Source: an uncultured Gemmatimonadota bacterium (GTDB lineage Bacteria > JAAXHH01). From it: DNA of 64,000 bases. Positions 1 to 64,000 of the stretch are shown here, piece after piece (the stretch's first letter is position 1; each line of letters begins with the position of its first letter). The notes beneath the pieces were generated by a model. It saw only the letters and a program-made list of their open reading frames with translations. It made no database searches and was not told the origin of the DNA. Both the position numbers and the translations under genes were made by a program. The stretch spans positions 1,664,001 through 1,728,000 of the forward strand of contig OX638340.1 of the NCBI GenBank assembly GCA_951812955.1. Reading direction: 5' to 3'.

Positions 1-723
1 ACCGAAGGGGTAGCGCGCATCCTACCCGTACGCGCGGCCGGATTTCTCATGCAAAAGGAACTGGAATATCTCGCGGGTGCGATTGAATATCCCAAGGGGA
101 AACTGGTCGTCGTGCTTGGCGGCGCCAAGGTTTCGGACAAGATCCGGGCAACGCGCCGGTTCATCGAAATCGCCGACGCGCTGATCATCGGCGGCGGTAT
201 GGCCTATACCTTTCTCGCGAGCCGGGGCGAGGCGATTGGAAACAGCCTCGTGGAGAAAGGTCATCTGGACTTCGCTGGTGAGATCCTGGACAGGGCCGCC
301 GGACTGAGAACGCCGATCCTGCTGCCCGTGGATCATGTCGTCGCGGAAACGCTTGATCCGAACGGGGAAGCGAGGCGGGTCGGACAGATTCCGGACGGCT
401 TGATGGGGCTTGATATCGGTCCGAAGACACGTCGCCTGTTCGTTGAGATGATTGGCGAAGCAGGGACCATCCTCTGGAACGGCCCCATGGGTGTCTTCGA
501 AATCGCGGATTTTTCGGAAGGGACTGCGGCGGTCGCCCAAGCCATCTCGGACGCCACCGGCCGAGGCGCCGTGTCCACAATCGGAGGCGGGGATACGGCG
601 GCGGCTGTGAACACCCTCCGTCTCGCTGACCGGGTGAGCCACGTCTCTACGGGGGGCGGTGCATCGCTCGAGTTACTGGAAGGCAAAACGCTGCCGGGCG
701 TGCGCGCACTGGAACAAAGTTGA
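1..723 (+). CDS. pgk: phosphoglycerate kinase, C-terminal part (5' end lies outside the window)
   Basis: Frame 1 is open from base 1. Translation contains the PGK motifs GGAKVSDKI and GGGDT..GGGASLE. Stop at 721-723. Confidence 0.85.
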   Translation, partial: TEGVARILPVRAAGFLMQKELEYLAGAIEYPKGKLVVVLGGAKVSDKIRATRRFIEIADALIIGGGMAYTFLASRGEAIGNSLVEKGHLDFAGEILDRAAGLRTPILLPVDHVVAETLDPNGEARRVGQIPDGLMGLDIGPKTRRLFVEMIGEAGTILWNGPMGVFEIADFSEGTAAVAQAISDATGRGAVSTIGGGDTAAAVNTLRLADRVSHVSTGGGASLELLEGKTLPGVRALEQS

Positions 724-774
724 ATCGGTCAAGTAGGTTTGGAAACGACCCAGGCCCGGCATCGACCGCGAACA

Positions 775-1353
775 TCAATTCCCTATAAAGCTGAAGCGCA
801 CCAGGTTGTCGGGGAATCGACCGAAATGCTGGGGTATTATCTCGTAAGAGCGCCAGGCGCGTTGCCAGGCGTATCGGGGCGTGCCTATCCTCCTGGCAAC
901 CGGACCGGCTATGGGCTCAATCAGGGTCTTGTTTCCGCGGAAGTCGGTGACGCGGACTTTGATCTTCCCGGTTTCCATGGGCATGTCGCTGGCCAGCACC
1001 AATCTGATACTCCTGAACTGGTCATAGCGGCCGCCATAGATCGTCCCAACCAGGGAAACCCGTATACCCTCCAGCGTCTTATCGTGGGCGATCTCGACTT
1101 CCTCGGGCAGGGCCAGCACCTTGCAGCCTTCGAGGTCAGGTGATATGAACTCCACGCTCGTCAGGTTCTCCGCTCGTCTGGTCTGAATCGTGTACAACCA
1201 GTTGTCTGGTCCGGCCGGCAGGACGGTCACGTTCACAAGGTCCTTTGATTCTGCGAGCGTGGGCCGGTGCGTAGCGCAGCCGACGGCCGATATCACGACG
1301 AAGGACAGTGTGACGGCGACAACGGCGATTCGTTGGATGCTGAGGAGAGTCAT
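775..1353 (-). CDS. hypothetical lipoprotein
   Basis: N-terminal signal peptide with a lipobox-like VGCATH. No recognisable catalytic motifs. Confidence 0.45.
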   Translation of the reverse strand: MTLLSIQRIAVVAVTLSFVVISAVGCATHRPTLAESKDLVNVTVLPAGPDNWLYTIQTRRAENLTSVEFISPDLEGCKVLALPEEVEIAHDKTLEGIRVSLVGTIYGGRYDQFRSIRLVLASDMPMETGKIKVRVTDFRGNKTLIEPIAGPVARRIGTPRYAWQRAWRSYEIIPQHFGRFPDNLVRFSFIGN

Positions 1354-1587
1354 GTTTCACCTCCGGGCGTGTATTTAACTCCATTACGCAGCAGAATCCT
1401 CAAGGCAAACTTTATGCTTGTATGCAGTCATTATGGTTAGACGCGCGATTGCCTGGACAGTTCCCCCTTACAAGCCTGACCGGACTGCGTAGTTGGACGG
1501 GCCACCAAGGCTGACCAGGCCGCGGAATCGACCCGTCTTCCGGTGCCCGAAAACGACGCCGGCCGGACCACGGCCTCCAGAACCAAA

Positions 1588-2526
1588 TCAAGCCGCCGGC
1601 TTGCCCCGTTCCGCCGTGATCTTCCTCCCCGGCCTGAAGTACGTCTGCAGGACTTCCAGGAAACTCCGGGCCGCTCGTGACAGGTACCGCCCTTTTAGGT
1701 AGATCGCGCCCATCTTCTGCCGCGGACGGTTTCGAAAGTCGCTGATGGACACCTGCGCGAGCGTGCCGTTTTCCAGCTCTTCCTGGATGGCGACGGAGGG
1801 AACGATGGACAGGCCCGCCTCGATGCGCACGAAGTGCTTGATTACTTCGATCGAACTCAGTTCCATCGCCACGTCGAGCCGCACCCTGGATTGCTCGCAC
1901 AAATCGTCGATCAGCTTCCGGGAGGCGCAGTGCTGGTCGAGCAGGATCAGCGGATATTGCTCCATATCCTTGAGATGCACGGTCCGCCGGTCCGCCAGCG
2001 GATGACCTGGCGGCGTGATCAGCACGTCATGGCGGGAGAACAGCGGGATCGCCTCGATCTCCCGGGGCAGATAGGCCAGCGTGACCACGCCGAGGTCCAC
2101 CTCGCCGTCGACCACTGTCTGGATGGTCCGCAATGACGTGGCATTCTTTACGACGATGTCGATTCCGGGATAGCGGTCCTGGAAGGACTTGAGTATGGCC
2201 GGCAGGCGGTAGCATCCGGTGGTGTCCGACGTGCAGAGCACGAGACGGCCGGCCTCGAGGCGATCCAGGTCTTCCAGTTCCTGAACGGCCTCTTTCATCA
2301 GTCCTTCCATCTCACTCATGTATTTAAGCAGTACCTTCCCTGCCTCGGTGAGCGCGAGATGGCGGGTCGTCCGATGGAACAGTGGCTGGCCGATTTCGCC
2401 TTCGAGCTTGGCCACCTGGATGCTCACGGCCGACTGGGACCGGAAGAGGGCTTTTGCCGCCAGGGAAAAACTGCCGTGACGGGCTACGGCATGAAATGCG
2501 ACGGCTTGATCGTAGGACAGGTTCAT
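1588..2526 (-). CDS. LysR family transcriptional regulator
   Basis: N-terminal wHTH typical of LysR (YDQAVAFHAVARHGSFSLAAKALFRSQSAVSIQVAKLE). About 310 aa with a C-terminal substrate-binding domain. Divergent from the IMPDH-family gene. Confidence 0.85.
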   Translation of the reverse strand: MNLSYDQAVAFHAVARHGSFSLAAKALFRSQSAVSIQVAKLEGEIGQPLFHRTTRHLALTEAGKVLLKYMSEMEGLMKEAVQELEDLDRLEAGRLVLCTSDTTGCYRLPAILKSFQDRYPGIDIVVKNATSLRTIQTVVDGEVDLGVVTLAYLPREIEAIPLFSRHDVLITPPGHPLADRRTVHLKDMEQYPLILLDQHCASRKLIDDLCEQSRVRLDVAMELSSIEVIKHFVRIEAGLSIVPSVAIQEELENGTLAQVSISDFRNRPRQKMGAIYLKGRYLSRAARSFLEVLQTYFRPGRKITAERGKPAA

Positions 2527-2627
2527 TTATATATTATCTCAATAATGCATATTGATTTTATTAATTTGACTAATATATAAATCTGCATATTATGTCAAGA
2601 CGAAATCGGCGGAACGATGTATATTGA

Positions 2628-2688
2628 CTGACTCGATTGGTTGACTCGAAAGTTGACTCGAAAGTGGACTCGAAAGTGGACTCGAAGA
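2628..2688. repeat. 12-bp direct tandem repeat (TTGACTCGAAAG / TGGACTCGAAAG), about 4.5 copies, in the LysR / IMPDH-family divergent intergenic region
   Basis: Seen directly at 2641-2652, 2653-2664, 2665-2676, 2677-2688, plus a degenerate copy at 2628-2640. The flanks are AT-rich. Confidence 0.8.
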
Positions 2689-2784
2689 AGGACCCGTAAT
2701 CCGGATCAGCACAACCCTGGATAACCGTACCGGGAATCCAATAGGGGTAATGGAACCTCAAACGGTTTCCCACGGAGGACATAC

Positions 2785-4272
2785 ATGGCGCACATAGCCT
2801 CTACCGTTTCTCACAGTCTTAAGGAATACCGCCTTTTGCCGCGCCTTACTCAGGCCGATGCAAATGCCCAGCTCGTGTCGCTGGAGACGCGCCTTTGCCG
2901 GCACGGAGACGGCTACGTCACGCTGCGCACACCCTTTCTCAGCGCGGCCATGCAGGCGGTTACCAGCGTGGAACTGGCCATCGCAATGGCCCAGTTGGGT
3001 GGCATGGGCGTGTTCGCCGTGAGCCAGACTGTTGAAGAGCAGTGCACCAGGATCGACGCGGTGAAACGGTTCAAGGCCGGGTTCCAGACGGATATCGTGA
3101 CGCTGTCGCCGCAGCAGTCCATTGGTGAGGTGATCGGGATCATGAACGATACCGGTTATCACACCTTCCCCGTGACGGATACCGGCGTATTCCACGGCAA
3201 GCTGGTCGGCGTGATCACGGACAAGGACTTCGACGAACGGTACGACCAGGACATGCGCGTGGGCGACCGCATGAAGACGGACGTGCAGACCGGTGCCGCG
3301 GAAGACGACCTGAAGACCGCCAACACGCGAATGATCGAATACGGCCGCGGGTTCCTGCCCATGGTTTCCTCCGAAGGGACGCTGGTATCGGTCGTGTTCA
3401 AGCGGGACCTCGACAAGCACATCCGCCATCCCCACTCCACGGAAGACGCGCAAAAGCGCCTAGTGGTCGGCGCCGCCGTATCGACCCATCCGGAGGACCG
3501 CGAACGGGTGGAGGCGCTGATCGAACACCAGGCAGACGTGATCGTCATCGACGCCTCCGACGGCCACACGGAATACCAGGGCGAGACGCTGAAATGGATC
3601 AAGTCCCATTATGACATCCCCGTAATCGCGGGGAACGTGGTGACGCGGGACGGCTTCGACTACCTGGCCGGCAGCGGGGCGGACGCCGTGAAGATCGGCA
3701 TGGGCATCGCGTCCGGCTGCACGACGCAGATGGTGAAGGCCACCGGTCGCGGACAGGCTACCGCCATCCAGGAAGTCGCCGCGGCCCGGGACGAATGGGC
3801 GCGGACCACGGGCGACTACCTTCCACTCGTGGGCGATGGGAGCATACAGGGACCGGCGGATATGCTCATCGCCCTGTCCCTGGGCGCCGACACACTCATG
3901 ATGGGCAACCTCCTGGCGCGGTTTACCGAGAGCCATGGCGAACTCGTCCGAAACGCAGCCGGGGACCTGGTCAAGGAATACTGGATGGAGGGCAGCCGGA
4001 AGGCCTTCAACAACCGGCGCTACGCCCAGCTCGCAAGTACCTTCTTCGAGGAAGGCATAGTCGGCCAGGTGCCCCACTCGGGGTCGGTCTACGACAAGCT
4101 GCCCATCGTCGTCCAGATGCTTAAATCCGGCATGGCCTCGGCGGGCTGTGCCGACATTGAGGCACTGCACCGGGACGCCATCCTGGAACTGCAGTCCAAC
4201 GTGTCCCTTGAAGACAGCGGCGTGCACGACATGTCCGCCGTCCAGTCCATCCAGGAATTCGGGATTACCTAG
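2785..4272 (+). CDS. IMP dehydrogenase/GMP reductase family protein with a CBS pair
   Basis: TIM-barrel IMPDH-like motifs: the catalytic Cys loop KIGMGIASGCTTQ and GDGSIQGPADMLIALSLGAD. CBS-like region near the N-terminus. 495 aa. Confidence 0.75.
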   Translation: MAHIASTVSHSLKEYRLLPRLTQADANAQLVSLETRLCRHGDGYVTLRTPFLSAAMQAVTSVELAIAMAQLGGMGVFAVSQTVEEQCTRIDAVKRFKAGFQTDIVTLSPQQSIGEVIGIMNDTGYHTFPVTDTGVFHGKLVGVITDKDFDERYDQDMRVGDRMKTDVQTGAAEDDLKTANTRMIEYGRGFLPMVSSEGTLVSVVFKRDLDKHIRHPHSTEDAQKRLVVGAAVSTHPEDRERVEALIEHQADVIVIDASDGHTEYQGETLKWIKSHYDIPVIAGNVVTRDGFDYLAGSGADAVKIGMGIASGCTTQMVKATGRGQATAIQEVAAARDEWARTTGDYLPLVGDGSIQGPADMLIALSLGADTLMMGNLLARFTESHGELVRNAAGDLVKEYWMEGSRKAFNNRRYAQLASTFFEEGIVGQVPHSGSVYDKLPIVVQMLKSGMASAGCADIEALHRDAILELQSNVSLEDSGVHDMSAVQSIQEFGIT

Positions 4273-4283
4273 TTCGGGGGGAC

Positions 4284-4955
4284 ATGAAGACTGTCTTTTT
4301 CGATCTGTTCGAAACCCTGATTACCGAAAAAACAAGAAGCGCATACCGGACAAGAACCCCGATATACGTGAAACTGCGAACCACGCAGGATCGGCTTTCA
4401 AGGTATTGGGTGGACTTCGGTGATCGCGTTATGACCGGCGGGTTTCCGGATTTCACCGCCATGTTCTCACACATCCGGGAAGAAGTCGGATCACCGGTGA
4501 CTGACCGGGAAATTTCCGAGTTGGCTCAGGATTACGAGCGCAGGAAACAAATCGTATTGTCTACGGTTGATCCCCAGGTCTTCGAGATGTTGAACGAGGT
4601 AAGGACCCTGGGACTAAGCATCGGTGTCATCAGCAACGCCATGCCGGAGGAAGCGCTGGCGTGGAAATCCTGTCCGCTACAGGATCACGTGGACGACGTG
4701 GTATTCTCCTGCAAAGTCGGGTTGATGAAACCGGACAGCAAGATCTATGAGTTCGCCTGTACACGTATGGATATACGGCCGTCCGATGCGTACTTTGTCG
4801 GAGATGGCGGCTTTGACGAACTGCGCGGGGCGGCCTCTGTCGGCATGAAGGCTATACAGGCGGCCTGGTACCTGCAGCAGGAAGTGGCATGGCCCTGGGA
4901 CCATCCCCTGCCCCAGGCGGAATCGATGGAAGACCTGCCGGCCATGTTGAGATAG
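4284..4955 (+). CDS. HAD-superfamily hydrolase
   Basis: Motif I-like FFDLFETL and motif IV VGDGGFDE. ATG is 11 nt after the upstream stop, with a GGGGGGA ribosome-binding site. Confidence 0.65.
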   Translation: MKTVFFDLFETLITEKTRSAYRTRTPIYVKLRTTQDRLSRYWVDFGDRVMTGGFPDFTAMFSHIREEVGSPVTDREISELAQDYERRKQIVLSTVDPQVFEMLNEVRTLGLSIGVISNAMPEEALAWKSCPLQDHVDDVVFSCKVGLMKPDSKIYEFACTRMDIRPSDAYFVGDGGFDELRGAASVGMKAIQAAWYLQQEVAWPWDHPLPQAESMEDLPAMLR

Positions 4956-4981
4956 CGCCTGTTGAATTAGCGGACCGCGCC

Positions 4982-5428
4982 ATGAATATCCCCCAACTGA
5001 AGCGCAAACTGCGCCAACTCAAGCAGACCGAGTGTCGCATCCGGTTCAGGGCCCGTCCTCGTGAAGACCACCAGTCGCTGGTATGGGACGCCTTCTTCTC
5101 CACGCGGACCGCGAACGACACCCGGGTCGCTTATCCGCTGAATCGGCTGGTGAAAATGGATCAAGACGAGATCAAGACGGTTTACGAGGCCTTCTTCTAC
5201 CGGGTGTATTTCCAGTACTTCAAGGAGCATGGCCTTTCTATGGCCGATGCGTACGACCCCGGTCTGCTTTCTCTCCTGGGCCTGCAACCTTACGCGACGC
5301 TCCAGGACATCAAAAAGCGGTATCGCGAACTGGCCCAGGTCCACCACCCGGATCACGGCGGCGATCACGACGCCTTCATCGAGGTCGTGAACGCCTATGA
5401 ACGGTTGACGGACAATGGCCATCCTTGA
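4982..5428 (+). CDS. J-domain (DnaJ-like) protein
   Basis: C-terminal J domain with the HPD motif (KKRYRELAQVHHPDHGGDHDAFIEVVNAYERL). The internal ATG at 4982 was chosen to avoid overlapping the upstream HAD gene. Confidence 0.65.
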   Translation: MNIPQLKRKLRQLKQTECRIRFRARPREDHQSLVWDAFFSTRTANDTRVAYPLNRLVKMDQDEIKTVYEAFFYRVYFQYFKEHGLSMADAYDPGLLSLLGLQPYATLQDIKKRYRELAQVHHPDHGGDHDAFIEVVNAYERLTDNGHP

Positions 5429-5641
5429 TCTTCCCGCGGAATCCATCCATATTCCTGGTATCCGGTTCGAACCGCAAGCGCGGTCTTACGTCAAGATCGC
5501 ATCCGCGGTGTCACGATCTCATACGCGTTCGCGGCTCTGAGATCAGACCCGGCTAGTAAGTTCAAGCCGAATTCGCAGTTCCATTCGAACACCGCACAAC
5601 CCTTTCTGAAAACCGTTGCATTATTCCGCAGGAGTTTTTCA

Positions 5642-7525
5642 ATGAAACCCATGGCATGCCCCGTCTTCTTCGTAGGCCTGCTGGTCCTCTTCCTTCTCCC
5701 CGGTGTAGTCTCCGGCCAAACCAACGCCGACGCGCGGTACATAGTAGAGAACTATGAGAAGCTGGAGCGCTATGTCCCCATGCGCGACGGTACCAGACTG
5801 TTCACCTCCATCTACGTGCCGAAGGACGATTCGCGGACCTATCCCATCCTGCTGCAACGCACGCCTTACAGCGTGGCGCCCTACGGAGCGGCGTACAAAT
5901 CACGGATCGGTCCGTCCATGCTGTTCGCCCGGGAAGGGTACATCATCGCATACCAGGACGTGCGCGGCCGTATGATGTCGGAAGGCGAATTCGAAGCGGT
6001 GCGACCCCATGACCCTGACAAGGCATCGGACGCCGACATCGACGAAAGCACCGATACCCATGATACGGTGTCCTGGCTGCTGGGAAACGTGCCGGGCCAC
6101 AACGGCCGCGTGGGCGTATGGGGCATATCGGCACCGGGTTTCTACGCCACCCACGCCCTGATCGGCGCCCATCCCGCCGTGAAGATCGTATCGCCCCAGG
6201 CGCCCGTTACCGACTGGTGGATCGGCGACGACCGCCATCACAACGGCGCCTTCCAGCTGCAGGCCACCTTCAGTTTCCTGTCCTTCTACGGCGCCCCGCG
6301 CCCTGAGCCGACGACCCAGCGGGCATCGGGCTTTCGGGACTACGGCACGCCGGACGGCTACCAATGGTACCTCGATCTCGGGCCCCTGTCGAACATCAAC
6401 GAGAAATACCTCCACGGGAAAAACAAGATCTGGAACGACATGATGGAGCATCCCGATTACGACGAATTCTGGCAGGCCCGCACGCCGTTGCCCCACCTTA
6501 GAGACGTCAGGCCGGCTGTGCTCGTGGTCGGCGGTTTCTTCGACGCCCAGGACTTGTACGGTCCGCTGAAAACCTATGCAGCCGTGGAGGACAACAATCC
6601 CGGATCCGTAAATCACCTCGTCATGGGGCCGTGGTGGCACGGCGGGTGGGCGCGGGGAGACGGCCTGCGGTACCAGGACATCTATTTCGACCAGCCCACG
6701 GCGGCGCATTACCGGGAAACCATCGAACTGCCCTTCTTCAATCACTACCTCAAAGACGGTCCCGATCCGGAGCTGCCTGAGGCCAGCATCTTCGTCACGG
6801 GTTCGAACCGGTGGCACGCCTTCGACCACTGGCCGCCCAGGGAGGCGCGCGACGCGTACCTCTACCTTGCACCCGGCGGCGGACTGTCCTTCGACCGGCC
6901 GGCGGGTGTGGACGACTTCGCCGAATACGTCAGCGATCCAGCGAAACCCGTGCCCCACACGTCCCAGATCGTCATCAACCGGGACGACCGCTACCTCATC
7001 CAGGACCAGCGGTTCGCTTCAACCCGTTCGGACGTGCTCGTTTTCGAGTCGGATGTGCTGCAGGAGGACATAACCGTGACGGGAGATCTGTTCGCCAACC
7101 TGTACGTGACCACGACAGGCGAGGACGCGGATTTCATCGTAAAGCTGATCGACGTGTACCCCGATACGGCGAGCTACGTGGGAGAAAACCCCATGAACGT
7201 GAAGATGGGCGGATTCCAGCTCATGGTGCGGGGCGAGGTCATGCGGGCGCGGTACCGGAACAGTTTCACCTACCCAGAGCCCATGAGGCCGGGGGAAGTC
7301 ACGAATATCGAATTCGACATGCAGGACGTGGCCCACACATTCAAGGCGGGACACCGCATGATGGTCCAGGTCCAGAGCACGTGGTTCCCCATGGTGGACC
7401 GCAATCCCCAGACCTGGGTGCAAAGTATCTACGAGGCGAAGGAAGAGGACTACCAGGCGGCTACGCACCGGATCTACTTCTCACGGAACGCGCCTTCCCA
7501 CCTCAGGATGAAGCTGCTGGAATGA
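5642..7525 (+). CDS. CocE/NonD family hydrolase (S15 X-Pro dipeptidyl-peptidase-like), secreted
   Basis: Signal peptide, alpha/beta-hydrolase nucleophile elbow GISAPG, and a C-terminal beta-sandwich characteristic of CocE/NonD. AGGAG ribosome-binding site. Confidence 0.75.
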   Translation: MKPMACPVFFVGLLVLFLLPGVVSGQTNADARYIVENYEKLERYVPMRDGTRLFTSIYVPKDDSRTYPILLQRTPYSVAPYGAAYKSRIGPSMLFAREGYIIAYQDVRGRMMSEGEFEAVRPHDPDKASDADIDESTDTHDTVSWLLGNVPGHNGRVGVWGISAPGFYATHALIGAHPAVKIVSPQAPVTDWWIGDDRHHNGAFQLQATFSFLSFYGAPRPEPTTQRASGFRDYGTPDGYQWYLDLGPLSNINEKYLHGKNKIWNDMMEHPDYDEFWQARTPLPHLRDVRPAVLVVGGFFDAQDLYGPLKTYAAVEDNNPGSVNHLVMGPWWHGGWARGDGLRYQDIYFDQPTAAHYRETIELPFFNHYLKDGPDPELPEASIFVTGSNRWHAFDHWPPREARDAYLYLAPGGGLSFDRPAGVDDFAEYVSDPAKPVPHTSQIVINRDDRYLIQDQRFASTRSDVLVFESDVLQEDITVTGDLFANLYVTTTGEDADFIVKLIDVYPDTASYVGENPMNVKMGGFQLMVRGEVMRARYRNSFTYPEPMRPGEVTNIEFDMQDVAHTFKAGHRMMVQVQSTWFPMVDRNPQTWVQSIYEAKEEDYQAATHRIYFSRNAPSHLRMKLLE

Positions 7526-7614
7526 CGCCGGTGAAGACCGGACGAAGCCGTCTGGCGGGTAGGGAGACACAGTGGTTTGGGCTGGTCGATCGGCGCGATT
7601 GAATGCCGGGACCG

Positions 7615-8748
7615 TCAGACGAAATTAAATCCGTACCAGGGCAGTTGGAGGGGAAAGACGCTTTCCAGCGCGGTCCGAAGCGGTCCGGATGCAATCGCCT
7701 TGATCGGATCCTCATCGGGCGGCATCACGCCGAAGACCAGCGTGCCCAGATCGCCCGATGCGATCGTATGTTCCTGGCCACCACATCGAAGAACCACCGA
7801 TCCTTCCGTAACATCCCAGGCCAACGCGCCCGGTCCCAGTACATCGCCGATGTATTCCGCGAACAAGGTCAGCAGCCGCTCAGGCTGCAGGACGAGGACG
7901 GTACCCGTGAATCCCTGGGGTGACGGGGTAATACCACGGGATCGAAGGAGGGAAGCCAGTTCGAGGTCGGCGCCCGTCGTCACGATTTCGAGGGAACCCG
8001 CGCCGTATAGATCGAGGAGGGCAGGAAGCGCGCGGACGAGGGCGGCCCTGGAACCCGCGATCTCCACGATTCTTGCGCGTCCGGCTTCTTCTTCTTCACG
8101 GCCGGCCCTGGGTTTCTGGATGCCGGCATAGGCAACCGCGCGCCCATCCTGGCGGATCACCAAGGTTTCCCCGTCCCGGTCACAGATCCACGCCGCTTCC
8201 ACCACCTTCTTCAGATCGGCAGTAGACCGGACGTACCGGCTGGATTCCTTCGCGTATAGCCGCGTCATGGCGGTCAGATCCGACGGCTTCGCCGGCCTGA
8301 TGTCCGTCCGTGCCGAGGACAGAACGCCCCGTCGTACGGCATACGCGGCATACTGGCCGATCCGCTTCGCACCGAGGCGGGTGTACAGCCCTCGTCCTCC
8401 CGAAATCGGCATGAGCACTGCGTCCTGATCTTTGGCCTTCCGGATCGCCGCCGCCATCAACCGCGTCGCCAGGCCCTGGCCCCGGTGGGACTCGTAGGTC
8501 GCCACCGCGCCGATGCTCATGACGGTCATCCGGCTACCCATCACCGAGATGTCCCGCGTCAACGCGCCCACGTGGGAGACCACCCTGCCTTCGTCGACCA
8601 TGACAAGGAGGTGGTCGAAGTTCTCCGGCGCGAACAGGAGGGGATACTGTTCCTCCATCCGGCCAGCGCCGTCGCCGCGGAAAATGGTGTTGACCAGTTT
8701 GCACAGCGACTCGTACTCGGGCGCTTTCAGCCCACGTGGACCTTCCAT
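7615..8748 (-). CDS. GNAT family N-acetyltransferase (Eis-like, two-domain)
   Basis: Acetyl-CoA binding motif RGQGLATRLMAAAI. The ~377 aa length is typical of Eis-like GNAT proteins. GGAGGAG ribosome-binding site. Confidence 0.65.
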   Translation of the reverse strand: MEGPRGLKAPEYESLCKLVNTIFRGDGAGRMEEQYPLLFAPENFDHLLVMVDEGRVVSHVGALTRDISVMGSRMTVMSIGAVATYESHRGQGLATRLMAAAIRKAKDQDAVLMPISGGRGLYTRLGAKRIGQYAAYAVRRGVLSSARTDIRPAKPSDLTAMTRLYAKESSRYVRSTADLKKVVEAAWICDRDGETLVIRQDGRAVAYAGIQKPRAGREEEEAGRARIVEIAGSRAALVRALPALLDLYGAGSLEIVTTGADLELASLLRSRGITPSPQGFTGTVLVLQPERLLTLFAEYIGDVLGPGALAWDVTEGSVVLRCGGQEHTIASGDLGTLVFGVMPPDEDPIKAIASGPLRTALESVFPLQLPWYGFNFV

Positions 8749-9027
8749 ATAGCCGACTCCTCCAATTTACTTCCGACCTGCGACCCGGGGCGAGTCCCGG
8801 CCCAGCCGCGTCAAGACACACCTCAAAGCAGGACCCTGTCCCTCCGGGTTCTTTGACAAACAGTCCACGCTCTATATATTCCCGTTTGTCAGGGGTGTCA
8901 AGAACGGCGGCGTGTCGCCTTCTCGCGACCGTATGGACCGGTGGCAACCACCTGTCGGCAACCTGTAAAATCCGTGCGCATGTCCATCCAACCGCATCCT
9001 CGCCCAAACCGTGTACAATTCAAGCCC

Positions 9028-9714
9028 ATGTTCATCTCCGAGATCTTCCATTCCATACAGGGCGAGGGCCTGCTGACCGGCGTTCCGTCCGTTTTCATCC
9101 GCACCTCCGGATGCAACCTGCGCTGCCGCTGGTGCGATACACCCTACACCTCCTGGTCGCCCGAAGGAAAGGAGCGGTCCGTGGATGAGATCATGGCGGC
9201 AATCGGTGACTTTCCGTCTCGTCACGCCGTGATCACCGGGGGCGAGCCGCTGCTCATGAAGGACCTGCCTGAACTTACGAAAAGACTCGGCGACGGAGGA
9301 TACCACGTCACCATCGAAACCGCGGGTACCGTGTTTGGCGACCTGCGCTGTGACCTGGCCTCCATCAGTCCCAAGCTGTCCAATTCCACGCCGTGGGCCG
9401 AGGAGGACGGTAAGTTCGCCCGGAGTCACGAACGGCTCAGAATCAACCTCCCCGTCCTGGGCAGGTTCATGGCGGCCTATCCCTACCAGTTGAAATTCGT
9501 GGTCGACCACCAGGACGACCTGGACGAAGTCGAATCGCTGATTTTGGAGCTGGAAGGGGTCGACCGAACCCGGGTGCTGCTCATGCCCCAGGGGCGGACC
9601 GCCGGGGAGTTGAGCAGCAGGGGCGCCTGGGTTGCCGAGGCCTGCAAGTCGCGCGGCTTCCGGTACTGCCCCCGGGTGCACATCGATCTCTACGGGGACA
9701 CCCGCGGGACTTGA
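9028..9714 (+). CDS. queE: 7-carboxy-7-deazaguanine synthase (radical SAM)
   Basis: QueE N-terminus (IFHSIQGEG) and the CNLRCRWC radical-SAM cluster motif. Start set at MFISEIF; the ORF is open from 8941. Confidence 0.8.
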   Translation: MFISEIFHSIQGEGLLTGVPSVFIRTSGCNLRCRWCDTPYTSWSPEGKERSVDEIMAAIGDFPSRHAVITGGEPLLMKDLPELTKRLGDGGYHVTIETAGTVFGDLRCDLASISPKLSNSTPWAEEDGKFARSHERLRINLPVLGRFMAAYPYQLKFVVDHQDDLDEVESLILELEGVDRTRVLLMPQGRTAGELSSRGAWVAEACKSRGFRYCPRVHIDLYGDTRGT

Positions 9715-9955
9715 CTTCTTGCCAATTCTTGCTTGTCTGACGGCCCTTTCCGGCATATCTTGTGCGGTTGCGGGGAAACCGGCCGGATTGGCCGGATCGG
9801 CATGTTGACCAGGCCTGAACATCGACGTGCGGGAGCCCGCTGAATAACTCGCGGCCCGGAGGCTGCCGGGGCCTGGAGGCTGCCGGGGCGAGACGGGCCG
9901 CATCGAGACGGAACGGGCATCATCGGATCAAGACGCGCCTCATCAGGGAGCAGAT

Positions 9956-10924
9956 ATGGACGACCATGGCAGGGACTGGGACCGGGGACTCGTTAGCTAT
10001 CCGGATCCGAACGTCGAGATCATCGACGACCGGTTCAAACCCTACGTGATTCACACGGCGGGGATCGAGCGGCTGTTCACCGGTACTCGGTGGTCGGAAG
10101 GACCCGTGTGGATCGGCGACGCCCGGTGCCTGGTGTGGAGCGACATCCCGAACAACCGGATGCTCCGCTGGGACGAAGAGACGAGCGACGTCAGCGTCTT
10201 CCGGCTGCCGTCCAACAACACGAACGGCAATACGCGCGACCGTCAGGGCCGGCTGGTCTCCTGCGAACATGATTCCCGCCGGGTGACCCGCACCGAACAC
10301 GACGGGACGATTACCGTGCTGATCGATCGGTTCGACGGCAAGCGGCTCAACGCGCCGAACGACGTGGTGGTGCGTTCCGATGGTTCGATATGGTTCACCG
10401 ACCCGGGGTACGGCATCCTGATGAATTACGAAGGACACAAGGCCGAATTCGAACAGCCCACCCGCGTGTATCGCCTGGACCCGGTCACGGGCGATGCGAC
10501 GGTCATCGCGGATGACTTCCTGAGACCCAACGGCATTTGCTTCTCCCCCGACGAATCACGTCTATACGTTGTAGATACAGGCGCCTCCCACGATCCAGAC
10601 GGCCCCGCCCACATCCGGGTGCTGGATATCGATGGCGACCGGGTTACGAATTCGCGGGTGTTCGCCGACATGAAACCGGCCTCGTCCGACGGCGTTCGGA
10701 CGGACGTGGACGGCAACCTCTGGGCCGCTTCGGGTTGGGGCGGACCCGAAACGAACGGCGTGATCTGTTTTTCGCCGGAAGGCGACAGGCTCGGCATGAT
10801 CCACCTTCCCGAACCCTGCGCGAACCTTTGCTTCGGCGGCGTGAAGAAGAACCGCCTGTTCATGACCGCCAGCCAGTCCCTGTACGCCCTTTACTTAGAA
10901 ACCCAGGGAGCGCAACGGCCGTGA
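9956..10924 (+). CDS. SMP-30/gluconolactonase/LRE family protein
   Basis: Six-bladed propeller motifs (SEGPVW, NGICFSPDE, RSDGSIWFTDP). AGGGAG ribosome-binding site. Confidence 0.8.
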   Translation: MDDHGRDWDRGLVSYPDPNVEIIDDRFKPYVIHTAGIERLFTGTRWSEGPVWIGDARCLVWSDIPNNRMLRWDEETSDVSVFRLPSNNTNGNTRDRQGRLVSCEHDSRRVTRTEHDGTITVLIDRFDGKRLNAPNDVVVRSDGSIWFTDPGYGILMNYEGHKAEFEQPTRVYRLDPVTGDATVIADDFLRPNGICFSPDESRLYVVDTGASHDPDGPAHIRVLDIDGDRVTNSRVFADMKPASSDGVRTDVDGNLWAASGWGGPETNGVICFSPEGDRLGMIHLPEPCANLCFGGVKKNRLFMTASQSLYALYLETQGAQRP

Positions 10925-10953
10925 GCGATCTTCATGCATCCGATACCGGATCC

Positions 10954-11730
10954 ATGCTCTTATTCGATTTCGACGGGGTACTGCTGAACTCCGTCGTAGA
11001 GATGTCTATTACGGCTTACAACACGGTCACCGGCGGTCTCGCTACTTCTCCAGACGACCTGCCCGGCAACGCGGCGGAGCTGTTTGTGACCAACCGGTAC
11101 CACGTCCAACCGGCCGGTGACGCGATCAACCTGATGACCTGGTGTATAGACAATGCCGGCCTGCCCGGCGACCACCGGCTGGAACCGGAGGAATACCTGG
11201 CGATCCGCGAGGCGTCGGACGTCCCCCTGAAGGAACGTACGGGCAGTTTCTTCGCAGGCCGAAAGCGGTTAGTCACTCAAGATCCGGTCCAGTGGGCGTC
11301 GCTCAACACGGTGTACCAGCCGGTCTGGGATGTATTGAAAGGACAGGGCGCCGAAGGGATCGTGATCCTTACCAACAAAAACCGGGAAGCCACCGTGACC
11401 CTGTGTCACCACTTCGGCCTTGCCGTCCGGGACGGAAACGTGTACTCGGGCGATCACGGAACGACCAAGATCGAGAATCTGCTCGCGATCCGGGCGCGTT
11501 TCGAACGGGAACGCTACGGATTCATCGACGACTCCATCGGCAACCTGGAGGAGCTCGATGCCCATTTCAACAGGGATGAACCCCTTCTCGAACTGATGCT
11601 GGCTTCCTGGGGTTACATAGGACCGGACGACCACGCGGCGGCCCGCCGCGCCGGTTATGCCATCTACGAACAGGCCGACCTCATCGCGCGAGTCACCTCG
11701 ATGAAGGGCGTCGAACTGGGCAGCTCATAA
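10954..11730 (+). CDS. HAD-like hydrolase
   Basis: N-terminal LLFDFDGVL DxD motif. A GTG at 10921 overlapping the upstream stop is an alternative start. Confidence 0.6.
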   Translation: MLLFDFDGVLLNSVVEMSITAYNTVTGGLATSPDDLPGNAAELFVTNRYHVQPAGDAINLMTWCIDNAGLPGDHRLEPEEYLAIREASDVPLKERTGSFFAGRKRLVTQDPVQWASLNTVYQPVWDVLKGQGAEGIVILTNKNREATVTLCHHFGLAVRDGNVYSGDHGTTKIENLLAIRARFERERYGFIDDSIGNLEELDAHFNRDEPLLELMLASWGYIGPDDHAAARRAGYAIYEQADLIARVTSMKGVELGSS

Positions 11731-11789
11731 ATCGGAAACCAGGCAGCTCATGAATCGGAAACCAGGCAGCTCATGAATCGGAAACCAGA
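11721..11789. repeat. 23-bp direct repeat x3 (CAGCTCAT[A/G]AATCGGAAACCAGG) spanning the HAD stop and the kinase start
   Basis: Seen directly. Copy 1 carries the TAA stop of the upstream gene. Copy 2 carries an ATG that is out of frame with the kinase. Copy 3 carries the kinase ATG at 11773. Confidence 0.8.
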
Positions 11790-12831
11790 CAGCCACTCCG
11801 GCAGCGAGCTTGAGGTCATCGAACGTTTCCCGGAACTGCGCGCCCTCGTCGTCGGGGACATCATGCTCGACGTTTACGAGTTCTGCCGAACCGGGGACAG
11901 CAAGCCCATCGATTCGGAGAAGGCGGGAAAGCGGGCCTACAAGGCGCAGGAAACGATCAAGGTGCTCGGCGGCGCGGGCAACGTGGCGGCCAACCTGGCT
12001 TCCCTGGACGTGCAGACCACCCTCGTGGGCGTGACGGGCAACGACGAACATTACTTTAAGATCCGCGATCTCGCGGACGATCTGGAAATACGCCACGGCC
12101 TGATCCGGGACGAGCGCCGCCCCACCACGATCAAGGCCCGCCTGTACCTGGACGACGACTACCTGCTGCGGCGCGATACCGAGTGCGCCGACCGGATCGA
12201 CGGCGGCACCTCGGCCGCGCTGGCGAAGGAAGTCCTTCGCGCACTGCCGGAGACCGACGTCGTGATCCTCAGCGATTATGACAAAGGGGTCTTTACCGCG
12301 GCGAACACCGGTCAGATCATCCGCGAATGCCGCCTCAATGAAATCCCCGTCGTGGTTGATTTCAAGCCGGGCAACCGGGCGTTCTTCGCCGGCGCGGACA
12401 TCATCGCCCCGAACGCCGCCGAGGCCGCCGAGCTTATCGGCGGGTTTTCCATGGACCGGCTGGGTTCCGACTGCCGGCGGCTGCATGCTTCGCTGGGTTG
12501 CCGGAACACAGTCGTCACGCTGGGAGAGCAGGGACTCTGCGGCGTGGGGCCGGACGGCTTCTTCCATGTACGGGGCCATCGCGTCAAACCCGTGGACAAG
12601 GTCGGTTGCGGCGACACCGTGCGGGCGGGGCTGGCCATCGGCGCGGCGCTGGGGCTTCCCCTCGAGGAGTCGGGGGAACTCGCAAACGACGCGGCGACGG
12701 TCATCGTGCAGAAACCGGCTACCTCGGTCCTTTCCCGGGGAGAACTCAGGAATTTCGTATCGGGAAAACAAGAAGTCAGTCCACCACCCGCGGCGGCGCT
12801 GGTCGGACGCGGGGGAGCGTCCGACGGGTAA
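11773..12831 (+). CDS. PfkB/ribokinase-family carbohydrate kinase (heptose-7-phosphate kinase-like)
   Basis: GG motif KVLGGAGNVA and the C-terminal anion-hole motif GCGDTVRAG. Confidence 0.75.
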   Translation: MNRKPDSHSGSELEVIERFPELRALVVGDIMLDVYEFCRTGDSKPIDSEKAGKRAYKAQETIKVLGGAGNVAANLASLDVQTTLVGVTGNDEHYFKIRDLADDLEIRHGLIRDERRPTTIKARLYLDDDYLLRRDTECADRIDGGTSAALAKEVLRALPETDVVILSDYDKGVFTAANTGQIIRECRLNEIPVVVDFKPGNRAFFAGADIIAPNAAEAAELIGGFSMDRLGSDCRRLHASLGCRNTVVTLGEQGLCGVGPDGFFHVRGHRVKPVDKVGCGDTVRAGLAIGAALGLPLEESGELANDAATVIVQKPATSVLSRGELRNFVSGKQEVSPPPAAALVGRGGASDG

Positions 12832-12914
12832 GGACGGACGGCCTGGCTCGGGAACTACCCGCAGCCTGGGACGTAAAATCGTGTACATTCACCGCAAAAC
12901 GAGTTAGTATCGAC

Positions 12915-13802
12915 ATGAAAGTCAAAGCATACGAGAGGATATCCGGCAGGGGAGGGGTTGTGGTCCGTCTCATATTGTTTTTTGCAAGCTTCGCACTGGT
13001 ATCGACGGCCTGCGAATCCGGTCCCACCGTGGACGGGACGGACGCCGAAACCTTCGACGCATCCATCGCCGCGATCAAGGCGGCGCTTCCCGAGGAAGAC
13101 CAGGAGAAAATCGACGAAGTGATAGAGGCGTTCGAGTACCTCTATAGCGACAACGTGATCAGTTCGCTGAACGCTTCCGAGGCCATCCGGAACCGGATTC
13201 AGAGCCGTCTGGACGGCATGGACGTGGGGGAAATCTTCGCGGAGTGGACCGACCGGGTGGACAAGGCGATCGAATCCCTCGAGGCGAAGAAGCAAAATAC
13301 GGACTCCGCCATGGAGAACCTGAAGGACGTACGGGTCAGAGGACCCGAATACTACGTGCAGCGCGGGCAGTCCGTCGTGAAAATCAACATCCACAACCGG
13401 ACGGATCACACCATCTCCAGGGTGTATTTCCGCGGCACCCTATGGCAACAGCAGCCGAGAAAGTGGCTTCTTGAGGACGATTTCAACTACAATATCCGGC
13501 GTACGGAGGGCAAGAACCTGGGACCTGGCGATCGGGCCGAATGGAACTTCGCCCTGCTTTCACCCGTCTGGAAGCGAGCCCCGGAGGACGTGGACAACCT
13601 CTCCCTGAGCGTGATCGTGACACGGATCGACGGGGGGCAGGAACAACCCATCTTTGACGCGTTTACGGACCGTTTCACGACCAAGGACTCGCGCAGGCTC
13701 AGGAGGCTGGTCTCTCTCAAGGAATCTATCGGGACGCTTGAGCCGGAACCCGATCCCGAGGAGACATCCCAATCGCTCGGCTGGACCTCCAACATGAATT
13801 GA
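12915..13802 (+). CDS. hypothetical lipoprotein
   Basis: Signal peptide plus lipobox LVSTAC. No known catalytic motifs. The listed ORF 12498..13802 is an out-of-frame upstream extension overlapping the kinase. Confidence 0.5.
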   Translation: MKVKAYERISGRGGVVVRLILFFASFALVSTACESGPTVDGTDAETFDASIAAIKAALPEEDQEKIDEVIEAFEYLYSDNVISSLNASEAIRNRIQSRLDGMDVGEIFAEWTDRVDKAIESLEAKKQNTDSAMENLKDVRVRGPEYYVQRGQSVVKINIHNRTDHTISRVYFRGTLWQQQPRKWLLEDDFNYNIRRTEGKNLGPGDRAEWNFALLSPVWKRAPEDVDNLSLSVIVTRIDGGQEQPIFDAFTDRFTTKDSRRLRRLVSLKESIGTLEPEPDPEETSQSLGWTSNMN

Positions 13803-13878
13803 CAAGGGCAAGCCAGGCCGGTCCGTCCGTCACCGACGCGCTCCGCTGATATCTGTCTCCTTCGTCCGCTTTCCCCTG

Positions 13879-14747
13879 TTATCCCCTGTCGTCACCTTCC
13901 CTGGCTGATACAATATACCTGTCCACCGTATCGGCGAAGATCAGGAACTGCGGGTTGTTTCGGTGGGTTGCCCTCAGGGCCAGTACCGTAACGCCTTCCG
14001 ATCCCTCTGTATGTACGCCCCGGCAGTACGCCTCCATTAACGCGGGTTCAAGTGGTTCTCTCGAGTCGTGGAAGCTATCCGCGAAAAAGCCGAAAATCAT
14101 GCCCACGATACCGATGCCCACCATCATCATCAACACGCTGGCCCCCTGTCCCAGGGGGGTGACCGGGTACTTGTCGCCGTATCCCACGGTCGTGGAGGTC
14201 ACCACGGCCCACCAGATGCTGTCGCCGTATACACTGAAGACCTCAGGCTGGGCGCGGCGTTCCACCTCGTAGATCACGGTCGAGCTGATCATCAGGTACA
14301 TGATGGTGATAAGGAAAATCGGTATGATCCGTATCCGACTGTGGTACATGGACCGGGCGAACTCCGCCAGTTTTGGGCTGTATCGGAACATCTTGAGCAG
14401 CCGTAGTGTCCGGGCGCCCCGGACCAGTCCAAGCTGCTCCTGGGTCAGACCGGGGTAGAATCCGATCCAGAAGGGCAGGATGCTGATCAGGTCGATCACC
14501 CCCAGAGAACTGACCAGGTACCTGCCCTTGCGCGGCGACAGCCTGATGCGCAGCAGATATTCCAGGGTGAAGAACCCCGCGATGACCCGCTCGATCCAGA
14601 TAAACCCCGCCCAGGCGCCGGCGTCCAGACTGCTGCGCGTCTGGGTGTACTGGAGCTCGATGAAGTAGAGTATCATGTTGACGGCCAGTACGTAGGGTCC
14701 GAAACGGTGTACGGCCGCAAGCACGGAGGACAGGAATCCCGGCATGG
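13879..14747 (-). CDS. voltage-gated potassium channel (ion-transport family)
   Basis: K+ selectivity filter TTVGYGD. S4-like segment with a regular Arg repeat (LVRGARTLRLLKMFRY). Start at ATG 14747, with an AGGAGG ribosome-binding site 5 nt upstream. Confidence 0.8.
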
Positions 14748-14912
14748 CGTGCCTCCTTGGCGAATGTGATGGGCTTATTCCAATAGGTTTGTTTTTGATG
14801 CTACAAATACTGAGATGGTTTGGCCAATTTAGCGTAAGTGTCTCAAATAACAAAGGCCCACCGTCCGCCAACGCTTCGGGTGAGCCTTATAGGTGTGGGA
14901 CCGTCGAGTGAT

Positions 14913-15683
14913 TCAGGACTTTTTCGATCGAAGGGCCGCCAGCCGGTCCCGCGTCGAGGAATCGGCCAGCGCGGGTTTCTCGGCCGCTTCTAGGGCCGCG
15001 GCAATGTTGGGATCGTCGGAGATCTCGGTCTTGCCGAAAGCGCCGATTTTGAGTTCCGCCGCACGGGACGTCGTTTCAGCCTTCTCCGTCTCCTTGTCCA
15101 TGGCGTTCAGGGCCGTGTCCAGTCCGCCCAGGGAGCTGCTCAGCCCCGCGGCCTGCCGCACGCCTTCGGCGCGTTCGACGGCCCGCTCCTTCTTCATCCT
15201 TGCCTGCTCCATGCGCCGCTGGGCCTGCTTGAGTTGGGTCTGCGCCTGCTTCAGTTTTTCCGCGGCCACGTCGTAAGCCTGGCGAAGCTCCGTCGCGAAA
15301 GCCTCCGCTTCCTGGTCCTCCTGGCGCTCCCGTTCGATCTCCGGGTTCAGACGCTCCAGTTCAGAGACCAGCTTGTCCAGGCTCTCCTCCAGCTTGGCGC
15401 GCTGCCCCTCTTCCGCCCCTTCGAGCTGGCCTTCGAGCCGTTCGGCAGCGGCCAGGTACCTGTCGTACTGCGTCAACAGCGCCTGCGTCTCTTCGTGGTC
15501 CTTCTTCACGTCCATCTCGGCCTTGCCGACCCGTTTCCCGAGCTTGTCGAGTTCCTCTTCCATGAGAGAAATCTGTGCCTCGGACGCGGTTTCCGGATCG
15601 AAGGCCACCACTGCCTGGGTAAAAGACTCCAGGGCGTTGCCGGCCTGTTTCTTGCCGACGCGGGAAAGAAATTTCCAGATCAT
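14913..15683 (-). CDS. PspA/IM30 (phage-shock protein A / Vipp1) family protein
   Basis: All-alpha coiled-coil of ~250 aa with a PspA-like N-terminus. It is the last gene of a three-gene minus-strand operon. Confidence 0.75.
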   Translation of the reverse strand: MIWKFLSRVGKKQAGNALESFTQAVVAFDPETASEAQISLMEEELDKLGKRVGKAEMDVKKDHEETQALLTQYDRYLAAAERLEGQLEGAEEGQRAKLEESLDKLVSELERLNPEIERERQEDQEAEAFATELRQAYDVAAEKLKQAQTQLKQAQRRMEQARMKKERAVERAEGVRQAAGLSSSLGGLDTALNAMDKETEKAETTSRAAELKIGAFGKTEISDDPNIAAALEAAEKPALADSSTRDRLAALRSKKS

Positions 15684-15699
15684 GTCCTATCCTTTCTCT

Positions 15700-16401
15700 T
15701 TAAATAACCTTTACTTCCTCAAGCATCAGTTCCACGCCCAGGTACAGTTCTATAACTCCGTCGCCCGCGCTGATCAACAGGAATTCGTCCACGCGCTCGG
15801 GATCCTCCGGGTTGTAGGGGTCCCCACTCGCCACGCGGAAATAGGACATGGCCTGCTGGGTTTCCTCGTAGACCTGCTCTCCGTACGAATCCCGGATGAT
15901 CCGCTCGCTGACCTGCACCGGCACGGTCTGCCCGTCGCCATCCATCCATTCGCGGAGGTAGGACTGCTCCTCGCCGTCGCCATGGAGTACTTCCGGAGAT
16001 CCAATGATACCATCCTCATCGTTCAACCAGGTTGCCCAGATCTCCTCCGAATGGGGATACAGGTCCCGATCGAGCACGTACAGGCGGCATTCCACGGGTT
16101 CCCCGTGCTCCGCGACCACCTGGAGGAAGGCCGAGGTGCCCTGAAGGTAGCAGCGATAGGCCATGGCGCCTTCGCCCAGGTCGATCTTGCCGATGGCTTC
16201 GACGGCCAGGGGGAAGGATGGGAAGTTGAACTGGACGAGGCCGATGAAGGTGGACAGTCCGGCGCCGTCGATGTCGACCAACCGGTCGATGGCGACACCG
16301 AGGGGAAGATCCTGGTCAACCCGTGTGGGTTTCTTCCGAAAAAAACCAGCCGCCTCTTTCGCCTGTTTCTTCGCTACGGAACGAATAATGTGGAAGCTCA
16401 T
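15700..16401 (-). CDS. hypothetical protein, possibly a DUF2491/YjfK-like partner of PspA
   Basis: Acidic soluble protein. The call rests on adjacency to a PspA-family gene, as in the E. coli yjfJ-yjfK pair, and is inference only. Start set at MSFHIIR (ATG 16401). Confidence 0.4.
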   Translation of the reverse strand: MSFHIIRSVAKKQAKEAAGFFRKKPTRVDQDLPLGVAIDRLVDIDGAGLSTFIGLVQFNFPSFPLAVEAIGKIDLGEGAMAYRCYLQGTSAFLQVVAEHGEPVECRLYVLDRDLYPHSEEIWATWLNDEDGIIGSPEVLHGDGEEQSYLREWMDGDGQTVPVQVSERIIRDSYGEQVYEETQQAMSYFRVASGDPYNPEDPERVDEFLLISAGDGVIELYLGVELMLEEVKVI

Positions 16402-16412
16402 CGGGTCCTGCG

Positions 16413-18233
16413 CTACTCCTCGCCCACGATGGGCTTGATGTCGTCGATGGACCGCCAGAGGGCGTCTTCGAAGAGCGTCATGGGCTTGCTGCCATAGGTA
16501 TCCACCCATTGCTTCGACAGGATCAGGATGGCGTCCACCGTCAACGTCTCCACGCTGCTGTCGAGATAGCCGAAGAGCCAGCCCTCCTGAAGTTCCGGGT
16601 AGGTCTCGTGGGGGATCGACGCCACCTCGTAGATCGTGTTGCCGAACTGATCCACGGCCGTGCTGAAATAGTGCTCGTCCACGGCGACCATGCTCAGCTG
16701 TCCACCGTATTGCCGGTCCGCATCCTTCAGCAGTTCGGAGTTTAACCCGGCGACGAACAACATGACCGAGTTGGGATCCCCGGCCACCTGGCTCAGGGCC
16801 TCATCGTAGCTGGCGAACCGCGTGTTGAACTCCCCGTACCTGGGATCCTGGAGGACGAATCCTTCCCAGGCCCTGTGGGTACCAGAACCGCGGGGACCGA
16901 CGTACACGATATGGGTGTTCGGCTGGAGGTCCGAGACGCTTGCGATGCCCCCGCCCTCATTGACGATCAACTGCACGTACTCGGTGTACAGGGTGGACTG
17001 CAGCCCGACCAGTTGTTCCGCCGAAGCCGGGTTCTTCCTCAGGTAGGAGTTCAGAATGTCGCTTTGCACGAGCACCGCGTCGGCCTGGTTCTGGACCAGG
17101 TTGTTCAGGTTTTCTTCCGAACCGGCCGTCGTCTGGAGCATCACGTCGAAATCAGGCAGGTGAGACTGCAGGATCTGGCCGAATCGATGGTAGTTGCCGT
17201 TCTCCACCCCGGTGTTCACCGTGATGCGCGGCTGGTTCGGATCGGCGGTGGCCACGACTTCGGCGGCCAGGGCGATCGCCGGGGTCACCCCTGGCGGCAG
17301 GTATTCGGGATCTCTGGGCGTGCCTTCCAGCGTGGCGACCTGCTTGTCCAGTTCATCCAGCTTCGCGCGCAGTTCCGCGTTGTCCTCGGCCAGGCGTTCG
17401 GCCTCGCCGCGCCACTCCTTGTAACCCGGATCATTGGCGTGATGGTGGGCCATGGCGTAGTGACGGCGGCTGCTCATCATGTCCAGCATAGACCACATGA
17501 ACAGGGCGTCCCACATCCCAAAGCTGGGATAGGACATGAAGGCGTATCCCGGCGTGCGCCAGCCCATGCCCCCGTAGTAGCTGTCCCGGCCGGCATAGTA
17601 ATTGTCGTAGGAGGTGCGGTTCTGCGAGCCCCGTTGGTATATCCCGTTGTCCCGGTACGTGCTCGTGTTTGCGGCCGAGTTGGACGACCGGGCGAATCCG
17701 GACTGTCGCGACTGGTGGGTGTTCAGCGACCTGCGGGCCGTCTCGCTCTGTACCCGCCTGCCCATGACCGATGACCGGGCCGTGGCCCGTCCGGTCGAAG
17801 CGCCCGAGACCGCACCGCCGGCCCGGGTGGACCTGGCCGCGGTGGCCGTGGACCGCTGGGCGGACGTGCTTCGTGCCGGCGTGGCGGACTGGCCCGTTGT
17901 GCGGGCGGGTGTCTGCCGCGTGGCGGTGGTTGTACTTTTCCGTGAGAAAATGCTGCGGCGGCCGAATGAACTGCGGCGGTTCCAAAGCGACCGCGAACTG
18001 CGGAATCCACCGAAACCGCGGCGTGCGTAGGCTTCTTCAGGGCTGAACAGTCCGGTGATCTGCCGTATCGTTCGGTCCGCGTTATCCGCGCTTTCCACGG
18101 GTGGCACGGCATCGTCGATCGACCGCACACGGTCCGTCAATCCGGGACTGTTGCCACCCGGACTGATCTGCAGAAACCCGCCTGTCAGCACGAGCAAGCC
18201 GGCAATCATAAGCAGTTTTAATTTTCGAGACAT
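16413..18233 (-). CDS. secreted protein with an Arg/Ser/Thr-rich disordered linker and a C-terminal TAXI-like (TRAP-type) periplasmic binding domain
   Basis: Signal peptide. About 150 aa of low-complexity R/S/T-rich sequence. The C-terminal ~300 aa resembles TAXI-family solute-binding proteins. A coiled-coil segment (AERLAEDNAELRAKLDELDKQVATLEG) lies in between. Confidence 0.5.
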   Translation of the reverse strand: MSRKLKLLMIAGLLVLTGGFLQISPGGNSPGLTDRVRSIDDAVPPVESADNADRTIRQITGLFSPEEAYARRGFGGFRSSRSLWNRRSSFGRRSIFSRKSTTTATRQTPARTTGQSATPARSTSAQRSTATAARSTRAGGAVSGASTGRATARSSVMGRRVQSETARRSLNTHQSRQSGFARSSNSAANTSTYRDNGIYQRGSQNRTSYDNYYAGRDSYYGGMGWRTPGYAFMSYPSFGMWDALFMWSMLDMMSSRRHYAMAHHHANDPGYKEWRGEAERLAEDNAELRAKLDELDKQVATLEGTPRDPEYLPPGVTPAIALAAEVVATADPNQPRITVNTGVENGNYHRFGQILQSHLPDFDVMLQTTAGSEENLNNLVQNQADAVLVQSDILNSYLRKNPASAEQLVGLQSTLYTEYVQLIVNEGGGIASVSDLQPNTHIVYVGPRGSGTHRAWEGFVLQDPRYGEFNTRFASYDEALSQVAGDPNSVMLFVAGLNSELLKDADRQYGGQLSMVAVDEHYFSTAVDQFGNTIYEVASIPHETYPELQEGWLFGYLDSSVETLTVDAILILSKQWVDTYGSKPMTLFEDALWRSIDDIKPIVGEE

Positions 18234-18544
18234 GAGGTACTTCCCCTTTGTAGTCGATAGGATGGTTCGGATTCTGGCTTCCTAAAGATAAGGACTTCGC
18301 ATCCTGCAGGCAAGTTGCAAACCTTTATGGAACCGGTGATCCGGTCGAATGTGTAGCCGTTTTGCCAGTCTGCGGTCCGCCGCGTACGATTTTCGGCGTG
18401 GCTCGGGCATGAAGATACCGAAGATACCATTGACCGGGTAGTCCGCCGGCCATACCATATCGGATCGCGTTTCAGACCAAGGCTAAATACCAAAGACGCC
18501 ACATAGCAGACCGGTTCACCGATCCTGTAAAGGAAAGAACACGC

Positions 18545-19747
18545 ATGCCCATCACGGAGGTCCGCGTTCGGCAGGTTGCCGTCCCGAGGATCTATGACAC
18601 TTATTGCGCGGACCCCAAGCACTTGAAGGCTACCATCGACCACGGCCGGTCTACCTACCAGATCATCGAACTGAAGACCCATGATGGCCTGACCGGAATC
18701 GGCGAGGTCTCCGATATCGCGCCGCGGATGGACGCGCCTTCACCCGGATCATTGCAGGACATAGTGTCCAGCGTGCTGGAAGGCGGTGACCCTGCCGCGT
18801 GGCGCAACCTGCATGACCGGGCCGGGGAAGCGCTTCCCGGAGACCTGTACCCGGAACTCAGGCAGTTGATTCTCTTCGGTTTGGAAAGTTCATTGCTCGA
18901 CCTGGTCGGCAAGGCGTACGGCATTCCTCTTTACGAGCTCCTGGGCGGACGATGCCGGCACGCCGCCGCTGTCTCGTGGGTAGCCTACCTGCGCGGCGAC
19001 GCCGCCCTCGAAGATGAGCTGCAGGCGCTCGAGCTGGAGATGGCAGACCAGGTGGGATCGGGCATGAAGGCCTTCAAGCTCAAGGTGGGCGAGGACCACG
19101 AACGCGACCTGGAGAGGGTCCGGCTGGCACGGAGGATCGCGGGAGCCGGAGCGTACATCAAGGTGGATGCCAGCGGTTTCTGGGAAGAAGACGAGGCCCT
19201 GTCCAGGCTGCACGACATGGCGGAGGCCGGCGCCGACGCGTGCGAGACGCCGATTCGCGCGCTCTCGAGACCCATGTCGCGGGAGGATCCCGCCCGAATC
19301 GAATCAGAAGCGGACGGGATTGCCGAAGCGCTGGCAGGTGTCCGCGGCAGTTCCCCCATACCGATCATCGAGCATGTCGCCGATCTCGGAGATGTATTCC
19401 TGACGGCCCTGATCCGGCGTCGCGCCGTGGACATCGTCAACGTCGTTCCCTGCCAGGCCGGCGGGCTGCGCCGCGCCAAGCGACTGCTCCACGCCGCAGA
19501 GACCGCGGGCATGCCCGCATTGCTGGGCAGCACGATCGAATTGGGACCCGGAACGGCGGCGGCGGTACATCTCGCCGTTTCGTCGGCAAGCGTCAACGTG
19601 CCCTCGGACCTGGTGGGTCCCGGACTGCTCCAGGACGACGTGTGCACCACCCCATTCACCCTCGAAGGAGGTGAGCTTTCGCCTTTCAAGGGGCCGGGAC
19701 TCGGCATCGAGCTGGATGAAGAGAAACTGGCGCGGTGGACGGGTTAA
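18545..19747 (+). CDS. enolase-superfamily enzyme (mandelate racemase/muconate lactonizing family)
   Basis: Capping domain plus barrel motifs KLKVG and KVDASG. Confidence 0.8.
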   Translation: MPITEVRVRQVAVPRIYDTYCADPKHLKATIDHGRSTYQIIELKTHDGLTGIGEVSDIAPRMDAPSPGSLQDIVSSVLEGGDPAAWRNLHDRAGEALPGDLYPELRQLILFGLESSLLDLVGKAYGIPLYELLGGRCRHAAAVSWVAYLRGDAALEDELQALELEMADQVGSGMKAFKLKVGEDHERDLERVRLARRIAGAGAYIKVDASGFWEEDEALSRLHDMAEAGADACETPIRALSRPMSREDPARIESEADGIAEALAGVRGSSPIPIIEHVADLGDVFLTALIRRRAVDIVNVVPCQAGGLRRAKRLLHAAETAGMPALLGSTIELGPGTAAAVHLAVSSASVNVPSDLVGPGLLQDDVCTTPFTLEGGELSPFKGPGLGIELDEEKLARWTG

Positions 19748-19829
19748 GATAATCCGGTGGGATTCACCAGGAACGTAGGCATCCTGCCACGTCCCGAAGA
19801 ACGCTTAATGTCACCGGAAGTCCAAAGCC

Positions 19830-20276
19830 TCACCGCCTGAATCTGCCAGAACCGCCTCGCCCCATTTGCGATGCTTCCTCCACCAGTTTATCGAACGTCT
19901 TCATCGCGTCCGGCGAAAGCACACCCTTCAGGTTCGTCTTGAACTGCTTTTCGTTTTCCTCCAGTTGTTCACGCAGCCATTTCCAGTCTTCGGTCTTCCT
20001 GGCCTGTTCCAGCAGCGCGTCCTTCTGCGTTGATGCTTCCTTGACCATGGCGCGCAGTTGCAGCACCTGATCGTCGGTCGTATCCATGCGTATACTAAGC
20101 ACGTGCCAGATCTGATCGACACGGAAGGTGTTCATCGCTTGCATTTGTTCCAACATGGCACTGTTCTGTCCCCGGCCGCCCATTCGGCCGAATCCGCCTC
20201 GCTGCGCGGCCGCGTCGTTGGCGATATAGGCAATCATCATCAGGCCGATTACGGCAAGGTGAAGACGGTATTTCAT
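19830..20276 (-). CDS. Spy/CpxP-family periplasmic protein (LTXXQ motifs)
   Basis: Signal peptide MKYRLHLAVIGLMMIAYIA. Helical protein with LTXXQ-like motifs. Start is ATG 20276. Confidence 0.6.
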   Translation of the reverse strand: MKYRLHLAVIGLMMIAYIANDAAAQRGGFGRMGGRGQNSAMLEQMQAMNTFRVDQIWHVLSIRMDTTDDQVLQLRAMVKEASTQKDALLEQARKTEDWKWLREQLEENEKQFKTNLKGVLSPDAMKTFDKLVEEASQMGRGGSGRFRR

Positions 20277-20369
20277 GCTATGACTCCCTTCAATTAGATG
20301 CCGCGGTCGGACTGGGGATCCTTCCGCGGCGGGTTCTCGCTCCAATAACCAGCGGTCAGCTAACAATTG

Positions 20370-20424
20370 AACGGTGAACTTTCATTCTAACGGTGGACTT
20401 TCATTCTAACGGTGGACTTCACTT
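20370..20424. repeat. 19-bp tandem repeat x3 (AACGGTGGACTTTCATTCT) between two Spy/CpxP-like genes
   Basis: Seen directly at 20370-20388, 20389-20407 and 20408-20424 (last copy degenerate). Confidence 0.75.
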
Positions 20425-21088
20425 AACGCCGGTCGCGGAATGATTCACGGCCTCCCCGGCGTCCGCGCATCCCGGAATCCCGGCGTCCGTCGCGCCGGTC
20501 GCGGAATGATTCGCGCAGCTCTTCCTGCTGTTCCGGTGTCAGCACGTTCTTGACCTCGGCGCGGAAGACGGCGCCTCGCTCGAACACGCTGCCCTGCGCC
20601 CTGGACACGGCCGCGGCCAGCTCTTTCACTTTTTCCAGGTCCGGGCTGGTCTCGCCCATCAACTCGTTCAGATCAATCCGTGCGAGCCTCGAATCGGCGC
20701 GAAGCTGGACCATGTCCCGTGCATACGCTGAACGCAGCGTGCTGATCTGTTCCTGTTGCTCGTCTGTGAGTTCGATATTGTTCAATGCCCTGCGGGACAG
20801 GTCGTTCCCGCGCGACCGGTCGTTCCCGCGGGACCTGCCGGTACGTGCTGCGTCGTTATCGGCAAGATTGTGGTCCAGGGCGTCGGCGAACTCTCCCGCT
20901 GATCCTGATTCCGCGAACTCGGCAATTAGCTCGAATTCGGATTCTGCCTCGTGCTCCGCGCCCGCCGTGGCGGCTTCGTGATGGCCGCCGCCCTCATTAT
21001 GACTGATCTTTCCCGCAGCATCGAAAGCCCAGGCCAGAACGGCCACGGACAGCGTGCCTGCGAAGATTCCTGTAATCATCTTTTTCAT
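20423..21088 (-). CDS. Spy/CpxP-family periplasmic protein
   Basis: Signal peptide MKKMITGIFAGTLSVAVLAWA. Two clear LTXXQ motifs (LTDEQQEQI, LTPEQQEEL). AGGAG ribosome-binding site. Arg/Asp-rich repetitive tail. Confidence 0.7.
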   Translation of the reverse strand: MKKMITGIFAGTLSVAVLAWAFDAAGKISHNEGGGHHEAATAGAEHEAESEFELIAEFAESGSAGEFADALDHNLADNDAARTGRSRGNDRSRGNDLSRRALNNIELTDEQQEQISTLRSAYARDMVQLRADSRLARIDLNELMGETSPDLEKVKELAAAVSRAQGSVFERGAVFRAEVKNVLTPEQQEELRESFRDRRDGRRDSGMRGRRGGRESFRDRR

Positions 21089-21163
21089 GCTGTAGCTCCT
21101 TTCGAAATACACCCTGACTGAAATGGTCGCGATCTCCGGAGACCGTTTTCGTGCTTCTCTACA

Positions 21164-21195
21164 TGATTAGACTGGAATCGACGGAGTTTTATTCC
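21164..21195 (-). promoter_or_regulatory. putative ECF-sigma-type promoter (GGAATAAAA-N15-TCTAATCA) about 75 nt upstream of the Spy/CpxP-like gene at 20423-21088
   Basis: A minus-strand motif identical to the one upstream of the ECF sigma gene (22851-22882). The -35-like GGAAT and -10-like TCTAA elements are at ECF-typical spacing. Confidence 0.5.
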
Positions 21196-21286
21196 CTTTT
21201 TCTTTCGATTGCCTTTTCTTCTCATCTCCTATACCGGGCCCGGCATCCACAGCCGATCCCCAAGCCCGTTCCGGCGGCTCGAAGTT

Positions 21287-21766
21287 TTAATCGCCGTTGT
21301 TTCTCCGGTGCTCATCCGTCCGATCGTTCTCGTGGCTGCCGGATCCGTTACGTCCACCCGGCCTGTTGCGCTCCCGGCGCAAGTCGGGACCACCTTCCCG
21401 GCGGAACTCACGGGCGCGTTCGCGGCGCTGGCGGATACTCTTTATCCGCTCCAGCTGCCTTTCGGTGAGGATGGGTTCCAGGTCCCGATGCAACGAATCG
21501 ACCAGGGTCTGCATCTCGCGCCGGTGACGCATGTAATTCTCCCGGAATCCCGGTTCGTGTTCACCCACCACTTCCCTGATCCTTCGTATCTGCTCCTGGT
21601 CCGGACGCACCATTCTGACCCAGCGATCCACGAAGCGTTCCCGGGTCATCTGGGGCGGCGGCTGCAGGCGGTCCCGGGCGAAGGCGCCCAGGATCAACGC
21701 ACCGCATACCATGCCGATGATCAGCGTGGCCAGCAGAATGGCCGCGGTCTTCAAGTGGATGTTCAT
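21287..21766 (-). CDS. membrane-anchored periplasmic LTXXQ-motif protein (CpxP/Spy/ZraP-like)
   Basis: N-terminal TM anchor. LTERQLERI and PDQEQIRRI motifs. Its start overlaps the anti-sigma stop by 4 nt, so it sits in an operon with sigma and anti-sigma. Confidence 0.6.
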   Translation of the reverse strand: MNIHLKTAAILLATLIIGMVCGALILGAFARDRLQPPPQMTRERFVDRWVRMVRPDQEQIRRIREVVGEHEPGFRENYMRHRREMQTLVDSLHRDLEPILTERQLERIKSIRQRRERAREFRREGGPDLRRERNRPGGRNGSGSHENDRTDEHRRNNGD

Positions 21767-22227
21767 AATGCGCCCTCCGTTTCCAGTGCGATCCGCGCGT
21801 CATAGAGGTCTTCAGGGTACAGTTCCTCGGTCAGGCCGAAGGAAGCCGTGAAGGAGACGTTTCCGGTCGTGGCCAGGTTGTAGGTCAACAGCAGCATAGC
21901 GGCGATGGACGCGGCCACCGCCATTCTACGGAACATGAGGGACAACGCAGTCTGGAAATCATGCGTTGCTTCGGCGGTGGAATTCGACACCGGACCGGCC
22001 GCGGACTCCGTCGCCAGACGCTCCATGACCCGGTCGGTGAAGCCCGCCTGGAACGCCGGCGACTCCTGGCCTTCGACGAGACCGCGCAGGTGCATCAATC
22101 GTTCGTATTCTTCCCGAAGGCCCTGGTCGCGCAGGAGCGCCGCGTCCAGGCGGCTTCGTTCACCGGGCGTCAGGGACGTATCGAGCGACCGGTACAGCAG
22201 GTCCAGCTCAGACCGTTTCATGGACAA
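21763..22227 (-). CDS. putative anti-sigma factor (single-pass membrane protein)
   Basis: Sits immediately downstream of the ECF sigma gene and overlaps it. About 150 aa with one predicted TM (MAVAASIAAMLLL). Confidence 0.5.
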   Translation of the reverse strand: MSMKRSELDLLYRSLDTSLTPGERSRLDAALLRDQGLREEYERLMHLRGLVEGQESPAFQAGFTDRVMERLATESAAGPVSNSTAEATHDFQTALSLMFRRMAVAASIAAMLLLTYNLATTGNVSFTASFGLTEELYPEDLYDARIALETEGAL

Positions 22228-22798
22228 GCTCCCTGTTGGAGTACAGAAGTAATCGTTTCAGCTTCTCCTGGGACCGCCTCAGACGGGAAAGGACCGTCCC
22301 GACGGGAATCCCCAGGATCTCGGCGGTTTCTTTCGTGGAATAGCCTTCCATCAGCCGGAGTACGATAACGGAACGGAATTCCGGTTTCAGTTCCTGCAGC
22401 GCCTGTTGAATCCGGTCGGCCGTGTCGTCGTATTCGGCGCTGGCCCGGGGGTCCGCATAATCCGCCTCCGGTTCGTTGCGGTCCCTGCCTGGCACGGCGA
22501 GGGGTACAATGATCGATCGGCGGCGACGTTTTCTGAGTTCGGAAATCGCCAGGTTGACGGCGATGCGAGTCAGGTAGGTGCCGACCGACGCCTGACCGCG
22601 GAACCCCCGGAGGCCGCGGTAAAAACGGATGAAGGTCTCCTGCCCCACGTCCTCCGCATCGGCGGTGTTCCCGAGCATGCGGATGACGACGGACGCCACG
22701 CGGTCCTTGTGACGTTCCACCAGTTCCCGGAAGGCATCTTCGCTTCCGTCGCGGGCGGCGTCGACCAATGCGGCGTCTTTCAAGGCGTCTTCCCTCAT
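22208..22798 (-). CDS. RNA polymerase ECF (sigma-70 family) sigma factor
   Basis: Sigma-70 region 2 (ETFIRFYRGLRGF) and region 4 (SVIVLRLMEGYSTKETAEILGIPVGTVLSRLRR). Start set at ATG 22798 (GAGGGAG ribosome-binding site), downstream of the promoter motif. Confidence 0.85.
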   Translation of the reverse strand: MREDALKDAALVDAARDGSEDAFRELVERHKDRVASVVIRMLGNTADAEDVGQETFIRFYRGLRGFRGQASVGTYLTRIAVNLAISELRKRRRRSIIVPLAVPGRDRNEPEADYADPRASAEYDDTADRIQQALQELKPEFRSVIVLRLMEGYSTKETAEILGIPVGTVLSRLRRSQEKLKRLLLYSNRELVHETV

Positions 22799-22850
22799 CC
22801 CGTCTCCCTCGAATAACCGTTTTCCGGTCAAGTCCGATTCCGCTGCCTAC

Positions 22851-22882
22851 TGATTAGACCCCGCCGGCGCCGATTTTATTCC
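22851..22882 (-). promoter_or_regulatory. putative autoregulated ECF promoter (GGAATAAAA-N15-TCTAATCA) upstream of the sigma / anti-sigma / LTXXQ operon
   Basis: Same motif and spacing as at 21164-21195. Confidence 0.5.
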
Positions 22883-22974
22883 CACAAAATCGAGAACCCA
22901 TGTTATTTCTATTGCAAAGAACCTGGCCGTACTTACCGGTATGTTCATAGTCGCGTTGTGAAAGGAGGCTTCTG

Positions 22975-23550
22975 GTGCGGGGCGTATGTCTAGCAATCGC
23001 GTGGCTGTTCTCGCCGCTGTTGGCCGAAGGTCAGGCAAATGCCCGGTTAGGCGGTGGACCCGGCATGCCTGTCGGCGACCTGTCGGACGGTACAGAAGCT
23101 GCAGGCTCTTCATTTCTGGTCGGCGTGGCTATTCCTGTCGACGTTGGTTACTTCCTGCTGCTTGAGGGTCATCACAGTCGTTTCGGAATTAACGAGGAGG
23201 AGCTTCCAGATACGAATGAGCGGGTGAATCCAGATGCCGACATAAAGCTGACGGGCGGCAACGTGGGACTGCTGATTCAGGGCGTGGCGGATCCCGTGGG
23301 ATTCTATGGCCACGGGGGCGTGGGATGGGCCAGAGGTACGGGTAATGGCGAACGCTCTAACGAGGGTGAAGACGCGCGCTTTAATTCGGGCGATAACTCG
23401 TTCATGTTTGTATTTGGTCTCGGGGTCAACTTGACGGTCAGCGACCACGTGAGGCTGTCACTGGAGGCCAGGTACAACCATGCGTTCGATGTGTTCGATG
23501 AAAGTGCCCGGTGGATACCCGTTACCGCCTCCGTGGTGATTCAACTGTAG
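22975..23550 (+). CDS. outer-membrane beta-barrel protein (OmpW/OmpA-like barrel)
   Basis: GTG start preceded by an AAAGGAGG ribosome-binding site. Signal peptide. Alternating amphipathic beta strands with Gly-rich loops. Confidence 0.55.
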   Translation: MRGVCLAIAWLFSPLLAEGQANARLGGGPGMPVGDLSDGTEAAGSSFLVGVAIPVDVGYFLLLEGHHSRFGINEEELPDTNERVNPDADIKLTGGNVGLLIQGVADPVGFYGHGGVGWARGTGNGERSNEGEDARFNSGDNSFMFVFGLGVNLTVSDHVRLSLEARYNHAFDVFDESARWIPVTASVVIQL

Positions 23551-23675
23551 CCCTGGGATGTCAAAGATAATGAAACACAGGAGCCATCTTTAAATATATT
23601 GACTTTGAATGGACGAATCATCACAGTTGGAGACAGTTTCCCGTTCGCGGAATACACCCTGACAAGCGTGGTATA

Positions 23676-24149
23676 ATGGCTTTCGATCACATGGATCAAC
23701 GGCGGATCATGGGGCATTTCGCGACCGGCGTGACCGTCGTAACCACCTGGCATGAAAATAAACCCCAGGGCATGACCGCAAACGCGGTGGCTTCGCTTTC
23801 TCTTGACCCTCCACTCGTCCTCGTATCGGTGGACGTCAAGGCCCAGATGAACGGCTGTCTCAAGGAAAGCAACTGCTTCGCCGTCAACATACTGACAGAG
23901 GCACAGGAAGCATGGTCCGTACGATTCGCTAAACACGGTCCGAAGGATTTCTCAGACATCGATTACCGTACCGAAACCACAGGCTCCCCCGTTCTCGAGC
24001 AGGCACTGGCCTATGTCGACTGCAGGGTCAAGGATATACTGCCGGGGGGGGACCACGACATCTTCATCGGCGAGATTGTAGCGGGAGGCGCCCGGGAAGG
24101 GCGCCCGCTGGTCTTCTACGGCGGTCAGTACGGCAGTCTTTCCGGCTGA
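23676..24149 (+). CDS. flavin reductase family protein (FMN-binding split barrel)
   Basis: Flavin-reductase motifs (FATGVTVVTT, GMTANAVASLSLDPPLVLVSV, DHDIFIGEIV). Confidence 0.8.
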   Translation: MAFDHMDQRRIMGHFATGVTVVTTWHENKPQGMTANAVASLSLDPPLVLVSVDVKAQMNGCLKESNCFAVNILTEAQEAWSVRFAKHGPKDFSDIDYRTETTGSPVLEQALAYVDCRVKDILPGGDHDIFIGEIVAGGAREGRPLVFYGGQYGSLSG

Positions 24150-24195
24150 AACGCAACTGCTACTGTTCCGCCGACCCGTTTAATCCGGAGCGTTC

Positions 24196-25839
24196 ATGCA
24201 ATACGGTTTCATCATCGACAACAGGAAATGTATCGGGTGCCACGCCTGCACCGTCGCGTGCAAGGCCGAGCACGAGGTGCCCCTCGGCGTCAACCGGACC
24301 TGGGTGAAATACATCGAGAAGGGGACCTATCCGAACACGACCAGGCATTTCTCGGTCATGCGGTGCAATCACTGCGAGGACGCCCCCTGCGTGGAGATCT
24401 GCCCGGTGACGGCGCTGTATACGCGGAAAGACGGCATCGTGGATTTCGATCCACGCAGATGCATCGGATGCAAGGGCTGCATGCAGGCCTGCCCGTACGA
24501 CGCGCTCTACATCGACCCGGACACCCATACGGCGGCAAAGTGCAACTACTGCGCCCATCGGGTGGATATCGGCCTCGAACCCGCCTGCGTGAACGTCTGC
24601 CCTGAACACGCCATCATATCCGGCGACATGGACGATGATTCCACGGAGATCGCCCAGTTGCTCGCGAAGGAACAGGTGACGGTCCGCAAGGTGGAAAAGG
24701 ACACGAAACCCCGCCTGTACTATATCGACGGCGACGAAGCCTCGTTGACGCCCGGGGAAACCGCGACGTCCGACAATTACATGTGGAGCTCACAATCGGA
24801 CGGCGTGGGCCACTTCGCAAGATACATCGAGGAAAGGACCGCCCGCGCGAATCCGGAGGACATGGTCAGACAGCTTGGTGGGGAGAACCAGGGCGGACAG
24901 GTTGGCGGCGGGCAAGATGGCGCCGGCGTACGCGGCGAACAAGATAGCGACAAAGATGAGAGATCCGGCAAAGGCGCCGCGGCGCGCAGGGTCTACGACG
25001 CGCCGGACAAGGGCGTGCTGTGGGGAAACGACGTAGCCGCATACGTTTGGACCAAGGCCATCTCGGCGGGTGCTTTCCTCCTTCCCTTCGCGGCCTCGGT
25101 CCTGGGCATGACGATAGATCCTTTTCTTTCCTGGTTCGGAAGTACCATCGCCCTGACCTTTCTCCTGGCCACGACGATCCTCCTGGTGAGCGATCTGACC
25201 CAGCCCAGACGATTTCTCTATGTACTGCTCCGTCCTCAGTGGAAATCCTGGCTCGTGCTCGGAGGCTACGCGTTGACCCTCTACGGGCTGGCGCTCACGC
25301 TGTGGGCCGTGGCAATGTGGACCGGCCGAACCGGGGCTGCCGAAATCATCGGCTGGATCGCGGCCGTACTGGCGGTCCTTACGGCTGTATATACGGCCTT
25401 TCTATTCGCCCAGGCCAAAGGACGGGATTTCTGGCAAAGCCCCACGCTCGTCCTGCACATGCTGCTCCACGCGGTGCTCGCCGGCGCGGGGGTTTTCGCT
25501 ATCGCGCTTCTGTTCAGTGCGTCGGGCGAAGCGTGGACCGCCTTCGTCCGGAATACGCTGATCGTCGCCATCATCCTGAACCTGCTCGTAATCGCATCTG
25601 AAATGCTGACCCCCCATCCGACCGCCGACGCGCGGAAAGCCGTGCAGGCCATCGTCCGCGGCCGGTACCGGGGGTATTTCTGGATCCTGGGCATCGCCCT
25701 GGGCAACATAGCGCCCGTCGTACTGGCCTGGGCCGGTGGCGAAACGATGCTCGCCGCGGCCGGCGTGGGCGTGCTGATCGGCCTGTACGCGACCGAGTAC
25801 GTCTGGGTCAGGGCGCCGCAGGACATACCGCTGAGTTGA
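24196..25839 (+). CDS. fusion protein: 4Fe-4S dicluster ferredoxin domain (DmsB/PsrB-like) plus NrfD/PsrC-like 8-TM membrane anchor
   Basis: N-terminal domain has four Cys clusters (CIGCHACTVAC, CNHCEDAPCVEICP, CIGCKGCMQACP, CNYCAHRVDIGLEPACVNVCP). Gly-rich linker. Eight predicted TM helices in the C-terminal ~280 aa. Confidence 0.75.
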   Translation: MQYGFIIDNRKCIGCHACTVACKAEHEVPLGVNRTWVKYIEKGTYPNTTRHFSVMRCNHCEDAPCVEICPVTALYTRKDGIVDFDPRRCIGCKGCMQACPYDALYIDPDTHTAAKCNYCAHRVDIGLEPACVNVCPEHAIISGDMDDDSTEIAQLLAKEQVTVRKVEKDTKPRLYYIDGDEASLTPGETATSDNYMWSSQSDGVGHFARYIEERTARANPEDMVRQLGGENQGGQVGGGQDGAGVRGEQDSDKDERSGKGAAARRVYDAPDKGVLWGNDVAAYVWTKAISAGAFLLPFAASVLGMTIDPFLSWFGSTIALTFLLATTILLVSDLTQPRRFLYVLLRPQWKSWLVLGGYALTLYGLALTLWAVAMWTGRTGAAEIIGWIAAVLAVLTAVYTAFLFAQAKGRDFWQSPTLVLHMLLHAVLAGAGVFAIALLFSASGEAWTAFVRNTLIVAIILNLLVIASEMLTPHPTADARKAVQAIVRGRYRGYFWILGIALGNIAPVVLAWAGGETMLAAAGVGVLIGLYATEYVWVRAPQDIPLS

Positions 25840-26009
25840 GTAGGACTTACCGCTGAGTTAAGAAGGACATAGCACCGAGCTGACATAAACGCTGCCTGGC
25901 CCGTTCCGGGAATCGGCACGGCCGGAAACTGCCCCGGGTTCGACGACATTCCACTGCCGCGGGCTCGACGACACAATGAAGGAAGACACAGCAGACAGGA
26001 ATCACCAAC

Positions 26010-28871
26010 ATGTCCATACGCCATAAACCGGGACTGATCGAATCGCTGGCCGAGAAAGTCGGCCTGATTCCCAACCTGCACGAAGAGGACGGACCGGATC
26101 TGCCCAGTCTCACCGAAGGCGGCGCGCTCACGGACTATCCGCCCCCTGACCAGTGGGACGACTGGGTGGAGTACGAGGCGCAGGACTGGCCGAAACAACA
26201 GGCCAAACACTACATGGTGGTGCCGACGGCCTGCTTCAACTGCGAGGCCGGGTGCGGACTCCTCAGCTACGTCGACAAGGAGACGATGGAAGTCCGCAAG
26301 TTCGAGGGGAACCCCTACCATCCCGCCAGCCGGGGACGCAATTGCGCCAAGGGTCCAGCGACCATAAACCAGATCCGTGACACGGACCGCATACTATACC
26401 CCATGCGCCGGTCCGGCGCCCGGGGAAGCGGGGAGTGGGAGCAGGTGTCCTGGGATACGGTGCTGGACGACATCGCGGCCCGGATACGGGAGCGGCTGCA
26501 ACAGGGCGCGAACAACGAAATCGCCTATCACGTGGGCCGGCCCGGGGCCGAAGGCTACATCGACCGCGTGCTCAAGGCCTGGGGCGTCGACGGGCACAAC
26601 AGCCACACCAACATCTGCTCGTCGGGCGCCCGCTTCGGCTACGCCCTATGGCATTTCTTCGACCGGCCGTCGCCCGACCACGCCAATGCGCGGTTTATCC
26701 TGCTGATCAGCGCTCACCTGGAATCGGGGCACTACTTCAATCCCCACGCACAGCGGATCATCGAGGGCATGATGAACGGCGCGAAGCTTGCCGTCATGGA
26801 CCCGAGACTGTCCAATACGGCCAGCATGGCCGACCACTGGTTGCCCACCTATCCCGGCAGCGAGGCCGCGGTATTGCTGGCCATGGCCAACGTCATCCTG
26901 CAGGACGGCCTTTACGATGCGGAGTTCATGAAGACGTGGGTGAACTGGCAGACCTACCTGGAGAAGGAACACCCGGAAGCACCGCGCACCTTCGATCGGT
27001 TCATCGAAGCGCTCAAGTCGGTCTACAGCGAGTACACGCCCGAGTTCGCCGAACAGGAGAGCGGCGTGCCGGCTGCCCAGATTGCCGAGATCGGCCGCGA
27101 GATCGGCCGGGCGGGATCGCGGTTCGCCACCCACAACTGGCGCAGCGCGGGTAGCGGAAACGCCGGCGGCTGGGCCGTGGCCCGCTGCCTCCACTTCCTG
27201 AACGTACTCACCGGCAGCGTGGGCACGGAGGGTGGGACCTCGCCGAGCGGGTGGAACAAGTTCAAACCCAACGTATTCGACCATCCCCCGGATCAGAAGT
27301 TTTGGAACGAACTGCATTTCCCGAAGGAATACCCCCTCTCCCACTACGAGATGAGTTTTCTCCTCCCCCATTTCCTGAAAGAAGGACGGGGGAAGCTGGC
27401 TGTCTACTTCACCCGGGTGTTCAATCCCGTGTGGACGTACCCGGACGGGTTTACCTGGGTCGAAGCGCTCCGCGATGAGGAGAAGGTCGGGCTGCACGCG
27501 GCCCTGACGCCTACGTGGAACGAGACCGCCTTTTTCGCCGACTACGTACTGCCCATGGGCCACGCCAGCGAACGCCACGACATTATCAGCTACGAGACCC
27601 ACTCGGGCACCTGGATCGGTTTCCGCCAGCCCGTCCTGCGCGAGGCCCGGCGTCGCATGGGCGACCCGGTGGATTTCACCTACGAGGCGAACCCCGGCGA
27701 GGTATGGGAAGAGGACGAGTTCTGGATCGAGCTGTCCTGGCGCATCGATCCCGACGGCAGCCTGGGGATCAGGGACCACTTCATCTCGCCGTACAGGCCG
27801 GGTGAGAAAATCACCATCGACGAATACTACCGGTACATCTTCGACAACGTGGACGGACTGCCCGAGGCCGCCGCGAAAGAGGATCTTTCAACTCTGGATT
27901 ACATGCGAAAGTACGGCGCCTTCGAGGTGGAGAAGACGGCCTACGCGAAACATCTCAAGACACTGGACGACGAGGCCGTCGCGGGCGCTAAGGTCGATCC
28001 GGAGACCAATGCCCTGGTCGCAGGCGGCAAGACCGTGGGCGTGATGGTGGACGGCGCGCCGCGGGCGGGCTTCCCCACGCCGTCTCTGAAGCAGGAGTTC
28101 TATTCCCAGACCATGGTGGACTGGGGCTGGCCGGAGTACGCCATACCCACCTACATCAAGAGCCACGTGCATCCCGACGAACTCGACCGTGAGAACGGCG
28201 AGTACCCGCTGGTGCCCACCTTCAGGCTGCCCACACTGATCCACTCGCGGTCCGGCAACGCCAAGTGGCTCAACGAGATCTCCAACCGCAATCCCGTGTG
28301 GATGCACCGGCGGGACGCCGAAAAGATGGGCATTGGCACGGACGACCTGGTCCGGGTGACCACCGAAATCGGCCATTTCGTCGACCGCGTCTGGGTCACC
28401 GAGTCCATGAAACCCGGAGTCGTCGCCTGCTCCCACCATCTCGGGCGCTGGCGGCGCAAACAGGACGCGGACGGAAACCGCTGGTCGGTGAACCTGGTGG
28501 ATATCCAGGAAGAGGACGGCGGGAAGTGGCGCATGCGTGTGATGGACGGAATCAGACCCTATGAAAGCGCAGACCGCGACTCCTCGCGCATCTTCTGGCG
28601 GGACGGCGGCGTGCACCAGAACATCACCTTCCCCGTGCACCCAGATCCCGTGAGCGGCATGCACTGCTGGCACCAGAAGGTCAAAGTGGAAAAGGCCCGC
28701 GAAGAGGACGCCTACGGGGACGTGATGGTGGATACGGAGAAGTCCTTCGAAGTCTACCGCGCATGGCTGGACCAGACCCGGCCCGCGCCAGGTCCGGGCG
28801 GCCTGCGCCGTCCCCTCTGGTTCAACCGACCCCTGCGTCCGGCCGAAGAGACCTTCTACCTGCCTGAATAG
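26010..28871 (+). CDS. molybdopterin oxidoreductase catalytic subunit (DMSO-reductase family, Psr/Phs/Ttr/Soe-like), no Tat signal
   Basis: N-terminal FeS motif C-x2-C-x3-C-x33-C (CFNCEAGCG...CAKG). 953 aa. An in-frame TGA sits 33 nt upstream of the ATG, so an N-terminal twin-arginine extension is not possible. Confidence 0.85.
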   Translation: MSIRHKPGLIESLAEKVGLIPNLHEEDGPDLPSLTEGGALTDYPPPDQWDDWVEYEAQDWPKQQAKHYMVVPTACFNCEAGCGLLSYVDKETMEVRKFEGNPYHPASRGRNCAKGPATINQIRDTDRILYPMRRSGARGSGEWEQVSWDTVLDDIAARIRERLQQGANNEIAYHVGRPGAEGYIDRVLKAWGVDGHNSHTNICSSGARFGYALWHFFDRPSPDHANARFILLISAHLESGHYFNPHAQRIIEGMMNGAKLAVMDPRLSNTASMADHWLPTYPGSEAAVLLAMANVILQDGLYDAEFMKTWVNWQTYLEKEHPEAPRTFDRFIEALKSVYSEYTPEFAEQESGVPAAQIAEIGREIGRAGSRFATHNWRSAGSGNAGGWAVARCLHFLNVLTGSVGTEGGTSPSGWNKFKPNVFDHPPDQKFWNELHFPKEYPLSHYEMSFLLPHFLKEGRGKLAVYFTRVFNPVWTYPDGFTWVEALRDEEKVGLHAALTPTWNETAFFADYVLPMGHASERHDIISYETHSGTWIGFRQPVLREARRRMGDPVDFTYEANPGEVWEEDEFWIELSWRIDPDGSLGIRDHFISPYRPGEKITIDEYYRYIFDNVDGLPEAAAKEDLSTLDYMRKYGAFEVEKTAYAKHLKTLDDEAVAGAKVDPETNALVAGGKTVGVMVDGAPRAGFPTPSLKQEFYSQTMVDWGWPEYAIPTYIKSHVHPDELDRENGEYPLVPTFRLPTLIHSRSGNAKWLNEISNRNPVWMHRRDAEKMGIGTDDLVRVTTEIGHFVDRVWVTESMKPGVVACSHHLGRWRRKQDADGNRWSVNLVDIQEEDGGKWRMRVMDGIRPYESADRDSSRIFWRDGGVHQNITFPVHPDPVSGMHCWHQKVKVEKAREEDAYGDVMVDTEKSFEVYRAWLDQTRPAPGPGGLRRPLWFNRPLRPAEETFYLPE

Positions 28872-28872
28872 T

Positions 28873-29742
28873 TCAGACCGTATCTCCCCGCAGGATGTCC
28901 CGGACGGCGGAGCACACCGCCTCGTCGGCATCCGGCATGGCACCGGTGCGCGACGCCACCCAGGCGCCGAGCCGGTTGGCGGCTTCGCTGACGCGTGCAA
29001 GCGGCACGCCACGCAGGAGGCCAGTTGCCAAAACCGCGGTGAAGGCGTCTCCGGCTCCGATGGTATCGACTACGTCCGCCGGGACACCCGGGTGGCCCAC
29101 GGTCTCAGACGAGGTAACCAGCAGGCTGCCTTCGGAGCCACGGGTGACGCAGACCAGATCCAGTTCGTAGGCCTTCAGCAACCGCCGGGCCATGGACTCG
29201 AGACCGGCATCCCCGAGGTCCAGCAGGGGACAGACGGTGCGCAGTTCTTCGTCGTTCAGCTTGACTGCGTGAGCACGCTGGAAAGAATCGTGCAGCAGGG
29301 CCGGAGAGTAACGGTCCTGCCTGAGGTTCACGTCGAAGAGCCGCAGGGCGGAGGGCCGCAGGGCGTCGAGAAACGCCGTGACGGCGGCGGTCGATTCCGC
29401 TTCATGCCGGGACACCGTCCCGAAGCATACGGCGTCCGAACGCGCGGCCAGCGCGGACCATTCGGGCGTCCACGCCATGTGCTCCCAGGCGACGACGCCG
29501 TTGATCGTGAAATCCGGCTGTCCGTCCGCCCCAATAGTTACGCCGACCGTCCCGGTGGGATGGGCGTCGTCCCGCTGAATCGCTGCGGTGGACAGCCCCT
29601 TGCCGGTAATGCGGTTCACGGCTTCGTTGCCGAGGTCATCCTGTCCGACCCGGCTCGCGACGATCCCCTCTTCGCCCAGGAGTGACGCGAAATAGGCGAA
29701 GTTCGCCGGGGCGCCGCCGAGTTGGGAACCCGACGGCAGCAA
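28873..29742 (-). CDS. PfkB-family sugar kinase (fructokinase / KDG-kinase-like)
   Basis: GG motif GGAPANFA and the C-terminal GAGDAF anion hole. PfkB N-terminal homology (KDRYVIVGLGELLWD) continues in frame upstream of the first canonical start up to the neighbouring gene's stop, so the start is uncertain. Confidence 0.65.
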   Translation of the reverse strand: MLPSGSQLGGAPANFAYFASLLGEEGIVASRVGQDDLGNEAVNRITGKGLSTAAIQRDDAHPTGTVGVTIGADGQPDFTINGVVAWEHMAWTPEWSALAARSDAVCFGTVSRHEAESTAAVTAFLDALRPSALRLFDVNLRQDRYSPALLHDSFQRAHAVKLNDEELRTVCPLLDLGDAGLESMARRLLKAYELDLVCVTRGSEGSLLVTSSETVGHPGVPADVVDTIGAGDAFTAVLATGLLRGVPLARVSEAANRLGAWVASRTGAMPDADEAVCSAVRDILRGDTV

Positions 29743-29786
29743 GTCCCACAGCAGTTCGCCCAGGCCGACGATAACGTAGCGGTCTT

Positions 29787-30752
29787 TTATTTTAGTTCCA
29801 CCTCGATCGTGCCCAGCGTCGTGTAGCTCATCACGGACTTGCTGCCGGCGCCCGCGCGGGGCGGCGGGAAGACCGTGCCGGTGATTACCACGTCTCCTGC
29901 CCGGAGATATTCGTCGCTGTAGGTAGTCAACTCGTTGGCCAGCCAGGTCAGCGCTTCGAGGGGGTCGACGCCCATATTCATGGTGGCCAGCGCAGAGGCC
30001 CTTTCCTCGCCGTCGATCTCTACGGTCGCGGTTTCCTTCGTGAAATCCATCTCGGCGAGGGGCACGCGCGTCTCGCCCAGGATGATGCCTACGTGAAAGA
30101 CATTGCCTGTGACATCATGGTCACGTGTGGACGGGTTTTCCTCGGAGCCACTGGTCCAGGAGGAAAGCAGCTCGATCACGCCACCGACCGCAGAGACCGC
30201 ACTGCCGACCTGCTCCCGGGTAAGATCGGGACCGGGCAGGTCCTCGCCGATCCAGAAGGCGAATTCGCCTTCCACGACCGCCGAGTCCGCTACGAAGGAC
30301 GCCGCTTCCACGGGCGTTCCGGGCTCAAACACGTTAGACGCCATGATATGGCCGTATATGGGGTCCAGCGTGGCCGGGTCCTCGGGCATGCGTGAAAAGC
30401 CGATCTTCCAGCCGACCCGTTCTTCGGTCTTGAGCTTCTCGGCCAGGATGTCCGCCTGGATGTCGTAGGCGGTCTGGCGGTCCAGATCGGGGAAATTTAC
30501 CGCCATGGCCTCGGTATTGATCTTCTTCCCTTCGGCCTCCAACAGGTGAGCTACGATGGCGGCCCGGTCGGAGTCTGGCGAGAGGGTGGTGGTGAGGGAC
30601 TCGGAGGCGGGTGCGGTTTCAGCGTCGGCCGCGGATTCGGACTCGGCTGGAGGCGCTGCCGTTTCCTCTTCTGTAGTCGCACACGCCATGCAGACCGACA
30701 ACATGGTCACCAACGCGCCACCCGCGAGTATTGCCGACAGATTCCGGTACAT
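29787..30752 (-). CDS. 2-keto-4-pentenoate hydratase / FAH-family (MhpD-like) protein with an N-terminal signal/lipoprotein-like peptide
   Basis: MhpD/HpaH-like hydratase-decarboxylase core. Start set at MYRNLSAILAGGALVTMLSVCMAC (ATG 30752). Confidence 0.6.
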   Translation of the reverse strand: MYRNLSAILAGGALVTMLSVCMACATTEEETAAPPAESESAADAETAPASESLTTTLSPDSDRAAIVAHLLEAEGKKINTEAMAVNFPDLDRQTAYDIQADILAEKLKTEERVGWKIGFSRMPEDPATLDPIYGHIMASNVFEPGTPVEAASFVADSAVVEGEFAFWIGEDLPGPDLTREQVGSAVSAVGGVIELLSSWTSGSEENPSTRDHDVTGNVFHVGIILGETRVPLAEMDFTKETATVEIDGEERASALATMNMGVDPLEALTWLANELTTYSDEYLRAGDVVITGTVFPPPRAGAGSKSVMSYTTLGTIEVELK

Positions 30753-30787
30753 AATGACTCCTGTGAAAGTGTGTATATCCGTCAGTG

Positions 30788-31324
30788 TTACTGAAAAAGT
30801 CCCATGATTGAAAATACCAGGACGAGGAGGAATGCAGCCGTCAACACCCAGGTCAACCACCTTTTACCGGGTTGACGAACCCAGTAGAATACGAGCACGG
30901 ACAGGGTCAGCGCCTGGGCGAATGTCTCGATACTGCCGCCACCGAACTGAGCGCTTAACGGGATCGTTGTATAGATCAGACCTTCTATGGAACCCGGTGA
31001 CGGACCAAAGGTACTCAACATGCCGATCACCACCAAAACCACCCACATGGTCAGCCAGCCGTATTCCCGACCGAAATACTCAAGGCGCAACAGGTAGAAT
31101 ACGACACCGAACAATACCCCACGTACGGGCTGAAAAAGTGGTCCGGCCAGTAACAAAGGATCGTCCATACGCCGCATGTAGACGTTGAAGACCGGTTCGT
31201 CCCAGAGCGCCCTGTAGTCGAAAAACGCAAATGCCAGCGCACCCGCGGCAAAGTACGTCACGGTGTGAACTACAGTGGTTTTCGTGACGATACCCGCCAG
31301 AGTCAGATGAGAGGCATGAACCAT
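30788..31324 (-). CDS. hypothetical integral membrane protein
   Basis: Five to six hydrophobic helices. ATG 31324 with an AGGAG ribosome-binding site. Confidence 0.5.
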   Translation of the reverse strand: MVHASHLTLAGIVTKTTVVHTVTYFAAGALAFAFFDYRALWDEPVFNVYMRRMDDPLLLAGPLFQPVRGVLFGVVFYLLRLEYFGREYGWLTMWVVLVVIGMLSTFGPSPGSIEGLIYTTIPLSAQFGGGSIETFAQALTLSVLVFYWVRQPGKRWLTWVLTAAFLLVLVFSIMGLFQ

Positions 31325-31529
31325 TTTCGCTCCTGAAGCACCTACGGACACGATGACGGCGGTACTTGCGGGTACTATGGCGACAATATCTGGAGTTTAA
31401 CCATAACATACCGGCTGTCAAGTCTTTACCCTTGATTCACCGCGGTCCTGAAGGTACTATTTCACCCATAGAATCCCTATTGCCACGACGCGGCACGGAA
31501 CAGCCGCATGCCACCCAAGGGAGCGATCC

Positions 31530-32597
31530 ATGACCACTGACGACCGCCTCGTATCTCTGCTCCAGGAACTCGTGTACGCCCGGGGACCTTCAGGCCAGGA
31601 GGACGAGGTCCGGACGGTCTGTGAACGGGAACTGCAAACTCTTTGCGACGAGACCCGGGTCGACGCCGCCGGCAACGTCATCGGCCTGATGAAGGGTCTA
31701 AAGGCGGACGCCCCGGTAATCCGTGTGATGGCGCACCTGGACGAACTGGCCCTGGTCGTCAAGCGCGTCAACGAGGACGGAACCCTCCGGGTCAATCCAC
31801 TCGGAGGCATCTACCCGGCGAACTACGGGCAGGGACCTGTCGAGATCCTGGCGGACAGCGGCATCCTTCCCGGCGTGCTCTCTGTCGGACCGCAGCATAC
31901 AACGGCCGATTCCGCCCGGATCTGGGAGACCAAGATCAAGGGCGGCAACGTGGCCATGGATTGGAATCACGTGTACGTGTTCACGCGCATGACGCCGGCG
32001 CAGCTGCGGGAAGCGGGCGTGCACGCCGGCACCCGCGTGGTCATCGCCCGGTCACGGCGAGCATTCCTGGAAGTCGAAGACTGCATCGGCGGGTATTTCA
32101 TGGACAATCGGGCGGCCATCGCCATCGCCATCGGCGCGGCCGCGCGTATGAGGGACCAGGGCGTCCGGCCCGCTGGCGACGCCTACCTGGTGATGACCAC
32201 CTGCGAGGAGATCGGCGGCCACGGCGCCGCGTACGCCGCGCGGACCCTGCCCGGCGACGTGTCCCTGGCCGTGGATTCAGGACCGGCCTGCGAAGAATAC
32301 GGGGTGGCCCTTTCCGACGACCCCGTCGTAGTATACGGCGACGCCGGGGGACTCTACGACAAGTCCGTCGCGGACCGCCTGCTGGCATGCGGGCGGGAAC
32401 TGGGCATGGACCCCCAGTGCGCGTACTGGCAGAGCTACGCCTCCGACGCGTCCATGGCGAAGTCCGTGGGCCAGACGCCCCGGGCCGGCCTGCTCTGCAT
32501 CCCCACGGAGAACACCCACGGATACGAGATCATACCCCGCAACGGGTTGAACCGGTGCGTCGCCCTGCTGGCGGCCTACCTTGAAAAACCGGAGTAG
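31530..32597 (+). CDS. M42 family metallopeptidase (glutamyl aminopeptidase / FrvX-like)
   Basis: M42 motifs (DDRLVSLLQELV, AHLDELAL, GGYFMDNRAAIA, EEIGGHGA). Confidence 0.8.
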   Translation: MTTDDRLVSLLQELVYARGPSGQEDEVRTVCERELQTLCDETRVDAAGNVIGLMKGLKADAPVIRVMAHLDELALVVKRVNEDGTLRVNPLGGIYPANYGQGPVEILADSGILPGVLSVGPQHTTADSARIWETKIKGGNVAMDWNHVYVFTRMTPAQLREAGVHAGTRVVIARSRRAFLEVEDCIGGYFMDNRAAIAIAIGAAARMRDQGVRPAGDAYLVMTTCEEIGGHGAAYAARTLPGDVSLAVDSGPACEEYGVALSDDPVVVYGDAGGLYDKSVADRLLACGRELGMDPQCAYWQSYASDASMAKSVGQTPRAGLLCIPTENTHGYEIIPRNGLNRCVALLAAYLEKPE

Positions 32598-32619
32598 CCG
32601 AGAGGAGCGGAGGACCTTC

Positions 32620-33885
32620 ATGTCCCTGAAAGTCACCAACGTGGAAAGATTCACCGTCACCGTGCCCTTCACGCAGGGTCAACGGCCCATGGCCGAGCGA
32701 ACGGTATACAACTGGTCCGTCTTCGAACTGTGCAAGGTCTCAACCGACGCCGGGCTCGTGGGCTGGGGCGAGACCATCGTCCATTACATCCATGCGCGGG
32801 TGACCGACCGGAGCGTGGAACGCGTCATGGGAAAGAGCCCTGCGGACTTCATGCAGGACGATACGATTGGCGCCGGGCTGCAGATGGCCCTGTACGACGT
32901 GGTGGGCAAAGCGCTCGAGGTGCCCTGCCACAAGCTCCTGGGCAACAAGGTGCGTGACTGGGTGCCCATTTCCTGGTGGTCCAACGAAGGGCCTCCAGAC
33001 GACTGGGTCCGACAGGCGCGGGACGCTGTAGACAACGGGTACACCACCATCAAGCTCAAACAGCGGCCCTGGCATGACATCAACGAACAGATGGAGGCGA
33101 TCGACGCATCCGTGCCGCGCCACTTCCGGGTGGATCTCGACGCCAACGGTTCCATGCACAACGCGGCGGCGGCCATGCCCGTCATGCGCGGCCTGGAGCG
33201 ATTCGACATCGTGGCCATGTTCGAGACGCCCATACCGCAGACCGACATCCTGGGGAACCGCCAGCTCCGGCAGGTCATCAACCGTCCCATCGCCATGCAT
33301 TTCGGCTCGCCGCCCTACACCACGGTGGTCCGCGAAGCGGTATGTGACGGTTTCGTCGTCGGTGGAGGCGCCTCGCGGGTGATGTACCAGGGGATTCTCA
33401 GCGCGGAAGCCAACATGCCCTTCTGGCTCCAGATGGTCGGCAACGGACTTACCACCACGTGGGCCGCCCATCTCGGCGCCGTGCTCACCCACGCCACCTG
33501 GCCCGCCATCACCTGTATCAACCTGTACCGCCACCACCTGCTCAAAAGTCCCATCGAAGTCGTGGGCGGCTTCCACCGCGTGCCCGACGGACCGGGTCTG
33601 GGCGTGGAAGTGGACGAAGAGGCCATGCACGGCTTCCTCGTTCCAAACGACGTGATGCGGCCATTCCACGACCGGGACGAGCCGTACGACTTCCCGAGGC
33701 CCCGGTTTATCCGCACGGCGGTGTTTCCGGATGGGCGCCGCGTCCATTTTGGGAATATCCGCCACGGGTGGGAACTGGAGGCCTACACGCCCGGCGTACG
33801 CACGGAATACTGGCGGGAAGACGGCACCGAAGGTTTCGAAGACCTCTGGAGCCGTACGCAGGAACGGCCCGTATCCGAGGGATGA
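32620..33885 (+). CDS. enolase-superfamily enzyme (mandelate racemase/muconate lactonizing family)
   Basis: KLKQ and VDLDANGS barrel motifs. Start ATG 32620 with a GAGGAGCGGAGGA ribosome-binding site. The stop lies inside the first unit of the 21-bp repeat array. Confidence 0.75.
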   Translation: MSLKVTNVERFTVTVPFTQGQRPMAERTVYNWSVFELCKVSTDAGLVGWGETIVHYIHARVTDRSVERVMGKSPADFMQDDTIGAGLQMALYDVVGKALEVPCHKLLGNKVRDWVPISWWSNEGPPDDWVRQARDAVDNGYTTIKLKQRPWHDINEQMEAIDASVPRHFRVDLDANGSMHNAAAAMPVMRGLERFDIVAMFETPIPQTDILGNRQLRQVINRPIAMHFGSPPYTTVVREAVCDGFVVGGGASRVMYQGILSAEANMPFWLQMVGNGLTTTWAAHLGAVLTHATWPAITCINLYRHHLLKSPIEVVGGFHRVPDGPGLGVEVDEEAMHGFLVPNDVMRPFHDRDEPYDFPRPRFIRTAVFPDGRRVHFGNIRHGWELEAYTPGVRTEYWREDGTEGFEDLWSRTQERPVSEG

Positions 33886-34052
33886 ACGACCGGGGTGGTC
33901 GGACGAACGACCGGGGTGGTCGGACGAACGACCGGGGTGGTCGGACGAACGACCGGGGTGGTCGGACGAACGACCGGGGTGGTCGGACGAACGACCGGGG
34001 AGGTCGGACCAAACGACCGGGGAGGCCGGACCGAGCGACCGGGGAGGCCGGA
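33884..34052. repeat. 21-bp tandem array x8 (GAACGACCGGGGTGGTCGGAC), each unit an internal palindrome CGACC-N5-GGTCG
   Basis: Seen directly: five perfect copies at 33884-33988 and three degenerate copies to 34052. No unique spacers. Intergenic, between the enolase-family gene and the SDR gene. Confidence 0.9.
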
Positions 34053-34172
34053 CCAGACCGCATGGTGAGAACGGTGCCACGTTGACACGTAACCAGGGAT
34101 CGGTAAACTGCCGGCAAGACGGGCATTTCTTAAAAATTCGTATAAGGAAGACCAGGTAACCGGAGCAGAACC

Positions 34173-34922
34173 ATGAGACTGGAAGACAAGACTGCGATCG
34201 TAACCGGCGCGGCATCGGGCATTGGACGAGGCACCGCGGAGATGATGGCGCGGGAAGGCGCCCGGGTAGTGGCCGTGGACATCAACGAAGTGGGACTGGA
34301 ACAGACGGTCGAATCGATCCGCCTGGAAGGCTGGGCGGCCACGGCCTGCGTCGCAGACGTGGGGCGGGACGATCAGGTTCGACGCATGATTCAGTGCGCG
34401 GTCGACACCTATGGCGGACTGCAGATCCTGCACAACAACGCCTACTGGCACGCGCCCGGTCCGGTCTGCGACCTCCCGGAAGCCGACTGGGACCGGACGC
34501 TGAACGTCTGCCTGAAGGCTATCTACCTGGGCAGCAGGCACGCCATTCCGGTCATGAAAGATTCGGGCGGCGGCGCGATCGTAAACACGGCGTCTGTGCA
34601 CAGTCTGGTTGGTTTCCGGGACTACGCCGCCTACGACGCGGCCAAGGGCGGGGTGATCGGGATCACGCGCTCCGTGGCCGTGGACTACGGGCCCGAGATC
34701 CGAAGCAACGCGGTGCTGCCCGGCGCCATCCTGACGCATGCCTGGGACGGTCTCGACGAAGCGATTCAACGGCCCTATATCGACCGGCCTCCCATGAAAC
34801 GGCTGGGACTGCCGGAAGACATCGCCTCAGCCGTGGTGTTTCTCGCCTCCGACGAGGCGTCCTTCATCACCGGCGCCAGCCTCGTGGTCGACGGCGGCCT
34901 GACCATCGTCGGCGACGCGTAA
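34173..34922 (+). CDS. SDR family oxidoreductase
   Basis: TGAASGIGRG Rossmann motif, NNAY, and the catalytic YDAAK. Confidence 0.85.
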   Translation: MRLEDKTAIVTGAASGIGRGTAEMMAREGARVVAVDINEVGLEQTVESIRLEGWAATACVADVGRDDQVRRMIQCAVDTYGGLQILHNNAYWHAPGPVCDLPEADWDRTLNVCLKAIYLGSRHAIPVMKDSGGGAIVNTASVHSLVGFRDYAAYDAAKGGVIGITRSVAVDYGPEIRSNAVLPGAILTHAWDGLDEAIQRPYIDRPPMKRLGLPEDIASAVVFLASDEASFITGASLVVDGGLTIVGDA

Positions 34923-35120
34923 CCTTTCCCGGCTGGAGCGTGCGATGTATATGAAGTTCAACACTTTCTTGCGGGATATGCATGGCCTGTTTCGACTGAA
35001 TAGTGAGTTGGAATGGTGTCTGAACCCTTACGTGAGCTGCGTAACCGCGAGGAACGTGACCCGCCGTGCCGTCGTCCCTCGCAATGCGCCATGTGATTCC
35101 GCCACAGTCCCTGAAAGAAC

Positions 35121-36503
35121 ATGAGCGTATCCGAATCATCGAAACCTGAACTTCAGGATCCCGTACCCGCCATCCATCCGTCCGCGGGAAGCGTGAACCG
35201 AGTCTGGCTGCTGGCCTATCCGATCATCCTGGCCAACATGTCCGAGACCCTTCTGGGCGTGGTCGACACTTACATGGTCGGCCAGCTCGGCGTGGCTGAG
35301 ATCGGCGCCGTGGGTCTCGGGTCCATGCTCGCGTGGCTCTTCTACCTGCCGGTCCTGGGTCTGGCGATGGGGTTGAATACCTTCGTCGCCCAGAGCTACG
35401 GCGCCGGAAACCGGAAGGAATGCGGGTACATGACCTGGCAGGGGCTGTACATGGCCGTGGCAAGCGGCTTATTGATCCTGCTCGTCATCCCCTTCGTACC
35501 GCTTCTGTTCGATATCGCGGGACCTTCCGCAGAAGTTCGACGCCTGGGTGTCACCTACCTGCAGTGGCGCCTGATCGACGGCCCGGCCTTCATGGTCGCC
35601 ATGACGGCCGCCAGCTTCTTCCGCGGTATCGGCGATACGAAAACGCCGATGAAGATCGGCATAACCATCAATATCATCAACGTCATCCTGAATTACGGAC
35701 TGATCTACGGCAATTTCGGCCTGCCCCGCCTCGAAGTGCAGGGATCGGCCATCGGATCGGCGCTGGCCGGCATGCTGGGCGGAGGGATTTACCTCGTCCT
35801 GTTCCTGTCCAGACGACTGCATCCTTACGCCAACCGGACCGTTCCCCGGCCCCGGTGGCTGGACCAGGTCCGGCTTTTAAAGGTTGGCGCGCCGATCGGC
35901 CTGCAACGGTTCCTCGATATCGGCAGCTTCGTGATATTCGCCGCCTTCATCGGCAGATTGGGAAATGCCCAGCTGGCCGCGAACCAGATCGCCATCCAGC
36001 TGATGTCCATCTCGTACATGATCGGCCTGGGTATCGGCATGGCCGCTTCCACGCTCGTGGGCCAGTATATCGGCGCGAAACGCATCGAACTGGCCGAGCG
36101 CAGCGCATACAGCGCCTTGAAACTGGCCATGGGCATCATGGTTTTCATCGGCCTGTGCTTCCTGTTGTTCCCCGAGCCGCTCGTTTCACTTTTTAACGGC
36201 GACCCGGCCGTCATACGCTACGGAAGGCAGGGACTCTTGTTCGCGGCGCTCTTCCAGGCCTTCGACGCCCTCGCCGTCATATACATCGGCGCTCTTCGCG
36301 GCGCCGGCGACACCCGGTGGTCCGCCGTGGCCGCCTTCATAGGTGCATGGGTCATCTTCCTGCCAATGACCTACCTGTTCGCCTTCACGATGGGTCTGGA
36401 TTTCTGGGGGGCCTGGCTGAGTGCGACGATCTATATCTGTCTCCTCGGCATTGCCTGCGTTTACCGGTTCCGGCAGGGTGTATGGAAGCGGATGGTCATA
36501 TAG
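35121..36503 (+). CDS. MATE family efflux transporter
   Basis: Twelve TM helices and a MATE N-terminal signature (AYPIILANMSETLLGVVDTYMVGQLG). Confidence 0.85.
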   Translation: MSVSESSKPELQDPVPAIHPSAGSVNRVWLLAYPIILANMSETLLGVVDTYMVGQLGVAEIGAVGLGSMLAWLFYLPVLGLAMGLNTFVAQSYGAGNRKECGYMTWQGLYMAVASGLLILLVIPFVPLLFDIAGPSAEVRRLGVTYLQWRLIDGPAFMVAMTAASFFRGIGDTKTPMKIGITINIINVILNYGLIYGNFGLPRLEVQGSAIGSALAGMLGGGIYLVLFLSRRLHPYANRTVPRPRWLDQVRLLKVGAPIGLQRFLDIGSFVIFAAFIGRLGNAQLAANQIAIQLMSISYMIGLGIGMAASTLVGQYIGAKRIELAERSAYSALKLAMGIMVFIGLCFLLFPEPLVSLFNGDPAVIRYGRQGLLFAALFQAFDALAVIYIGALRGAGDTRWSAVAAFIGAWVIFLPMTYLFAFTMGLDFWGAWLSATIYICLLGIACVYRFRQGVWKRMVI

Positions 36504-36518
36504 CAGAGCGTTTTTCAA

Positions 36519-37610
36519 ATGCCGTTTTTCAACAAGGGAATGGAGTGCCAAGTGTCCAATAAGAAGAAATGCCTGATGATCGGCGCCGGCGGCATGGCCG
36601 GCGGTTGGATTCGCAGTTTCTACCCGCGGTTCAAGGACCGGCACGAGATCGTCGCACTGGTGGATATCAACGCGGATATTCTCCACGACGCGGGGGATTT
36701 CCTGGGGCTTCCCCGGAGTCACAGGTACACGGACATGGAGAGCGCTTTCGGGGAGGTGGACGCGGACTACTGCACAATCGTCATTCCCCCGGCCGTTCAC
36801 CGGGACGCCGTGATGCTGGCGGTGGAGCATAAGCTGGACATCCTGAGTGAAAAACCGATTGCCGACACGTGGTCCGCATGCGTAGATATATACAGGGCGG
36901 TAATGGATGCCGGCCTGAAGATGCACGTGATTCAAAACTACCGCTATTCCAGCCGCATGCTGACGATGCGGCAGGTATTGCGAGACGGAGCGCTTGGACG
37001 GATCAACTACATCCAGGGCCGATTTGCCGCGGACTACCGGGAATACGGCGCCTGGGGCGCCTTCCGCTACGAAATACCGCACACCCTGCTCGTGGAAGGC
37101 GCCGTGCATCACTTTGACATGATGCGGAATCTTTCGGGGGGAGACTGCAAGACGATCGCCGGTTGGGAGTGGAACCGGCCGTGGAGCACCTTCCAGGGGG
37201 ATTGCTGCGCCATGTACGTGATGGATATGACCAACGGGGTGAAGGCGGCCTACGAGGGGTCGTGCCTGGGCGCCGCCGAACAGAACAGCTGGCACGGGGA
37301 GTACTACCGGGCGGAATGCGAAGAGGGTGCCGTCGCCATTGGAAGCGACGGGGTCACGCGCATGTATAGACATACGCCCGGAAAGGGTATGTGCGTCGAA
37401 GACGTCAGCCCCGTCGTTCCCGAATACGACGGACACCAATGGCAGATCAACGAGTTTCTCGACTGGATCGACGGGGGACCCGCACCCGATACATGCCTGG
37501 AGCACAACATCCGGAGCGTGGCCATGGTCTTCGCCGCCATCGAAGCTTCGAAGACAGGAGAGTCGATCGACGTGGAGGAAATGGTCGGGCAGGTCGTAAA
37601 CACCGCTTGA
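36519..37610 (+). CDS. Gfo/Idh/MocA family oxidoreductase
   Basis: N-terminal Rossmann GAGGMAGG and a dehydrogenase C-terminal domain. Alternative start at ATG 36540. Confidence 0.75.
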   Translation: MPFFNKGMECQVSNKKKCLMIGAGGMAGGWIRSFYPRFKDRHEIVALVDINADILHDAGDFLGLPRSHRYTDMESAFGEVDADYCTIVIPPAVHRDAVMLAVEHKLDILSEKPIADTWSACVDIYRAVMDAGLKMHVIQNYRYSSRMLTMRQVLRDGALGRINYIQGRFAADYREYGAWGAFRYEIPHTLLVEGAVHHFDMMRNLSGGDCKTIAGWEWNRPWSTFQGDCCAMYVMDMTNGVKAAYEGSCLGAAEQNSWHGEYYRAECEEGAVAIGSDGVTRMYRHTPGKGMCVEDVSPVVPEYDGHQWQINEFLDWIDGGPAPDTCLEHNIRSVAMVFAAIEASKTGESIDVEEMVGQVVNTA

Positions 37611-37722
37611 AGGAGAGAACGGGAACTGCCTGAAGGAGAAAACGGGAACTGCCGTTGACGGGGAGAAAGTGATTGGACCGGTGACGGGCGCCGCCTGAGA
37701 GAGGTACGGGTACCAAATTCAT

Positions 37723-38949
37723 ATGCAGAACCAGAAAATCCCTTTTATAAACGCATTTTTGAGACTGGAATCCGCCAGCGGCATTCTGCTGATGCTCGCG
37801 ACCGCCCTGGCCATGGTGTTCGCGAACTCGTTCCTCGAACCGCTCTATCATCGATTGCTGGAGATAGAGATCGAGATCCGCATCGCCGCCCTGGATATCA
37901 ACAAACCGCTGCTCCTCTGGATCAACGACGGTCTGATGACCATCTTCTTCTTCCTCGTGGGACTGGAATTGAAGCGGGAATTCCTCGAGGGCGAGCTGTC
38001 GAACCGGCGCAACATCATCCTGCCCGGCATCGGCGCCGTCGGCGGTATGGTGGTCCCCGCGCTGATCTATCTCCTCATCAACAGCGACGACCCCTCCGCC
38101 TGGCGGGGCTGGGCCGTCCCGGTCGCTACGGACATCGCCTTTACCCTGGGCGTATTGACCTTGTTGGGTACGCGCGTGCCCATTTCGATCAAGGTCTTCC
38201 TGACCTCGCTGGCCATCCTGGACGACATCGGCGCGATCTTGATCATCGCGGTATTCTACACGGCGGAAATTTCGATGACCGCCCTGATAGTGGCCGCGGG
38301 TTGCGTACTCGTGCTGGTCTTCCTGAACAACAGGAACTGGGTCTCCCACAGTTCGTACATGATGGTCGGCATAGTCCTCTGGATCGCCTTGCTTAAATCC
38401 GGAGTGCACGCAACGCTTGCGGGCGTGATCCTGGCCGCGTTCATCCCCATGCGTTCCAGGACCGACCCCGACGTCTCGCCACTCAAGATCCTGGAGCACG
38501 ATCTGCACACCGTCGTGGCCTTCGTCATCCTTCCCGTGTTCGCTTTCGCCAACTCCGGTGTCATGTTGAGCGGCATTACGGCCGAACAGGCGCTTCACGG
38601 CGTACCCGTCGGGGTCGCCCTCGGACTGTTCCTGGGCAAGCAGATCGGGATATTCGCACTGTGTTGGCTGTTCATCAAGATGAAAGTGGCCGCGCTGCCG
38701 AGGGGGATGTCCTGGGCTGGCCTCTATGGGGCAAGTACCCTGTGTGGGATCGGATTCACCATGAGCCTGTTCATCGGTTCGCTGGCCTTCGGCGAAACCG
38801 ATATTCACGCCATGTTCGACGAGCGGCTGGGGATCATCGTGGGATCGCTACTGTCGGGGGTGTTGGGCTATGCCATCCTCCGATACAGCCTGCCGCCCGC
38901 CGACAAGCCGGAAGAGGTCGTCGAGCAAGAGGTCGAGCAGGTGGTTTGA
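37723..38949 (+). CDS. nhaA: Na+/H+ antiporter NhaA
   Basis: Full-length NhaA signature across 12 TM helices, including the conserved ATDIAF and the paired-Asp region. Confidence 0.9.
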   Translation: MQNQKIPFINAFLRLESASGILLMLATALAMVFANSFLEPLYHRLLEIEIEIRIAALDINKPLLLWINDGLMTIFFFLVGLELKREFLEGELSNRRNIILPGIGAVGGMVVPALIYLLINSDDPSAWRGWAVPVATDIAFTLGVLTLLGTRVPISIKVFLTSLAILDDIGAILIIAVFYTAEISMTALIVAAGCVLVLVFLNNRNWVSHSSYMMVGIVLWIALLKSGVHATLAGVILAAFIPMRSRTDPDVSPLKILEHDLHTVVAFVILPVFAFANSGVMLSGITAEQALHGVPVGVALGLFLGKQIGIFALCWLFIKMKVAALPRGMSWAGLYGASTLCGIGFTMSLFIGSLAFGETDIHAMFDERLGIIVGSLLSGVLGYAILRYSLPPADKPEEVVEQEVEQVV

Positions 38950-39152
38950 GGGGGATGATAGCAAAGATGACAGTTCATATATTCGAATTTAAGCATAAAC
39001 TGACTAGCATTCTCTACGTTGCAATTCCCAATTCATACACGCAAGCCTTACGCTGACCGGTCGTACATAGCTAGTTTGGAAAGGCACACATCTATCTAAC
39101 ACTTCACGATAGATCCATTTGGCCATTTCTGTAAGAAAACTGCAGTTTCTTT

Positions 39153-40835
39153 TTAGCTATTGGGCATAGATGTAGGATGTATCTGGTCAAGTGAAGTCTT
39201 AAAGTCCTTTATTTCATAAAGTATAAATCGATCCGCATCATTCAATAAACCACGTAAACGATTCCCATAGTCTATATCGAGATGTTTCTGGCCACCGTGT
39301 ATTATTGAGTGTATTAAAAAACTCCTCATGTATCCTTCATCACCACTTTCATTAAGACGACTGACTTCTCTAAGTACAACTTCGAACATTTCAACAATAA
39401 ACCTATACTCAAATCGCTCAGATTCCAAGATTGTGGCGAGACAAGTCCCAAGTGCAACTGCAGAAGACAAAGGGATGTTATCGTTTGGAAGTGACCAAGT
39501 ATTCCAATCAAGAATTACCCCGTTGTTTTGCTTTGGTAGGTTTCTATGGTGTGAGTCATCTGGTAATTCAGAAACTAGATGAATCCAACTACATAAAGTG
39601 CTTAATACCACATAAACCAATCTAGCCGATCGTGTTGGGAATTCGTCTGTAGTATCCACAGATGGATCAGACGAATCATAGGAACCTTCCAAAGCATCGA
39701 TAACAGACGTCATGTAATAAAGCCACATATGCCATGTAACACCCTGATAGGCTGCGGCTTTAACCATAAGGTCGAAAAACACAACTCCGACAAACACACC
39801 ATTCTCCCAACACTCATAATCGAATTCAACCGCAGTACCCTGTAAGTAATCTACAAAATCAGAAGACTTGTTTGGATTCAGTAACTGTAGGATATGCTTC
39901 CCAACCGGTTGCCATACTTCCAGTTGTAGCGCTATGTTTGCATTCGAAAAGAGAAAATACAAGAGACGATTGCTTACAGGAAACTCATAGCCATGTTGGT
40001 AAGAAATGTTCTGGTTGTATTGGATTTCTTGGTATAGAACGCTTCCTGTGTCAGCGATTAACAGGCTTAAGTATTTTTCAGAAAACTGACGACTACCAAA
40101 TATGTCCTGGTAAATCAGCGGAATCGCAAAGTACGGTCTATTTGTTGCGATATAAACCCGAAGTTCTTCGGACTGAAAAAACACGCGCGCGATGTTTTCC
40201 GCAGAATCTTGAGCACTGTACTGACTAGGTACAATAAACGCTAGTTTACCAAGCCATCGTCGCCCCACTTTAAACAAACCACTTCGATGTGTTGCTGCAG
40301 ATTGTGATTCCTGATCCAAAACCGTGTATCTTAATGCCGCAATATCTCCTTGCATGGCCCCCAAATTGTCATGATGTCGTTGTAAAAACAGCTTTCGATG
40401 TGATGCCTTCCCAATTACTGGTAAATAGGGTTCGATGAATTCAAGCAATTCAGAATACCGCTTTTCAAGCGATAACCGATCTACTATTCGAGCGATTCTT
40501 ACTAGCAAAAAGGACGAGAATAGCCTCGGGATGCTCAAGTGTATTACTATAGCAAAGATGATCCAAAACAAGACTACGAAAAAGGCAACACCGGAGGGAG
40601 AAAGTGGGCTGGATTCTTTGAAAACAATCCACGTGCATAAACTACCTAGAACAGCTGGGCAAGGTTGCCCAAAAACTTCGAAAAACTCAAGATAAACTAC
40701 TATGAAAAGCGAAACTAACGCTAGTGGGATCTGAAGGACAATGACCAGCTTAGCACGTAGTTTATCAACATGCGTGGCAAGTGTATATGCAGCTAGTACT
40801 AGAGTTAAGAATGTTAGAAAACCGTCTAGGGTCAT
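39153..40835 (-). CDS. hypothetical protein: N-terminal multi-TM segment plus a ~400-aa soluble domain, in an AT-rich islet
   Basis: Long ORF whose GC (~40%) is far below the contig's. Four to five N-terminal TM helices. No recognisable motifs. Confidence 0.55.
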   Translation of the reverse strand: MTLDGFLTFLTLVLAAYTLATHVDKLRAKLVIVLQIPLALVSLFIVVYLEFFEVFGQPCPAVLGSLCTWIVFKESSPLSPSGVAFFVVLFWIIFAIVIHLSIPRLFSSFLLVRIARIVDRLSLEKRYSELLEFIEPYLPVIGKASHRKLFLQRHHDNLGAMQGDIAALRYTVLDQESQSAATHRSGLFKVGRRWLGKLAFIVPSQYSAQDSAENIARVFFQSEELRVYIATNRPYFAIPLIYQDIFGSRQFSEKYLSLLIADTGSVLYQEIQYNQNISYQHGYEFPVSNRLLYFLFSNANIALQLEVWQPVGKHILQLLNPNKSSDFVDYLQGTAVEFDYECWENGVFVGVVFFDLMVKAAAYQGVTWHMWLYYMTSVIDALEGSYDSSDPSVDTTDEFPTRSARLVYVVLSTLCSWIHLVSELPDDSHHRNLPKQNNGVILDWNTWSLPNDNIPLSSAVALGTCLATILESERFEYRFIVEMFEVVLREVSRLNESGDEGYMRSFLIHSIIHGGQKHLDIDYGNRLRGLLNDADRFILYEIKDFKTSLDQIHPTSMPNS

Positions 40836-40933
40836 TTCAACAATCCTTCTCTTAGTAAATGGGTTTACTTCCAGTCAGGAACTCTAAAGAGCATATAAAA
40901 TAGAGTTTTTAAAAAGATCATATGGTTCTTTTA

Positions 40934-42100
40934 CTACGCTTTCTCCAACGCCTGGTCCAGATCGGCGATGATGTCGTCCGGGTCTTCCAGGCCCACCGAA
41001 ACGCGCGCTCTAAAACCGCCATCCGCGCTCTCGCCCGAGGGCAGGATCAACGTCTCCACATCGCCCAGACTATACCACGGCTTGCACATCTTTAGCCGGC
41101 CTAAAAAGCGGTCGAGCGAGACGCCGGGCTTGGAGACGAACCGCATCATTCCCCCAAAACCGTGCAGGTATCCGGTCGCGACCTCGTGATTCGGGTGTGA
41201 GGTCAGGCCCAGGTAGTCGACACGGGTGATCTTTTTGTGCTGGTCCAGGTACTCCGCCACCTTCTGGCCGCTGCCGCAGTGCCGCTCCATCCTGAAGGCC
41301 AGCGTCTTGAGGCCCCGGTGTACGAGGAAGGCGTTCATGGGCGCCAGCACGCCACCCATGAGGATCCGCATAAAATGTATCTGCTTCCTGATCTCTTCGT
41401 CGCGGCCGGAGACGATCCCGGCAAGGGCGTCACCGTGCCCGGCCATGTACTTCGTCATGGCGTGGAGGACCACGTCGGCGCCGTAGTGCAGAGGCCGCAG
41501 CAGGTAGGGCGATAGAAAGGTGTTGTCGACCACCACCAGGGCTCCAGCTTCATGGGCCATGTCCGTGGCGCGTGCTAGATCGATGAATTCCATGGAGTGG
41601 GCGTACGGTTCGAAATAGACCATCCTGGTCGGCTTTTTAAGCGCGGTTTCGAGTGCGTTCAGTTCGCACAGGTTTACCATCTGGACTTCCACGCCCCACT
41701 TCGTCGGCAGCACGTCCTGGAACAGCATGTGGGTCCCGGCATAAACGGTCTCGTGACAGACCACCCGGTCGCCGCTTTTAAGCAGGCCGAACAAGGTCTG
41801 GCTGACCGCCGACATGCCGCACGAGGTCGCCTGCGCCCACTCCGCGCCTTCGAGGATCCGCACCTGTTCTTCGAGCGCGCCGCTGGTGGGACCGCCCGCC
41901 TTGTCCAATCCCCGGCCGTAGGAGTTCGTCCCCTCGTAACCCTCGCGGTAGTTGGTGTTTCCCTGGTAGATCGGCACCGAAGACGACGTGCCATGGTACC
42001 CGCCGTGGATGGCGTCCGTGGTAAAATCCCGGTTGTCGGCCGACTGGTAGTCATCGGCTGCGAAACGGAGGTCGTTACGGAGGTCGTGGTTGTTGGGCAT
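40934..42100 (-). CDS. Cys/Met-metabolism PLP-dependent enzyme (methionine gamma-lyase / cystathionine gamma-synthase family)
   Basis: PLP-lysine motif AMTKYMAGHGD and the trans-sulfuration fold family. Confidence 0.8.
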   Translation of the reverse strand: MPNNHDLRNDLRFAADDYQSADNRDFTTDAIHGGYHGTSSSVPIYQGNTNYREGYEGTNSYGRGLDKAGGPTSGALEEQVRILEGAEWAQATSCGMSAVSQTLFGLLKSGDRVVCHETVYAGTHMLFQDVLPTKWGVEVQMVNLCELNALETALKKPTRMVYFEPYAHSMEFIDLARATDMAHEAGALVVVDNTFLSPYLLRPLHYGADVVLHAMTKYMAGHGDALAGIVSGRDEEIRKQIHFMRILMGGVLAPMNAFLVHRGLKTLAFRMERHCGSGQKVAEYLDQHKKITRVDYLGLTSHPNHEVATGYLHGFGGMMRFVSKPGVSLDRFLGRLKMCKPWYSLGDVETLILPSGESADGGFRARVSVGLEDPDDIIADLDQALEKA

Positions 42101-42242
42101 AGTAAGAATCCCTCAGTTAAACACTACGGGGCTATGGTGGAGTCTGGACCAATGCAGAACCAGTGGACAAACAGATCGAGAAAGAACCCGGGTTCTTGAC
42201 TGGTTTAAGGTAAATGGGGGTTAAAGGGGGTCAAGCCATATC

Positions 42243-42325
42243 AGTCGTGCTTCGTGGGATGTCGAGATCATGATTCCACGCTATATCATTCAGGTTATTA
42301 CGATTTCATTCGGCATTAACGTTTG
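42243..42325 (+). pseudogene. remnant of a HigB-family toxin C-terminus (…ASWDVEI…) upstream of an orphan HigA
   Basis: A short open frame encodes SRASWDVEI, which resembles the conserved HigB C-terminal (A)WDVEI(x)DYH block. The frame is closed by an upstream TAA, so no full toxin ORF exists. Confidence 0.35.
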
Positions 42326-42347
42326 ACGTTAATAACACGTAACGTTA
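42315..42347. promoter_or_regulatory. palindromic operator-like sites (ATTAACG-N5-CGTTAAT and TAACGTTA) upstream of the HigA-family gene
   Basis: Perfect inverted repeats seen at 42315-42333 and 42340-42347, in an AT-rich stretch ~80-110 nt upstream of the HigA ATG. Confidence 0.4.
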
Positions 42348-42426
42348 TTATTGTATTAGCATGATGATATCGTTCAAAGACCATTTTCGTACAGTCGAAC
42401 TTGTCGATTACCATTAGGAGTCAGAT

Positions 42427-42732
42427 ATGCCTTCCGACTTGATGCACCCAATTCATCCCGGTGAGATCCTCAAGGAAGAGTTTCTGGAACCATTAGGCCT
42501 GAGTCAGTATCGTGTCGCTGTGGACATTTCAGTTCCACCGCGCCGTATAAACGAAATCGTTCACGGCAAACGCTCTATATCCGCTGACACGGCATTACGG
42601 CTGGCACGCTATTTCGGAACTACGGATCGTTTCTGGCTGAACCTACAGACACACTACGACCTGGAGAAGGAAAGAGATCGCTTAGGAAATCGATTGGAGA
42701 CCGAGGTACTTGTACTGGAGCGATCGAACTGA
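42427..42732 (+). CDS. higA: HigA-family antitoxin / XRE-type HTH protein (COG3093-like)
   Basis: Canonical HigA N-terminus HPGEILKEEFLEPLGLSQYRVA...PRRINEIVHGKRSISADTALRLARYFGT...FWLNLQTHYDL. Confidence 0.8.
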   Translation: MPSDLMHPIHPGEILKEEFLEPLGLSQYRVAVDISVPPRRINEIVHGKRSISADTALRLARYFGTTDRFWLNLQTHYDLEKERDRLGNRLETEVLVLERSN

Positions 42733-42746
42733 AGCCGCAAAAGTTT

Positions 42747-43751
42747 ATGTCTCAACACCCGGCATCTCTTACCAAACTACTGCACAAAGCCAGTATTAAG
42801 CGCGGGGGCATTCGATGCGTAGAACCGATCGGCGATGGCGTAACCAACCGGACCCTATTGGTTACTCTGAAGGACGGCAAGCGCTACGTCCTACGCGAAT
42901 ACGATTGGCCTTACCCTTCAAGTGATAATCTCCAAAGACTCGATAAAGAGGTTTATCTACACAATCTGCTTCTAAAATACGATGTACCGGTTCCGTCCAT
43001 CGTTGCCAGTCACGACGATGGAAGTAACTGTGCCGTGCTGATGGAGTATATGCCAGGATTGCTTCTTGGAAATGTTGTAGATACCCTGACTGAAGTACAA
43101 CGGGCTCAAGCCTGGCGGGCTGCCGGAACAGCTTTACGGAATGTTCATTCGATCCGGCTGCTTGATGGCTGTTCGGGCGTGATCGTCGGTGAGCGCGTCC
43201 AGCCTTTTGAAGAAGGATCCTGGGGAGACTTTCATTTCCATCAGGCTATACAGCATGCGAATCACCTACTGAAGCGGGATGTGGGATTGCATTTCGACCT
43301 GCCGTCGATGAAGAACGTATTGAAACAGGCGGTTCCCCTGCTGAACGAATCTCCGGTGGTCCTGCTGCACAACGACCCCCATCCCTGGAATGTGCTTGTT
43401 AACGAGGTAGCCGGCCATTGGACCTGTTCAGCATGGCTTGACTGGGAATACGCCTGGTCAGGAGACCCGGTCTGGGACCTTGTTCGGACCGATCTGTTCC
43501 GGTTGAAACGGATCGGTCCCACGCCGGACGCCTTCTACGAGGGATATGGCGCTTTCCCTCGAGAACCGAATCGAAGTATCTACGAACTTTCCATTAACCT
43601 TTGGATGGCCGACCAGTACCTGGATGGAGAAATAGACGAGGAACGGGTACTCATGCCCACCTACGAGGCGGCGATGCAGTACCTGGGCCGGATCGACGAA
43701 GCGGTGGTAAGGATCGGAAACGAGCTTGAAAGGGCTGACCGGCTGCCTTGA
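42747..43751 (+). CDS. phosphotransferase-family (APH/choline-kinase-like) kinase
   Basis: Brenner motif HNDPHPWNVLV and the D-x-E/D motif LDWEYAWSGDP. Starts 15 nt after the HigA-like gene. Confidence 0.75.
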   Translation: MSQHPASLTKLLHKASIKRGGIRCVEPIGDGVTNRTLLVTLKDGKRYVLREYDWPYPSSDNLQRLDKEVYLHNLLLKYDVPVPSIVASHDDGSNCAVLMEYMPGLLLGNVVDTLTEVQRAQAWRAAGTALRNVHSIRLLDGCSGVIVGERVQPFEEGSWGDFHFHQAIQHANHLLKRDVGLHFDLPSMKNVLKQAVPLLNESPVVLLHNDPHPWNVLVNEVAGHWTCSAWLDWEYAWSGDPVWDLVRTDLFRLKRIGPTPDAFYEGYGAFPREPNRSIYELSINLWMADQYLDGEIDEERVLMPTYEAAMQYLGRIDEAVVRIGNELERADRLP

Positions 43752-43789
43752 AACGGGTGAGGAGTTGGTAGTCTTACTGTAAAAGGAAT

Positions 43790-44227
43790 GTGATCATGGA
43801 TTCGGTTTTCACAAGGATTATCCGAGGGGAGTTGCCCGCTTACTTCGTATGGCGTGATGACCAAGTGGTCGCGTTCCTTTCCAAGTCGCCCTACAGTACT
43901 GGGCATACGCTGGTTGTCCCGCGATTGGAGGTCGATCACTGGATTGATCTTGAACCGGCGCTGCTGCGACGGATCATGACGGTCTCGCAGGAGGTGGGAA
44001 AGGCTATTCAGCAGGCGTTCAACCCGGCCAAAGTGGGCATGCTGATCGGGGGATTGGAAGTCCGCCACGTACATGTGCATCTGTCACCGGTGAATTCCGT
44101 CCACGACTTTGACTATGATCGCCAGCAATTGAGCCCGGTTCCAGAGTCACTCGAGCAGGCCGCTAGAAAGATCCGTGCCGCGCTAGTGGAACTGGGACAT
44201 GCTTCGGTTGTACCAGGAGATGATTGA
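43790..44227 (+). CDS. HIT (histidine triad) family protein
   Basis: HIT motif RHVHVHL and an N-terminal IIRGELPA. Confidence 0.8.
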   Translation: MIMDSVFTRIIRGELPAYFVWRDDQVVAFLSKSPYSTGHTLVVPRLEVDHWIDLEPALLRRIMTVSQEVGKAIQQAFNPAKVGMLIGGLEVRHVHVHLSPVNSVHDFDYDRQQLSPVPESLEQAARKIRAALVELGHASVVPGDD

Positions 44228-44440
44228 TCAGCCCCGATCAGGTTTCCACTCTTCCCTCTCCGCTCCCTAGCCCCGATCCGTGCCGCATTGGCCTATGAGA
44301 CTATCTGAACGGTTTTCCCTCTCGTATTCCTTGACATATACTAAACAAATGATTAGTTTATCTGTAGAATGAGTTCCAGTATGGCGTTCCCATATCTCGT
44401 CCCGCCGACGTCCTGGGCAACCACTACGAGAGGAGATTAA

Positions 44441-45367
44441 ATGTACACCGCGTACACGGGGAGCAGCCACTACTGCTATAGCAACAGTCTTCACATGTGC
44501 CTGAAGCAGGCAGGTATGGTCGATCTCCCGGAGCCCGGCCTGTTGGAATGCATGACAGGCATGCCGTTCGGTACCCTTTTCCTGAAGTTTGAAACGCCTC
44601 TGTTCTTCCCAAGTCACGCCGACCTAAACCCACACAGTGGGCTGTCCCGTGCCCTAAGCATCCTGGGCTGGAACTGTACCTTGTGGCAGGGTGACAATGC
44701 TGAATCTGCCCTCGATGCATTGAAGGAAAACCTGAAGAAGGGTCCCGTGCTGCTTGGTCCCCTGGACCTGGGCTACCTTCCCTATGATCCGAATCACAAG
44801 ATGAAGCGCGGGGGAGACCATTTCATTGTAGTCCTGAAACTCGAAGGCGACCGGGTGCAAGTGCATGACCCGCAGTTCTATCCTTTCGCCGTACTGCCGG
44901 TAGATGACCTCATGCGCGCGTGGAATGCCACTAATCTCGGCTACGCGACTTGCGCATATACCCTGCGCGGCGATTTTCGGGAAGAGCGTCGGGTGTCGAC
45001 CGATGACATGCTGAAGGATATCCTGGAATACGCACGGGAGCTGATACATGCGGCCCCCTCCGGTCCGGTCTTTTTTGGCGGTTCGAAGGCCTTCCGCCTG
45101 GCTGCAGAAGTGATCCGGGGTAAACCGCCGCAAGGTTTCGCTGGCATGCTGGTCCATTTCGTCCTTCCGATAGGCGCCCGACGCACCCTGGATGCGGCTG
45201 ATTTCATGAAGTCGGCGGGCCAGACGGAAGCCGCGGAGTGGATGGTAAAGAAAGCCGAGTCATACGGCCTGGCGCAATATCATGCCACGCAGGAGGACTG
45301 GAAACGCACGGAAGCGCTTTTCGAAGAGTTGGCGGAGATTGAAGACAGCATCGCGGAGTGTGTCTGA
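44441..45367 (+). CDS. BtrH N-terminal domain-like protein (papain-like fold, DUF4872-type C-terminus)
   Basis: N-terminal HYCYSNSLHMCL resembles the BtrH_N Cys-containing block. Length ~308 aa. Confidence 0.5.
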   Translation: MYTAYTGSSHYCYSNSLHMCLKQAGMVDLPEPGLLECMTGMPFGTLFLKFETPLFFPSHADLNPHSGLSRALSILGWNCTLWQGDNAESALDALKENLKKGPVLLGPLDLGYLPYDPNHKMKRGGDHFIVVLKLEGDRVQVHDPQFYPFAVLPVDDLMRAWNATNLGYATCAYTLRGDFREERRVSTDDMLKDILEYARELIHAAPSGPVFFGGSKAFRLAAEVIRGKPPQGFAGMLVHFVLPIGARRTLDAADFMKSAGQTEAAEWMVKKAESYGLAQYHATQEDWKRTEALFEELAEIEDSIAECV

Positions 45368-45433
45368 TTGAATAGCCTGGCACGACCACCAGGTATTTTA
45401 TATTTGCTCTTCATCCTTAACTAGGGTCAGTAC

Positions 45434-45853
45434 ATGAAGATCAACCATCTCTCCATTACAGCCAGAAATCCGGAACAGGTCGCCATGATCCTGGCGGAGC
45501 TTACGGGCGGGACCGCAAGCCCCTTCCCTTCCAAGACCATGGAAGGTGCGTGGTTGTGTGTATGGGACAAGCAGGCAGGCGAATTGATCGAGGTGATACC
45601 GGACCGTTACTTGCTCCAACCGGGCAAATACGCCGCAGAATACCGGTTGCTCGAAGTCGGTCAGAACTTCAACTCAACACATTTTATGCTTGAAACAGAG
45701 CAAAGCCTCGACCACTTGAAAGCAGTGGCAGATAAACATGAACTCTACCACCGATTTCGGCCGAGGCTAGGCGGACCTCTCTATGAAATTTGGATCGAAT
45801 CCCAGATCCTGGTTGAATTCGTGTCCGACGAGATCAGGAACCTCGAGTCCTGA
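45434..45853 (+). CDS. VOC (glyoxalase/bleomycin-resistance-like) family protein, tentative
   Basis: Small beta-alpha-beta-beta-beta-like protein beginning MKINHLSI. Weak assignment. Confidence 0.4.
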   Translation: MKINHLSITARNPEQVAMILAELTGGTASPFPSKTMEGAWLCVWDKQAGELIEVIPDRYLLQPGKYAAEYRLLEVGQNFNSTHFMLETEQSLDHLKAVADKHELYHRFRPRLGGPLYEIWIESQILVEFVSDEIRNLES

Positions 45854-45886
45854 ATTCAAGGTCGAATCAAGGTCGAACTCGGCTGA

Positions 45887-46462
45887 TCATTCCTCGATCA
45901 TACCCAGGATCTCTACCAGGTGATCGGTTGACGGCCGGTCAAAGGGATCGGAACCCACATACTTGAACCGAAGGACGCCTTCCTTGTCGATGATGAAGGC
46001 GGTGGGAATGACTTCCTCTCCTTTGTCGGTAGCTTTTTGAATCTTGAACTTCGTGGGTATGGCCCGGTCCGGGTCGGCAAGTACGGGGAAGGAAAGCGCT
46101 TCCCGGGTGACTTTCGACTTGGCGACGAAGTCTCTGGTCTGATCGAGATCTTCGGGATTGATGAAGAGTAGTTCCGTGCCCGTTTCAGCTATGCGTTCGT
46201 AGTCGGATTGCAACTGCCCCAGTTGCCGTAAGCAAAGGGGTCACCAGTAGCCGATCCAGCCACGGTCGACAACCACCAGGAGGTTCTTGCTGCCCCTGTA
46301 ATCGGCGAAGTTGACCGTCTCACCGTTGACGTCCTGCAGGCTGTACTCCGGCGCGGGCTGGCCTACCCTCGGAGCCAGATTTCTGGGTTGAGCGTCGGCG
46401 GTTTCCGCCACCAGGCCGACCAGCGCCAGGGCGAAGCACCACCGCGCTAATGCACGTACCAT
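45887..46462 (-). CDS. secreted redoxin (AhpC/TSA / thioredoxin-fold) protein with an in-frame TGA at the first position of the C-x-x-C motif: candidate selenoprotein (U-P-L-C)
   Basis: The two listed ORFs 46241..46627 and 45887..46213 share one frame and are separated only by a TGA (plus 46241-46243). Read through, the translation gives ...LLVVVDRGWIGYW-[TGA]-PLCLRQLGQ..., the W-C-P-x-C redoxin active site with TGA in place of TGC. Start at ATG 46462 with an AGGAGG ribosome-binding site and a signal peptide. A GCAACUG-GGG-CAGUUGC hairpin starts ~15 nt after the UGA. Confidence 0.55.
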
Positions 46463-46613
46463 AGTCTTCCTCCTCGATTGGATGTCATCCTTCTCGTTTC
46501 TATAGCAATTCGCTTGCGTTTTGTTCCCTTTAATATAACCTACCCCGGTACGCCTGTGAACTTCATTTTTAATGATACGCTGCATTGTGAAGGATAGGGA
46601 GGAGCCGTTTTCC

Positions 46614-47405
46614 ATGACACCGGGCATAACCCAACTCTGTCTCGGCCGCCAGGATCTTGAAGAGGATCTTTCCAGGACCCGTAACCTGGGCTATGAGGCC
46701 ATCGAACTGGTGTTTTCCGATGAGGGATCGCCGAACATAGACGCTTCGACATCGGAAATCGCCGCGGTCGCCGAAGCCTGCCGTAGACACGGACTCGATC
46801 TGTGTTCCATGATCGCCATCAGGAAAGATGCCGGTTCCCTGTTATCGCCGTCCGCGGCCGAACGGGCGAAGCGGGTCGCCATCCTCGAGCGGGGCTTTGA
46901 AATTGCCGAGATCCTTGGTGTGGACGCCCTGCTCCTGCATCCCGGGGCACTCGATCCGAAGAGTTCCTACAGCACGACCTGGGACAACTTCCGCGACGCC
47001 CTCCGCGATCTCGCCCCCTCAGCGGAGCGCCACGGTACCCGTATCGGCATCGAGAACGTGTGGAACCAGTTCTTGCTGAGTCCCCGGGAAGCCCGTCAAC
47101 TCGTCGACGAGGTCGGGTCGTCCGCCGTTGGGATCTACCTGGACACAGCCAACATGATCCTCTACGGATATCCGGACATGTGGATCCGGGAACTCGGAAG
47201 CCGGATATTCAAGGTGCACGTGAAGGATTTCCGCCGCGGGGAAGGCGCCTGGGTCCAGCTGATGGACGGCGACACGGACTGGCCGGCGGTCATGGCCGAA
47301 TTGCGCGGCATCGGATTCGACGGCGCCCTGGTGAGCGAAGTCGGCGGCGACGATGTCGCCATGCGGGAAACCGCCGAGCGCATCAGGCGGATCATCGCCC
47401 TGTAG
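46614..47405 (+). CDS. sugar phosphate isomerase/epimerase (xylose isomerase-like TIM barrel)
   Basis: AP-endonuclease-2 / XI-like TIM-barrel motifs (GYEAIEL, GIENVWN, YLDTANM). GGGAGGAG ribosome-binding site. Confidence 0.75.
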   Translation: MTPGITQLCLGRQDLEEDLSRTRNLGYEAIELVFSDEGSPNIDASTSEIAAVAEACRRHGLDLCSMIAIRKDAGSLLSPSAAERAKRVAILERGFEIAEILGVDALLLHPGALDPKSSYSTTWDNFRDALRDLAPSAERHGTRIGIENVWNQFLLSPREARQLVDEVGSSAVGIYLDTANMILYGYPDMWIRELGSRIFKVHVKDFRRGEGAWVQLMDGDTDWPAVMAELRGIGFDGALVSEVGGDDVAMRETAERIRRIIAL

Positions 47406-47517
47406 AACATGCGCTCCCCGGACCTCGACCGCGACTTTCTCACCGTCCAGACCAGCTGGCTTCTCACCACGCTTCCGACGGCAGACAGCCATCAGGGGGC
47501 CGAGTAAGGAACCGACG

Positions 47518-48495
47518 TCACCGTCTCGCCCAGACGGCTTCCGCGTACTTGATTACACCGTTTACGTAGGAGTCAATAGGGTTGTAACTGAAGATGGCCT
47601 TTCGTCGCGCGGCGTCGGCTGCACCGTATTTACCTCGTTCATTGAGGTATTTCGCGACGCTCATGATGGCGTCCGGCCACGAATGGAGATTGATCGTGCC
47701 GTCTCCATCACCGTCGGCCGCATGAGGCATGCTGGCCGGCATGAACTGCGGGTATCCGATGGCGCCGGCCCATGACCCGTGGAGGGACAGCGGGTCGACA
47801 CCCGTCGCCTTGCTGTGGCGGAGAAGCGCCACCAGGTTGCCTACGCACCTTCTACGTATCTTGGCAAAGCGTTCTTCCTGCTTCTTTGCTACCTCGGCGG
47901 AGGCCAGCGGATCGGCTTCGCCTCGCGCCGTAATCCGGCGGACCGCTGCCTGCTGCGCTTCTTCCATGTACAGCAACTGGGCGATCAGGACGTTGAACAC
48001 GCGGTAGTTGCCCGTGAACTCTCCCAGGCCCGATTCCCACATCAGAATAGACACGATATCCTTCCGGGCAACGCCGTACTTCTGTTCCGCCGCGTCCAGC
48101 AGGTCCTTCTTTTCTTCGAGAAAATCAACACCGCGCTTCACCCGCTTTTCAGTCAGGAACACGCGAGAGAAATCCTCGTGGGCCTTGTTCTGAATCGCGA
48201 CACTGCGGGGCGTGGCTACCTTGATCAACTGCGACGCGTAGACTTCACGGCTTTCGGGGCGGTCGAACAAGGCCAGGAATTCCGCCTCGGATACCGGCTG
48301 GCCGCCGCCCTGGGTGGACGCCAGGCGCTTGACGAGGTCCGGCAGGTAGGACGCTGCAGGATGGTTGCGCGGCAGGTCGACAATTGCCGATTTCTGAATC
48401 TCCCAAGACTGGGGTGGCTCCATGGCCGCGACGGCGTCCGGCCGATCAAGGAACGACGATACCAGGACAGCTAAGGCAACAGACCAGGTTTTCAT
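47518..48495 (-). CDS. mltB: lytic murein transglycosylase (MltB-like)
   Basis: Signal peptide and the MltB motifs (ILMWESGLGEFTG catalytic Glu region, GAIGYPQFMP, YNPIDSYV). Confidence 0.8.
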   Translation of the reverse strand: MKTWSVALAVLVSSFLDRPDAVAAMEPPQSWEIQKSAIVDLPRNHPAASYLPDLVKRLASTQGGGQPVSEAEFLALFDRPESREVYASQLIKVATPRSVAIQNKAHEDFSRVFLTEKRVKRGVDFLEEKKDLLDAAEQKYGVARKDIVSILMWESGLGEFTGNYRVFNVLIAQLLYMEEAQQAAVRRITARGEADPLASAEVAKKQEERFAKIRRRCVGNLVALLRHSKATGVDPLSLHGSWAGAIGYPQFMPASMPHAADGDGDGTINLHSWPDAIMSVAKYLNERGKYGAADAARRKAIFSYNPIDSYVNGVIKYAEAVWARR

Positions 48496-48688
48496 TCTGA
48501 AGGGCCTTTCATTATTCGGGTTCCCGTGGCGTTAAGTCCATCTCAGAAATTACTCATTCTATTTACCGGGTTCGGACCGGATCTGTCAAGGTCATTGTAC
48601 CGCCTCGTAGGATTTACCTTATACTTCATATTTTCAATTATTTAGAGCCATAACTACTGTGCTCCGGCATTTGCTTTTCTTTATATGT

Positions 48689-50518
48689 TTAACACAGTTT
48701 TTTCAACTCGTGCTTTTTCGTGAAATAGACTCCATCCCTGTCCATCGGGCCGGTATTCTGGAAGGCGGCCGGTTCTTGGTGAACCGTGGTCACTACGCCG
48801 GCATCGGGATCGAAACGGTAGAAGCAGCCGGTTGTGAATCCGTAAACGCCGCCATCCGGTCCGACCTGAACTCCGCCGTCGAGAGCCCGCCCGCCGGGCA
48901 GCGTAACGAGATGGGCAAACCTGCGGCCGGCCGGATCGAAAACGAATATGAGTGATTCCGTTCCTGAATGGACCGTCCCGCACAGCAGGTCGCCATCAAT
49001 GACCGCCAGTGCGTTAACCGACGTAACCGCAACTGGAAGCCGGCCTTCCCACACCTTTTCCTCCGCCGCGCAGTCCCATAGGAACAACGATGCCTGGTCT
49101 ACCCGGGGCTGCGTTCCCGAACCACCCTGAATCGTCGTCCCGACGGCCAGGAGACCATAGGATTCCAGCCATGCCAGCGCCCAGCAACTGGCTTCCCCGG
49201 CAATATCCCGATAGGATCCGAATTCCTCGGTGGCCGGATCGTACCAGGACAGCGGCCCGCCCCACATGCCGTAGTCCGGTACGGAGGCCGTCCACACACG
49301 GCCCAGGGGACCGGCGACCATGGAGCGTGGACGATAGGAGATCTCGTCCATTCGGCCGAGTTCACGGGGGTTGCTGTCGGCTTCATTGCCGAAGTCATAG
49401 GGCCGGGATGGATCGTAAACGGACAGATTGGCGCCGGGATAGGAGCAGATGTAGAGCTTTCCGTCCATGTTGGCCATGGAATAGGCTTCGCCGGCCGCGG
49501 TAGTGCACATGCCCAGGTCGTCCATGGCCTGCGAAGAAGGATCGAAACGAAACAGGTGCAAGGGCAGAATGCTCGAGCCGTAGATTTTGTCGTCGGGGCC
49601 GCGATGCACCAGGAAGATCTCGCTGCCCGCGGACTCGTAGGTAACAGGAATCGTACGCGTCGTACCTGAATCCGGATGGGTAATGGCCAATTCGTGAAAC
49701 ATCTGCGTCGCCCGGTCCGCGAAGTCAGCCGTGGAACCGTCGGACAGGGCCGGGGGCGGCGCCGGGGCGGGAAGGTCATCCACAGGCTCTGCTTCGAAAC
49801 CGTCCAGTTTGAAATCTCCCCCGGTCGACCGGATGTAGAGTTGACCGTCGGCAGCCCGGTACAGCGTTAGAGACCCGCCATCCTCCGTGACCACTACGGG
49901 TCCCACGGTCCTGCGCACGCCCGACTCCGGATGGTAGACTACCACGTGCGGGCGGGTCACCCTGATGTAGCATGCGATCGTGCCGCCGGCGCCGACGTAG
50001 GGATAACAGTACATGTCGGTCTCGTCCATCCGTCCGTGCCGGACGAACTCACCGGTCGCCGGATCGTAGCTCGTCAGGCCGGCCGATCCGTAGCAACCGA
50101 TCCAGATTACGCCGTTGTCGTCCTCGTCCATGTTGCAGGGGAAGGTGTCGTCTGGCAGATTAATGGCTCCGAGGTCATCCAGTTGCTCAGATGCCGGATC
50201 GTACCTATACAGGTGCCCGGCATAGGCCGCGCCAATGTAGACGCGGCCGTCGCGGGTGCGGAGGGCGCCTGTGGGGAAATTGGCTGTGGGATCGGTCGAG
50301 GTCGCCTGGGACGTCGCGCCGGTGACGGGGTCGATTTTAACGACAGTGAATCCCGCCGCCTGCTGTCCCATAACGGCAACCAGGCAGTCCCGGCCTTCAC
50401 CGTCCATGGTGGGGAAGACGCGGACCCAGTTGACGCTGCGGACCGGAATACCAATGGTCTGGATCGATGTGATGGTATTATCCTTTCTGGTTTTCTTTGC
50501 GGTCACGGCGCGCTTCAT
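48689..50518 (-). CDS. hypothetical beta-propeller repeat protein
   Basis: Repeated YDP / G-x-x-Y-x-x-D blades. No catalytic motif recognised. Start uncertain: M1 overlaps the upstream gene by 41 nt, and ATG 50407 is an alternative. Confidence 0.5.
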   Translation of the reverse strand: MKRAVTAKKTRKDNTITSIQTIGIPVRSVNWVRVFPTMDGEGRDCLVAVMGQQAAGFTVVKIDPVTGATSQATSTDPTANFPTGALRTRDGRVYIGAAYAGHLYRYDPASEQLDDLGAINLPDDTFPCNMDEDDNGVIWIGCYGSAGLTSYDPATGEFVRHGRMDETDMYCYPYVGAGGTIACYIRVTRPHVVVYHPESGVRRTVGPVVVTEDGGSLTLYRAADGQLYIRSTGGDFKLDGFEAEPVDDLPAPAPPPALSDGSTADFADRATQMFHELAITHPDSGTTRTIPVTYESAGSEIFLVHRGPDDKIYGSSILPLHLFRFDPSSQAMDDLGMCTTAAGEAYSMANMDGKLYICSYPGANLSVYDPSRPYDFGNEADSNPRELGRMDEISYRPRSMVAGPLGRVWTASVPDYGMWGGPLSWYDPATEEFGSYRDIAGEASCWALAWLESYGLLAVGTTIQGGSGTQPRVDQASLFLWDCAAEEKVWEGRLPVAVTSVNALAVIDGDLLCGTVHSGTESLIFVFDPAGRRFAHLVTLPGGRALDGGVQVGPDGGVYGFTTGCFYRFDPDAGVVTTVHQEPAAFQNTGPMDRDGVYFTKKHELKKLC

Positions 50519-51380
50519 CCGCGAATATGGCCACCGTTTCTTCCAGGGTGCGGTTGCGGTCCACGGTCTCGGGCCGTTCGTGGCCGATGGGACTTTCGGC
50601 TATGAGGCGGAAAATGTGTTCCGCGCCTTCGTGAAAACCGGGCGATACCCCGGCCTGGTCGTAGGTAGCCGCGATCTCCTGCATTTCGCCGATCCAGCGA
50701 AAGGCCTTGGCCGATAGGCTACGGACACCATCCATCGCCTTGAGCCGATGTGACTGGCTTTCGGAGAATTCCGCCAGCAGTTCCTCACCCAGACCCATGA
50801 CCTCCGCCGCGGTCAGCGCGGCGGCATGGAGGGCGGATGTCCCCTTGGTGACCGAGGCGTAGCACATCTTTATACCCGACGCCCTGCCCACCTCACCGCC
50901 CAGCGTCCGGACGAGGATGCCGTGACCGTCGAGTCGGGAAAGGACTTTTTCGTGGGGACCCGAAGCATAGAAACGGGTCTTTTCGCGGCCGCCCGGGGGC
51001 CCACCGATGATGCCCGCGTCTATGAAGCGCCCTCCAGCGCCGGTGATGACCATGTCGATCTCTCTCACCGAATCCGGCGAGATGGCGTTGCAGTCGGCGT
51101 AGGCCGGCGTGGATCCGGTCCGCTTCAATACGTCCGCCACCTGAAGGGCAAGCGCGTGGGCCTGGTCAGGTACCAGGATGGCGAGGATCAGATCGGATTC
51201 CCGTACCAGTTCATCCAGGTCCGGCACGTCCCGGATACCCGCGGCCGCAGTCAGCGTACGGGTCCTTTCGCTCCGGCCCGCCAGACAGGTGGCCACGTCA
51301 AATCCGCCCGCAATGAGGCATCGCCCCACGGAATGGCCCATCTCCCCGGGGCTCAGTATGGCGATTCGGTGCGTTTTCAT
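50478..51380 (-). CDS. NAD(P)-binding oxidoreductase (6-phosphogluconate-dehydrogenase-like N-terminal domain)
   Basis: Rossmann motif IAILSPGEMGHSVG and a 3-hydroxyisobutyrate-dehydrogenase-like fold. Confidence 0.6.
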   Translation of the reverse strand: MKTHRIAILSPGEMGHSVGRCLIAGGFDVATCLAGRSERTRTLTAAAGIRDVPDLDELVRESDLILAILVPDQAHALALQVADVLKRTGSTPAYADCNAISPDSVREIDMVITGAGGRFIDAGIIGGPPGGREKTRFYASGPHEKVLSRLDGHGILVRTLGGEVGRASGIKMCYASVTKGTSALHAAALTAAEVMGLGEELLAEFSESQSHRLKAMDGVRSLSAKAFRWIGEMQEIAATYDQAGVSPGFHEGAEHIFRLIAESPIGHERPETVDRNRTLEETVAIFADEARRDRKENQKG

Positions 51381-51400
51381 CCTCGTCTCCCTGCCGGGTG

Positions 51401-52017
51401 TCAGGTCTGGGTCCGTCTGGCCACCATGCGCCGGATCACGCGGTGGCCTTCATCGATGTCTTCTTCGTGCAGCACGGAGAATCGGCCGGCGGGCAGGCGG
51501 TCGGCCGGTTCACCTTCTTTGATACACCAGTCCGGATTCTGCGAAGCCCGGTAGCGCAGATGGTCGAGCGTAAAGCCCTGCCACGCGATGAGCCCGCCAT
51601 CAGCGACCACGGGCCAGGCGTAGTCGAAGACCGCCTGCTCCCAGTACATCACGCAGATTACGAGCGCGAATTTACGATCAGCGGGCGGACGCCAGGCATT
51701 CAGGTCCGCTTCCACACAGGTCAGCCGGGTCCCAAGGCCCTGCTCCGCGGCCTCCGTACGAAGCCGGTCCAGGGCCACGTTCGATATGTCGACGGCAAGC
51801 ACCTCGCGTCCGGCCCCGACCTGGGCCAGTGCCTGGGCTGACATGCCGCACGCGAGTTCCAATACGGGTCCTTCCGGATATCCCAGCTTGGCCGCCTGTT
51901 CGTACAGCGGGCATGATTCTCGCGGCGCCAGGCGCTTCGGCTCCCGGTATCGCGCGTTCCACTTCAGCCGGTCGGGATGGTCTTCGAAGGGTTGCGTGCG
52001 GGGCTCCGTGTTATTCA
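51401..52017 (-). CDS. class I SAM-dependent methyltransferase
   Basis: Motif I VLELACG and post-I DIS. The listed ORF to 52300 overlaps the upstream gene. Start set at the in-frame TTG 52017, just after that gene's stop; the start is uncertain. Confidence 0.55.
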
Positions 52018-52068
52018 AAACGAAAATGCTTCCGTTTGCTGATCGAACCGGGACAACTACGAAGGAAT

Positions 52069-53103
52069 CTACCGTGCCTGAACTTCCTGCGCCACGACGA
52101 GAATGTGGCTGCCCTGCCTGACCGGCTGGCGGAAAGACTGCGACAGAACATAGCCGTCCACGCCCGCGCGCACCGGCCAGGGCGGGTCGTCCATGCGATA
52201 GAAATCGTGCAGGTTGCCCACGACCTGTCCCGCTTTCACGAGGTCGCCGCAGGCCATCAGTGGTTCGTAGTGTCCTGGAAAGGGCGCAGGTACGTAACAT
52301 TCCCGGTCGATAATCGCGGTTAGTTTCTGGGTGCCGTCGGCGTGGTGGGCGATGGGCCGGATATCCCCGACAAGCTGGCCGTGATGAATGGCCGCGGCGC
52401 GTATGCCGTGCCGCGCGTACCGCACGCCGTCGGGATTGACCGATTCGCCCCAGCCCAGTTCCGTTCCGATCGTGATCTTTCCCAGCCTTTCCGCCTCGCT
52501 GACCATCAGCCCAGGGGTCTCGTTCTGGTACACCATAATGAAGGGCGTACCGAACCAGCGGGCCGTGTCTTCGATGACGGCCGACTGGTCAGGATCATCC
52601 ACTTCGTGAAAACTCGAGCACTGTGCAAAGTCGAGTTCGGCGCCACCGGAATGGATGTCCGTCACGACGTGCACACGGGGCCATAGATATTCCCGTACGA
52701 AACGGGCGATACGGTGCGTGATGCCCGCGAGGGCCGGCGACGTCCCTGCGCCGTCCACGAAAGCCCGGTTCAGGTTAACCCCGTCATCTGCGTCGCTTGC
52801 CCGCCGGCCCACGTGGAACGCCCCGGGGTTGAGCACGGGGATGAGGATCAGCCGGCCCCTTACCGCCTCCAGCTCGATCTCCTGAAGCAGTCCCTTGATC
52901 GCGACCGGTCCTTCGTATTCGTTACCGTGATTGGACCCGCTGGCCATGAGCCCCTGGCCTTCTCGGGCGTCGGGCCCTACCAGGACCGTTAAGGGGATGA
53001 GATGATCCGCCCAGAGCGAATCGTGTTCCAGGGCGACCCAGTAGTCCCTGCGCCCCGGGGAATCGAGATCGAGCCTGTCGGGTCGTACCACTTCACGGGG
53101 CAT
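52069..53103 (-). CDS. succinylglutamate desuccinylase / aspartoacylase (AstE/AspA) family zinc hydrolase
   Basis: Zn-binding HGNE motif (GSNHGNEYEG) and DIHSGG. First ATG at 53103. Confidence 0.75.
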   Translation of the reverse strand: MPREVVRPDRLDLDSPGRRDYWVALEHDSLWADHLIPLTVLVGPDAREGQGLMASGSNHGNEYEGPVAIKGLLQEIELEAVRGRLILIPVLNPGAFHVGRRASDADDGVNLNRAFVDGAGTSPALAGITHRIARFVREYLWPRVHVVTDIHSGGAELDFAQCSSFHEVDDPDQSAVIEDTARWFGTPFIMVYQNETPGLMVSEAERLGKITIGTELGWGESVNPDGVRYARHGIRAAAIHHGQLVGDIRPIAHHADGTQKLTAIIDRECYVPAPFPGHYEPLMACGDLVKAGQVVGNLHDFYRMDDPPWPVRAGVDGYVLSQSFRQPVRQGSHILVVAQEVQAR

Positions 53104-53184
53104 GCCGGTCTCCAAAATCTACGGGTTTATCGTGCAACAAGAGTCAGAACGAATGGCCAGGCATGGCACAGATTACTCGCGCCC

Positions 53185-53336
53185 CACCGAGACGCCGAGC
53201 AATCCGCGATCATCGCGCCCCACACCGAATTGCCGAGCAGTCCGCGATCATCGCGCGTCACACCGAAACGCCGAGCAGTCCGCGGCCACCGCGCGTCACA
53301 CCGAGACGCCGAGCAGTCCGCGAGTAATTTGGAAAT
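53185..53336. repeat. 38-bp tandem repeat x4. The 3'-most copy on the minus strand encodes the C-terminus of the UxaA-like gene; the other three lie just past its stop.
   Basis: Seen directly: units at 53185-53222, 53223-53260, 53261-53298 and 53299-53336 (CACCGAGACGCCGAGCAGTCCGCG…). The stop of the 53296..56037 gene is the last triplet of copy 3. Confidence 0.8.
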
Positions 53337-56037
53337 CCGTGTTGCCGAGGGCCTCGGCCCGGGGCGTATGAATACTGGCGGCCGTGCGTCGGATCAGGTC
53401 CAGGATGTCTTTCCGCTGTGCCTCCGGTCCACCTTCCAGGATGTGGTCCACGTCTTCGCGGAAAGGTCCGGGCAGGTCCTCCGCACCGACCAGGAGTACT
53501 GGAATCATGGGATGGCCGGGCAGTGGATGGCTGCCGACCCCAGCGACGACCAGCTCCACGCCGGAAGCGCCCAGCCCGGTCATGGTCTCCACCCAGTGCG
53601 TAGTCTGTGACTCCATGACGTGCAGCCCGGGCACGGTAAAAGGTTCGCCATAGGCCAAAGTAGGCTTTGCCGGTCCGTCCGCCAGGTGACGCACGAAGGA
53701 CGGATGACCAAGCAACGCCGAGTTGTCCGGCACGACGACCGTTCCACCCTCGCTTACGACATCGAGGATCAGCCGTGAAAGCGCTTCGGAAAGGTCATCG
53801 GAGAGCGGATCGGCCGCGGACACACCCAGCCTGAGATCGGACAGACCGGTATTGCCCGCGACAGGACCATCGCAATCTTCCAGGGTCTCGGCGAACCAGG
53901 TTTCGATGCGATCGATTGCCTTTTCGATACCGCCATCGAGCTGTACGCTGGCCCAGCCGAATCCCGCTGGATCTATGCCGCGGTCCAGCAACTGCTGCCG
54001 ATAGAAGTCGTTGTGCGTGCGTTCGCAGCCATGCTCCAGAAGCAGGGCGGCCCCCGTCATCGGGTGGGTCAGGTAGCCGGTCATGGTGCGGATGTACATC
54101 TCCTCCGACACGCCGCCCGATACGCCGCACCCCTCGGTGTGTACCAGGGTGACGAATCGGGATATGCCGGCCCCGCACCCAACACCTTTCGCACTCAGCC
54201 GCTCCGCGGCCATCCGGGCGATCTGTCCGGAGCACAGGCTGGTGGGTAGAATCAGGCCGACGCGGTCTGTGGCGAGGTTTCCGTTCACTTCGTACATGGG
54301 CAGTTCGAAAGGCGGTGGAGGCGTCGACGCCTCGTTCGAGCGGACCGCCAGCGGTTCTCCCATCGGCGCTGGCCTGTCGCGGAGGACCTGCAGCCGACTC
54401 CCGTCTGTCTGGCGCCAGTCGCGCCAGATCTGGGTCTGGCTGTGACCCGCCTTTTCGCCGCGGGTCAGTTCGCCCGAGGCCGTTCGCAATGTCAGGTCAA
54501 GAGTCCTTCGTCCCAGTTCGTCCATGGATTCGCCGTCCAGGTAGGCGCCGGCGTTGACGTCCATTTCGCCCGAAAGCATTTCGTACCGTTTCGTAGTCGT
54601 CACGATTTTGATCGTAGGGACAAAAGGAAAGTTGGTGATGGATCCGTTGCCGGTTATGAAGAAGATGACATTGCCGCCGGACGCTACCTGGCCGGCGATA
54701 GCTTCCAGGTCGTTGCCGGGACTGTCCATGAAGTAGTACCCCGGCTCCTTCATCGGTACCGCGTAGTCGATGGCGTAGTCGAGTCGTACGTCGGGGTGGC
54801 GCTTCCGGGCCGCGCCGATGGATTTGAGCACGATGTTGTAAATCCCCCTGAGCTTGTTGCCCCCGGAGGGGTTGGCATCCACCGACTGGCCATGCCACGC
54901 CGTTCGCTCCTGGAAACGCTCGATCATGTGGAGGAACGTGCGGGCCGTCTCGATATCCCGGACATTCTGCAGCACATAGGGTTCGCCGCCGATGAGCTCG
55001 TCAGTTTCGGCAAGACTGGCCTTGCCTCCGAAGCGGATGATCTCCCGTGCGACGAGCGCGGCCAGCGGATTGCCCGATATGCCCGAAAACGAATCCGAAC
55101 CACCGCACTGAAGCACGATGTTGAGATGGGACGCGGAAGCCGGCATCCGTGCGACGCGGTTAACCGTCTCGAACCAGCCGGTGACGAACCTCGCACTACG
55201 CTCAAGTTCCTCGTCAAATCCGCCTTTGAGCGTTTCAAAACGGTGCAGCACCTCGTTCAGCGGATAGCCGTTAAGCCGCATGTAGTTTTCCAGCATCCGG
55301 TCCGTCACGATTTCTGTTCCGCGGTCCACCGCGTAGACCGCACCCACATTGGGATGGACCATGAAGCCCGCCAGCGTCCGCAGCACCAGTTCCCGGTTAT
55401 TGGGGTCCACCCCGGCGCCGCCCTCGGTATGTGCCACGGCCACGACGCCATCTATATTCGGATACCGTTCCACCTTTTCCTTCAGTCTGGATTCCAGCCG
55501 CCGCACGAATCCTGCCGTCTGCGACGTAATGCCCAGGAGGACGATGAAGTTCCGGGTTCCGACGCCCCGCGCCTTCCCTCTGTCATATCCATCGAAGGTC
55601 GGAGGCTTGTCGCTGACAGGAATCTGCTCGCCCGGTGTGAAGGTGGATTCGTCCAGCTCGTAGGGTACCACGCGGTCTTCGAAGTTCGGCTGATCCGGGA
55701 GGGCGAAATCTACCTGCCGTACGCGGAGGGCGTTGAGAATGTCGCCGTTGCAGATGTAATCGCCCGGCGCGATGTCCCGGGTCGCCCGTCCGAAAGGCTG
55801 TCCCCAGGACAGGACGTACTCCCCGGCAGGTATGGCCCGGATGGCGAAACGATGCCCTTCCAGCAGTGAATGGGCGACGGAAAAGGAGTTGCCGGTTTCG
55901 TTGGCAACGCGCGTGCCGGCCTCCAGCCTTCGGGACACGATGGCCACGTTGTCGCCGGGTTCGGCAAGGCGCGCAATGTCTTTCAGGCGGCAGACGGACA
56001 CGATGCCAGGATCCTTGCTGTTAGCATATCTAACCAT
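53296..56037 (-). CDS. UxaA-family (altronate/galactarate dehydratase-like) protein, extended to 913 aa
   Basis: N-terminal SAF domain (VCRLKDIARLAEPGDNVAIV) plus a dehydratase large-domain motif. Roughly twice the usual length; the C-terminal half is Cys-rich. Confidence 0.65.
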   Translation of the reverse strand: MVRYANSKDPGIVSVCRLKDIARLAEPGDNVAIVSRRLEAGTRVANETGNSFSVAHSLLEGHRFAIRAIPAGEYVLSWGQPFGRATRDIAPGDYICNGDILNALRVRQVDFALPDQPNFEDRVVPYELDESTFTPGEQIPVSDKPPTFDGYDRGKARGVGTRNFIVLLGITSQTAGFVRRLESRLKEKVERYPNIDGVVAVAHTEGGAGVDPNNRELVLRTLAGFMVHPNVGAVYAVDRGTEIVTDRMLENYMRLNGYPLNEVLHRFETLKGGFDEELERSARFVTGWFETVNRVARMPASASHLNIVLQCGGSDSFSGISGNPLAALVAREIIRFGGKASLAETDELIGGEPYVLQNVRDIETARTFLHMIERFQERTAWHGQSVDANPSGGNKLRGIYNIVLKSIGAARKRHPDVRLDYAIDYAVPMKEPGYYFMDSPGNDLEAIAGQVASGGNVIFFITGNGSITNFPFVPTIKIVTTTKRYEMLSGEMDVNAGAYLDGESMDELGRRTLDLTLRTASGELTRGEKAGHSQTQIWRDWRQTDGSRLQVLRDRPAPMGEPLAVRSNEASTPPPPFELPMYEVNGNLATDRVGLILPTSLCSGQIARMAAERLSAKGVGCGAGISRFVTLVHTEGCGVSGGVSEEMYIRTMTGYLTHPMTGAALLLEHGCERTHNDFYRQQLLDRGIDPAGFGWASVQLDGGIEKAIDRIETWFAETLEDCDGPVAGNTGLSDLRLGVSAADPLSDDLSEALSRLILDVVSEGGTVVVPDNSALLGHPSFVRHLADGPAKPTLAYGEPFTVPGLHVMESQTTHWVETMTGLGASGVELVVAGVGSHPLPGHPMIPVLLVGAEDLPGPFREDVDHILEGGPEAQRKDILDLIRRTAASIHTPRAEALGNTDFQITRGLLGVSV

Positions 56038-56083
56038 TTCCTACGCAATTAAATCGACGGAAGAATAAACTATAGAAACAAGA

Positions 56084-57334
56084 CTACGTATCTTTGGAGA
56101 GCATCAACTGGATTTTGGGATGGAGATGGCTAACAAGCCTATTCAAGTGATCCCTCATCCAGGAAACAGCGTTCTCGAAATCCGGGGTTTCCCCTTCTTG
56201 TGACAGAAACGACATATCACAGTCCAGATAAAACCCAATTCTTGGTCTATCGGCCGTGTTGTACCACTGGTCGAGGTTATTACCAAGTACTTTTTTAAGA
56301 TCCTCAAACGAGGCATTGATTTCTTCAAAGATCCTGACTTCTCGAGTCTGGTTTTTACGAACTGTAAGATAGCATCCGATTGCCCCGTTTTGTCGGTACA
56401 GATAACCCACAAAACTCAATGCCCAACCGTTGAATGATGAATTCTTTACTGGTAAATATAGAGTTGGATCTTTAGGTGGTTTGGGCCATAACTCAGTCAG
56501 TGAATCTATGGTTGAATCCGAAAACGAGAAATCTTTCAAAACTGCATTCCAAAATCGCAGGTTTTCCTTTTCATATGGTGATTCTTGATAATCATCATCA
56601 CTAGATTCGTCCAGGTCTGCAGGTACGACAGCTCCATTATCACTCTCAATTACGAAACGTCGTACGATTTCAGTACGCGCAAGTACACGAGGATGAACAA
56701 ACAGATTGTGGGCTTTATCGCGGTAAAGGGCCGCTTCCACTAGTGCCAGGTTGAAGTGTAATCCACTGTGGCGCTGTACGAAATCTACTATGTTTTCCAC
56801 ACCTTCCCGAATACCATCGCCAACTATCAATAGTAGGAATTCCCCGCGTTTCAGGTGACGTGAGACATTGTCAACGAATTCAGCTTCATTCAGGTTTGAT
56901 TTTTCTTTACGCACTTTTACGTAGAGAACATTCCCATTCATGCCGGTATTCAGAGATACTTCACGTTGCAAATCTTCGTAATCCCACGAAGCTACTTCCT
57001 TCGTGTAGTCGAGTATTTGGCCAATAACCTCTCGCCGTGCCTGCTGGTTACGCCAGAGTTTGAACTCAACTAGTACAAGTTTTCCTAAGTGGTTTGCGTA
57101 TAACGCGTCTAAGTATCCAGCATTAGTATTCAACTCTCGACAGATTGGAACTAATCCTTCGTATGCAGGATCGATGGCTGTTATTGGTAGAGCTTGTGGA
57201 TGACAAAAAAGAAGCTTTTGTAGCTTTTCTTCGTAAATGCTCCCGTCAGATACTCCAGTATCAAGTGGGACACGAGTTACAACTTCTGGATCTTCGTCTT
57301 CGACATTATTCACAATGATCAGTTTATCTGACAT
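56084..57334 (-). CDS. hypothetical protein with a PD-(D/E)xK-like nuclease motif, in an AT-rich islet
   Basis: ORF GC is ~40%. The block D-x11-LVLVEFK (…YLDALYANHLGKLVLVEFKLW…) resembles restriction-endonuclease-fold motifs II/III. No other domain recognised. Confidence 0.45.
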   Translation of the reverse strand: MSDKLIIVNNVEDEDPEVVTRVPLDTGVSDGSIYEEKLQKLLFCHPQALPITAIDPAYEGLVPICRELNTNAGYLDALYANHLGKLVLVEFKLWRNQQARREVIGQILDYTKEVASWDYEDLQREVSLNTGMNGNVLYVKVRKEKSNLNEAEFVDNVSRHLKRGEFLLLIVGDGIREGVENIVDFVQRHSGLHFNLALVEAALYRDKAHNLFVHPRVLARTEIVRRFVIESDNGAVVPADLDESSDDDYQESPYEKENLRFWNAVLKDFSFSDSTIDSLTELWPKPPKDPTLYLPVKNSSFNGWALSFVGYLYRQNGAIGCYLTVRKNQTREVRIFEEINASFEDLKKVLGNNLDQWYNTADRPRIGFYLDCDMSFLSQEGETPDFENAVSWMRDHLNRLVSHLHPKIQLMLSKDT

Positions 57335-57601
57335 TTACACACTCCAAATTTTGTCACGATTACAGATCCTGATACTTCCTTGCGCCAAAAGTATCTGAAG
57401 TAGATTTCAAATTTCGACACTTTCAGGCCATTCTTGTATTGAGAACGTAATTGATGAAATCCTCGATTCCCGGACTGGCAAGGTACCACTCGCCCCGACT
57501 CCGTGTCAAAGGTAATTCGGCGGCCGCCGATCCGCCCGCCGGATGCCGCGAGCGGCACAGTTGACGCTGCGGCCGAACGGTGTACATTGTCTTCCGGACT
57601 T

Positions 57602-57687
57602 GGTTCGTCTCACGGGCCGGACGCGGTTTCGTCTCACGGACCATTCACGGTTTCATCTCAATCGACGGTCGCGGTTTCATCCAGCGG
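57602..57687 (+). promoter_or_regulatory. four iteron-like direct repeats (GGTTTC[G/A]TCTCA…) with ~23-bp period, upstream of the dimethylformamidase-like gene
   Basis: Seen at 57602, 57625, 57648 and 57673. They lie 55-140 nt upstream of ATG 57741. Confidence 0.45.
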
Positions 57688-57740
57688 AACCCCTCGCTTC
57701 CAGATTCCGATCCAGAACATCCGCCAGCCGGAGGTCCAAA

Positions 57741-59333
57741 ATGCTTGTAGGGTACGTCAGCGACGAACGATATGTTGCCATTCCTGAAGTCCTGCTCGAA
57801 TTCGAAGCCGGCGGGGAATCCATCGAAGCGCGCTCGCGGGCTACGGGGGCGGTCTACGCGGACGTAACGCCCGGACGGGAATACAGGGTCACGCTGGCAT
57901 GCAGGGATTTCGGATTCAAGAGCGTGTACATGACACCGCGCGAAGACCAACCCTACCATTTCCGGCTGTTGCGGGACGACCTGCTGGGCTACATGTGGCC
58001 CAAGTGGGTCCGTACCGGGGAGAAATCGGAATTCCGCGTGCACGCCGTGGAGGCCTACCAGTTGGAACTCTACCGCTACGGATGGAAGAAGGAATACATC
58101 CGGAACATCGGCTGGTACGACGAGCACGGCCCCCGCGCCACGATGCAGATCACGCCCGATGGCGATTACACGCGGTCCGGGGTGAAGTGGAACACCCAGG
58201 GCTATACCAATCCCGCCCACAAACAATACATCGAGGCGCCGGAACGGTCCGGCCTGTACTACCTGCACGCTTCCACTGAGAACGGCGGTTTCTTTTCCTT
58301 CCCCTGGATCGTCGCACCGGCCGCGCCGTCAGCCGACGTCGCCGTACTGGCCGCCAACATCAACTGGAACGCCTACAACAACTTCGGGGGCCGTAGCAAT
58401 TACATCCACGCCGACGAGTTTCCGCCGACCCCCACGGTCAACGCCCGCTACGACCTGAAGCGGTACACCGATCCCTCGCACCGGATGTACAGCGCGGAAG
58501 ACTATGCGCCGCTCTCCTTCGACCGGCCGGAACCGATAAACCACGTTCCCGAGGACGACGAAGCGATGGACATGATCGCGGGTCGCGCGGCGTGCCACGT
58601 CGCGCCCGCGGAGTGGCGTTACCTGGCCTGGATGGAACGGGAGGGATTCGGCTACGACCTATATGCGGAGACGCAGTTCCATGACGGCACGCTGCCCCTT
58701 GACCGGTACCGGGTGCTGATCACCACTACCCACCCGGAATACTGGTCGAAGGACATGTATTTCCGGCTCAAGGCCTGGGTATTCGAATCAGGTGGCAGGC
58801 TCATGTATCTGGGCGGCAATGGCCTGAATTGCGAGGTCGTGTTCGTCGACGAGTACACCATGAAGGTCATGAACGGCAACATCGATTCTCTCGACCGGCC
58901 AGGGGTGGGCATTGAAAGCCGTTTCAACATCTACAACGAATCGGAAGCCAACCTGCTCGGCGTCGCCTTCACGCGGACGGGGATCATGACCAGCGCGCCT
59001 TACCGCGTGATCGACGCAGGCCACTGGGTCTTCGAAGGTACCGGGGTACAGGAAGGAGATATCTTCGGCGAAGCCAGCCTGCACGAACGGGTCCCCGGCG
59101 GCGCGTCGGGACACGAGACCGACAAGATTACCCCGAGTTCACCGCCGAACACCCACCTGATCGCCAAGGGCACCAACGTGGATGATGGCGGCGCCGAGAT
59201 GGTCGTGCATGAGACGGAAAGCGGCGGGATGGTCTTCTCGGCGGGATCGATCACCTATCCGTCGTCGATCCTCGTCGACGACGTGGTGTCGCGGGTCACG
59301 TCCAACGTGCTGAAGCGGTTTCTGGTGGACTGA
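57741..59333 (+). CDS. N,N-dimethylformamidase large-subunit-like (DmfA2-like) protein
   Basis: Long conserved blocks typical of this family (ANINWNAYNNFGGRSNY, LYGNG-like YLGGNGLNCEV). GGAGG ribosome-binding site 9 nt upstream. Confidence 0.7.
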   Translation: MLVGYVSDERYVAIPEVLLEFEAGGESIEARSRATGAVYADVTPGREYRVTLACRDFGFKSVYMTPREDQPYHFRLLRDDLLGYMWPKWVRTGEKSEFRVHAVEAYQLELYRYGWKKEYIRNIGWYDEHGPRATMQITPDGDYTRSGVKWNTQGYTNPAHKQYIEAPERSGLYYLHASTENGGFFSFPWIVAPAAPSADVAVLAANINWNAYNNFGGRSNYIHADEFPPTPTVNARYDLKRYTDPSHRMYSAEDYAPLSFDRPEPINHVPEDDEAMDMIAGRAACHVAPAEWRYLAWMEREGFGYDLYAETQFHDGTLPLDRYRVLITTTHPEYWSKDMYFRLKAWVFESGGRLMYLGGNGLNCEVVFVDEYTMKVMNGNIDSLDRPGVGIESRFNIYNESEANLLGVAFTRTGIMTSAPYRVIDAGHWVFEGTGVQEGDIFGEASLHERVPGGASGHETDKITPSSPPNTHLIAKGTNVDDGGAEMVVHETESGGMVFSAGSITYPSSILVDDVVSRVTSNVLKRFLVD

Positions 59334-59420
59334 TCGGCGAGCGTTGCCCCGGACTTGAGAGCTTGGGAGCGAGGATCGCGCGGTTTTTCGCACCATCGGA
59401 TCAAGACGCGCACCTCAATC

Positions 59421-60371
59421 CTACAACTTCCTCTGGTAGACCCCCGTCACCCGGTGGTTCATTCCCTTCTCGAGGATCAGGTCCGCCCGTTCTCGGGTTG
59501 GAATGATGTTATCGCGCAGGTTCACCAGGTTGATGTCCCGCCAGATTCCCCTGGCCGTTTCCACGGCCTCTTCCGTACTCAGGCCAGCATAGTGATGGAA
59601 GTAGGACTCGGGATTTTGAAAAGCGGTATCCCGTAGCCTCAGGAACCGGTCGACGTACCACTGCGCCAGATCGTGTTCCTCGGCTTCCACGTAAATCGAG
59701 AAATCGATGAAGTCGGATACGAAGACACGAGGCGACGCGTCGCCGGCCAGGTGATGGCCGGTCTGCAGGATGTTCAACCCCTCCAGGATGATGATATCGG
59801 GCTGCGTGATCGTCTTTTCGACGCCGGGCACGATATCGTAGATCAGATGCCTGTACACCGGAACGGTGACCGTCTCACGGCCCGACTTCACGTCCGCCAT
59901 CATCCGCACCAGACGCCGGAGATCGTAGCTCTCCGGAAAGCCCTTCCGCTGCATGAGTCCTCTTTCCTCAAGGACCCGGTTGGAAAACAGGAATCCGTCC
60001 GTGGTGACCAGGTCCACCCGGGGATGGTTCGGCCAGCGGCTCAGCAGGGCCTGCAGGATACGCGCCGTCGTGCTCTTACCCACCGCCACGCTGCCTCCGA
60101 TACCGATTACGTAGGGCACTTTGGCGGCCGGTTTGCCGAGGAAGGTGTCCATTACCCGGTACAGGTGCTGCGCCGCGCCAACATGCAGGTTGAGAAACCG
60201 CGACATGGGCAGGTACACCTCGGCGACCTCGTCGAGGTGTACCATCTCGTTGATGCCGTGCAGTTCCTTCAGGTCTTCTTCCGACAGCGTCAGCGGCGTA
60301 GCGGCGCGCAGTTCCGACCACTCGTCGCGGGACATGTAGTTGAAAGGGGAAAGAGAAGACGATGGGGACAT
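59421..60371 (-). CDS. coaA: type I pantothenate kinase
   Basis: P-loop [12 protein letters not shown] and full-length CoaA similarity (~316 aa). Confidence 0.85.
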
Positions 60372-60441
60372 GGCTTCCTTCCGAATGGTTCCAATGGGAC
60401 CACTGATCTATCGCGGGGATGCCCGCGGACCGGCCGGCCGA

Positions 60442-61551
60442 TCAGTCTATCACGGCCCTTTCGACCATCTGTTGTTCGAGCAGTTCCGGCACGGGTTCCG
60501 CCCCCGCGCCGGGCGTATCAGAAAGGACCATTTGCGATGGGCCCGAAAGTTCCAGTCGCGGCGCGCTCAGGTCCCGCTCGTAGAACCTGGTACTGGGAAA
60601 AACGTCCGATGGGTATTTCATATTGGGCAGCGTCGCCAGCGCCATGCAGAACGAAGCGCCCAGGGCCGATTCGAGCATGCCGCCCGTCCAGCAGGGAACG
60701 CCCTCCTCTTCGCATATCCGGTTCACCTCGAGCGCCTGGGTCACCCCGCCGACCCGGGCGGGCTTGATGTTGATCCACCGGGCCGCGCCTATGCTGATCG
60801 CCTTTCGGGCCCTGTCGGGTGACGTAATGCTCTCGTCCAGGCATATCGGCGTCTCGATCGCGCTTTGCAACTCGGCGTGGTCGACCAGGTCGTCCCGCAT
60901 CAGCGGCTGCTCGATCATGGCCAGGTTGTACCGGTCCAGTTTCCTGAACATGGGCAGGTCGTCCAGCGTGTATCCGCTGTTGCAGTCGATGTGAAAAACG
61001 GAGTCCGGGAAGGCCGATCGGACCGCCGCGATCATGTCCAGATCCCATCCCCGGCTGTACTTCAGCTTGATCCGCTTGAAGCCCGCCTCCACGGCCTGCT
61101 CGATATTGCCCAGCAGCATGTCGATACTGTCCTGCACGCCGAAGTCCGCGCCAACCTCGATGACCGGCCCTTTGCCGCCAATCACCTGCCAGAGCGGCTT
61201 GCCCTCCATCCGGGCGTGCAGGTCCCACCACGCCGCGTCCAGGCCTCCCTTGGCGAAGTAGTTGCCCGCGACCCAGGCGCAGGTCTCGTGCAGATCCCGG
61301 CCGCTGTCGACCCGCCTGCCCACCAGCAGGGGAGCGAGCACGTCACGGGTCACGGCGTATACACCGGCCGTGTATTCCGGGCTGTAGGTTGGCCGGGCGA
61401 GGGGAGTCGTCTCGCCCCAGCCCACGGCATCGCCGGCATGCATCTTCACGATGACGCTCTCGATGACGTCGTCACTGCCGTAGGCCGTGCGCCACGGATA
61501 GATCAGGGGCATGGCGACGTGATATAGCTCGACTGCGTCGATGACGGGCAT
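60442..61551 (-). CDS. enolase-superfamily enzyme (o-succinylbenzoate synthase / N-acylamino-acid racemase subgroup)
   Basis: KLK, DCN and D-E-S barrel ligands (RIKLKYS, HIDCNSGY, CLDESI). Confidence 0.75.
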   Translation of the reverse strand: MPVIDAVELYHVAMPLIYPWRTAYGSDDVIESVIVKMHAGDAVGWGETTPLARPTYSPEYTAGVYAVTRDVLAPLLVGRRVDSGRDLHETCAWVAGNYFAKGGLDAAWWDLHARMEGKPLWQVIGGKGPVIEVGADFGVQDSIDMLLGNIEQAVEAGFKRIKLKYSRGWDLDMIAAVRSAFPDSVFHIDCNSGYTLDDLPMFRKLDRYNLAMIEQPLMRDDLVDHAELQSAIETPICLDESITSPDRARKAISIGAARWINIKPARVGGVTQALEVNRICEEEGVPCWTGGMLESALGASFCMALATLPNMKYPSDVFPSTRFYERDLSAPRLELSGPSQMVLSDTPGAGAEPVPELLEQQMVERAVID

Positions 61552-61557
61552 AGCGTC

Positions 61558-62769
61558 CTACCCTCTCAGATCGGACAGCAACCGGCCGGTGACCGCCTCC
61601 GCGAAGGCGGGATCGTTGATGTTGCAGTCCATCTCCGTCACCGTCACGTCGCCGGATACGTTCGATTTGATGGCGTCGTAAAGGGCCTGGTCGGCATCGG
61701 GCCACCAGAACTCGTTCCCAGGGCTGTCCAGGATGGACACGCCCTTCAAGGGGAGAAAGATCGACACCGGCCCACCGGAGGCGTTGGCCTTCTCCGCGAT
61801 AATCTCGCCGAGACGGACATTCTCCTCCACGTTGGTCCGCATCAGGGTGATGTTCGGATTCCATTTGTGCAACCTGCGGTTCCGGTACTTCTCCGGCACC
61901 GTGTCCGGCGCCCAGAAGTTGACCATATCCAGGCAACCCGGCACGATCACCTGTGGAATGCCCGCCCTGCCCGCGGCATCCATACGTTCGGGACCCGCTG
62001 TCAGGACGCCTCCGGCCAGTTCGTCGGCCCATTCCGTGGTGGTGATGTCGAGTACGCCCTCGATCAGGCCCTCGTCGATCAGGCCCTCCATGGTTCGGCC
62101 GCCCGCGCCGGTGCAGTGGAAGACAAGCACCTCATAGCCCGCTTCCTCCATGATGGCCCGGGCCAGGTCCACGGCCTCGGTGGTGTTGCCGAACATGCTG
62201 GCGGTGATCAGCGGCTTGTCTTCTGCCGCTTCCTGTACGTCGGTTTCAACCATCCCCGCGATCGCGCCCGCGGCGTTGGCAAAGATCCGCCGGCTGATGC
62301 GGTTGATTCCGGCCACGTCCACGACGGAGGGGATCATCACCACGTCCTTGATCCCCACGTAGTTGGTCGTATCTCCGGCAGCCACGGTGGACACCATCAC
62401 CTTGGGCACCCCGACGGGCAGCGCCCGCATAGCGCTCGTGCCTACCGCGGTACCGGCGGAACCGCCCATGCTTATGATTCCATCGAACACGCCGGCTTCA
62501 TACAGGCCCTGCGCGATCTCCGCGACGCCTGCCGCCATGGCGTCAATAGCCTCGCCGCGGTCGCCGCGCTTCTTCAACGCTGCTATCGTCGTGCCGGCGG
62601 CCTCTGCGACCTGGTCCTTCGACACGTCCGCTTCGAAAGCGGAATCCCCGATGACACCCGTATCGATGATCAACGTCCCGTGTCCGTGTCGTTCTATCTC
62701 GTCTTTCACGAAGGCGAATTCGTCTCCCTTGGTATCGAGCGCGCCTACGATGGCAATGGTTTTAGGCAT
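61558..62769 (-). CDS. UPF0261 (Tm-1-like) family protein
   Basis: Characteristic N-terminus MPKTIAIVGALDTKGDE. ATG 62769 with a GGAGAGGGA ribosome-binding site. Confidence 0.65.
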   Translation of the reverse strand: MPKTIAIVGALDTKGDEFAFVKDEIERHGHGTLIIDTGVIGDSAFEADVSKDQVAEAAGTTIAALKKRGDRGEAIDAMAAGVAEIAQGLYEAGVFDGIISMGGSAGTAVGTSAMRALPVGVPKVMVSTVAAGDTTNYVGIKDVVMIPSVVDVAGINRISRRIFANAAGAIAGMVETDVQEAAEDKPLITASMFGNTTEAVDLARAIMEEAGYEVLVFHCTGAGGRTMEGLIDEGLIEGVLDITTTEWADELAGGVLTAGPERMDAAGRAGIPQVIVPGCLDMVNFWAPDTVPEKYRNRRLHKWNPNITLMRTNVEENVRLGEIIAEKANASGGPVSIFLPLKGVSILDSPGNEFWWPDADQALYDAIKSNVSGDVTVTEMDCNINDPAFAEAVTGRLLSDLRG

Positions 62770-63123
62770 TGCATTCCCTCTCCAAGTCTGGTATCGATTT
62801 GCGATATAATCCTTCTTAATCCGACTAATCAAGTTACAGGTACGCGAAGATATTGTACATACCTTTATACCAAGTGTTTCGAGTTCATAACGCCGCGACC
62901 ACAACGCTCCCGGACACCGTTTGTGCCAGGTAAATTGATGGCTCCGGACGGCAAACCATTAGATTATTACGACCTGAGGAGGACAATACGGCATCGTGTG
63001 CGCAATGCAGGAATAAGTACCTTGACATGGATGGTAAATCATTACTTATTACGTAACGAATTATGTATCAGTCAGCCTTAGCATGAGGATGTGGAAAGCG
63101 GTGAGTGGTTCAACTTGCATTGA

Positions 63124-63471
63124 ATGGTTCAACTCTTGGATATCGTCTTCAAATCACAAAAGCTTGCTCAGATATTCAATTCAGAGAACAACCTCAAGAA
63201 GAAGTACGGGACAAAGTGTTCGCGTACCATAATGATAAGAATGTCCGTTTTGAGAAACGCCAGTACTTTGGAAATTGTACCGAAAACCCCGCCTGACCGG
63301 TGCCACCAGTTAAAAGGGCGTCGTAAGGGGCAATTCGCGGTGGAACTGGATGCAACGCGAAGGCTCGTCTTCAAACCGAACCATGAACAGACTCCACTTT
63401 CAAACGATGGCGGTATAGACTTGAATGGCGTGACAGCAATAATGATCCTCGATGTAACGGAATATCATTGA
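63124..63471 (+). CDS. higB: HigB-family toxin (RelE/ParE superfamily, COG3549-type)
   Basis: Conserved block HQLKGRRKGQFAVELDATRRLVFKP…DVTEYH. AT-rich local context. Confidence 0.75.
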   Translation: MVQLLDIVFKSQKLAQIFNSENNLKKKYGTKCSRTIMIRMSVLRNASTLEIVPKTPPDRCHQLKGRRKGQFAVELDATRRLVFKPNHEQTPLSNDGGIDLNGVTAIMILDVTEYH

Positions 63472-63510
63472 AGGTGGAGATACGAGGGACTATCTCCGCA
63501 GGAGGAAACC

Positions 63511-64000
63511 GTGGAGTCGCAGAAATATCAGTACCGGCCGGACTACGCAGTGCAGCCAGGATGGGTCTTGGAAGAGAGATTGGACGCGCATGGCATGACG
63601 CACGCTGAATTCGCACGCAGGTGTGATCGTTCACCGAAGCTCATCAGCGAAATCATCGCTGGGAAGGCTCCGATCGTACCAGAGACTGCTTTTCAATTTG
63701 AATTGGTGTTAGGCGTTGATGCCAGTATCTGGTTAGGTATAGAGGCTGACTATCGTCTATACTTGATCCGTGCTATTGCCGAAAAAAGAGCAGAAGCCGC
63801 TGGCACGTGGTCCAGATCATTTCCAGTTAGAGACCTAGCCAAACGAGGGGTAATCCGCAAATCGGCATCTACGGGTAAGGCGGCATCTGAGCTACTGGCT
63901 TTCTTCGGTGTAGCATCAGTAAATGCATGGAAGATGAAGTACGAAAACGTAAATGCCGCCTTTCGTCAATCACCGTCATTCGAAAGCGACAGAGCTGCAT
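63511..64000 (+). CDS. higA: HigA-family XRE-HTH antitoxin (long form), 3' end outside the window
   Basis: My own translation from GTG 63511 (GGAGGA ribosome-binding site at 63501-63506) gives …QPGWVLEERLDAHGMTHAEFARRCDRSPKLISEIIAGKAPIVPETAFQFELVLGVDASIWLGIEADYRLY…, the COG3093 HTH. The frame is still open at 64000. Confidence 0.7.
   Translation, partial: MESQKYQYRPDYAVQPGWVLEERLDAHGMTHAEFARRCDRSPKLISEIIAGKAPIVPETAFQFELVLGVDASIWLGIEADYRLYLIRAIAEKRAEAAGTWSRSFPVRDLAKRGVIRKSASTGKAASELLAFFGVASVNAWKMKYENVNAAFRQSPSFESDRAA

Follow-up and report, generated by a model that had tools for sequence, protein, structure and literature searches.

A two-gene molybdoenzyme with a fused ferredoxin-NrfD subunit, predicted to face the cytoplasm and proposed to oxidise sulfite

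Sulfide detoxification, the breakdown of organosulfonates and dissimilatory sulfur oxidation all produce sulfite as a toxic intermediate. The locus described here lies in a 64-kb stretch of DNA that was analysed as a whole (the window) and encodes an iron-sulfur molybdoenzyme, which raises the question on which side of the membrane this enzyme works and which substrate it converts, in which direction. We propose that its two polypeptides, BC and A, form a cytoplasm-facing enzyme that probably oxidises sulfite to sulfate and delivers the electrons to quinone.

Gene set and domain architecture

Three ORFs with Pfam support make up the locus in the order flavin reductase, BC fusion and A, as the initial annotation had described. 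Their features are as follows.

23676..24149, + strand: flavin reductase, HpaC/HsaB-type, 157 aa (Pfam Flavin_Reduct, E 1.4e-42)
24196..25839, + strand: fused electron-transfer and membrane-anchor subunit BC, 547 aa (Pfam Fer4_11 and NrfD)
24196..24765, + strand: four-cluster ferredoxin domain of BC, residues 1-190 (16 Cys; PsrB match)
24766..25005, + strand: Gly/Gln/Asp/Glu-rich linker of BC between FeS domain and TM1 (low conservation)
25006..25836, + strand: NrfD/PsrC-type 8-TM quinone-interacting domain of BC (Pfam NrfD, E 3.8e-19)
25820..25871, + strand: 22-nt tandem repeat, 2.4 copies, across the BC stop codon (Tandem Repeats Finder)
25977..25979, + strand: in-frame TGA 5' of the catalytic gene (read directly in the sequence)
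26010..28871, + strand: catalytic Mo-bisPGD subunit A, 953 aa, Tat-less (three Pfam domains)
26010..26213, + strand: acidic N-terminal extension of A, residues 1-68, conserved (alignment)
26232..26345, + strand: FS0 [4Fe-4S] motif of A, Cys75, Cys78, Cys82 and Cys112 (Cys positions; Molybdop_Fe4S4)
26616..26618, + strand: Cys203 of A, predicted molybdenum ligand (phmmer alignment to PsrA)

The four-cluster ferredoxin domain and the 8-TM anchor are indeed joined in a single ORF. BC holds 16 Cys in four CxxCxxCxxxC-type groups, followed by eight hydrophobic helices, and Pfam placed Fer4_11 at residues 52-144 and NrfD at residues 273-537. The ferredoxin domain has no signal peptide and opens directly with the first Cys motif. 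In the window BC this motif sits at residue 12, as it does in 46 of the 65 homologue ORFs containing it. The domain matched PsrB (2vpw_B) with an E-value of 3e-51 and, partially, TtrB (186.8 bits against an NCBIfam cutoff of 416). Median identity to the window BC was highest in the FeS domain (77.4%), lower in the NrfD domain (49.5%) and lowest in the linker (31.8%), the length of which varies between homologues. More than 8000 homologues were found for BC and more than 8000 for A, so that neither the ORFs nor their architecture can be due to chance; among the best 120 of the BC homologues, nearly all are about 530-580 aa long.

An AlphaFold model of BC showed eight TM helices (pLDDT 85-96) and was confident for the NrfD domain but not for the FeS domain and linker (mean pLDDT 57.6; linker below 50), and for this reason it cannot show how the domains dock. 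From the model we used only the TM helices and the fold match of the NrfD domain to PsrC (2vpw_C, target-normalised TM-score 0.76) and ActC, obtained with Foldseek.

In A, Pfam identified Molybdop_Fe4S4 (residues 69-121), Molybdopterin (127-528) and Molydop_binding (737-816). Homologues that are 56-94% identical occur across many phyla and in haloarchaea, and the best solved relative is PsrA (2vpw_A, E 4.5e-38). Cys203 of A aligned in phmmer with Cys173 of Thermus thermophilus PsrA, reportedly the Mo ligand of that enzyme (Jormakka et al. 2008). All NCBIfam models matched by A and BC (PhsA, TtrA/B, ArrA/B, DmsA/B and QrcB/C) scored below cutoff, PhsA with 184 bits against 694 for A.

The flavin reductase, for which all NCBIfam matches were likewise below cutoffs, adjoins the BC-A pair in five loci, namely the window and L009-L012, all of the window's own lineage. 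Because this adjacency is not conserved beyond that lineage, we set the protein aside as a part of the enzyme. Were it a working partner, NAD(P)H-reduced flavin would feed or drain the FeS chain in a three-component cytoplasmic redox system, and the quinone pool would not be the sole electron partner. A common strand, a gap of 46 nt to BC in which our scan found no terminator-like site, and the persistence of this adjacency across the window and four related genomes are in line with such a partnership. We nevertheless consider it highly improbable, as some 80 other related loci lack the gene, proteins of the Flavin_Reduct family usually act in two-component monooxygenases and the NrfD domain is highly conserved at its putative quinone face.

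Export signals and membrane orientation

The catalytic subunit had been annotated as lacking a twin-arginine signal, and this reading was borne out. The TGA lies 33 nt before the ATG at 26010 and leaves no upstream start, and hence no hidden Tat signal, and the N-terminus contains no RR motif. The start codon itself is sound, since A homologues detected by tblastn, independently of gene calls, align from residue 1 across phyla. An N-terminal Tat signal was found in none of 84 full-length A homologues; three regex matches among them were rejected, being RRYMIVPT beside FS0 without a hydrophobic region. In the place where Tat-dependent relatives (P0127, P0182, P0145) have RRxFLK, a hydrophobic region and then a shared motif, A carries its N-terminal extension with the same motif, 'YPPPDQWDDW'. 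The overlapping DQWDDWVE was among the most conserved A peptides picked by the locus scan.

The placement of the FeS domain at the positive-inside side of TM1 also stood. Across 64 fusion homologues, the loops on the N-terminal side contained 9.95 K+R and those on the opposite side 0.55, with the bias present in 64/64. Conservation in the NrfD domain was 0.78 inside versus 0.30 outside, and columns conserved to at least 95% numbered 34 of 90 on the cytoplasmic side and 0 of 20 on the outer side. Judged from these sequence features, both the N- and the C-terminus of the NrfD domain are in the cytoplasm. In PsrABC the termini of PsrC lie on the PsrAB side (PMC8076601), which makes it geometrically natural for B to be joined to the N-terminal end of C.

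Could the enzyme still be an ordinary periplasmic Psr/Phs/Ttr enzyme, with a Tat signal that a misplaced start or an error in sequencing has hidden? Tat signals do occur in the nearest non-fused relatives. Against this stand the in-frame stop upstream of A, the conservation of A from Met1 in tblastn matches across phyla, the 0/84 homologues with a Tat signal and an FeS domain that is joined to the cytoplasmic end of TM1, where the positive-inside bias is overwhelming. Such a periplasmic placement is scarcely credible, and on these sequence criteria we regard it as effectively refuted. The missing Tat signal, the K+R bias and the conserved cytoplasmic face, together with the sulfur-oxidation neighbours described below, thus uphold the initial proposal of a cytoplasm-facing, SoeABC-like enzyme. 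As the covalent FeS-NrfD tether fixes the topology unambiguously, the family would offer a clean test case for quinone and proton handling by an inverted NrfD module.

Sulfur-gene neighbourhood and the proposed reaction

A fused BC followed by A occurs in Bacteroidota, Chlorobi, Planctomycetota, Acidobacteriota, KSB1, Actinobacteria, Chloroflexi and haloarchaea, and in about 68 of 75 related loci a fused BC directly precedes A. The B-C fusion and the BC-before-A order, which had both been called atypical, are so in comparison with textbook operons only; within their own very large family they are the rule. The window enzyme is an ordinary member of a widespread two-gene family and not a new kind of system, and its value therefore lies in annotation rather than discovery. 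Our literature search found no protein of the fused family that has been characterised biochemically.

At least one sulfur-linked neighbour was present in 41 of 63 well-flanked related loci, which supports cytoplasmic sulfite:quinone oxidation. Across these 63 loci we counted SulP (25), MBL-rhodanese (24), SQR-like (9), rhodanese (8), TauE (4) and DsrE (3) neighbours, and two Sulf_transp/YeeE-like families in 12 and 9 loci. On Rhodococcus jostii pRHL3 the pair is surrounded by DsrE, TusA, three MBL-fold hydrolases and a thioredoxin; a Myxococcota locus contains PDO-rhodanese, two Sulf_transp genes and a sigma-54 activator, the T. roseum locus a CsoR-type regulator, and in Flavobacteriales SulP follows immediately downstream of the pair. 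Persulfide dioxygenase-rhodanese and TusA are also among the sulfur neighbour types. Gene context alone cannot tell in which direction the enzyme works.

No sulfur genes flank the pair in the window or in its four closest genomes, and a BLAST comparison of every window ORF with the sulfur-linked neighbour families revealed no relatives within the 64 kb. Among ten neighbouring ORFs, Pfam recognised an ECF sigma factor, an outer-membrane beta-barrel protein, PfkB, FAA hydrolase, M42 peptidase and enolase-superfamily proteins. Rfam gave no match over the whole window, which thus contains no Moco riboswitch, and a promoter and terminator scan found sites no more numerous than in shuffled controls.

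We propose that A folds and remains in the cytoplasm, where it would bind one [4Fe-4S] cluster and a Mo-bisPGD cofactor with its metal coordinated by Cys203. It would dock on the four-cluster ferredoxin domain, which is predicted to be flexibly linked to the cytoplasmic N-terminus of the 8-helix NrfD domain. In the likeliest reaction, cytoplasmic sulfite would be oxidised to sulfate, and a chain of five FeS clusters would carry the two electrons to a quinone bound close to the cytoplasmic side of the NrfD domain, which might also translocate protons. In many lineages a persulfide dioxygenase-rhodanese or SQR module encoded nearby could supply the sulfite, and a neighbouring SulP would probably export the sulfate.

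The same cytoplasm-facing complex might run in reverse, as an inverted Psr/Phs/Ttr/Sre enzyme in which quinol electrons reduce thiosulfate, tetrathionate, polysulfide or an organic persulfide. The nearest solved structure, T. thermophilus PsrABC, is that of a reductase, the top partial NCBIfam matches are PhsA and TtrB, and the nearest non-fused relatives belong to Tat-exported, respiratory-reductase-like operons with a TorD-type chaperone. In addition, the Aquifex aeolicus enzyme was reportedly first described as a sulfur reductase. We consider this direction unlikely, given that the neighbours are oxidative or detoxifying (O2-dependent persulfide dioxygenase, SQR-like, SulP), that many carriers are aerobic heterotrophs (Flavobacteriales, Saprospiraceae, Rhodococcus, haloarchaea) and that others are sulfur-oxidising green sulfur bacteria.

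Since no curated family model reached its cutoff, an enzyme of the same architecture and orientation could in principle act on a substrate other than a sulfur compound, such as formate, nitrate, arsenite, selenite or an organic N- or S-oxide. Some homologues are indeed named 'formate dehydrogenase' or 'anaerobic selenocysteine-containing dehydrogenase' in databases, and the window's lineage is without sulfur neighbours. Such names, however, are generic and assigned at COG level, a Cys aligned to the PsrA ligand is predicted to bind the Mo, and the neighbourhood signal is consistently one of sulfur in several phyla, so that a non-sulfur substrate appears improbable to us and sulfite remains our preferred one.

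Relation to known systems and possible origin

SoeABC is the sulfite:quinone oxidoreductase reported from Allochromatium vinosum (Dahl et al. 2013) and Aquifex aeolicus (Boughanemi et al. 2020). It has been described as universal in purple and green sulfur bacteria; oxidation of sulfite to sulfate is assigned to it in the purple and predicted for PSRLC3 (polysulfide-reductase-like complex 3) in the green sulfur bacteria. In SoeABC, Tat-less SoeA and SoeB lie on the cytoplasmic side of an inverted NrfD-type SoeC (PMC8076601). BC-A resembles this system in its Tat-less Mo-bisPGD subunit with FS0, its four-cluster FeS protein, its inverted 8-TM NrfD-type anchor with the catalytic side cytoplasmic and, through the sulfur neighbours in related loci, its sulfur-oxidation context. 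It differs in that soeA, soeB and soeC are separate in published descriptions, whereas the window has B and C fused in the order BC-A.

Papers that cite Frigaard & Bryant 2008 and Gregersen et al. 2011 for the green sulfur bacteria (PMC9324843, PMC6338057, PMC5473276) speak of '2 genes encoding PSRLC3' and of an 'alternative sulfite-oxidizing system' with inferred sulfite oxidation in the cytoplasm, which they equate with SoeABC; experimental characterisation of PSRLC3 was not found in the literature consulted. The window shares with PSRLC3 the two genes, with one BC and one A ORF, the absence of an export signal and the cytoplasmic orientation. The same BC-A pair is present in three Chlorobiaceae loci (L067-L069, including Chlorobium sp. 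N1), where A is 68% identical over residues 1-951 of 953, BC lies directly upstream and TauE follows the pair. The genes in these three loci are probably those named PSRLC3, with which they agree in taxon, predicted role and number of genes. The window organism, by contrast, is an uncultured FCB-group bacterium and not a phototroph, and the TauE/DsrE neighbours of some Chlorobi loci (L052, L062, L067-L069) are absent from the window.

A published tree and published statements suggest kinship with SoeA, and orthology with the experimentally studied enzyme is putative, drawn from such statements. In a review of NrfD-like subunits, SoeC is listed only for Proteobacteria, Clostridia and Aquificae (PMC8076601), so that the fused family may be a separate clade. 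Among the proteobacterial PLSDB tblastn matches inspected (Azoarcus, Sulfurovum, Caballeronia, Rhizobium, Phaeobacter, Variovorax, Thioclava, Cereibacter), no soeABC operon was found; the candidates for SoeA there were rejected as one Arx-like arsenite oxidase, several soluble enzymes and two Tat-dependent B-C-A operons. Looking up cluster members for ten 50%-identity representatives brought no informative names.

T. thermophilus PsrABC (PDB 2VPW-2VPZ) is the best solved relative of all three modules, with the position of the Cys ligand conserved. Unlike BC-A, it is Tat-exported, periplasm-facing and built from three separate subunits, and the window A is about 190 residues longer and has the acidic N-terminal extension in place of a signal peptide. 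The nearest non-fused relatives are B-C-A(-TorD-polyferredoxin) operons (P0127/L094, Sulfurovum mangrovi L008, P0182 and P0145/L090). Compared with the window A, P0127 is 39.5% identical along its full length, the Sulfurovum protein 38% and P0145 32%. These operons share the B, C, A order (as in ttrBCA) and a 'YPPxExW' N-terminal motif, but have a clear RRxFLK Tat signal and separate B and C genes. Most of these operons, though not that of P0145, include a TorD-family chaperone, and none of these relatives reached an NCBIfam cutoff, including those of TtrA and PhsA.

We tentatively raise the possibility, itself rather doubtful, that fused BC-A is no SoeABC orthologue but arose separately, as an 'inside-out' form of a Tat-exported B-C-A enzyme in which the signal peptide was lost, NrfD inverted and B fused to C. 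If so, cytoplasm-facing sulfite or sulfur-oxyanion:quinone oxidoreductases would have arisen at least twice, the commoner form (in FCB, Acidobacteriota, Planctomycetota, Actinobacteria, Chloroflexi and haloarchaea) would have escaped enzymology and family surveys, and the window's lineage may also have recruited the flavin reductase. Further, should this family act as the cytoplasmic sulfite:quinone oxidoreductase in Bacteroidota, Acidobacteriota, Planctomycetota, Actinobacteria and haloarchaea, surveys may be undercounting sulfite oxidation outside the Proteobacteria.

The spacer between BC and A is unusually long in the window (170 nt, compared to 10-30 nt in most lineages). At the place of the window's 22-nt tandem repeat, the relatives L010 and L012 carry different repeats.

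Architecture and membrane orientation of the enzyme

The three open reading frames proposed in the initial annotation were recovered at exactly the same coordinates, with the following Pfam assignments:

23676–24149, plus strand: flavin reductase (Flavin_Reduct, E = 1.4e-42)
24196–25839, plus strand: BC, a four-cluster ferredoxin domain (Fer4_11; 16 cysteines) fused to NrfD (residues 273–537)
26010–28871, plus strand: A, the DMSO-reductase-family catalytic subunit (Molybdop_Fe4S4, Molybdopterin, Molydop_binding)

An in-frame TGA at 25977–25979 lies 33 nt 5' of the ATG of A (26010). This start codon is well supported, since in many phyla the tblastn matches already start at residue 1. C-terminal to its ferredoxin domain, BC contains eight hydrophobic helices, and its AlphaFold model shows eight TM helices (pLDDT 85–96) in a fold that matches PsrC of Thermus thermophilus (2vpw_C, TM-score 0.76 normalised to the target) and ActC. 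For neither A nor BC did any NCBIfam model (PhsA, TtrA/B, ArrA/B, DmsA/B, QrcB/C and others) come near its cutoff.

The catalytic subunit had been described as lacking a Tat signal. This was borne out by the upstream in-frame TGA and by a regex search of 84 full-length A homologues from related loci, none of which carries a genuine Tat signal. Three matches were rejected as the motif RRYMIVPT directly before the cysteines of FS0, the [4Fe-4S] cluster of the catalytic subunit. The stretch N-terminal to FS0 is net acidic in the homologues and has no hydrophobic segment. BC starts with its first cluster motif. In the window protein this motif is at residue 12, as it is in 46 of the 65 homologue ORFs that contain it; the remaining ORFs had N-termini over-extended by longest-ORF calling.

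The FeS domain was also correctly placed on the positive-inside side of the membrane: all 64 aligned BC homologues show the bias, with a mean of 9.95 Lys+Arg in the N-terminal-side loops vs 0.55 on the opposite side. The conservation pattern agrees, as cytoplasmic-side segments have a mean conservation of 0.78 (95% or more in 34 of 90 columns) and the outer loops, only 2–8 residues long, a mean of 0.30 and no conserved column. In T. thermophilus PsrABC, both termini of PsrC lie on the PsrAB side (PMC8076601), and therefore the joining of B to the N-terminus of C is geometrically natural. The N-in topology of BC puts the entire redox arm in the cytoplasm. Taken with the missing Tat signals, the charge bias, the conservation and the PsrC terminus geometry uphold the earlier proposal of a cytoplasm-facing enzyme, and a periplasmic orientation is effectively excluded by the upstream stop, the Tat search (0/84), the charge bias (64/64) and the N-in fusion. 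We hold the architecture and orientation described here with high confidence.

Distribution, gene order and relatives of the fused pair

Database searches gave more than 8000 relatives of the catalytic subunit. The best 120 are 71–94% identical, nearly all about 950–1000 aa long and named in generic terms only. In a locus survey with one genome per species, A homologues were 67–99% identical; the 99% match is a MAG (OY762445.1) that evidently represents the same organism as the window. This range includes Latescibacterota, KSB1, Calditrichota, Planctomycetota, Acidobacteriota, Spirochaetia, Bacteroidota (Saprospiraceae, Cyclobacteriaceae, Flavobacteriales) and Chlorobi, among them Chlorobium sp. 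N1. Plasmid or megaplasmid copies were found in Thermomicrobium roseum (62.5%), Rhodococcus jostii RHA1 (58.4%) and several haloarchaea (56–59%).

Both the B-C fusion and the position of B/C before A had been called atypical, which holds only against textbook operons. BC lies 5' of A in about 68 of the 75 loci with enough upstream DNA (own gene calls with a tblastn check), and fused BC is found just 5' of A in all three plasmid loci inspected (T. roseum, R. jostii and Natrinema halophilum). Because these loci and plasmid copies share them, fusion and gene order are traits of the family and not peculiarities of the window.

More divergent fused members are P0125 (40%) and P0128. Beyond the fused family, a search of 50%-identity representatives identified P0127 (39.5%, full length; locus L094), a plasmid copy of Sulfurovum mangrovi (38%; L008), P0145 (32%; L090) and P0182 (30%) as the nearest non-fused relatives. 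P0127, P0145 and P0182 reached no curated family cutoff. In these nearest relatives, B and C are separate genes in the order B-C-A, and a clear RRxFLK Tat signal is followed by a hydrophobic region. L094, L008 and L090, which hold such relatives, and an Azoarcus sp. KH32C plasmid (L007) carry Tat-dependent operons in the order FeS-NrfD-catalytic subunit; genes for a TorD-like chaperone and a polyferredoxin usually come next. After the Tat signal, P0127, P0145 and P0182 share a YPPxExW motif that also opens the conserved part of A in the window. On the simplest reading of these sequences, periplasmic B-C-A enzymes either gave rise to the fused, Tat-less form or go back to a common ancestor with it, and such an origin would account for the seemingly odd BC-A order.

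Two further observations concern genes next to A. In a Pyrinomonadaceae MAG (JAWKHL010000001.1; L003/L082), A is preceded by an Eco57I-type methylase and a BsuBI/PstI-type restriction enzyme instead of BC; BC and A may have been separated here by insertion of these restriction-modification genes. In two distant lineages, on R. jostii RHA1 pRHL3 (L005) and the N. halophilum plasmid (L006), a gene for an Mrp/NBP35-family ATPase, possibly an FeS-cluster carrier, lies directly 3' of A and overlaps its end.

Gene neighbourhood, proposed substrate and mechanism

Neighbours of 84 related loci were clustered, recurrent clusters were annotated with Pfam, and their occurrence was counted among the 63 well-flanked loci.

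Sulfur-linked neighbours of the BC-A pair (number of the 63 well-flanked loci)
SulP + STAS permease: 25
Metallo-beta-lactamase + rhodanese fusion (persulfide dioxygenase-rhodanese architecture): 24
Sulf_transp/YeeE-like, two families: 12 and 9
SQR-like flavoprotein, often with DUF1641: 9
Single-domain rhodanese: 8
TauE: 4
DsrE: 3

At least one such neighbour occurs in 41 of these loci, and the signal recurs across unrelated lineages. The Rhodococcus pRHL3 pair, RHA1_RS43840/43835, is accompanied by DsrE, TusA, three MBL-fold proteins, thioredoxin and ArsR regulators, and a Myxococcota relative (only 40% identical) by a persulfide dioxygenase-rhodanese, two Sulf_transp genes and a sigma-54 activator. 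The T. roseum locus has a CsoR-type regulator, and in Flavobacteriales SulP lies directly 3' of the pair. Persulfide dioxygenase produces cytoplasmic sulfite, and a cytoplasm-facing, quinone-reducing molybdoenzyme beside a sulfate permease would be an obvious sink for it. Such context cannot fix the direction of catalysis. We consider sulfite the probable substrate, though with moderate confidence, and are very slightly more confident in a sulfite:quinone explanation of BC-A as a whole.

In the Chlorobiaceae loci L067–L069 the same BC-A pair (68% identity) precedes a TauE-family gene. In green sulfur bacteria, polysulfide-reductase-like complex 3 (PSRLC3) is a two-gene complex (PMC5473276), which PMC9324843, citing Frigaard & Bryant 2008 and Gregersen et al. 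2011, gives as 'inferred to be sulfite oxidase'. According to a review that restates Dahl et al. 2013 (PMC8232776), all purple and green sulfur bacteria possess genes for the sulfite:quinone oxidoreductase SoeABC. In an Ace Lake study, CISM clusters from a candidate phylum of the FCB group were annotated as SoeABC on phylogenetic grounds. A survey of NrfD-like subunits places SoeC in Proteobacteria, Clostridia and Aquificae only (PMC8076601); the fused BC form was either missed there or is a separate clade. Because L067–L069 share the pair, and on the published PSRLC3/Soe descriptions, we file the window genes in the PSRLC3/Soe-type family, and the enzyme thus belongs to a known, widespread family of predicted function. 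Its likeness to SoeABC of A. vinosum and A. aeolicus is drawn from published descriptions.

In the mechanism we propose, A would acquire Mo-bisPGD and FS0 (Cys75, 78, 82 and 112) within the cytoplasm, with Cys203, which aligns with PsrA Cys173, as predicted Mo ligand, and would bind the tethered four-cluster domain of BC. The Mo centre would convert sulfite to sulfate, and two electrons would pass via five clusters to a quinone site at the cytoplasmic face of NrfD helices 1–4, the proposed quinone-site side, where the most conserved NrfD loops are found. The quinol would then pass into the respiratory chain. With the large driving force of this reaction, the NrfD domain may also translocate protons, as has been reviewed for the NrfD family (PMC8076601).

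The locus and its surroundings in the window

In the window and its four closest genomes, the sulfur-linked neighbours of other loci are absent beside the pair, and BLAST of every window ORF against these families gave no match within the 64 kb. The pair is instead flanked by an ECF sigma/anti-sigma unit, an outer-membrane beta-barrel protein, the flavin reductase, a PfkB kinase, an FAA-hydrolase-family protein, an M42 peptidase and enolase-superfamily proteins. As originally noted, the flavin reductase lies upstream; it is on the same strand and ends 46 nt 5' of BC, and a terminator scan found no terminator-like site in this gap. It adjoins the pair only in the lineage of the window (five loci, window included) and is treated here as an adjacent gene. 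The BC-A spacer measures 170 nt in the window and 110–180 nt in its lineage, vs a family median of about 27 nt (most others about 10–30 nt). A 22-nt tandem repeat (2.4 copies, 25820–25871) overlaps the BC stop codon, and the close relatives L010 and L012 have different short tandem repeats at the same position.

About 6 kb 5' of the enzyme genes, a 606-aa protein (16413–18233, minus strand) has an NMT1_3 domain (NMT1-like family) spanning residues 353–547; any link to the enzyme genes is speculative. Further tandem repeats were found at 11719–11793 (23 nt x 3.3), 53178–53323 (38 nt x 3.8) and 20370–20419 (19 nt x 2.6), the last between two small genes (19830–20366 and 20423–21112, minus strand) downstream of the ECF sigma/anti-sigma pair. 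A 21-nt repeat at 33880–34053 (8.2 copies, 94% matches) starts at the last codons of an enolase-superfamily gene (32581–33885), extends about 170 nt past its stop and translates to repeats of HPGRSSD in a spurious ORF on the opposite strand. G+C content drops to 0.47–0.55 at 38000–46000, 56000–58000 and 62000–64000, vs a background of 0.58–0.66, and these stretches may be horizontally acquired segments.

Follow-up and report, generated by a model that had tools for sequence, protein, structure and literature searches.

Slipped-strand mispairing is the accepted origin of bacterial VNTRs. MIRUs constitute a single family of 46–101 bp units, with small ORFs, at about 40 loci. These mycobacterial interspersed repetitive units are said to have been described by Supply et al. 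in 1997. Intergenic VNTR loci serve MLVA typing in bacteria, as exemplified by the VNTRs of Wolbachia (PMC3287509). Direct repeats of the heptamer TAACTGA, for which a post-transcriptional role has been proposed, are found in Beggiatoaceae, Cyanobacteria and Bacteroidetes; in those genomes a single heptamer recurs at about 169 loci, in most cases directly before a start codon (PMC4679880).

The tandem array analyzed here lies between an enolase-superfamily gene and a gene for a short-chain dehydrogenase/reductase (SDR) in a 64 kb stretch of DNA, referred to as the window. Judged from its sequence, the array qualifies as a bacterial intergenic VNTR or minisatellite of the ordinary slippage type. 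It consists of a head-to-tail unit within the 10–100 bp range in a non-coding spacer, is specific to its locus, has degenerate copies at one end and differs in copy number among close relatives at the orthologous locus. It departs from described VNTRs in that the variation observed here is between species (8 vs 1 vs 0 copies), not between strains, and in that the first unit overlaps a stop codon. Like MIRUs, the arrays described here place tandem units in operon spacers, with ends overlapping flanking stop or start codons and with variable copy number. Unlike MIRUs, no unit family is shared among many junctions; each of the arrays seen in the window and the clade loci collected for comparison is built from a different, unrelated unit, and periods of 21/22 nt keep no reading frame. 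With the REP/BIME elements of Enterobacteria and Pseudomonas the array shares an extragenic GC-rich palindrome after a stop codon and the potential for a stem-loop at the 3′ end of the mRNA. The TAACTGA heptamers are likewise short direct repeats between genes, whereas the array units are 21–22 nt long, unique to the locus and anchored at a stop codon. Literature searches turned up no account of intergenic arrays anchored at stop codons in these bacteria; the heptamer study (PMC4679880) comes closest.

The heptamer was also encountered in the clade. An 18-bp array at the neighboring junction in L023, L030, L036, L046 and L049 (collected loci carry L numbers) contains TAACTGA, which is most simply a TAA stop codon plus its context. 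ACTGAG/TAACTGA is enriched in non-coding DNA, the enrichment being driven by multi-copy homologous arrays.

Make-up and genomic setting of the array

The array was recovered by an exact search of the window and by TRF, which called positions 33880–34053 with a period of 21, 8.2 copies, 94% matches and a score of 274, by far the highest of any array in the window. Five identical 21-mers are followed by three 22-nt variants (Table 1), which carry 1, 3 and 3 mismatches to the 21-mer, respectively. No match to the unit appeared in 100 dinucleotide-preserving shuffles. All eight units lie on the plus strand, head-to-tail and without linker or spacer. A preliminary description of this DNA had listed five perfect and three degenerate palindromic copies and had excluded a CRISPR for want of spacers, and the present data agree with it on each count. 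Its strict 21-bp periodicity and its array end at 34052 had to be corrected, because units 6–8 are 22 nt long and the last ends at 34054. The motif CGACC-N5-GGTCG, attributed there to every copy, is found in units 1–6 only; units 7 and 8 read CGACC-N5-GGCCG, which places an A·C mismatch in the stem. The unit is an imperfect palindrome that can form a stem-loop, with a 5-bp stem in units 1–6 and a 4-bp stem in units 7 and 8. The array was said to begin at the upstream stop codon and to end about 120 nt before the SDR gene. It does overlap that stop codon, the first two bases of unit 1 being the GA of the TGA at 33883–33885, and the distance to the SDR gene measures 118 nt.

Table 1. Coordinates in the window of the array, its flanking features and further tandem arrays
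Feature	Position	Strand	Description
Upstream gene, enolase superfamily	32620..33885	+	MR_MLE_N + MR_MLE_C (Pfam); 421 aa from the likely start
Array	33884–34054	+	Units 1–8
Units 1–5	33884..33988	+	Identical 21-mers GAACGACCGGGGTGGTCGGAC; derived variant, perfect 5-bp stem CGACC/GGTCG
Unit 6	33989..34010	+	22 nt, GAACGACCGGGGAGGTCGGACC; intermediate variant; loop A, additional 3′ C
Unit 7	34011..34032	+	22 nt, AAACGACCGGGGAGGCCGGACC
Unit 8	34033..34054	+	22 nt, GAGCGACCGGGGAGGCCGGACC; closest of the eight to the single copy of relatives (alignment)
Single-copy rest of spacer	34055..34172	+	Collinear with the spacers of L024, L027 and L028 (alignment)
Sigma-70-like site	34082–34109		TTGACA-16-TAAACT; 10-of-12 match; 27 nt downstream of the array
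GGAG	34162–34165		7 nt before the SDR ATG; conserved
Downstream gene, SDR	34173..34922	+	Pfam; 249 aa; synteny kept in all relatives
Tandem array	11719–11793		23 bp × 3.3; spans stop; stop/start overlap in each unit
Tandem array	20370–20419		19 bp × 2.6; ends 3 nt from a minus-strand stop
Tandem array	25820–25871		22 bp × 2.4; spans stop
Tandem array	37608–37653		23 bp × 2; starts at TGA of the GFO gene
Tandem array	45856–45877		11 bp × 2; starts 3 nt after a stop
Tandem array	53178–53323		38 bp × 3.8; spans a minus-strand stop

A coding repeat was considered and rejected: the 22-nt units break the reading frame, homologues of the upstream protein are all about 421 residues long and end at the same residue, and a codon-usage gene finder calls no ORF across the array. 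Two long antisense ORFs (32740–34215 and 33783–34769) are GC-driven artefacts.

The upstream gene belongs to the mandelate racemase/muconate lactonizing enzyme branch of the enolase superfamily by Pfam, and its ATG at 32620 is the likely start. The genes at the locus are an M42 peptidase, the enolase-family gene, the SDR, MatE and GFO; no regulator gene was identified by Pfam among the neighboring genes. The conserved GGAG before the SDR gene, together with very short enolase–SDR spacers in several relatives (only 1–34 nt in L044, L025, L048, L032 and L040), indicates an enolase–SDR operon, so the array is probably transcribed as intercistronic RNA. In the sigma-70-like site, the −35 hexamer is a perfect TTGACA in the window only, where relatives have TAGACA or TAAACA.

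The orthologous locus and the origin of the array

Metagenome contigs and MAGs share the conserved gene order M42 peptidase, enolase-family gene, SDR, MatE, GFO oxidoreductase, NhaA; the MAGs are labeled Latescibacterota or Gemmatimonadetes. By their isolate names (such as IRC1, APA, Plut and IrcVar), many of these MAGs derive from samples of sponge or coral. The three closest available relatives each contain one copy of the unit, positioned at the stop codon. They are L027 (OY762445.1, a complete chromosome; enolase 98% identical at the amino acid level), with TGAGGGATCGGGGAGGCCGGATC at the stop and the single unit GAGGGATCGGGGAGGCCGGATC; L028 (APA_bin_41; 97%), with TGAACGACCGGGGAAGCCGGACC and GAACGACCGGGGAAGCCGGACC; and L026 (Ircinia variabilis metagenome; 93%), with TGAGCGACCGGGGAAGCCGGACT and GAGCGACCGGGGAAGCCGGACT. 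No copy is present in L001, L025 and others. L027 and L028 have an enolase–SDR spacer of 138 nt and the window has one of 287 nt; the 149 nt by which they differ equal 5 × 21 + 2 × 22, exactly seven additional units. The spacers of the more distant L026 and L030 align to the remainder of the window spacer with added insertions.

Short k-mers resolve a run of five identical units (105 nt) poorly, and the array could be real with its count of identical 21-mers inflated or collapsed in assembly if the source was assembled from short reads. The short-read scaffold L024, with a 98% identical SDR, starts 11 nt inside the single-copy tail and just beyond the position of the array, as expected if the repeat broke that assembly. 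The three variants in order and the exact 149-nt arithmetic do not resemble a graph loop, and many clade genomes are whole-chromosome assemblies with comparable arrays. An assembly artefact is thus highly improbable, and it would alter only the count and not the nature of the feature.

The units differ along a gradient. From the ancestral-like sequence at the 3′ terminus, successive single changes lead through units 7 and 6 to units 1–5, which are identical. These data make it highly probable that the array is a lineage-specific intergenic minisatellite of the VNTR type, in which a 22-mer following the stop codon, still single-copy in sister species, was amplified by replication slippage. The ancestral state would have been a single 22-nt sequence after the enolase-family stop, overlapping it by two bases, and slipped-strand mispairing during replication would have produced the eight head-to-tail copies of the window lineage. 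Unit 8, the 3′-most, is taken as the ancestral sequence since it is most like the single copy of the relatives. A C-to-T change would have generated the perfect CGACC/GGTCG stem seen in unit 6, followed by an A-to-T change and the loss of one C, and this last variant may then have multiplied into the five identical copies beside the stop codon. We infer both slippage as the process and neutrality from this pattern.

The unit hairpin in single-stranded DNA probably helped slipped intermediates to persist. As DNA, units 1–6 are predicted to form a 5-bp stem with a 5-nt loop (−5.2 kcal/mol), while units 7 and 8 use a 4-bp CCGG/CCGG stem instead. The single-stranded amplified variant folds at −5.2 kcal/mol vs −4.3 kcal/mol for the ancestral variants, and the single copies of relatives can form only a short CCGG-type stem. 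The better predicted fold of the amplified variant fits hairpin-stabilized slippage without proving it, and selection for structure would also explain why the variant with the best hairpin was amplified.

The neighboring junction offers a clear case of how such arrays start. Between the M42 stop and the enolase start, the window contains a single CCGGAGTAGCCGAGAGGAGCGGAGGA with two occurrences of CGGAG spaced 18 bp; L023 carries 6.4 copies of the 18-mer CCGGAGTAACTGAGCGGA there. This is the mark left in sequence when short direct repeats misalign and the product then expands. In L028, GAACG at 1483 and at 1506 flanks the single unit; the 22-nt unit is not matched exactly, and the pair is suggestive as an origin of the window array.

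The unit was sought elsewhere, as the preliminary description had proposed, with a REP-like distribution in mind. No further copy at ≤3 mismatches was present in the 64 kb window, and none was found elsewhere in about 555 kb of clade loci. The 21-mer, with W allowed at one position, gave 0 exact matches in 185,579 species genomes (one genome per species). The 20-mer core AACGACCGGGGWGGYCGGAC gave nine single matches in JGI metagenomes, on unrelated contigs of 57–72% GC and none of them tandem, which is about the number that we estimate for chance. At a cut-off of E = 1, a profile of the unit (nhmmer --max over 890 kb, the window plus collected loci) matched nothing but the array, the single copies at the orthologous site, contigs chosen through the pattern scan, and more copies of the repeat of contig L015. 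That contig (metagenomic, 71% GC) contains a ~59-bp tandem repeat that includes CAACGACCGGGGAGG; it was set aside as an unrelated locus that shares the core by chance.

Within the DNA searched, the unit lacks a REP-like distribution. A cluster of REP/BIME-like mobile palindromes spread by a RAYT-type transposase would match the general look of a short GC-rich extragenic palindrome just after a stop codon. The unit is instead undispersed in the window, the clade DNA and public collections, and its copies are all direct and head-to-tail, in contrast to BIMEs, which typically alternate in orientation. The single copy at the orthologous site shows that the sequence was already resident there, and the array appears to be derived in place. 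No Y1 transposase (RAYT) was present among the 26 window proteins scanned against Pfam. The probability of the mobile-palindrome reading is next to nil, and the REP/BIME resemblance offered in the preliminary description fails on dispersal and orientation. The same description had held that uniqueness to this locus would argue for replication slippage; in the genomes and metagenomes searched, the unit is unique.

Folding of the array and possible roles

The transcript had been expected to carry eight consecutive small hairpins. The minimum-free-energy fold of the array RNA is instead one long imperfect rod formed by units 1–6 (−84.6 kcal/mol, z = −2.9), and none of 200 shuffles folded equally well. 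The predicted consequence of the amplification is an enolase–SDR intercistronic RNA that is 149 nt longer and contains a stable GC-rich rod.

Such a rod raises the possibility of a functional intercistronic RNA structure that acts as a barrier to 3′-to-5′ exonucleases or as a terminator lacking a U-tract ('I-shaped'). REP stem-loops in the malEFG operon of E. coli and the intercistronic hairpins of Rhodobacter puf stabilize upstream mRNA. A function of this kind would imply that the upstream enolase segment is expressed above the downstream genes, with the promoter-like site at 34082–34109 restoring SDR transcription. In addition to the fold of the isolated array, even the single-copy relatives could form a small hairpin immediately behind the stop codon, and the sigma-70-like site, with its −35 hexamer perfect only in the window, is suitably located downstream. 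Several observations argue against it. The fold is unexceptional when the flanks are included (z = −1.7). A T-run is absent downstream of the array, and a scan for terminators is blank in and after it, its sole match in 33500–34500 lying inside the enolase gene; no Rfam family matches the array at E ≤ 1. The attenuator-like character suggested earlier is therefore not borne out. The structure is also unconserved, since relatives have 0–1 copies or unrelated repeats, and the stem mismatch of the older units is uncompensated. The 1–34 nt spacers of several relatives imply that a tight operon works without such an element. Taken together, a functional RNA structure is unlikely. As a side effect of the minisatellite, the likeliest would be that the rod could slow 3′-to-5′ decay or cause some U-independent termination.

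A second proposal is that the array comprises iterated protein-binding sites, with 15-bp palindromic CGACC-N5-GGTCG cores phased by half-turns at about 21 bp, that regulate SDR-MatE-GFO. The palindromic core, the regular spacing and the position of the array upstream of a promoter-like site are as such sites would have them. The preliminary description had pointed to the 21-bp period as two helical turns, an argument that is weakened because the spacing is 22 bp in three of the eight units and because the other tandem arrays of the source genome and the clade have periods of 8–71 bp. Other arrays in the genome, with periods of 12–38 bp, have unrelated units and hence share no recognition sequence. 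The palindrome is broken in two units, and the site conservation demanded of iterons or arrayed operators is not seen: close relatives hold one copy, in which only the short CCGG-type stem can form. With no regulator gene among the locus neighbors, we consider the binding-site proposal very unlikely. A dedicated function is not needed to account for the array, and nothing in the sequence points to one.

Tandem duplication at stop codons across the clade

The enolase–SDR spacer is a hot spot for duplication. In the 23 clade relatives in which it could be measured (80–98% enolase identity) it ranges from 1 to 180 nt, vs 287 nt in the window, and it is 367 nt in an outgroup of 77% identity. Several clade species carry independent, unrelated tandem duplications in this same spacer. 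In L036, a 61-bp period repeated 2.3 times takes in the final codons, the stop and the sequence homologous to the window unit; in L023, a 21-bp unit present four times consists of the last three codons, TGA and 10 nt. L026 has a 21-bp unit, unlike that of the window, repeated three times. Further duplications have periods of 19 bp (L031 and L038, 2.4–2.6 copies), 17 bp (L041, 3 copies), 28 bp (L043, 2 copies, stop included) and 15 bp (L035, 2 copies). Direct reading of the spacers also revealed about two copies of the L023-type 21-bp unit in L046 and L049, and in L033 and L037 a pair similar to the 19-bp duplication of L031 and L038. The idea that the whole spacer is an ancient degenerate 21-bp array was rejected: autocorrelation of the non-array spacer in five species gave no significant 21-bp signal. 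Since no residual 21-bp periodicity is detectable there, the 21-bp period common to three spacer arrays looks coincidental.

The pattern extends beyond this spacer. TRF reports 13 arrays with a score ≥50 in the window, 9 of them with a score ≥70, and several begin at or span a stop codon (Table 1). To place arrays relative to genes across 555 kb of clade loci (101 arrays), a codon-usage gene finder trained on Pfam-verified genes was used. Fewer arrays than randomly expected lie inside coding sequence (36 vs 76) and more are intergenic (39 vs 15) or touch a stop (23 vs 4.4); 2 touch both a stop and a start (1.0 expected) and 1 touches a start (4.4 expected). Arrays thus favor stops over starts by 25 to 3, counts in which the clade loci are orthologous, so that events are not independent, and start calls are approximate. 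Per 10 kb, the clade has 1.93 arrays, compared with 0.65 for Poribacteria loci, 0.3 for S. meliloti pSymB and 0.2 for E. coli; at scores ≥70 the clade has 1.23 and Poribacteria loci 0.39, with none in 150 kb of pSymB plus E. coli. Measured against these small controls, the clade is 6–10 times as dense in arrays as ordinary genomes.

Because both genes stay intact when a duplication spans a stop codon, selection suffices to explain the stop bias; the higher rate of arrays is not accounted for by it. The array is probably one instance of a clade-wide growth of spacers by tandem duplication from the upstream stop. We tentatively suggest, as a possibility short of probable, that no visible outcome is larger than this array in a process specific to the clade, whereby tandem duplications beginning at, or taking in, the upstream stop build and rebuild the spacers. 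If true, such a process would point to a lineage-specific weakness in the suppression of slipped misalignment (for example, missing single-strand exonucleases) or to selection for uncoupling neighboring cistrons.

By itself the array is of minor significance, a textbook-type minisatellite with a well-resolved origin, which could serve as a strain marker for an uncultured symbiont. The clade-wide richness in short intergenic arrays, often started at a stop codon, is the more interesting lead, and the array is mainly useful as a way into the fast turnover of operon spacers by stop-anchored tandem duplication in this clade. The clade offers a convenient natural system for the creation of intergenic DNA in compact bacterial genomes and its effects on operon expression.

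Tandem arrays in the clade and in the window

Tandem arrays called by the tandem-repeat finder TRF with a score of at least 50 were counted in the orthologous loci of sponge- and coral-associated relatives (clade loci L001, L023 and L025–L049) and in comparison loci L050–L060. Their density per 10 kb is 1.93 in the clade, against 0.65 in Poribacteria loci, 0.3 in S. meliloti pSymB and 0.2 in E. coli. Among the clade arrays, 25 touch a stop codon and three touch a start codon, where random placement predicts about five of each.

The intergenic DNA of the window contains many further short tandem arrays besides the main one, with periods of 11–38 bp and 2–4 copies, every unit being different. 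Six of these other arrays contain or border a gene's stop codon, and the array at 11719 has three copies of an ATGA stop/start overlap, repeated with its 23-bp unit. An array of 3.8 copies of a 38-bp unit overlaps the stop codon of a 913-aa ORF (53296–56037, − strand). The altronate/galactarate dehydratase domains of this ORF are confined to residues 29–541, and its C-terminal ∼370 residues gave no Pfam match.

The GC content of the window falls to 0.47–0.55 at 38000–46000 and 56000–58000 and is ∼0.60–0.65 elsewhere. L001, L025 and L026 lack a counterpart of the ORF at 39153–40835 (− strand), which is located between NhaA and the Cys/Met-metabolism gene. The low-GC segments and this ORF are probably acquired DNA.

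Coordinates of tandem arrays
Feature	Sequence	Coordinates
18-bp CCGGAGTAACTGAGCRGA array	L023	6248–6363
18-bp CCGGAGTAACTGAGCRGA array	L030	9935–9998
18-bp CCGGAGTAACTGAGCRGA array	L036	9897–9993
18-bp CCGGAGTAACTGAGCRGA array	L046	9934–9993
18-bp CCGGAGTAACTGAGCRGA array	L049	9915–9993
Further short array	Window	2643–2693
Further short array	Window	9853–9889
Further short array	Window	11719–11793
Further short array	Window	20370–20419
Further short array	Window	25820–25871
Further short array	Window	37608–37653
Further short array	Window	45856–45877
Further short array	Window	53178–53323
Further short array	Window	57604–57678

Neighbouring junctions in relatives

In five related species, the spacer between the M42 peptidase and enolase-superfamily genes carries three to six copies of an 18-bp unit, CCGGAGTAACTGAGCRGA, composed of the final two M42 peptidase codons, the TAA stop and nine further nucleotides. 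The window has a single, unexpanded copy (32589–32614), where CGGAG microhomologies are spaced at 18 bp. The heptamer TAACTGA within the unit is a known dispersed intergenic repeat of Beggiatoaceae (PMC4679880); this match is probably a coincidence. The convergent molybdopterin-oxidoreductase and PfkB genes are 1 nt apart in the window (28871–28873), and in L023 the gap between them is ∼200 nt and consists of 55-bp and 11-bp tandem repeats beginning at the stop codon (L023 2938–3061).

The enolase–SDR spacer

A ∼59-bp tandem repeat of four to five copies, the last one inverted, is present at 880–1200 of L015, an unrelated metagenome contig of 71% GC. It begins just past a stop codon and includes CAACGACCGGGGAGG; its likeness to the main-array unit looks like chance. 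The scaffold L024, assembled from short reads of a close relative, starts 11 nt into the single-copy tail 3′ of the main-array position (L024 1–117; SDR 98% identical). This start point fits a contig break induced by a repeat, and therefore suggests that the main array is present in the L024 population.

A sigma-70-like site, TTGACA-16-TAAACT (10/12), is located 27 nt past the main array (window 34082–34109). Its −35 hexamer is perfect in the window alone, reading TAGACA in L024 and L027 and TAAACA in L028.

The spacer (window 33886–34172) was compared with its orthologs in L001, L023 and L025–L049. It measures 287 nt in the window, versus 1–180 nt in relatives with 80–98% enolase identity. 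Because at least six unrelated tandem duplications were found in this spacer across the relatives, the enolase–SDR junction is a hot spot at which duplications recur.

Follow-up and report, generated by a model that had tools for sequence, protein, structure and literature searches.

The closest described systems to the locus studied here are HigBA of Pseudomonas aeruginosa (PaHigA, structures 6JPI and 6LB3) and GraTA of Pseudomonas putida (GraA, 6F8S and 6F8H). PaHigA binds the palindrome TTAAC GTTAA, both PaHigA and GraA occupy palindromes of this type as two dimers, and PaHigA also regulates genes beyond its own operon (PMC6987408). HigA proteins are found without a toxin as well: in marine MAGs, HigA-1 ranks with the most abundant orphan antitoxins, and a role in transcriptional regulation has been proposed for such proteins (PMC12654330).

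The window, i.e., the whole 64-kb stretch of DNA that was analyzed, carries a higA gene directly upstream of a kinase gene. The features of this locus are:

42104-44301: variable block containing the higB scar, higA, the kinase gene and the HIT gene; replaced by 1.2 kb in the near-identical genome L001
42249-42269, plus strand: codons for ASWDVEI in frame 2; intergenic DNA, not a HigB remnant
42315-42333: inverted repeat 1, ATTAACG TTTGA CGTTAAT, a putative HigA operator straddling the -35 element
42323-42351, plus strand: predicted sigma-70-type promoter of the hig operon, the best match in 42050-44500
42340-42347: inverted repeat 2, TAACGTTA, a putative HigA operator that reaches into the -10 element from its upstream side
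42361-42417, plus strand: higB deletion scar, MMISFKDHFRTVELVDYH and a stop codon, an 18-codon mini-ORF in frame 3 that ends 9 nt before higA
42416-42420, plus strand: ribosome-binding site AGGAG of higA, overlapping the stop codon of the scar, 6 nt before the ATG
42427-42732, plus strand: higA, intact, encoding a HigA-family XRE-HTH antitoxin/repressor of 101 aa without toxin partner
42747-43751, plus strand: phosphotransferase of the APH/choline-kinase fold, 334 aa (PF01636, APH)
43796-44227, plus strand: HIT-family hydrolase (PF01230, HVHVHL motif), 44 nt after the kinase gene
63124-63471: second, more distant higB-like gene inside the window

We interpret this locus, with a probability of roughly 0.75, as a decaying chromosomal type II higBA module that lost its toxin by internal deletion and whose surviving autorepressor and promoter probably drive a cargo kinase gene and a HIT gene. 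We see in it an ordinary step in the decay of a toxin-antitoxin pair rather than a new kinase-based toxin system, and the kinase is fast-changing accessory cargo unrelated to higBA, not a toxin partner.

Loss of the toxin had already been claimed in the preliminary description of this DNA, and rightly so, although on the wrong evidence. Searches by tblastn with the intact HigB of relatives, which matches PF05015 with an E-value of 9e-19, gave hits at 42361-42381 and 42382-42414, and a multiple alignment against intact higB likewise identified the scar. It consists of HigB codons 1 to 7, four junction codons and the last seven codons of the gene, with ∼75 of the 93 codons deleted in the window. 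Thus, no cognate HigB lies directly 5′ of HigA here except for the 18 codons at 42361-42417, whereas it is present at the orthologous loci L008, L009, L013, L016/17 and L020. The closed fragment that had been taken for the C-terminal HigB signature, ASWDVEI, does exist as codons, but both its location and its identity as a toxin remnant were mistaken: it is not conserved in the orthologue L002, has no HigB-family match and is homologous to intergenic DNA 5′ of intact higB in L009, L013, L016 and L020, in a region of poor conservation. The scar itself was also considered as a conserved functional mini-gene and rejected as such, with the frame, the start or the stop lost in L012, L014, L023 and L024.

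The downstream gene was correctly recognized as a canonical higA. Its product scores 114.8 bits (E 1.1e-33) against the TIGR02607 equivalog model, well above the trusted cut-off of 47.7, and aligns over its full length with the structures of PaHigA (6JPI, 4e-20) and GraA (1e-17). Among 17 orthologues, residues 8-79, which form the HTH core, are almost invariant, and variability is greatest at the termini (residues 3-7 and 80-101). The AGGAG motif in front of the gene is kept in all aligned loci.

The perfect inverted repeats reported in the leader proved to be real, and each occurs only once in the 64-kb window, compared to 0.08 (repeat 1) and 0.18 (repeat 2) occurrences expected from shuffles. 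The predicted promoter consists of a -35 box TTGACG (42323-42328), a 17-nt spacer and a -10 box TATTAT (42346-42351), matching at 10 of 12 hexamer positions. Both palindromes overlap these hexamers. In sequence type and position they fit HigA operators, and repeat 1 resembles the TTAAC GTTAA box of PaHigA. Conservation of the operator/promoter block (42312-42352) is at 90% in 12 orthologous loci compared to 62% for the DNA just upstream, and repeat 1 is nearly invariant in these loci. The promoter and both repeats are conserved in orthologues, the promoter also where higB is intact. Rfam searches of 41900-42800 revealed no structured RNA or riboswitch at E ≤ 1, and neither the minus-strand leader (42101-42250) nor the leader between scar and higA folds better than shuffled sequences (z 0.21 and 0.67).

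Comparison with 21 syntenic loci from Latescibacterota MAGs, mostly sponge-associated, places the window in a series of states. An intact higB-higA pair precedes the kinase gene in five of them (L008, L009, L013, L016/17 and L020). Twelve have kept higA but not an intact higB, which has been deleted in at least four different ways or has given way to a 1-kb replacement. In the remaining four (L001, L003, L010 and L015) both genes are gone, only the last ∼13-25 nt of higA being left before a kinase gene that is intact. Conversely, the kinase gene is frameshifted or deleted beside a retained HigA in L016/17, L018, L020 and L023, including two loci with intact higBA (L016/17 and L020); all comparison genomes are MAGs in which single frameshifts could be assembly errors, but the deletions in L020 and L023 are too large for this. 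L002 carries a scar, and its close relative L009 has an intact higB. Recombination at the locus and neutral change at the deletion junctions limit how far the number and order of deletion events can be resolved.

Wherever higA is present (17 of 17 loci), its junction with the kinase gene is tight. The kinase ATG lies 15 nt after the higA stop codon, i.e., behind a 14-nt gap, in agreement with the preliminary description. No terminator was found between the two genes and no clear ribosome-binding site in front of the kinase. The short gap, the lack of a terminator and the constant junction make the suggested co-transcription of higA and the kinase gene plausible at the sequence level. Conservation of the pair does not extend beyond this single locus, which is inherited vertically, and this is part of what the preliminary description had named as refuting its reading: neither HigA nor HigB was found near ∼25 more distant kinase homologues, and HigA paralogues (81-84% identical) accompanied by HigB (∼60%) at other loci of related genomes have no kinase there. 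With four loci that have a kinase but no HigA and four that have HigA with a dead kinase, the two genes do not form an obligate pair.

The block around these genes is itself variable. A blastn comparison with L001 gives 94-96% identity in the flanks, which align up to 42103 and again from 44302; between them only the kinase gene aligns (82%). The G/C content of the block is 42-56% compared to ∼60% in the flanks. The HIT protein matches PF01230 (1.1e-18, 68.1 bits, cut-off 21.5) and contains the HxHxHxx motif; its gene is a variable member of the block, with BLAST matches at five of the 21 loci and a short fragment at one more. A known defense system was rejected on the PADLOC result: there was no match for HigA, the kinase, or the BtrH-like, 139-aa and 560-aa proteins, and only a weak generic one for the HIT gene.

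Assignment of the kinase to the APH family was confirmed (PF01636, E 1e-27, 97.9 bits, gathering cut-off 23.2), in contrast to the narrower identities that had been considered for it, homoserine kinase II, choline kinase or a HipA-like protein. No cut-off of a named kinase subfamily was reached (thiK 23.9 vs. 299, APH(3′) 16.1 vs. 205, Choline_kinase 21.4 vs. 29), and the homoserine-kinase II and MtnK models gave no match. Pfam searches at E ≤ 10 yielded only APH, Choline_kinase and DUF1679 and no HipA domain, and no HipA structure is among the 50 Foldseek PDB matches listed. The AF2 model (pLDDT 93.6, pTM 0.91) shows a bilobal kinase-like fold, for which the best Foldseek matches are APH(2″), YihE, fructosamine-3-kinase and Mph (E 1e-10 to 1e-8); a PDB search by sequence returned marginal matches only, the best profile match being the ACAD11 kinase domain (3.8e-6). 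No variation was seen among 54 homologues in H208-x-D210-x4-N215 and D232-W-E234, the residues that correspond to the catalytic loop and the metal-binding Asp. As judged from model and motifs, the kinase is a catalytically competent small-molecule phosphotransferase.

The kinase family comprises ∼47 close members (≥62% identity), with all placed loci in this clade, and more distant members, some of them annotated as Chloroflexi or Actinobacteria. The gene is hypervariable between near-identical strains, and the N-terminal region of the protein is hypervariable. In L053 a distant homologue follows a MarR gene after 10 nt, in L051 another adjoins an XRE regulator, and some are located in an ANT/GNAT/beta-lactamase cluster; these gene contexts suggest an antibiotic or xenobiotic as substrate. 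A metabolic link to the divergent Cys/Met PLP enzyme gene, in which the kinase would be a homoserine kinase II or methylthioribose kinase, found no support: no curated model matched, and in tblastn screens and gene tables the distant kinase homologues had no neighboring gene of the Cys/Met PLP type.

In the preferred interpretation of a decaying higBA module, the ancestor of this Latescibacterota clade would have carried higB-higA immediately 5′ of the APH-family kinase gene, and probably of the HIT gene too, flanked on one side by the divergent gene of the Cys/Met PLP enzyme and on the other by an AhpC gene. An internal deletion would then have reduced higB to the 18-codon scar in the lineage of the window, leaving the promoter, the palindromes, the ribosome-binding site of higA and higA itself intact. 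By homology to PaHigA and GraA, HigA dimers may occupy both TAACG/CGTTA palindromes, which overlap the -35 and -10 boxes, and repress the promoter, and with HigB absent HigA would act as a plain autorepressor. The transcript most likely runs on into the kinase and HIT genes, because only 14 nt and no terminator follow higA, and expression of both genes would then be low and limited by HigA. Our evidence for co-transcription, for repression and for where transcription starts is the DNA sequence.

The reading frame of higA is open in 17 of 17 copies, all 12 toxin-less copies are full-length, and dN/dS is 0.04-0.17, with 0.03-0.16 among toxin-less pairs. Judging from these substitution patterns, HigA is still constrained across the toxin-less loci. 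Between L012 and L014, which share a derived scar, we counted six non-synonymous and 12 synonymous changes (p = 3e-4). The window and L026, which have the same scar, differ by seven non-synonymous and six synonymous changes (dN/dS 0.37, p = 0.07), a weak signal of constraint in the window's own lineage.

As an alternative, HigA may have been exapted after toxin loss as a dedicated regulator of the kinase/HIT cassette and be kept for this reason, doing the job that a MarR- or XRE-type protein does for homologous kinases elsewhere. The tight junction to the kinase gene at every higA locus, the almost invariant operators, purifying selection on toxin-less higA, the MarR and XRE neighbors of distant kinase homologues and the regulation of non-operon genes by PaHigA (PMC6987408) are all in line with this. 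Nevertheless, we regard it as unlikely: HigA and the operators are equally conserved beside a dead kinase (L018, L023, L016/17 and L020), higA is still constrained in L012 and L014, which have lost the -35 hexamer and operator 1, and four lineages dropped higA but kept the kinase. A broader version, in which higB-higA-kinase-HIT is a four-gene cassette of "addictive cargo" with HigA exapted as gatekeeper of a kinase whose alleles are swapped between strains, appears rather improbable. If true, the repeated toxin loss and the diversifying, detoxifying kinase of these sponge-symbiont Latescibacterota would form a series leading from an antitoxin to an ordinary cargo regulator.

Pure neutral decay, with higA unselected, not yet disrupted and conserved only as a legacy of the toxin-bearing period, is quite unlikely as well. 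Four lineages have lost higA completely, the changes relative to L026 are nearly balanced (seven to six, dN/dS 0.37), and the deletions may be recent and recurrent, as the L002 scar next to the intact L009 gene illustrates. This explanation does not account for the 12 of 12 full-length toxin-less copies with an invariant HTH core when the kinase is disrupted in four lineages, for the excess of synonymous changes that arose after the deletion shared by L012 and L014, or for operator conservation far above that of the surrounding DNA.

Very unlikely is a role in anti-addiction, where the orphan HigA would be retained to neutralize related HigB toxins, encoded either at another site of the genome or on mobile elements that enter the cell. 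The same higBA family does occur at other loci of related genomes (HigA 81-84%, HigB ∼60%), the window contains the second higB-like gene at 63124-63471, and HigA is constrained even with a damaged promoter or a dead kinase. However, this second gene comes with an HTH partner of its own and its product shares only 27-30% identity with the lost toxin, and the variable termini of HigA (3-7 and 80-101) would be odd for a conserved neutralizing interface.

That the kinase is a toxin-like partner neutralized by the HTH protein, in a HipBA-like or new pair or a tripartite HigB-HigA-kinase system, is extremely improbable despite the order of HTH and kinase genes, the ancestral three-gene arrangement with its very short gaps, and the database label "MazF antagonist" that the structural neighbor YihE/RdoA carries for a homologue, given that HipA_C and HipA_N are absent at E ≤ 10 and HipA from the listed fold matches, that the kinase is intact without HigA in L001, L003, L010 and L015, that in L016/17 and L020 it has become a pseudogene although higBA next to it is intact, that the pair is missing around distant kinase homologues and HigA paralogues, and that PADLOC found no match.

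In toxin-antitoxin modules, the toxin is the part expected to be lost first, and orphan HigA proteins are common in marine MAGs, so that the locus by itself adds little that is new. The series of 21 genomes, in contrast, covers every stage of decay, from the intact module through at least four toxin deletions to complete loss with a scar, and the antitoxin, its operators and the junction to the downstream gene are conserved throughout, providing a data set on antitoxins that outlive their toxins. The locus also cautions against annotating XRE-plus-kinase neighbors as HipBA-like, and the kinase family offers a modest starting point for work on how sponge symbionts resist natural products or xenobiotics.

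Among known systems, the kinase shares its bilobal fold with APH(2″)/APH(3′), Mph, capreomycin phosphotransferase, YihE/RdoA, fructosamine-3-kinase and the ACAD10/11 domain (Foldseek probability 1.0, TM 0.5-0.6, identity 14-19%), together with the HxDxxxxN catalytic loop and a D-x-E metal site, and it scores far below the cut-off of every curated APH-fold family. The analogy to HipB-HipA that had been drawn from the gene order fails beyond that order, in which the gene of an XRE-type HTH protein precedes one for a protein with a kinase fold. The kinase belongs to the PF01636 APH family and not to HipA_N or HipA_C, without a HipA domain or listed fold match; the HTH protein matches HigA and reaches only 17 bits with couple_hipB (cut-off 71.65). 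Moreover, the two genes are no obligate pair, as each is found without the other or, in the case of the HTH gene, without a live kinase.

With HigBA and GraTA, the locus shares the antitoxin family, a toxin gene that in relatives comes first in the operon and encodes a PF05015 HigB, TAAC/GTTA-type palindromes overlapping the predicted promoter, and a conserved Arg49 in HigA. In contrast to these systems, the toxin is deleted down to an 18-codon scar, the operon is extended by a kinase and a HIT gene, and identity is only ∼45% (tblastn). The base-reading residues Thr40 and Asp43 of PaHigA are replaced by Arg40 and Glu43, and there are two separate palindromes instead of one central site with two half sites. 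Like the orphan HigA proteins of marine MAGs, the protein is solitary and has no adjacent toxin. Unlike those orphans, it is preceded by a visible toxin scar and has intact orthologous modules at the same locus, and therefore its orphan status is demonstrably secondary.

Region 42100-43751 is bordered by a minus-strand gene for a PLP enzyme on one side and a plus-strand gene run on the other.

Genes of the hig locus (window coordinates, strand, assignment)
40934-42100, minus strand, Cys/Met-metabolism PLP enzyme gene (PF01053, E 3e-98)
42427-42732, plus strand, higA, 101 aa (TIGR02607 equivalog, 114.8 bits, cut-off 47.7)
42747-43751, plus strand, kinase, 334 aa (PF01636 APH family, E 1e-27)
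43796-44227, plus strand, HIT-family hydrolase (PF01230, E 1e-18)

The gaps from higA to the kinase gene and from there to the HIT gene are 14 and 44 nt, no terminator was predicted between the three, and the GC content is ~60-65% in the flanks, 42% in the hig leader and 50-56% across the kinase and HIT genes. The locus reads as a predicted promoter and operators, an 18-codon higB scar, an intact higA and a tight junction to intact kinase and HIT genes.

The preliminary description had placed a HigB fragment at ASWDVEI. These codons are present (42249-42269, frame 2), but tblastn searches with the intact 93-aa HigB of relatives (PF05015 at E 9e-19; e.g., MIISFKDRETERVF...NGRATEVELVDYH) gave nothing above noise there, and the same DNA is homologous to intergenic sequence 5′ of intact higB in the syntenic loci L009, L013, L016 and L020, so that this candidate was rejected. 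Within the hig locus, the sole matches of intact HigB are 42361-42381 (MMISFKD) and 42382-42414 (HFRTVELVDYH), which places the remnant in the frame-3 ORF RYYCISMMISFKDHFRTVELVDYH, flanked by stop codons, the second of them 9 nt before the higA ATG. In a multiple alignment, this scar joins the first seven codons of HigB to its last seven through four junction codons, with ~75 codons deleted. Its start, frame or stop is gone in L012, L014, L023 and L024, and its conservation is limited to the 5′ and 3′ ends, i.e., the leader and AGGAG ribosome-binding site of higA; the scar itself is not a conserved gene.

Genome and metagenome scans placed ~47 kinase homologues at identities of at least 62%, in MAGs labelled Latescibacterota or, in some cases, Gemmatimonadetes or plain 'bacterium'; judging by contig and sample names, several may stem from sponges or corals. 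All 21 distinct loci have in common the synteny NhaA ... CysMet (minus strand), followed by ... kinase ... AhpC (minus strand), and show three states. Both higB and higA are intact in L008, L009, L013, L016/17 and L020. In a second group of 12 loci, including the window, higA is intact and higB damaged, with at least four distinct architectures. In L001, L003, L010 and L015 both genes are lost apart from the final ~13-25 nt of higA, which still precede the kinase gene, and a VDLVDY relic of HigB in L015.

Remains of higB at loci with intact higA
Codons 1-28 and last ~10 codons: L005, L018, L024
Codons 1-7 and last ~25 codons, out of frame: L004
Codons 1-7 and last ~10 codons: L006, L023
Codons 1-7 and last ~10 codons, different junction: window, L026, L002
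Codons 1-7 and last ~10 codons, also without -35 hexamer and operator 1: L012, L014
Replaced by a 1-kb insert: L011

In L011, the ~1-kb insert (5603-6680) replaces the promoter as well as higB, and the last few HigB codons (…DYH and stop) are left before higA. From these states we infer that the ancestor carried higB-higA-kinase. The higBA module appears to have been decaying separately in many lineages since then, starting with the toxin, and this 21-locus decay series is the sole feature of the finding that we consider worth keeping.

The kinase is probably cargo, not toxin. It is intact without HigA in four loci and carries frameshifts or internal deletions in L016/17, L018, L020 and L023, all of which have kept HigA; L016/17 and L020 retain an intact HigB beside the dead kinase. 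The analogy to the HipB-HipA gene order fails, as HipA was matched neither in Pfam (at E ≤ 10 only APH, a sub-threshold Choline_kinase and DUF1679) nor among the 50 structures listed for the confident AF2 model (pLDDT 93.6). The nearest solved structures are APH(2''), YihE/RdoA, fructosamine-3-kinase, macrolide phosphotransferases and capreomycin phosphotransferase (TM ~0.5-0.6, 14-19% identity), and the family profile matched the ACAD11 kinase domain (3.8e-6) and otherwise only weaker entries in the PDB. Invariance of H208-x-D210-x4-N215 and D232-W-E234 in 54 homologues indicates that the kinase is probably active as an enzyme. None of the curated subfamily cut-offs is approached, which leaves this member of the APH superfamily without an assignable subfamily or substrate.

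The HigA-kinase pair, raised earlier as a potential functional unit, is absent outside this syntenic locus, both near distant kinase homologues (HigA or HigB neighbours in 0 of ~25 with flanking DNA) and near HigA paralogues. One distant homologue (L053 4520-5999) lies 10 nt behind a MarR gene amid MMPL and ABC (efflux) transporters, and another (L051 3973-7315) clusters with a second APH, an SDR, a beta-lactamase, an XRE regulator, an aminoglycoside nucleotidyltransferase and several GNATs. Homologues of this type are 42-45% identical to the kinase, and their gene contexts hint that the family modifies xenobiotics or antibiotics. At unrelated loci, HigA proteins that share 81-84% identity with that of the window occur with a HigB ~60% identical to the clade's toxin (L009) and with similar operator sequences (ATAACGGTTGACGTTAAT…GCGTTATTGT), and no kinase. 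Such paralogous higBA modules are found in L056-L060 (e.g., L058 3210-3806), some within TA-rich islands alongside PemK, PIN/Phd and a group II intron; several of their intact higB genes were overlooked by gene callers, and that of L057 is 5′-truncated. The window itself carries a second HigB-like toxin gene, apparently intact (63124-63471, plus strand), whose 115-aa product has the C-terminus VTEYH and shares 27-30% identity with HigB of the clade (E about 6e-9). Together with the HTH-containing ORF 3′ of it (…MTHAEFARRCDRSPKLISEIIAGK…; plus strand, ~63480 to beyond 64000, exceeding the window end) it probably forms another higBA-type module.

The block of higB scar, higA, kinase and HIT genes is a hot spot. 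Identity between L001 and the window is 94-96% as far as 42103 and returns to that level at 44302; between the counterparts of these positions, L001 has only a kinase allele, 82% identical. Among the window, L026 and L001, dS is 0.1-0.27 for flanking genes versus 0.33-0.68 for the kinase, and dN/dS is ~0.1 for most flanking-gene comparisons versus 0.2-0.3. Identity to L026 falls from ~96% to ~61% at the higA 3′ end and kinase 5′ end; kinase alleles are 72-84% identical in amino acids (42650-43000 region versus L026, L001 and L024), and the most variable parts within the clade are the termini. The sharp identity break and high kinase dS suggest that kinase alleles are swapped by recombination or that the N-terminus of the kinase is under diversifying pressure. 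The HIT gene has BLAST matches at 5/21 loci and a short fragment at one more.

Several further elements lie in or near this variable block. On its 3′ side, a conserved gene (44441-45367, plus strand) encodes a BtrH_N/YobF_C-type protein, kin of the butirosin acyltransferase family, and comes straight after the kinase gene in relatives without the HIT gene. A low-GC island (37-43%, ~2 kb, 38952-40934) codes for a 560-aa protein (39153-40835, minus strand) without a match in Pfam or PADLOC; compared with L001 and L026, whose genomes are near-identical, the island is an insertion, and in the same place L009 carries part of a homologue (149 aa, 52% identity). A 76-nt intergenic element (42171-42246; …GATCGAGAAAG..CCCGG.TTCTTGACTGGTTTAAGGTAAATGGGGGTTAAAGGGGGTCAAG.CATATCAG) is 86% conserved in 12 loci, leaves recognisable relics in loci without higBA, has no Rfam match and, on the minus strand, does not fold better than shuffled sequences. 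With TTGACC-16-TACCTT on the minus strand, it may serve the divergent Cys/Met PLP enzyme gene as promoter or leader.

The higA product aligns end to end with two antitoxins of solved structure, PaHigA of P. aeruginosa (6JPI, E 4e-20) and GraA (E 1e-17), and by sequence belongs to the HigA family of antitoxins; its defining partner is absent in the window and present in orthologues. The gene is open in 17/17 copies; residues 8-79 (HTH core) are almost invariant, with variation limited to residues 3-7 and 80-101, and in pairwise comparisons dN/dS spans 0.03-0.16 for copies without toxin and 0.04-0.09 for those with it. In L012 and L014, which have a derived scar and a promoter deletion in common, the higA copies are separated by 6 non-synonymous and 12 synonymous changes (p = 3e-4 against neutrality). 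The corresponding numbers for the window and L026, whose scars are the same, are 7 and 6 (p = 0.07), and constraint is thus not demonstrated in the window lineage. HigA may be kept to regulate the cargo genes or as protection against related HigB toxins, or may still be present simply because decay is incomplete. In marine MAGs, orphan genes of the HigA type are already reported as one of the most abundant kinds of orphan antitoxin, and a regulatory role has been proposed for them (PMC12654330).

The palindromes of the preliminary description were borne out: ATTAACG-N5-CGTTAAT (42315-42333) and TAACGTTA (42340-47) each occur once in the 64-kb window (shuffle expectation 0.08 and 0.18) and lie on the region's top promoter match, TTGACG-17 nt-TATTAT (42323-42351, 10/12 hexamer positions), one spanning the -35 hexamer and the other touching the -10 hexamer. 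This block is 90% conserved versus 62% for the least conserved part of the spacer, which includes the ASWDVEI DNA. HigA dimers would occupy both palindromes and repress the promoter, with a transcription start near 42358, ~7 nt downstream of the -10 hexamer; without HigB, the circuit would be a simple negative autoregulator, and the hig transcript would read through into the kinase and HIT genes. The window locus is not a HipBA system. PaHigA, like GraA, forms two cooperating dimers on TTAAC GTTAA palindromes of its own promoter (PMC6987408); the window palindromes are a motif of the same type as these PaHigA and GraA operators.

Follow-up and report, generated by a model that had tools for sequence, protein, structure and literature searches.

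Prx-like selenoproteins with a UxxC motif were reportedly first described by Kryukov and Gladyshev in 2004. UxxC selenoproteins of the Prx-like or thioredoxin fold are among the commonest bacterial selenoprotein types known (PMC2398784), and the Prx-like type (PF00578, UxxC), for which the UxxC motif has been defined (PMC13188914; PMC2398784), corresponds to 'Prx-like 1' of the GOS and Sargasso selenoproteomes as listed in the same two papers. For the bacterial selenocysteine insertion element (bSECIS), the published criteria comprise an apical loop of 3-9 nt, an upper stem of 4-16 bp, a G in the first two loop positions, a UGA-to-loop distance of 16-37 nt and a free energy of -7.5 kcal/mol or lower (PMC13188914). 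The locus presented here lies in the 64-kb stretch of DNA that was analyzed as a whole (hereafter the window). We consider it very likely that it constitutes one gene, whose product is a thiol-disulfide oxidoreductase with a thioredoxin fold, exported to the periplasm, belonging to the AhpC-TSA/Redoxin superfamily and using selenocysteine (Sec) as the nucleophile in W-x-P-L-C. Judging from the protein comparisons, its closest structural relatives are probably ResA/TlpA-type proteins.

Our analysis revealed two minus-strand open reading frames in the same frame (46241..46627 and 45887..46213) with one TGA (46243..46241) between them, in line with the preliminary description of adjacent frames split by a single stop. 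Translation probably starts at ATG 46462, a codon found unchanged in all orthologues, and not at the upstream ATG 46627 adopted at first. A ribosome-binding site GGAGG (46469..46473, minus strand), read from the sequence, stands 6 nt upstream of ATG 46462 and agrees with the strong site proposed earlier, while a promoter-like TTCACA-17 nt-TATATT (46532..46560, minus strand) in the divergent intergenic region is recognized by consensus match alone (10/12 matches; 1 site found, 0.4 expected). The complete selenoprotein gene would thus occupy 45887..46462 of the minus strand, with 191 codons counting the in-frame UGA and a terminal TGA at 45889..45887. The read-through translation of 46462..45887 contains ...DRGWIGYW*PLCLRQL..., and the W-U-P-L-C motif that results from reading through the TGA lies within one AhpC-TSA/Redoxin domain. 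When the stop was replaced by Cys, one AhpC-TSA domain was found to span it (E=1.2e-24, covering positions 1-123 of the 124 in the profile), and likewise one Redoxin domain (E=6.5e-20); the PF00578 (AhpC-TSA) score of the read-through protein is 87 bits, the gathering cutoff being 26.

The in-frame UGA (46241..46243, minus strand), proposed to encode Sec74, is aligned with the N-terminal, nucleophilic Cys of WCxxC, and in the alignment to solved structures it shares its column with the first WCxxC cysteine of both ResA and 3kcm. The TGC codon at 46232..46234 (minus strand) encodes Cys77, which translation and the family alignment point to as the resolving residue of U-P-L-C. Cys77 is invariant in the family alignment (C3 of alignment A3), and it aligns both with the second Cys of CxxC and with the peroxidatic Cys of Prx homologues. 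The Pro153 codon (46004..46006, minus strand), in V-I-P-T-A-F-I-I-D, aligns with the P of 'VPETFVID' (3kcm) and of 'LPTSFLID' (ResA 4nmu) and probably belongs to the cis-Pro loop of the thioredoxin fold; the 20 nt that follow this codon are invariant among orthologues. By analogy with the family, Pro153 is presumably in the cis conformation.

Codons 1-24 (46391..46462, minus strand) carry a predicted Sec-type signal peptide, MVRALARWCFALALVGLVAETADA, with cleavage before QP. The N-terminus, MVRALAR-WCFALALVGLVA-ETADA and then Q, has the charged, hydrophobic and AxA-type (A-D-A) layout of a signal peptide as judged by eye, consistent with the signal peptide noted previously. This pattern is retained in one orthologue (L161) although dN/dS of the segment is about 0.95. 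Signal or lipoprotein signals are also present on distant homologues.

The TGA was found to be invariant at the internal codon in 9 of 9 orthologous DNA loci, which come from independent assemblies and share 65-96% amino acid identity, and 28 of 28 protein clusters of close homologues break at the same place, being called as C-terminal fragments of 108-109 aa. The nine independently assembled loci, together with the TGA implied in the 28 truncated clusters, argue against a sequencing error. The orthologues align over their full length with no frameshifts and no further stops. Purifying selection acts on both halves of the gene: in six pairwise comparisons, dN/dS was 0.02-0.17 upstream of the TGA and 0.08-0.18 downstream, plus 0.34 for the near-identical L081 pair. 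Furthermore, the TGA belongs to a block of 42 nt, TACTGG TGA CCCCTTTGCTTACGGCAACTGGGGCAGTTGCAA (46208..46249, minus strand), in which every position is identical in all nine orthologues, synonymous ones included. It is the longest invariant run in the orthologue alignment (A2), the runner-up being 20 nt, and degenerate codons, those capable of synonymous change, are identical in 12 of 12 cases within the block, compared with 29 of 98 outside it (Fisher p=2.2e-6).

In more distant sequences, the same column is TGA in 10 UxxC loci and Cys (TGT or TGC) in 35 CxxC loci; Cys homologues therefore do carry Cys at the aligned column, as do ResA and 3kcm with their WCxxC in the PDB. The distant relatives with TGA in this column show 28-36% identity, some belonging to Dehalococcoidia and others coming from metagenomes of soil or marine origin. 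Among the best 120 matches of a profile search, 118 were fragments of about 95-121 aa, and one of the two full-length calls has a TGA in its DNA. Approximately half of the genes of the window terminate in TGA, so that the genome uses TGA as a normal stop codon and genome-wide reassignment (genetic code 4 or 25) is ruled out.

A SECIS-like hairpin, GCAACUG-GGG-CAGUUGC (46210..46226, minus strand), with 7 bp and a 3-nt G-rich loop, begins 14 nt after the UGA, close to the 15 nt or so at which it had been placed, and its loop begins 21 nt after the UGA. Its geometry is that of a bSECIS element, with a GGG loop of 3 nt, a stem of 7 bp, G in the first loop positions and a spacing of 21 nt, while the energy of the bare 17-nt hairpin is -7.4 kcal/mol versus the criterion of -7.5. 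It becomes the minimum-energy fold, at -8.8 kcal/mol, only once the stretch of 9-12 nt next to the UGA is left out (+10/+13..+40), as in the RNA that a ribosome at the UGA would leave accessible. In a free RNA of 63 nt an alternative fold of -16.3 kcal/mol beats the hairpin fold of -9.8 kcal/mol, with pair probabilities of about 0 and z=-0.33, so the stability that had been implied for the free RNA was not recovered. The 5' hairpin of the minimum-energy fold (CCCC/GGGG plus UUGCU/GGCAA) was considered as a SECIS and rejected: its loop, UAC, has no G and lies 10 nt from the UGA, and 58% of its cells are paired in distant homologues, no better than controls. The CGG..CCG lower stem, by which the hairpin had been thought extendable, was also abandoned; it comprises at most 2 bp, is broken in the orthologues L001 and L002 by a C>A substitution in column 258, and is energetically unfavourable, the computed energy worsening to -6.2 from -7.4 kcal/mol.

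The hairpin is under RNA-level constraint with covariation. In eight divergent UxxC sequences, 89% of the hairpin cells are paired in the same register, versus at most 46% in slid controls, and compensatory changes occur in 3 of the 7 pairs, for example Q80 CAA/CAG with L84 UUG/CUG, both changes being synonymous. This covariation comes only from distant homologues (eight sequences, few lineages), because the hairpin is invariant within the orthologue clade. A G-loop hairpin 20-25 nt past the UGA is present in 18 of 18 TGA loci (mean -7.35 kcal/mol), while in the 35 Cys loci the mean is -0.14 kcal/mol and one passes, a control which is not like-for-like, since the Cys loci come from other subfamilies, in which the peptide encoded downstream differs. 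A comparable hairpin occurs in about 3% of the non-Sec homologous loci (1/35 Cys, 4/113 other). Searches against Rfam, of the whole window at gathering scores and of the site at permissive E-values, returned no relevant family. The published bSECIS criteria (PMC13188914) and the compensatory changes in distant UxxC relatives together support a bacterial SECIS fold for this sequence.

From these data we infer that Sec is inserted, that SelB binds and that the protein is exported, and likewise what its physiological substrate may be. With a ribosome at UGA74, the first 10-12 downstream nt would lie within the mRNA channel and the next 17 nt would form the 7-bp hairpin with its GGG loop, which would recruit SelB.GTP.Sec-tRNA(Sec), so that Sec would be inserted and no termination would occur. 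The protein would then be exported via its signal peptide, and a cycle between the Sec74-Cys77 selenenylsulfide and the selenol/thiol form may reduce or exchange disulfides or peroxides in the cell envelope.

The same hairpin could also be understood if the UGA were read through without Sec, either by near-cognate insertion of Trp or Cys or by hairpin-stimulated read-through, constitutively or under selenium scarcity. UGA-C is a weak termination context, and the UGA is indeed followed by C here; a downstream hairpin could in general stimulate read-through, and one family member with CGA at the Sec codon has kept the hairpin. However, the bSECIS-specific geometry and the G-rich apical loop are common to all 18 TGA loci, the codon falls in the column of the catalytic Cys, at which an enzyme with Trp or Arg would be inactive, and the fold and motif fit a well-documented selenoprotein class, which makes this explanation highly improbable in our opinion. 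We are even less inclined to believe that the UGA is a true stop yielding separate products, namely a secreted N-terminal peptide of 73 residues and maybe a C-terminal protein of 108 residues from TTG 46213, with the conserved hairpin serving translation re-initiation, coupling or attenuation. It is true that the TTG start of the downstream frame sits inside the hairpin and that both halves are under purifying selection. However, this TTG has no ribosome-binding site upstream, the C-terminal piece has no signal peptide, the split occurs at the catalytic Cys column every time and in unrelated lineages, and it cuts a single thioredoxin-fold domain exactly within the active-site motif, so that neither half would be a functional redoxin. 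Finally, a pseudogene or a sequencing or assembly error, in which an ordinary CxxC redoxin lost its function through a TGC>TGA nonsense mutation, would accord with the single nucleotide that separates TGA from TGC, with the two fragments recorded by gene callers and with the Sec machinery not found in the window, but it is effectively refuted by conservation and deserves scarcely any credence, given the same TGA in nine independent orthologues down to 65% identity and in distant relatives, the intact frame with dN/dS of about 0.02-0.18 on both sides, the frozen synonymous sites near the TGA and a terminal stop that varies between TGA and TAG while the internal one is always TGA. On the comparative data (TGA conservation, dN/dS, stop variation and the frozen 42-nt block), recoding to selenocysteine is a better explanation than decay or a sequencing error.

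Regarding the Sec machinery, selA, selB, selD and tRNA-Sec were found neither in the 64-kb window nor in about 8 kb beyond one of its ends. A Pfam scan of approximately 50 window ORFs gave no SelA, SelB or SelD, and ARAGORN found no tRNA at all in the window, hence no tRNA-Sec. Cytochrome-c maturation and ccdA/dsbD genes were absent from the neighbourhood (window ORFs, Pfam), and no convincing further TGA-split or short-tail selenoprotein candidates were seen in the window. The orthologue clade was found in sponge-associated MAGs labelled Latescibacterota/Gemmatimonadetes, and the orthologue with 96% identity (L081) derives from an Aplysina aerophoba metagenome; as indirect evidence, SelA, SelB and SelD COGs are present in most A. 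aerophoba symbiont bins (PMC5649159). For Latescibacterota in particular, the literature searched contained no direct report of Sec use. The gene would imply that this sponge-associated lineage maintains selenocysteine machinery, consistent with the enrichment of SelA and SelB reported earlier for sponge symbionts, and it suggests that the symbiont carries out selenium-dependent redox reactions in its cell envelope.

With respect to annotation, a single functional selenoprotein gene probably stands in the records as a pair of fragments without meaning of their own, and 119 of the best 120 family matches are mis-annotated likewise. We regard the locus as very probably a real gene. Marine metagenomes have already yielded selenoproteins of its type, which gene callers routinely cut in two. 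A broader proposal, which we consider unlikely as it stands, would place the gene, together with its relatives, in a large subfamily of ResA/TlpA-like oxidoreductases, exported or lipoproteins, whose members nearly all contain Sec and for which there is no curated model; in the sponge-symbiont clade, the SECIS would be embedded in a 42-nt ultraconserved element with two mutually exclusive folds. The motif of such a subfamily would read [FY]R[GA]-aromatic-[WFM]-U-x-x-C-R-x-Q-L ... FIIDKEG, and it would be split into 'peroxiredoxin' fragments across public databases because no curated model captures it. As part of the same proposal, the 5' hairpin might sequester the 5' arm of the SECIS until the ribosome melts it; if true, this two-fold switch could gate or tune Sec insertion.

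Compared with the Escherichia coli fdhF-type SECIS and the bSECISearch consensus, the hairpin described here is similarly located within the ORF directly 3' of the UGA and has a small apical loop with G first and a UGA-to-loop spacing within 16-37 nt. It differs from the fdhF type in its short perfect 7-bp stem with a 3-nt loop, with no bulged U and no supported lower stem, and in the 5' flank of the clade, which is able to form a competing hairpin.

At the protein level, the best solved-structure matches are ResA/TlpA/DsbE proteins (PDB 1st9, 4nmu; the Geobacter 'thioredoxin family protein' 3kcm), with E of about 2e-9. Their W-C-x-x-C aligns with W-U-P-L-C, and the cis-Pro loop 'P-T-x-F-x-I-D' aligns as well; the domain size is similar and they are exported, as is predicted from sequence for the window protein. 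In contrast to them, the latter has Sec in place of the nucleophilic Cys, and identity is only about 25-30%. Both NCBIfam scores were below cutoff, with 55.3 bits versus 170 for ResA (NF002854) and 19.8 versus 123 for DsbE (TIGR00385). At these scores the window protein is not an orthologue of ResA or DsbE, and it would rather be a protein that works like them. A typical peroxiredoxin (Prx/BCP, TxxC) was rejected, as Prx homologues have T or S three residues before the peroxidatic Cys, at the column of U (for example FTGVC, FSPVC); Pro-Thr occupies the loop that corresponds to the conserved Prx Arg position. The best NCBIfam match of the window protein and of four distant UxxC relatives is NF040769, SelL-related redox protein (SelL_rel_redox), with which they share a Prx-like fold with a selenocysteine redox motif. 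The match covers only about the first 100 of the 173 positions of the profile, and the scores (window protein, 60.8 bits; four relatives, 60-97 bits) do not reach the curated cutoff of 120; the window protein is below the curated cutoff of every NCBIfam selenoprotein model.

The locus opens no new mechanism, since thioredoxin-fold selenoproteins of the UxxC type are well known, as are the SECIS hairpins inside their ORFs. Judged by domain and motif, the gene appears to add a new member to a known group, the 'Prx-like thiol:disulfide oxidoreductase (PF00578, UxxC)' selenoproteins. It has in common with them the AhpC-TSA domain, the Sec-first UxxC, the in-ORF SECIS directly downstream, the abundance of Cys homologues and the marine setting, while the clade described here and its relatives are distinguished by a shared [FY]R[GA]-aromatic-[WFM]-U-x-x-C...Q-L...FIIDKEG and pass no curated NCBIfam model.

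Two minus-strand ORFs in the same frame (46241..46627 upstream and 45887..46213 downstream) are separated solely by a TGA at 46243..46241, as stated in the preliminary description. The start assumed there, at 46627, is replaced by the ATG at 46462, which is unchanging across orthologues and preceded at 6 nt by GGAGG, the ribosome-binding site already suspected. From this ATG to the terminal TGA (45889..45887, minus strand) the gene comprises 191 codons, the in-frame TGA being codon 74, and its read-through product is MVRALARWCFALALVGLVAETADAQPRN...DRGWIGYW*PLCLRQLGQLQ...FIIDKEGVLRFKYVGSDPFDRPSTDHLVEILGMIEE. When the stop is replaced by Cys, one AhpC-TSA domain extends across it (87 bits against a cutoff of 26, covering positions 1-123 of the 124 in the profile), and so does a Redoxin domain. 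The product belongs to PF00578 (AhpC-TSA), and read-through restores the predicted redoxin active site, W-U-P-L-C, a UxxC motif with Sec in first position.

A protein search with the read-through product returned 28 close homologues (68-93% identity), all called as C-terminal fragments of 108-109 aa and thus all truncated at one place. At the DNA level, nine orthologous loci were compared, namely six from species-representative genomes (L001-L006), one from a metagenome (L081), a 65% aa / 72% nt orthologue (L161) and that of the window. They align without indels and carry TGA at codon 74 in all nine cases; the terminal stop differs among them (TGA or TAG). In six pairwise comparisons, dN/dS was 0.02-0.17 for the mature N-terminal part and 0.08-0.18 for the C-terminal part, apart from 0.34 in the near-identical L081 pair, and these low values indicate that both halves are translated and under purifying selection. 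Genome-wide reassignment of TGA is ruled out, since TGA terminates about half of the window's genes and is therefore an ordinary stop here. A sequencing error, a possibility raised at the outset, is excluded by the same TGA in nine loci, and recent decay, already doubted, by this conservation together with the selection on both sides of the TGA.

The longest invariant run in the nine-sequence alignment is a block of 42 nt at 46249..46208 on the minus strand (TAC TGG TGA CCC CTT TGC TTA CGG CAA CTG GGG CAG TTG CAA), the next longest being 20 nt. When the codon test was restricted to invariant, degenerate amino acids, identical codons were found at 12 of 12 positions inside the block and at 29 of 98 outside it (Fisher p=2.2e-6). 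Such freezing of synonymous sites goes beyond protein-level selection and can be accounted for by an overlapping RNA element. The invariance extends to -6..+14 (46227-46249 especially), outside the hairpin proposed as that element (5/5 codons, p~0.002 at the background rate), which may reflect a requirement of the recoding context, a gating structure or chance.

The proposed hairpin, GCAACUG-GGG-CAGUUGC, is present at 46226..46210 (minus strand), 14 nt after the UGA. Published criteria for bacterial SECIS elements are a loop of 3-9 nt, a stem of 4-16 bp, G in the first two loop positions, a UGA-to-loop distance of 16-37 nt and an energy of at most -7.5 kcal/mol (PMC13188914). The geometry lies within all of these limits, as had been anticipated, while the bare hairpin reaches -7.4 kcal/mol. 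The suggested CGG..CCG stem extension was dropped, as it amounts to 2 bp only, is disrupted in orthologues and makes the energy less favourable. A comparable hairpin follows the TGA in 18 of 18 loci (mean -7.35 kcal/mol), compared with a mean of -0.14 kcal/mol and one passing case among 35 loci with Cys at the same codon, which come from other subfamilies and are not like-for-like.

The expectation that the hairpin would fold held for its SECIS-like geometry, but not for the preference of the naked RNA. In free RNA, the lowest-energy fold (z=-0.33) is a different, 5'-proximal hairpin (CCCC/GGGG plus UUGCU/GGCAA), which uses bases around and just after the UGA and is mutually exclusive with the proposed one. 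The choice between the two was based on distant relatives with TGA in this column, namely Dehalococcoidia MAGs (L008, L037), metagenomic loci (L082, L083, L089, L090) and loci reached via C-terminal-fragment matches (L162-L167, L171). The 5' hairpin is specific to the sponge-symbiont orthologue clade and is not conserved in distant homologues; as a conserved structure it was rejected, with 58% of cells paired, no better than its own controls. The register of the downstream hairpin (+15..+31) holds a hairpin in most distant TGA relatives, in the variants GCAGCUC-GGU-GAGCUGC, UCAGCUC-GUU-GAGUUGA, UCAGCUC-GUG-GAGCUGA, CAGCUG-GUC-CAGCUG, CAGCU-CGUGC-AGCUG and UCAGCUC-GGC-GAGCUGA, and in one subgroup it is displaced by 4-5 nt (UCUCGC-AGUU-GCGAGA). 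In an eight-sequence alignment, 89% of the cells of this helix are paired and two-sided changes occur in 3 of 7 pairs, whereas controls slid by 1-3 columns reach at most 46%. Gln80 (CAA/CAG) and Leu84 (UUG/CUG) form a compensatory pair in which both changes are synonymous. The 9-12 nt that directly follow the UGA would sit inside the ribosome, and with them left out the fold of lowest energy is the downstream hairpin, at -8.8 kcal/mol. The retained TGA and the covariation of the hairpin in distant UxxC loci support the initial interpretation of a UGA-recoded gene, and we consider it very likely that the locus is a genuine selenoprotein gene.

No tRNA and no second selenoprotein candidate were found in the 64-kb window, SelA, SelB and SelD were absent from about 50 scanned window ORFs, and about 8 kb past one window end added no sel genes. 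Indirect support for the Sec machinery comes from Slaby et al. (2017; PMC5649159), who reported the joint occurrence of SelA and SelB COGs in the majority of Aplysina aerophoba symbiont bins; SelD also appears in Table S4 of that study. L081 (MKWU01000794.1), a 96% orthologue, originates from the metagenome of that study, at the metagenome rather than the bin level. A LysR-family protein of the window (1588-2526, minus strand) is sequence-identical on ERZ18545484 ptg001702l (579,649 bp; L168), with shared gene order.

Elsewhere in the window, a Psr/Ttr-like module (24196-28871, plus strand) consists of a 4Fe-4S dicluster/NrfD fusion protein and, behind it, a molybdopterin oxidoreductase of 953 aa; it is free of in-frame TGA and hence not a Sec-dependent enzyme. 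The three enolase-superfamily (MR_MLE) genes (18545-19747, 32581-33885 and 60442-61551), along with GD_AH dehydratase, gluconolactonase, PfkB, GFO_IDH_MocA and DMFA2_C genes, match the COG4948 enrichment reported for some sponge-symbiont guilds (PMC5649159). At the TGA stop of the MR_MLE gene 32581-33885 (plus strand) begins a 21-nt tandem repeat (33880-34053; 8.2 copies, 94% matches, unit GGACGAACGACCGGGGTGGTC), which, read through in frame, would give TTGVVGR repeats. Two minus-strand ORFs without Pfam match, 39153-40835 (560 aa) and 56084-57334 (416 aa), lie in lower-GC stretches, with third-position GC of 0.36 and 0.39, respectively, against ~0.75-0.8 in neighbours, and may have been horizontally acquired.

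Concerning function, the top solved-structure matches were the Geobacter thioredoxin-family protein 3kcm and ResA (4nmu/1st9), at E~2e-9. Their W-C-x-x-C aligns with W-U-P-L-C, placing Sec at the nucleophilic first Cys, and their cis-Pro loop with V-I-P-T-A-F-I-I-D; Cys at this column, as predicted, is also seen in 35 homologous loci. Peroxiredoxin-type homologues differ in that Thr/Ser occupies the U column and the peroxidatic Cys lies in the Cys77 column. The N-terminus is laid out like the signal peptide originally proposed, ending in A-D-A|Q, a pattern which L161 retains though the segment diverges near-neutrally, and distant relatives bear putative signal peptides or lipoboxes. From these alignments and this layout, the product is taken to be an exported thiol-disulfide oxidoreductase of ResA/TlpA-like type whose redox pair is Sec-Cys. 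The neighbouring genes, i.e. an AP_endonuc_2/xylose-isomerase-like gene (syntenic in L161), a 139-aa ORF without Pfam match, BtrH_N, HIT, APH and SLT_2, gave no functional clue.

The window protein passes no curated NCBIfam cutoff (SelL_rel_redox 60.8 bits against 120, ResA 55 against 170), nor do four distant UxxC relatives, which probably accounts for the systematic splitting of the family. Of the best 120 matches in a profile search based on the C-terminal fragments, 118 were fragments of ~95-121 aa, several labelled 'peroxiredoxin (Q/BCP)' by JGI. Neither of the two full-length calls, whose DNA lies in other metagenomes (L171:501-950 and L170:420-1028), is a Cys form: P0096 has TGA in its DNA, rendered as Trp by the source, while in P0067 the Sec codon is CGA (Arg) and the hairpin is retained, which points to an error or to recent mutation. 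In four further metagenome loci (L092, L100, L054, L127) the in-frame TGA takes the place of the peroxidatic Cys (F-T-P-V/T-*), and each has a downstream hairpin of its own; these are the classical TxxU peroxiredoxin selenoproteins. The gene is a further member of a well-known selenoprotein kind and is of value for annotation and ecology more than for mechanism. The UxxC form of the PF00578 fold is a high-confidence prokaryotic selenoprotein family, 'Prx-like thiol:disulfide oxidoreductase', which the window gene fits by domain and motif, and 'Prx-like 1' is one of the most abundant families in the Global Ocean Sampling selenoproteome (PMC13188914, PMC2398784).
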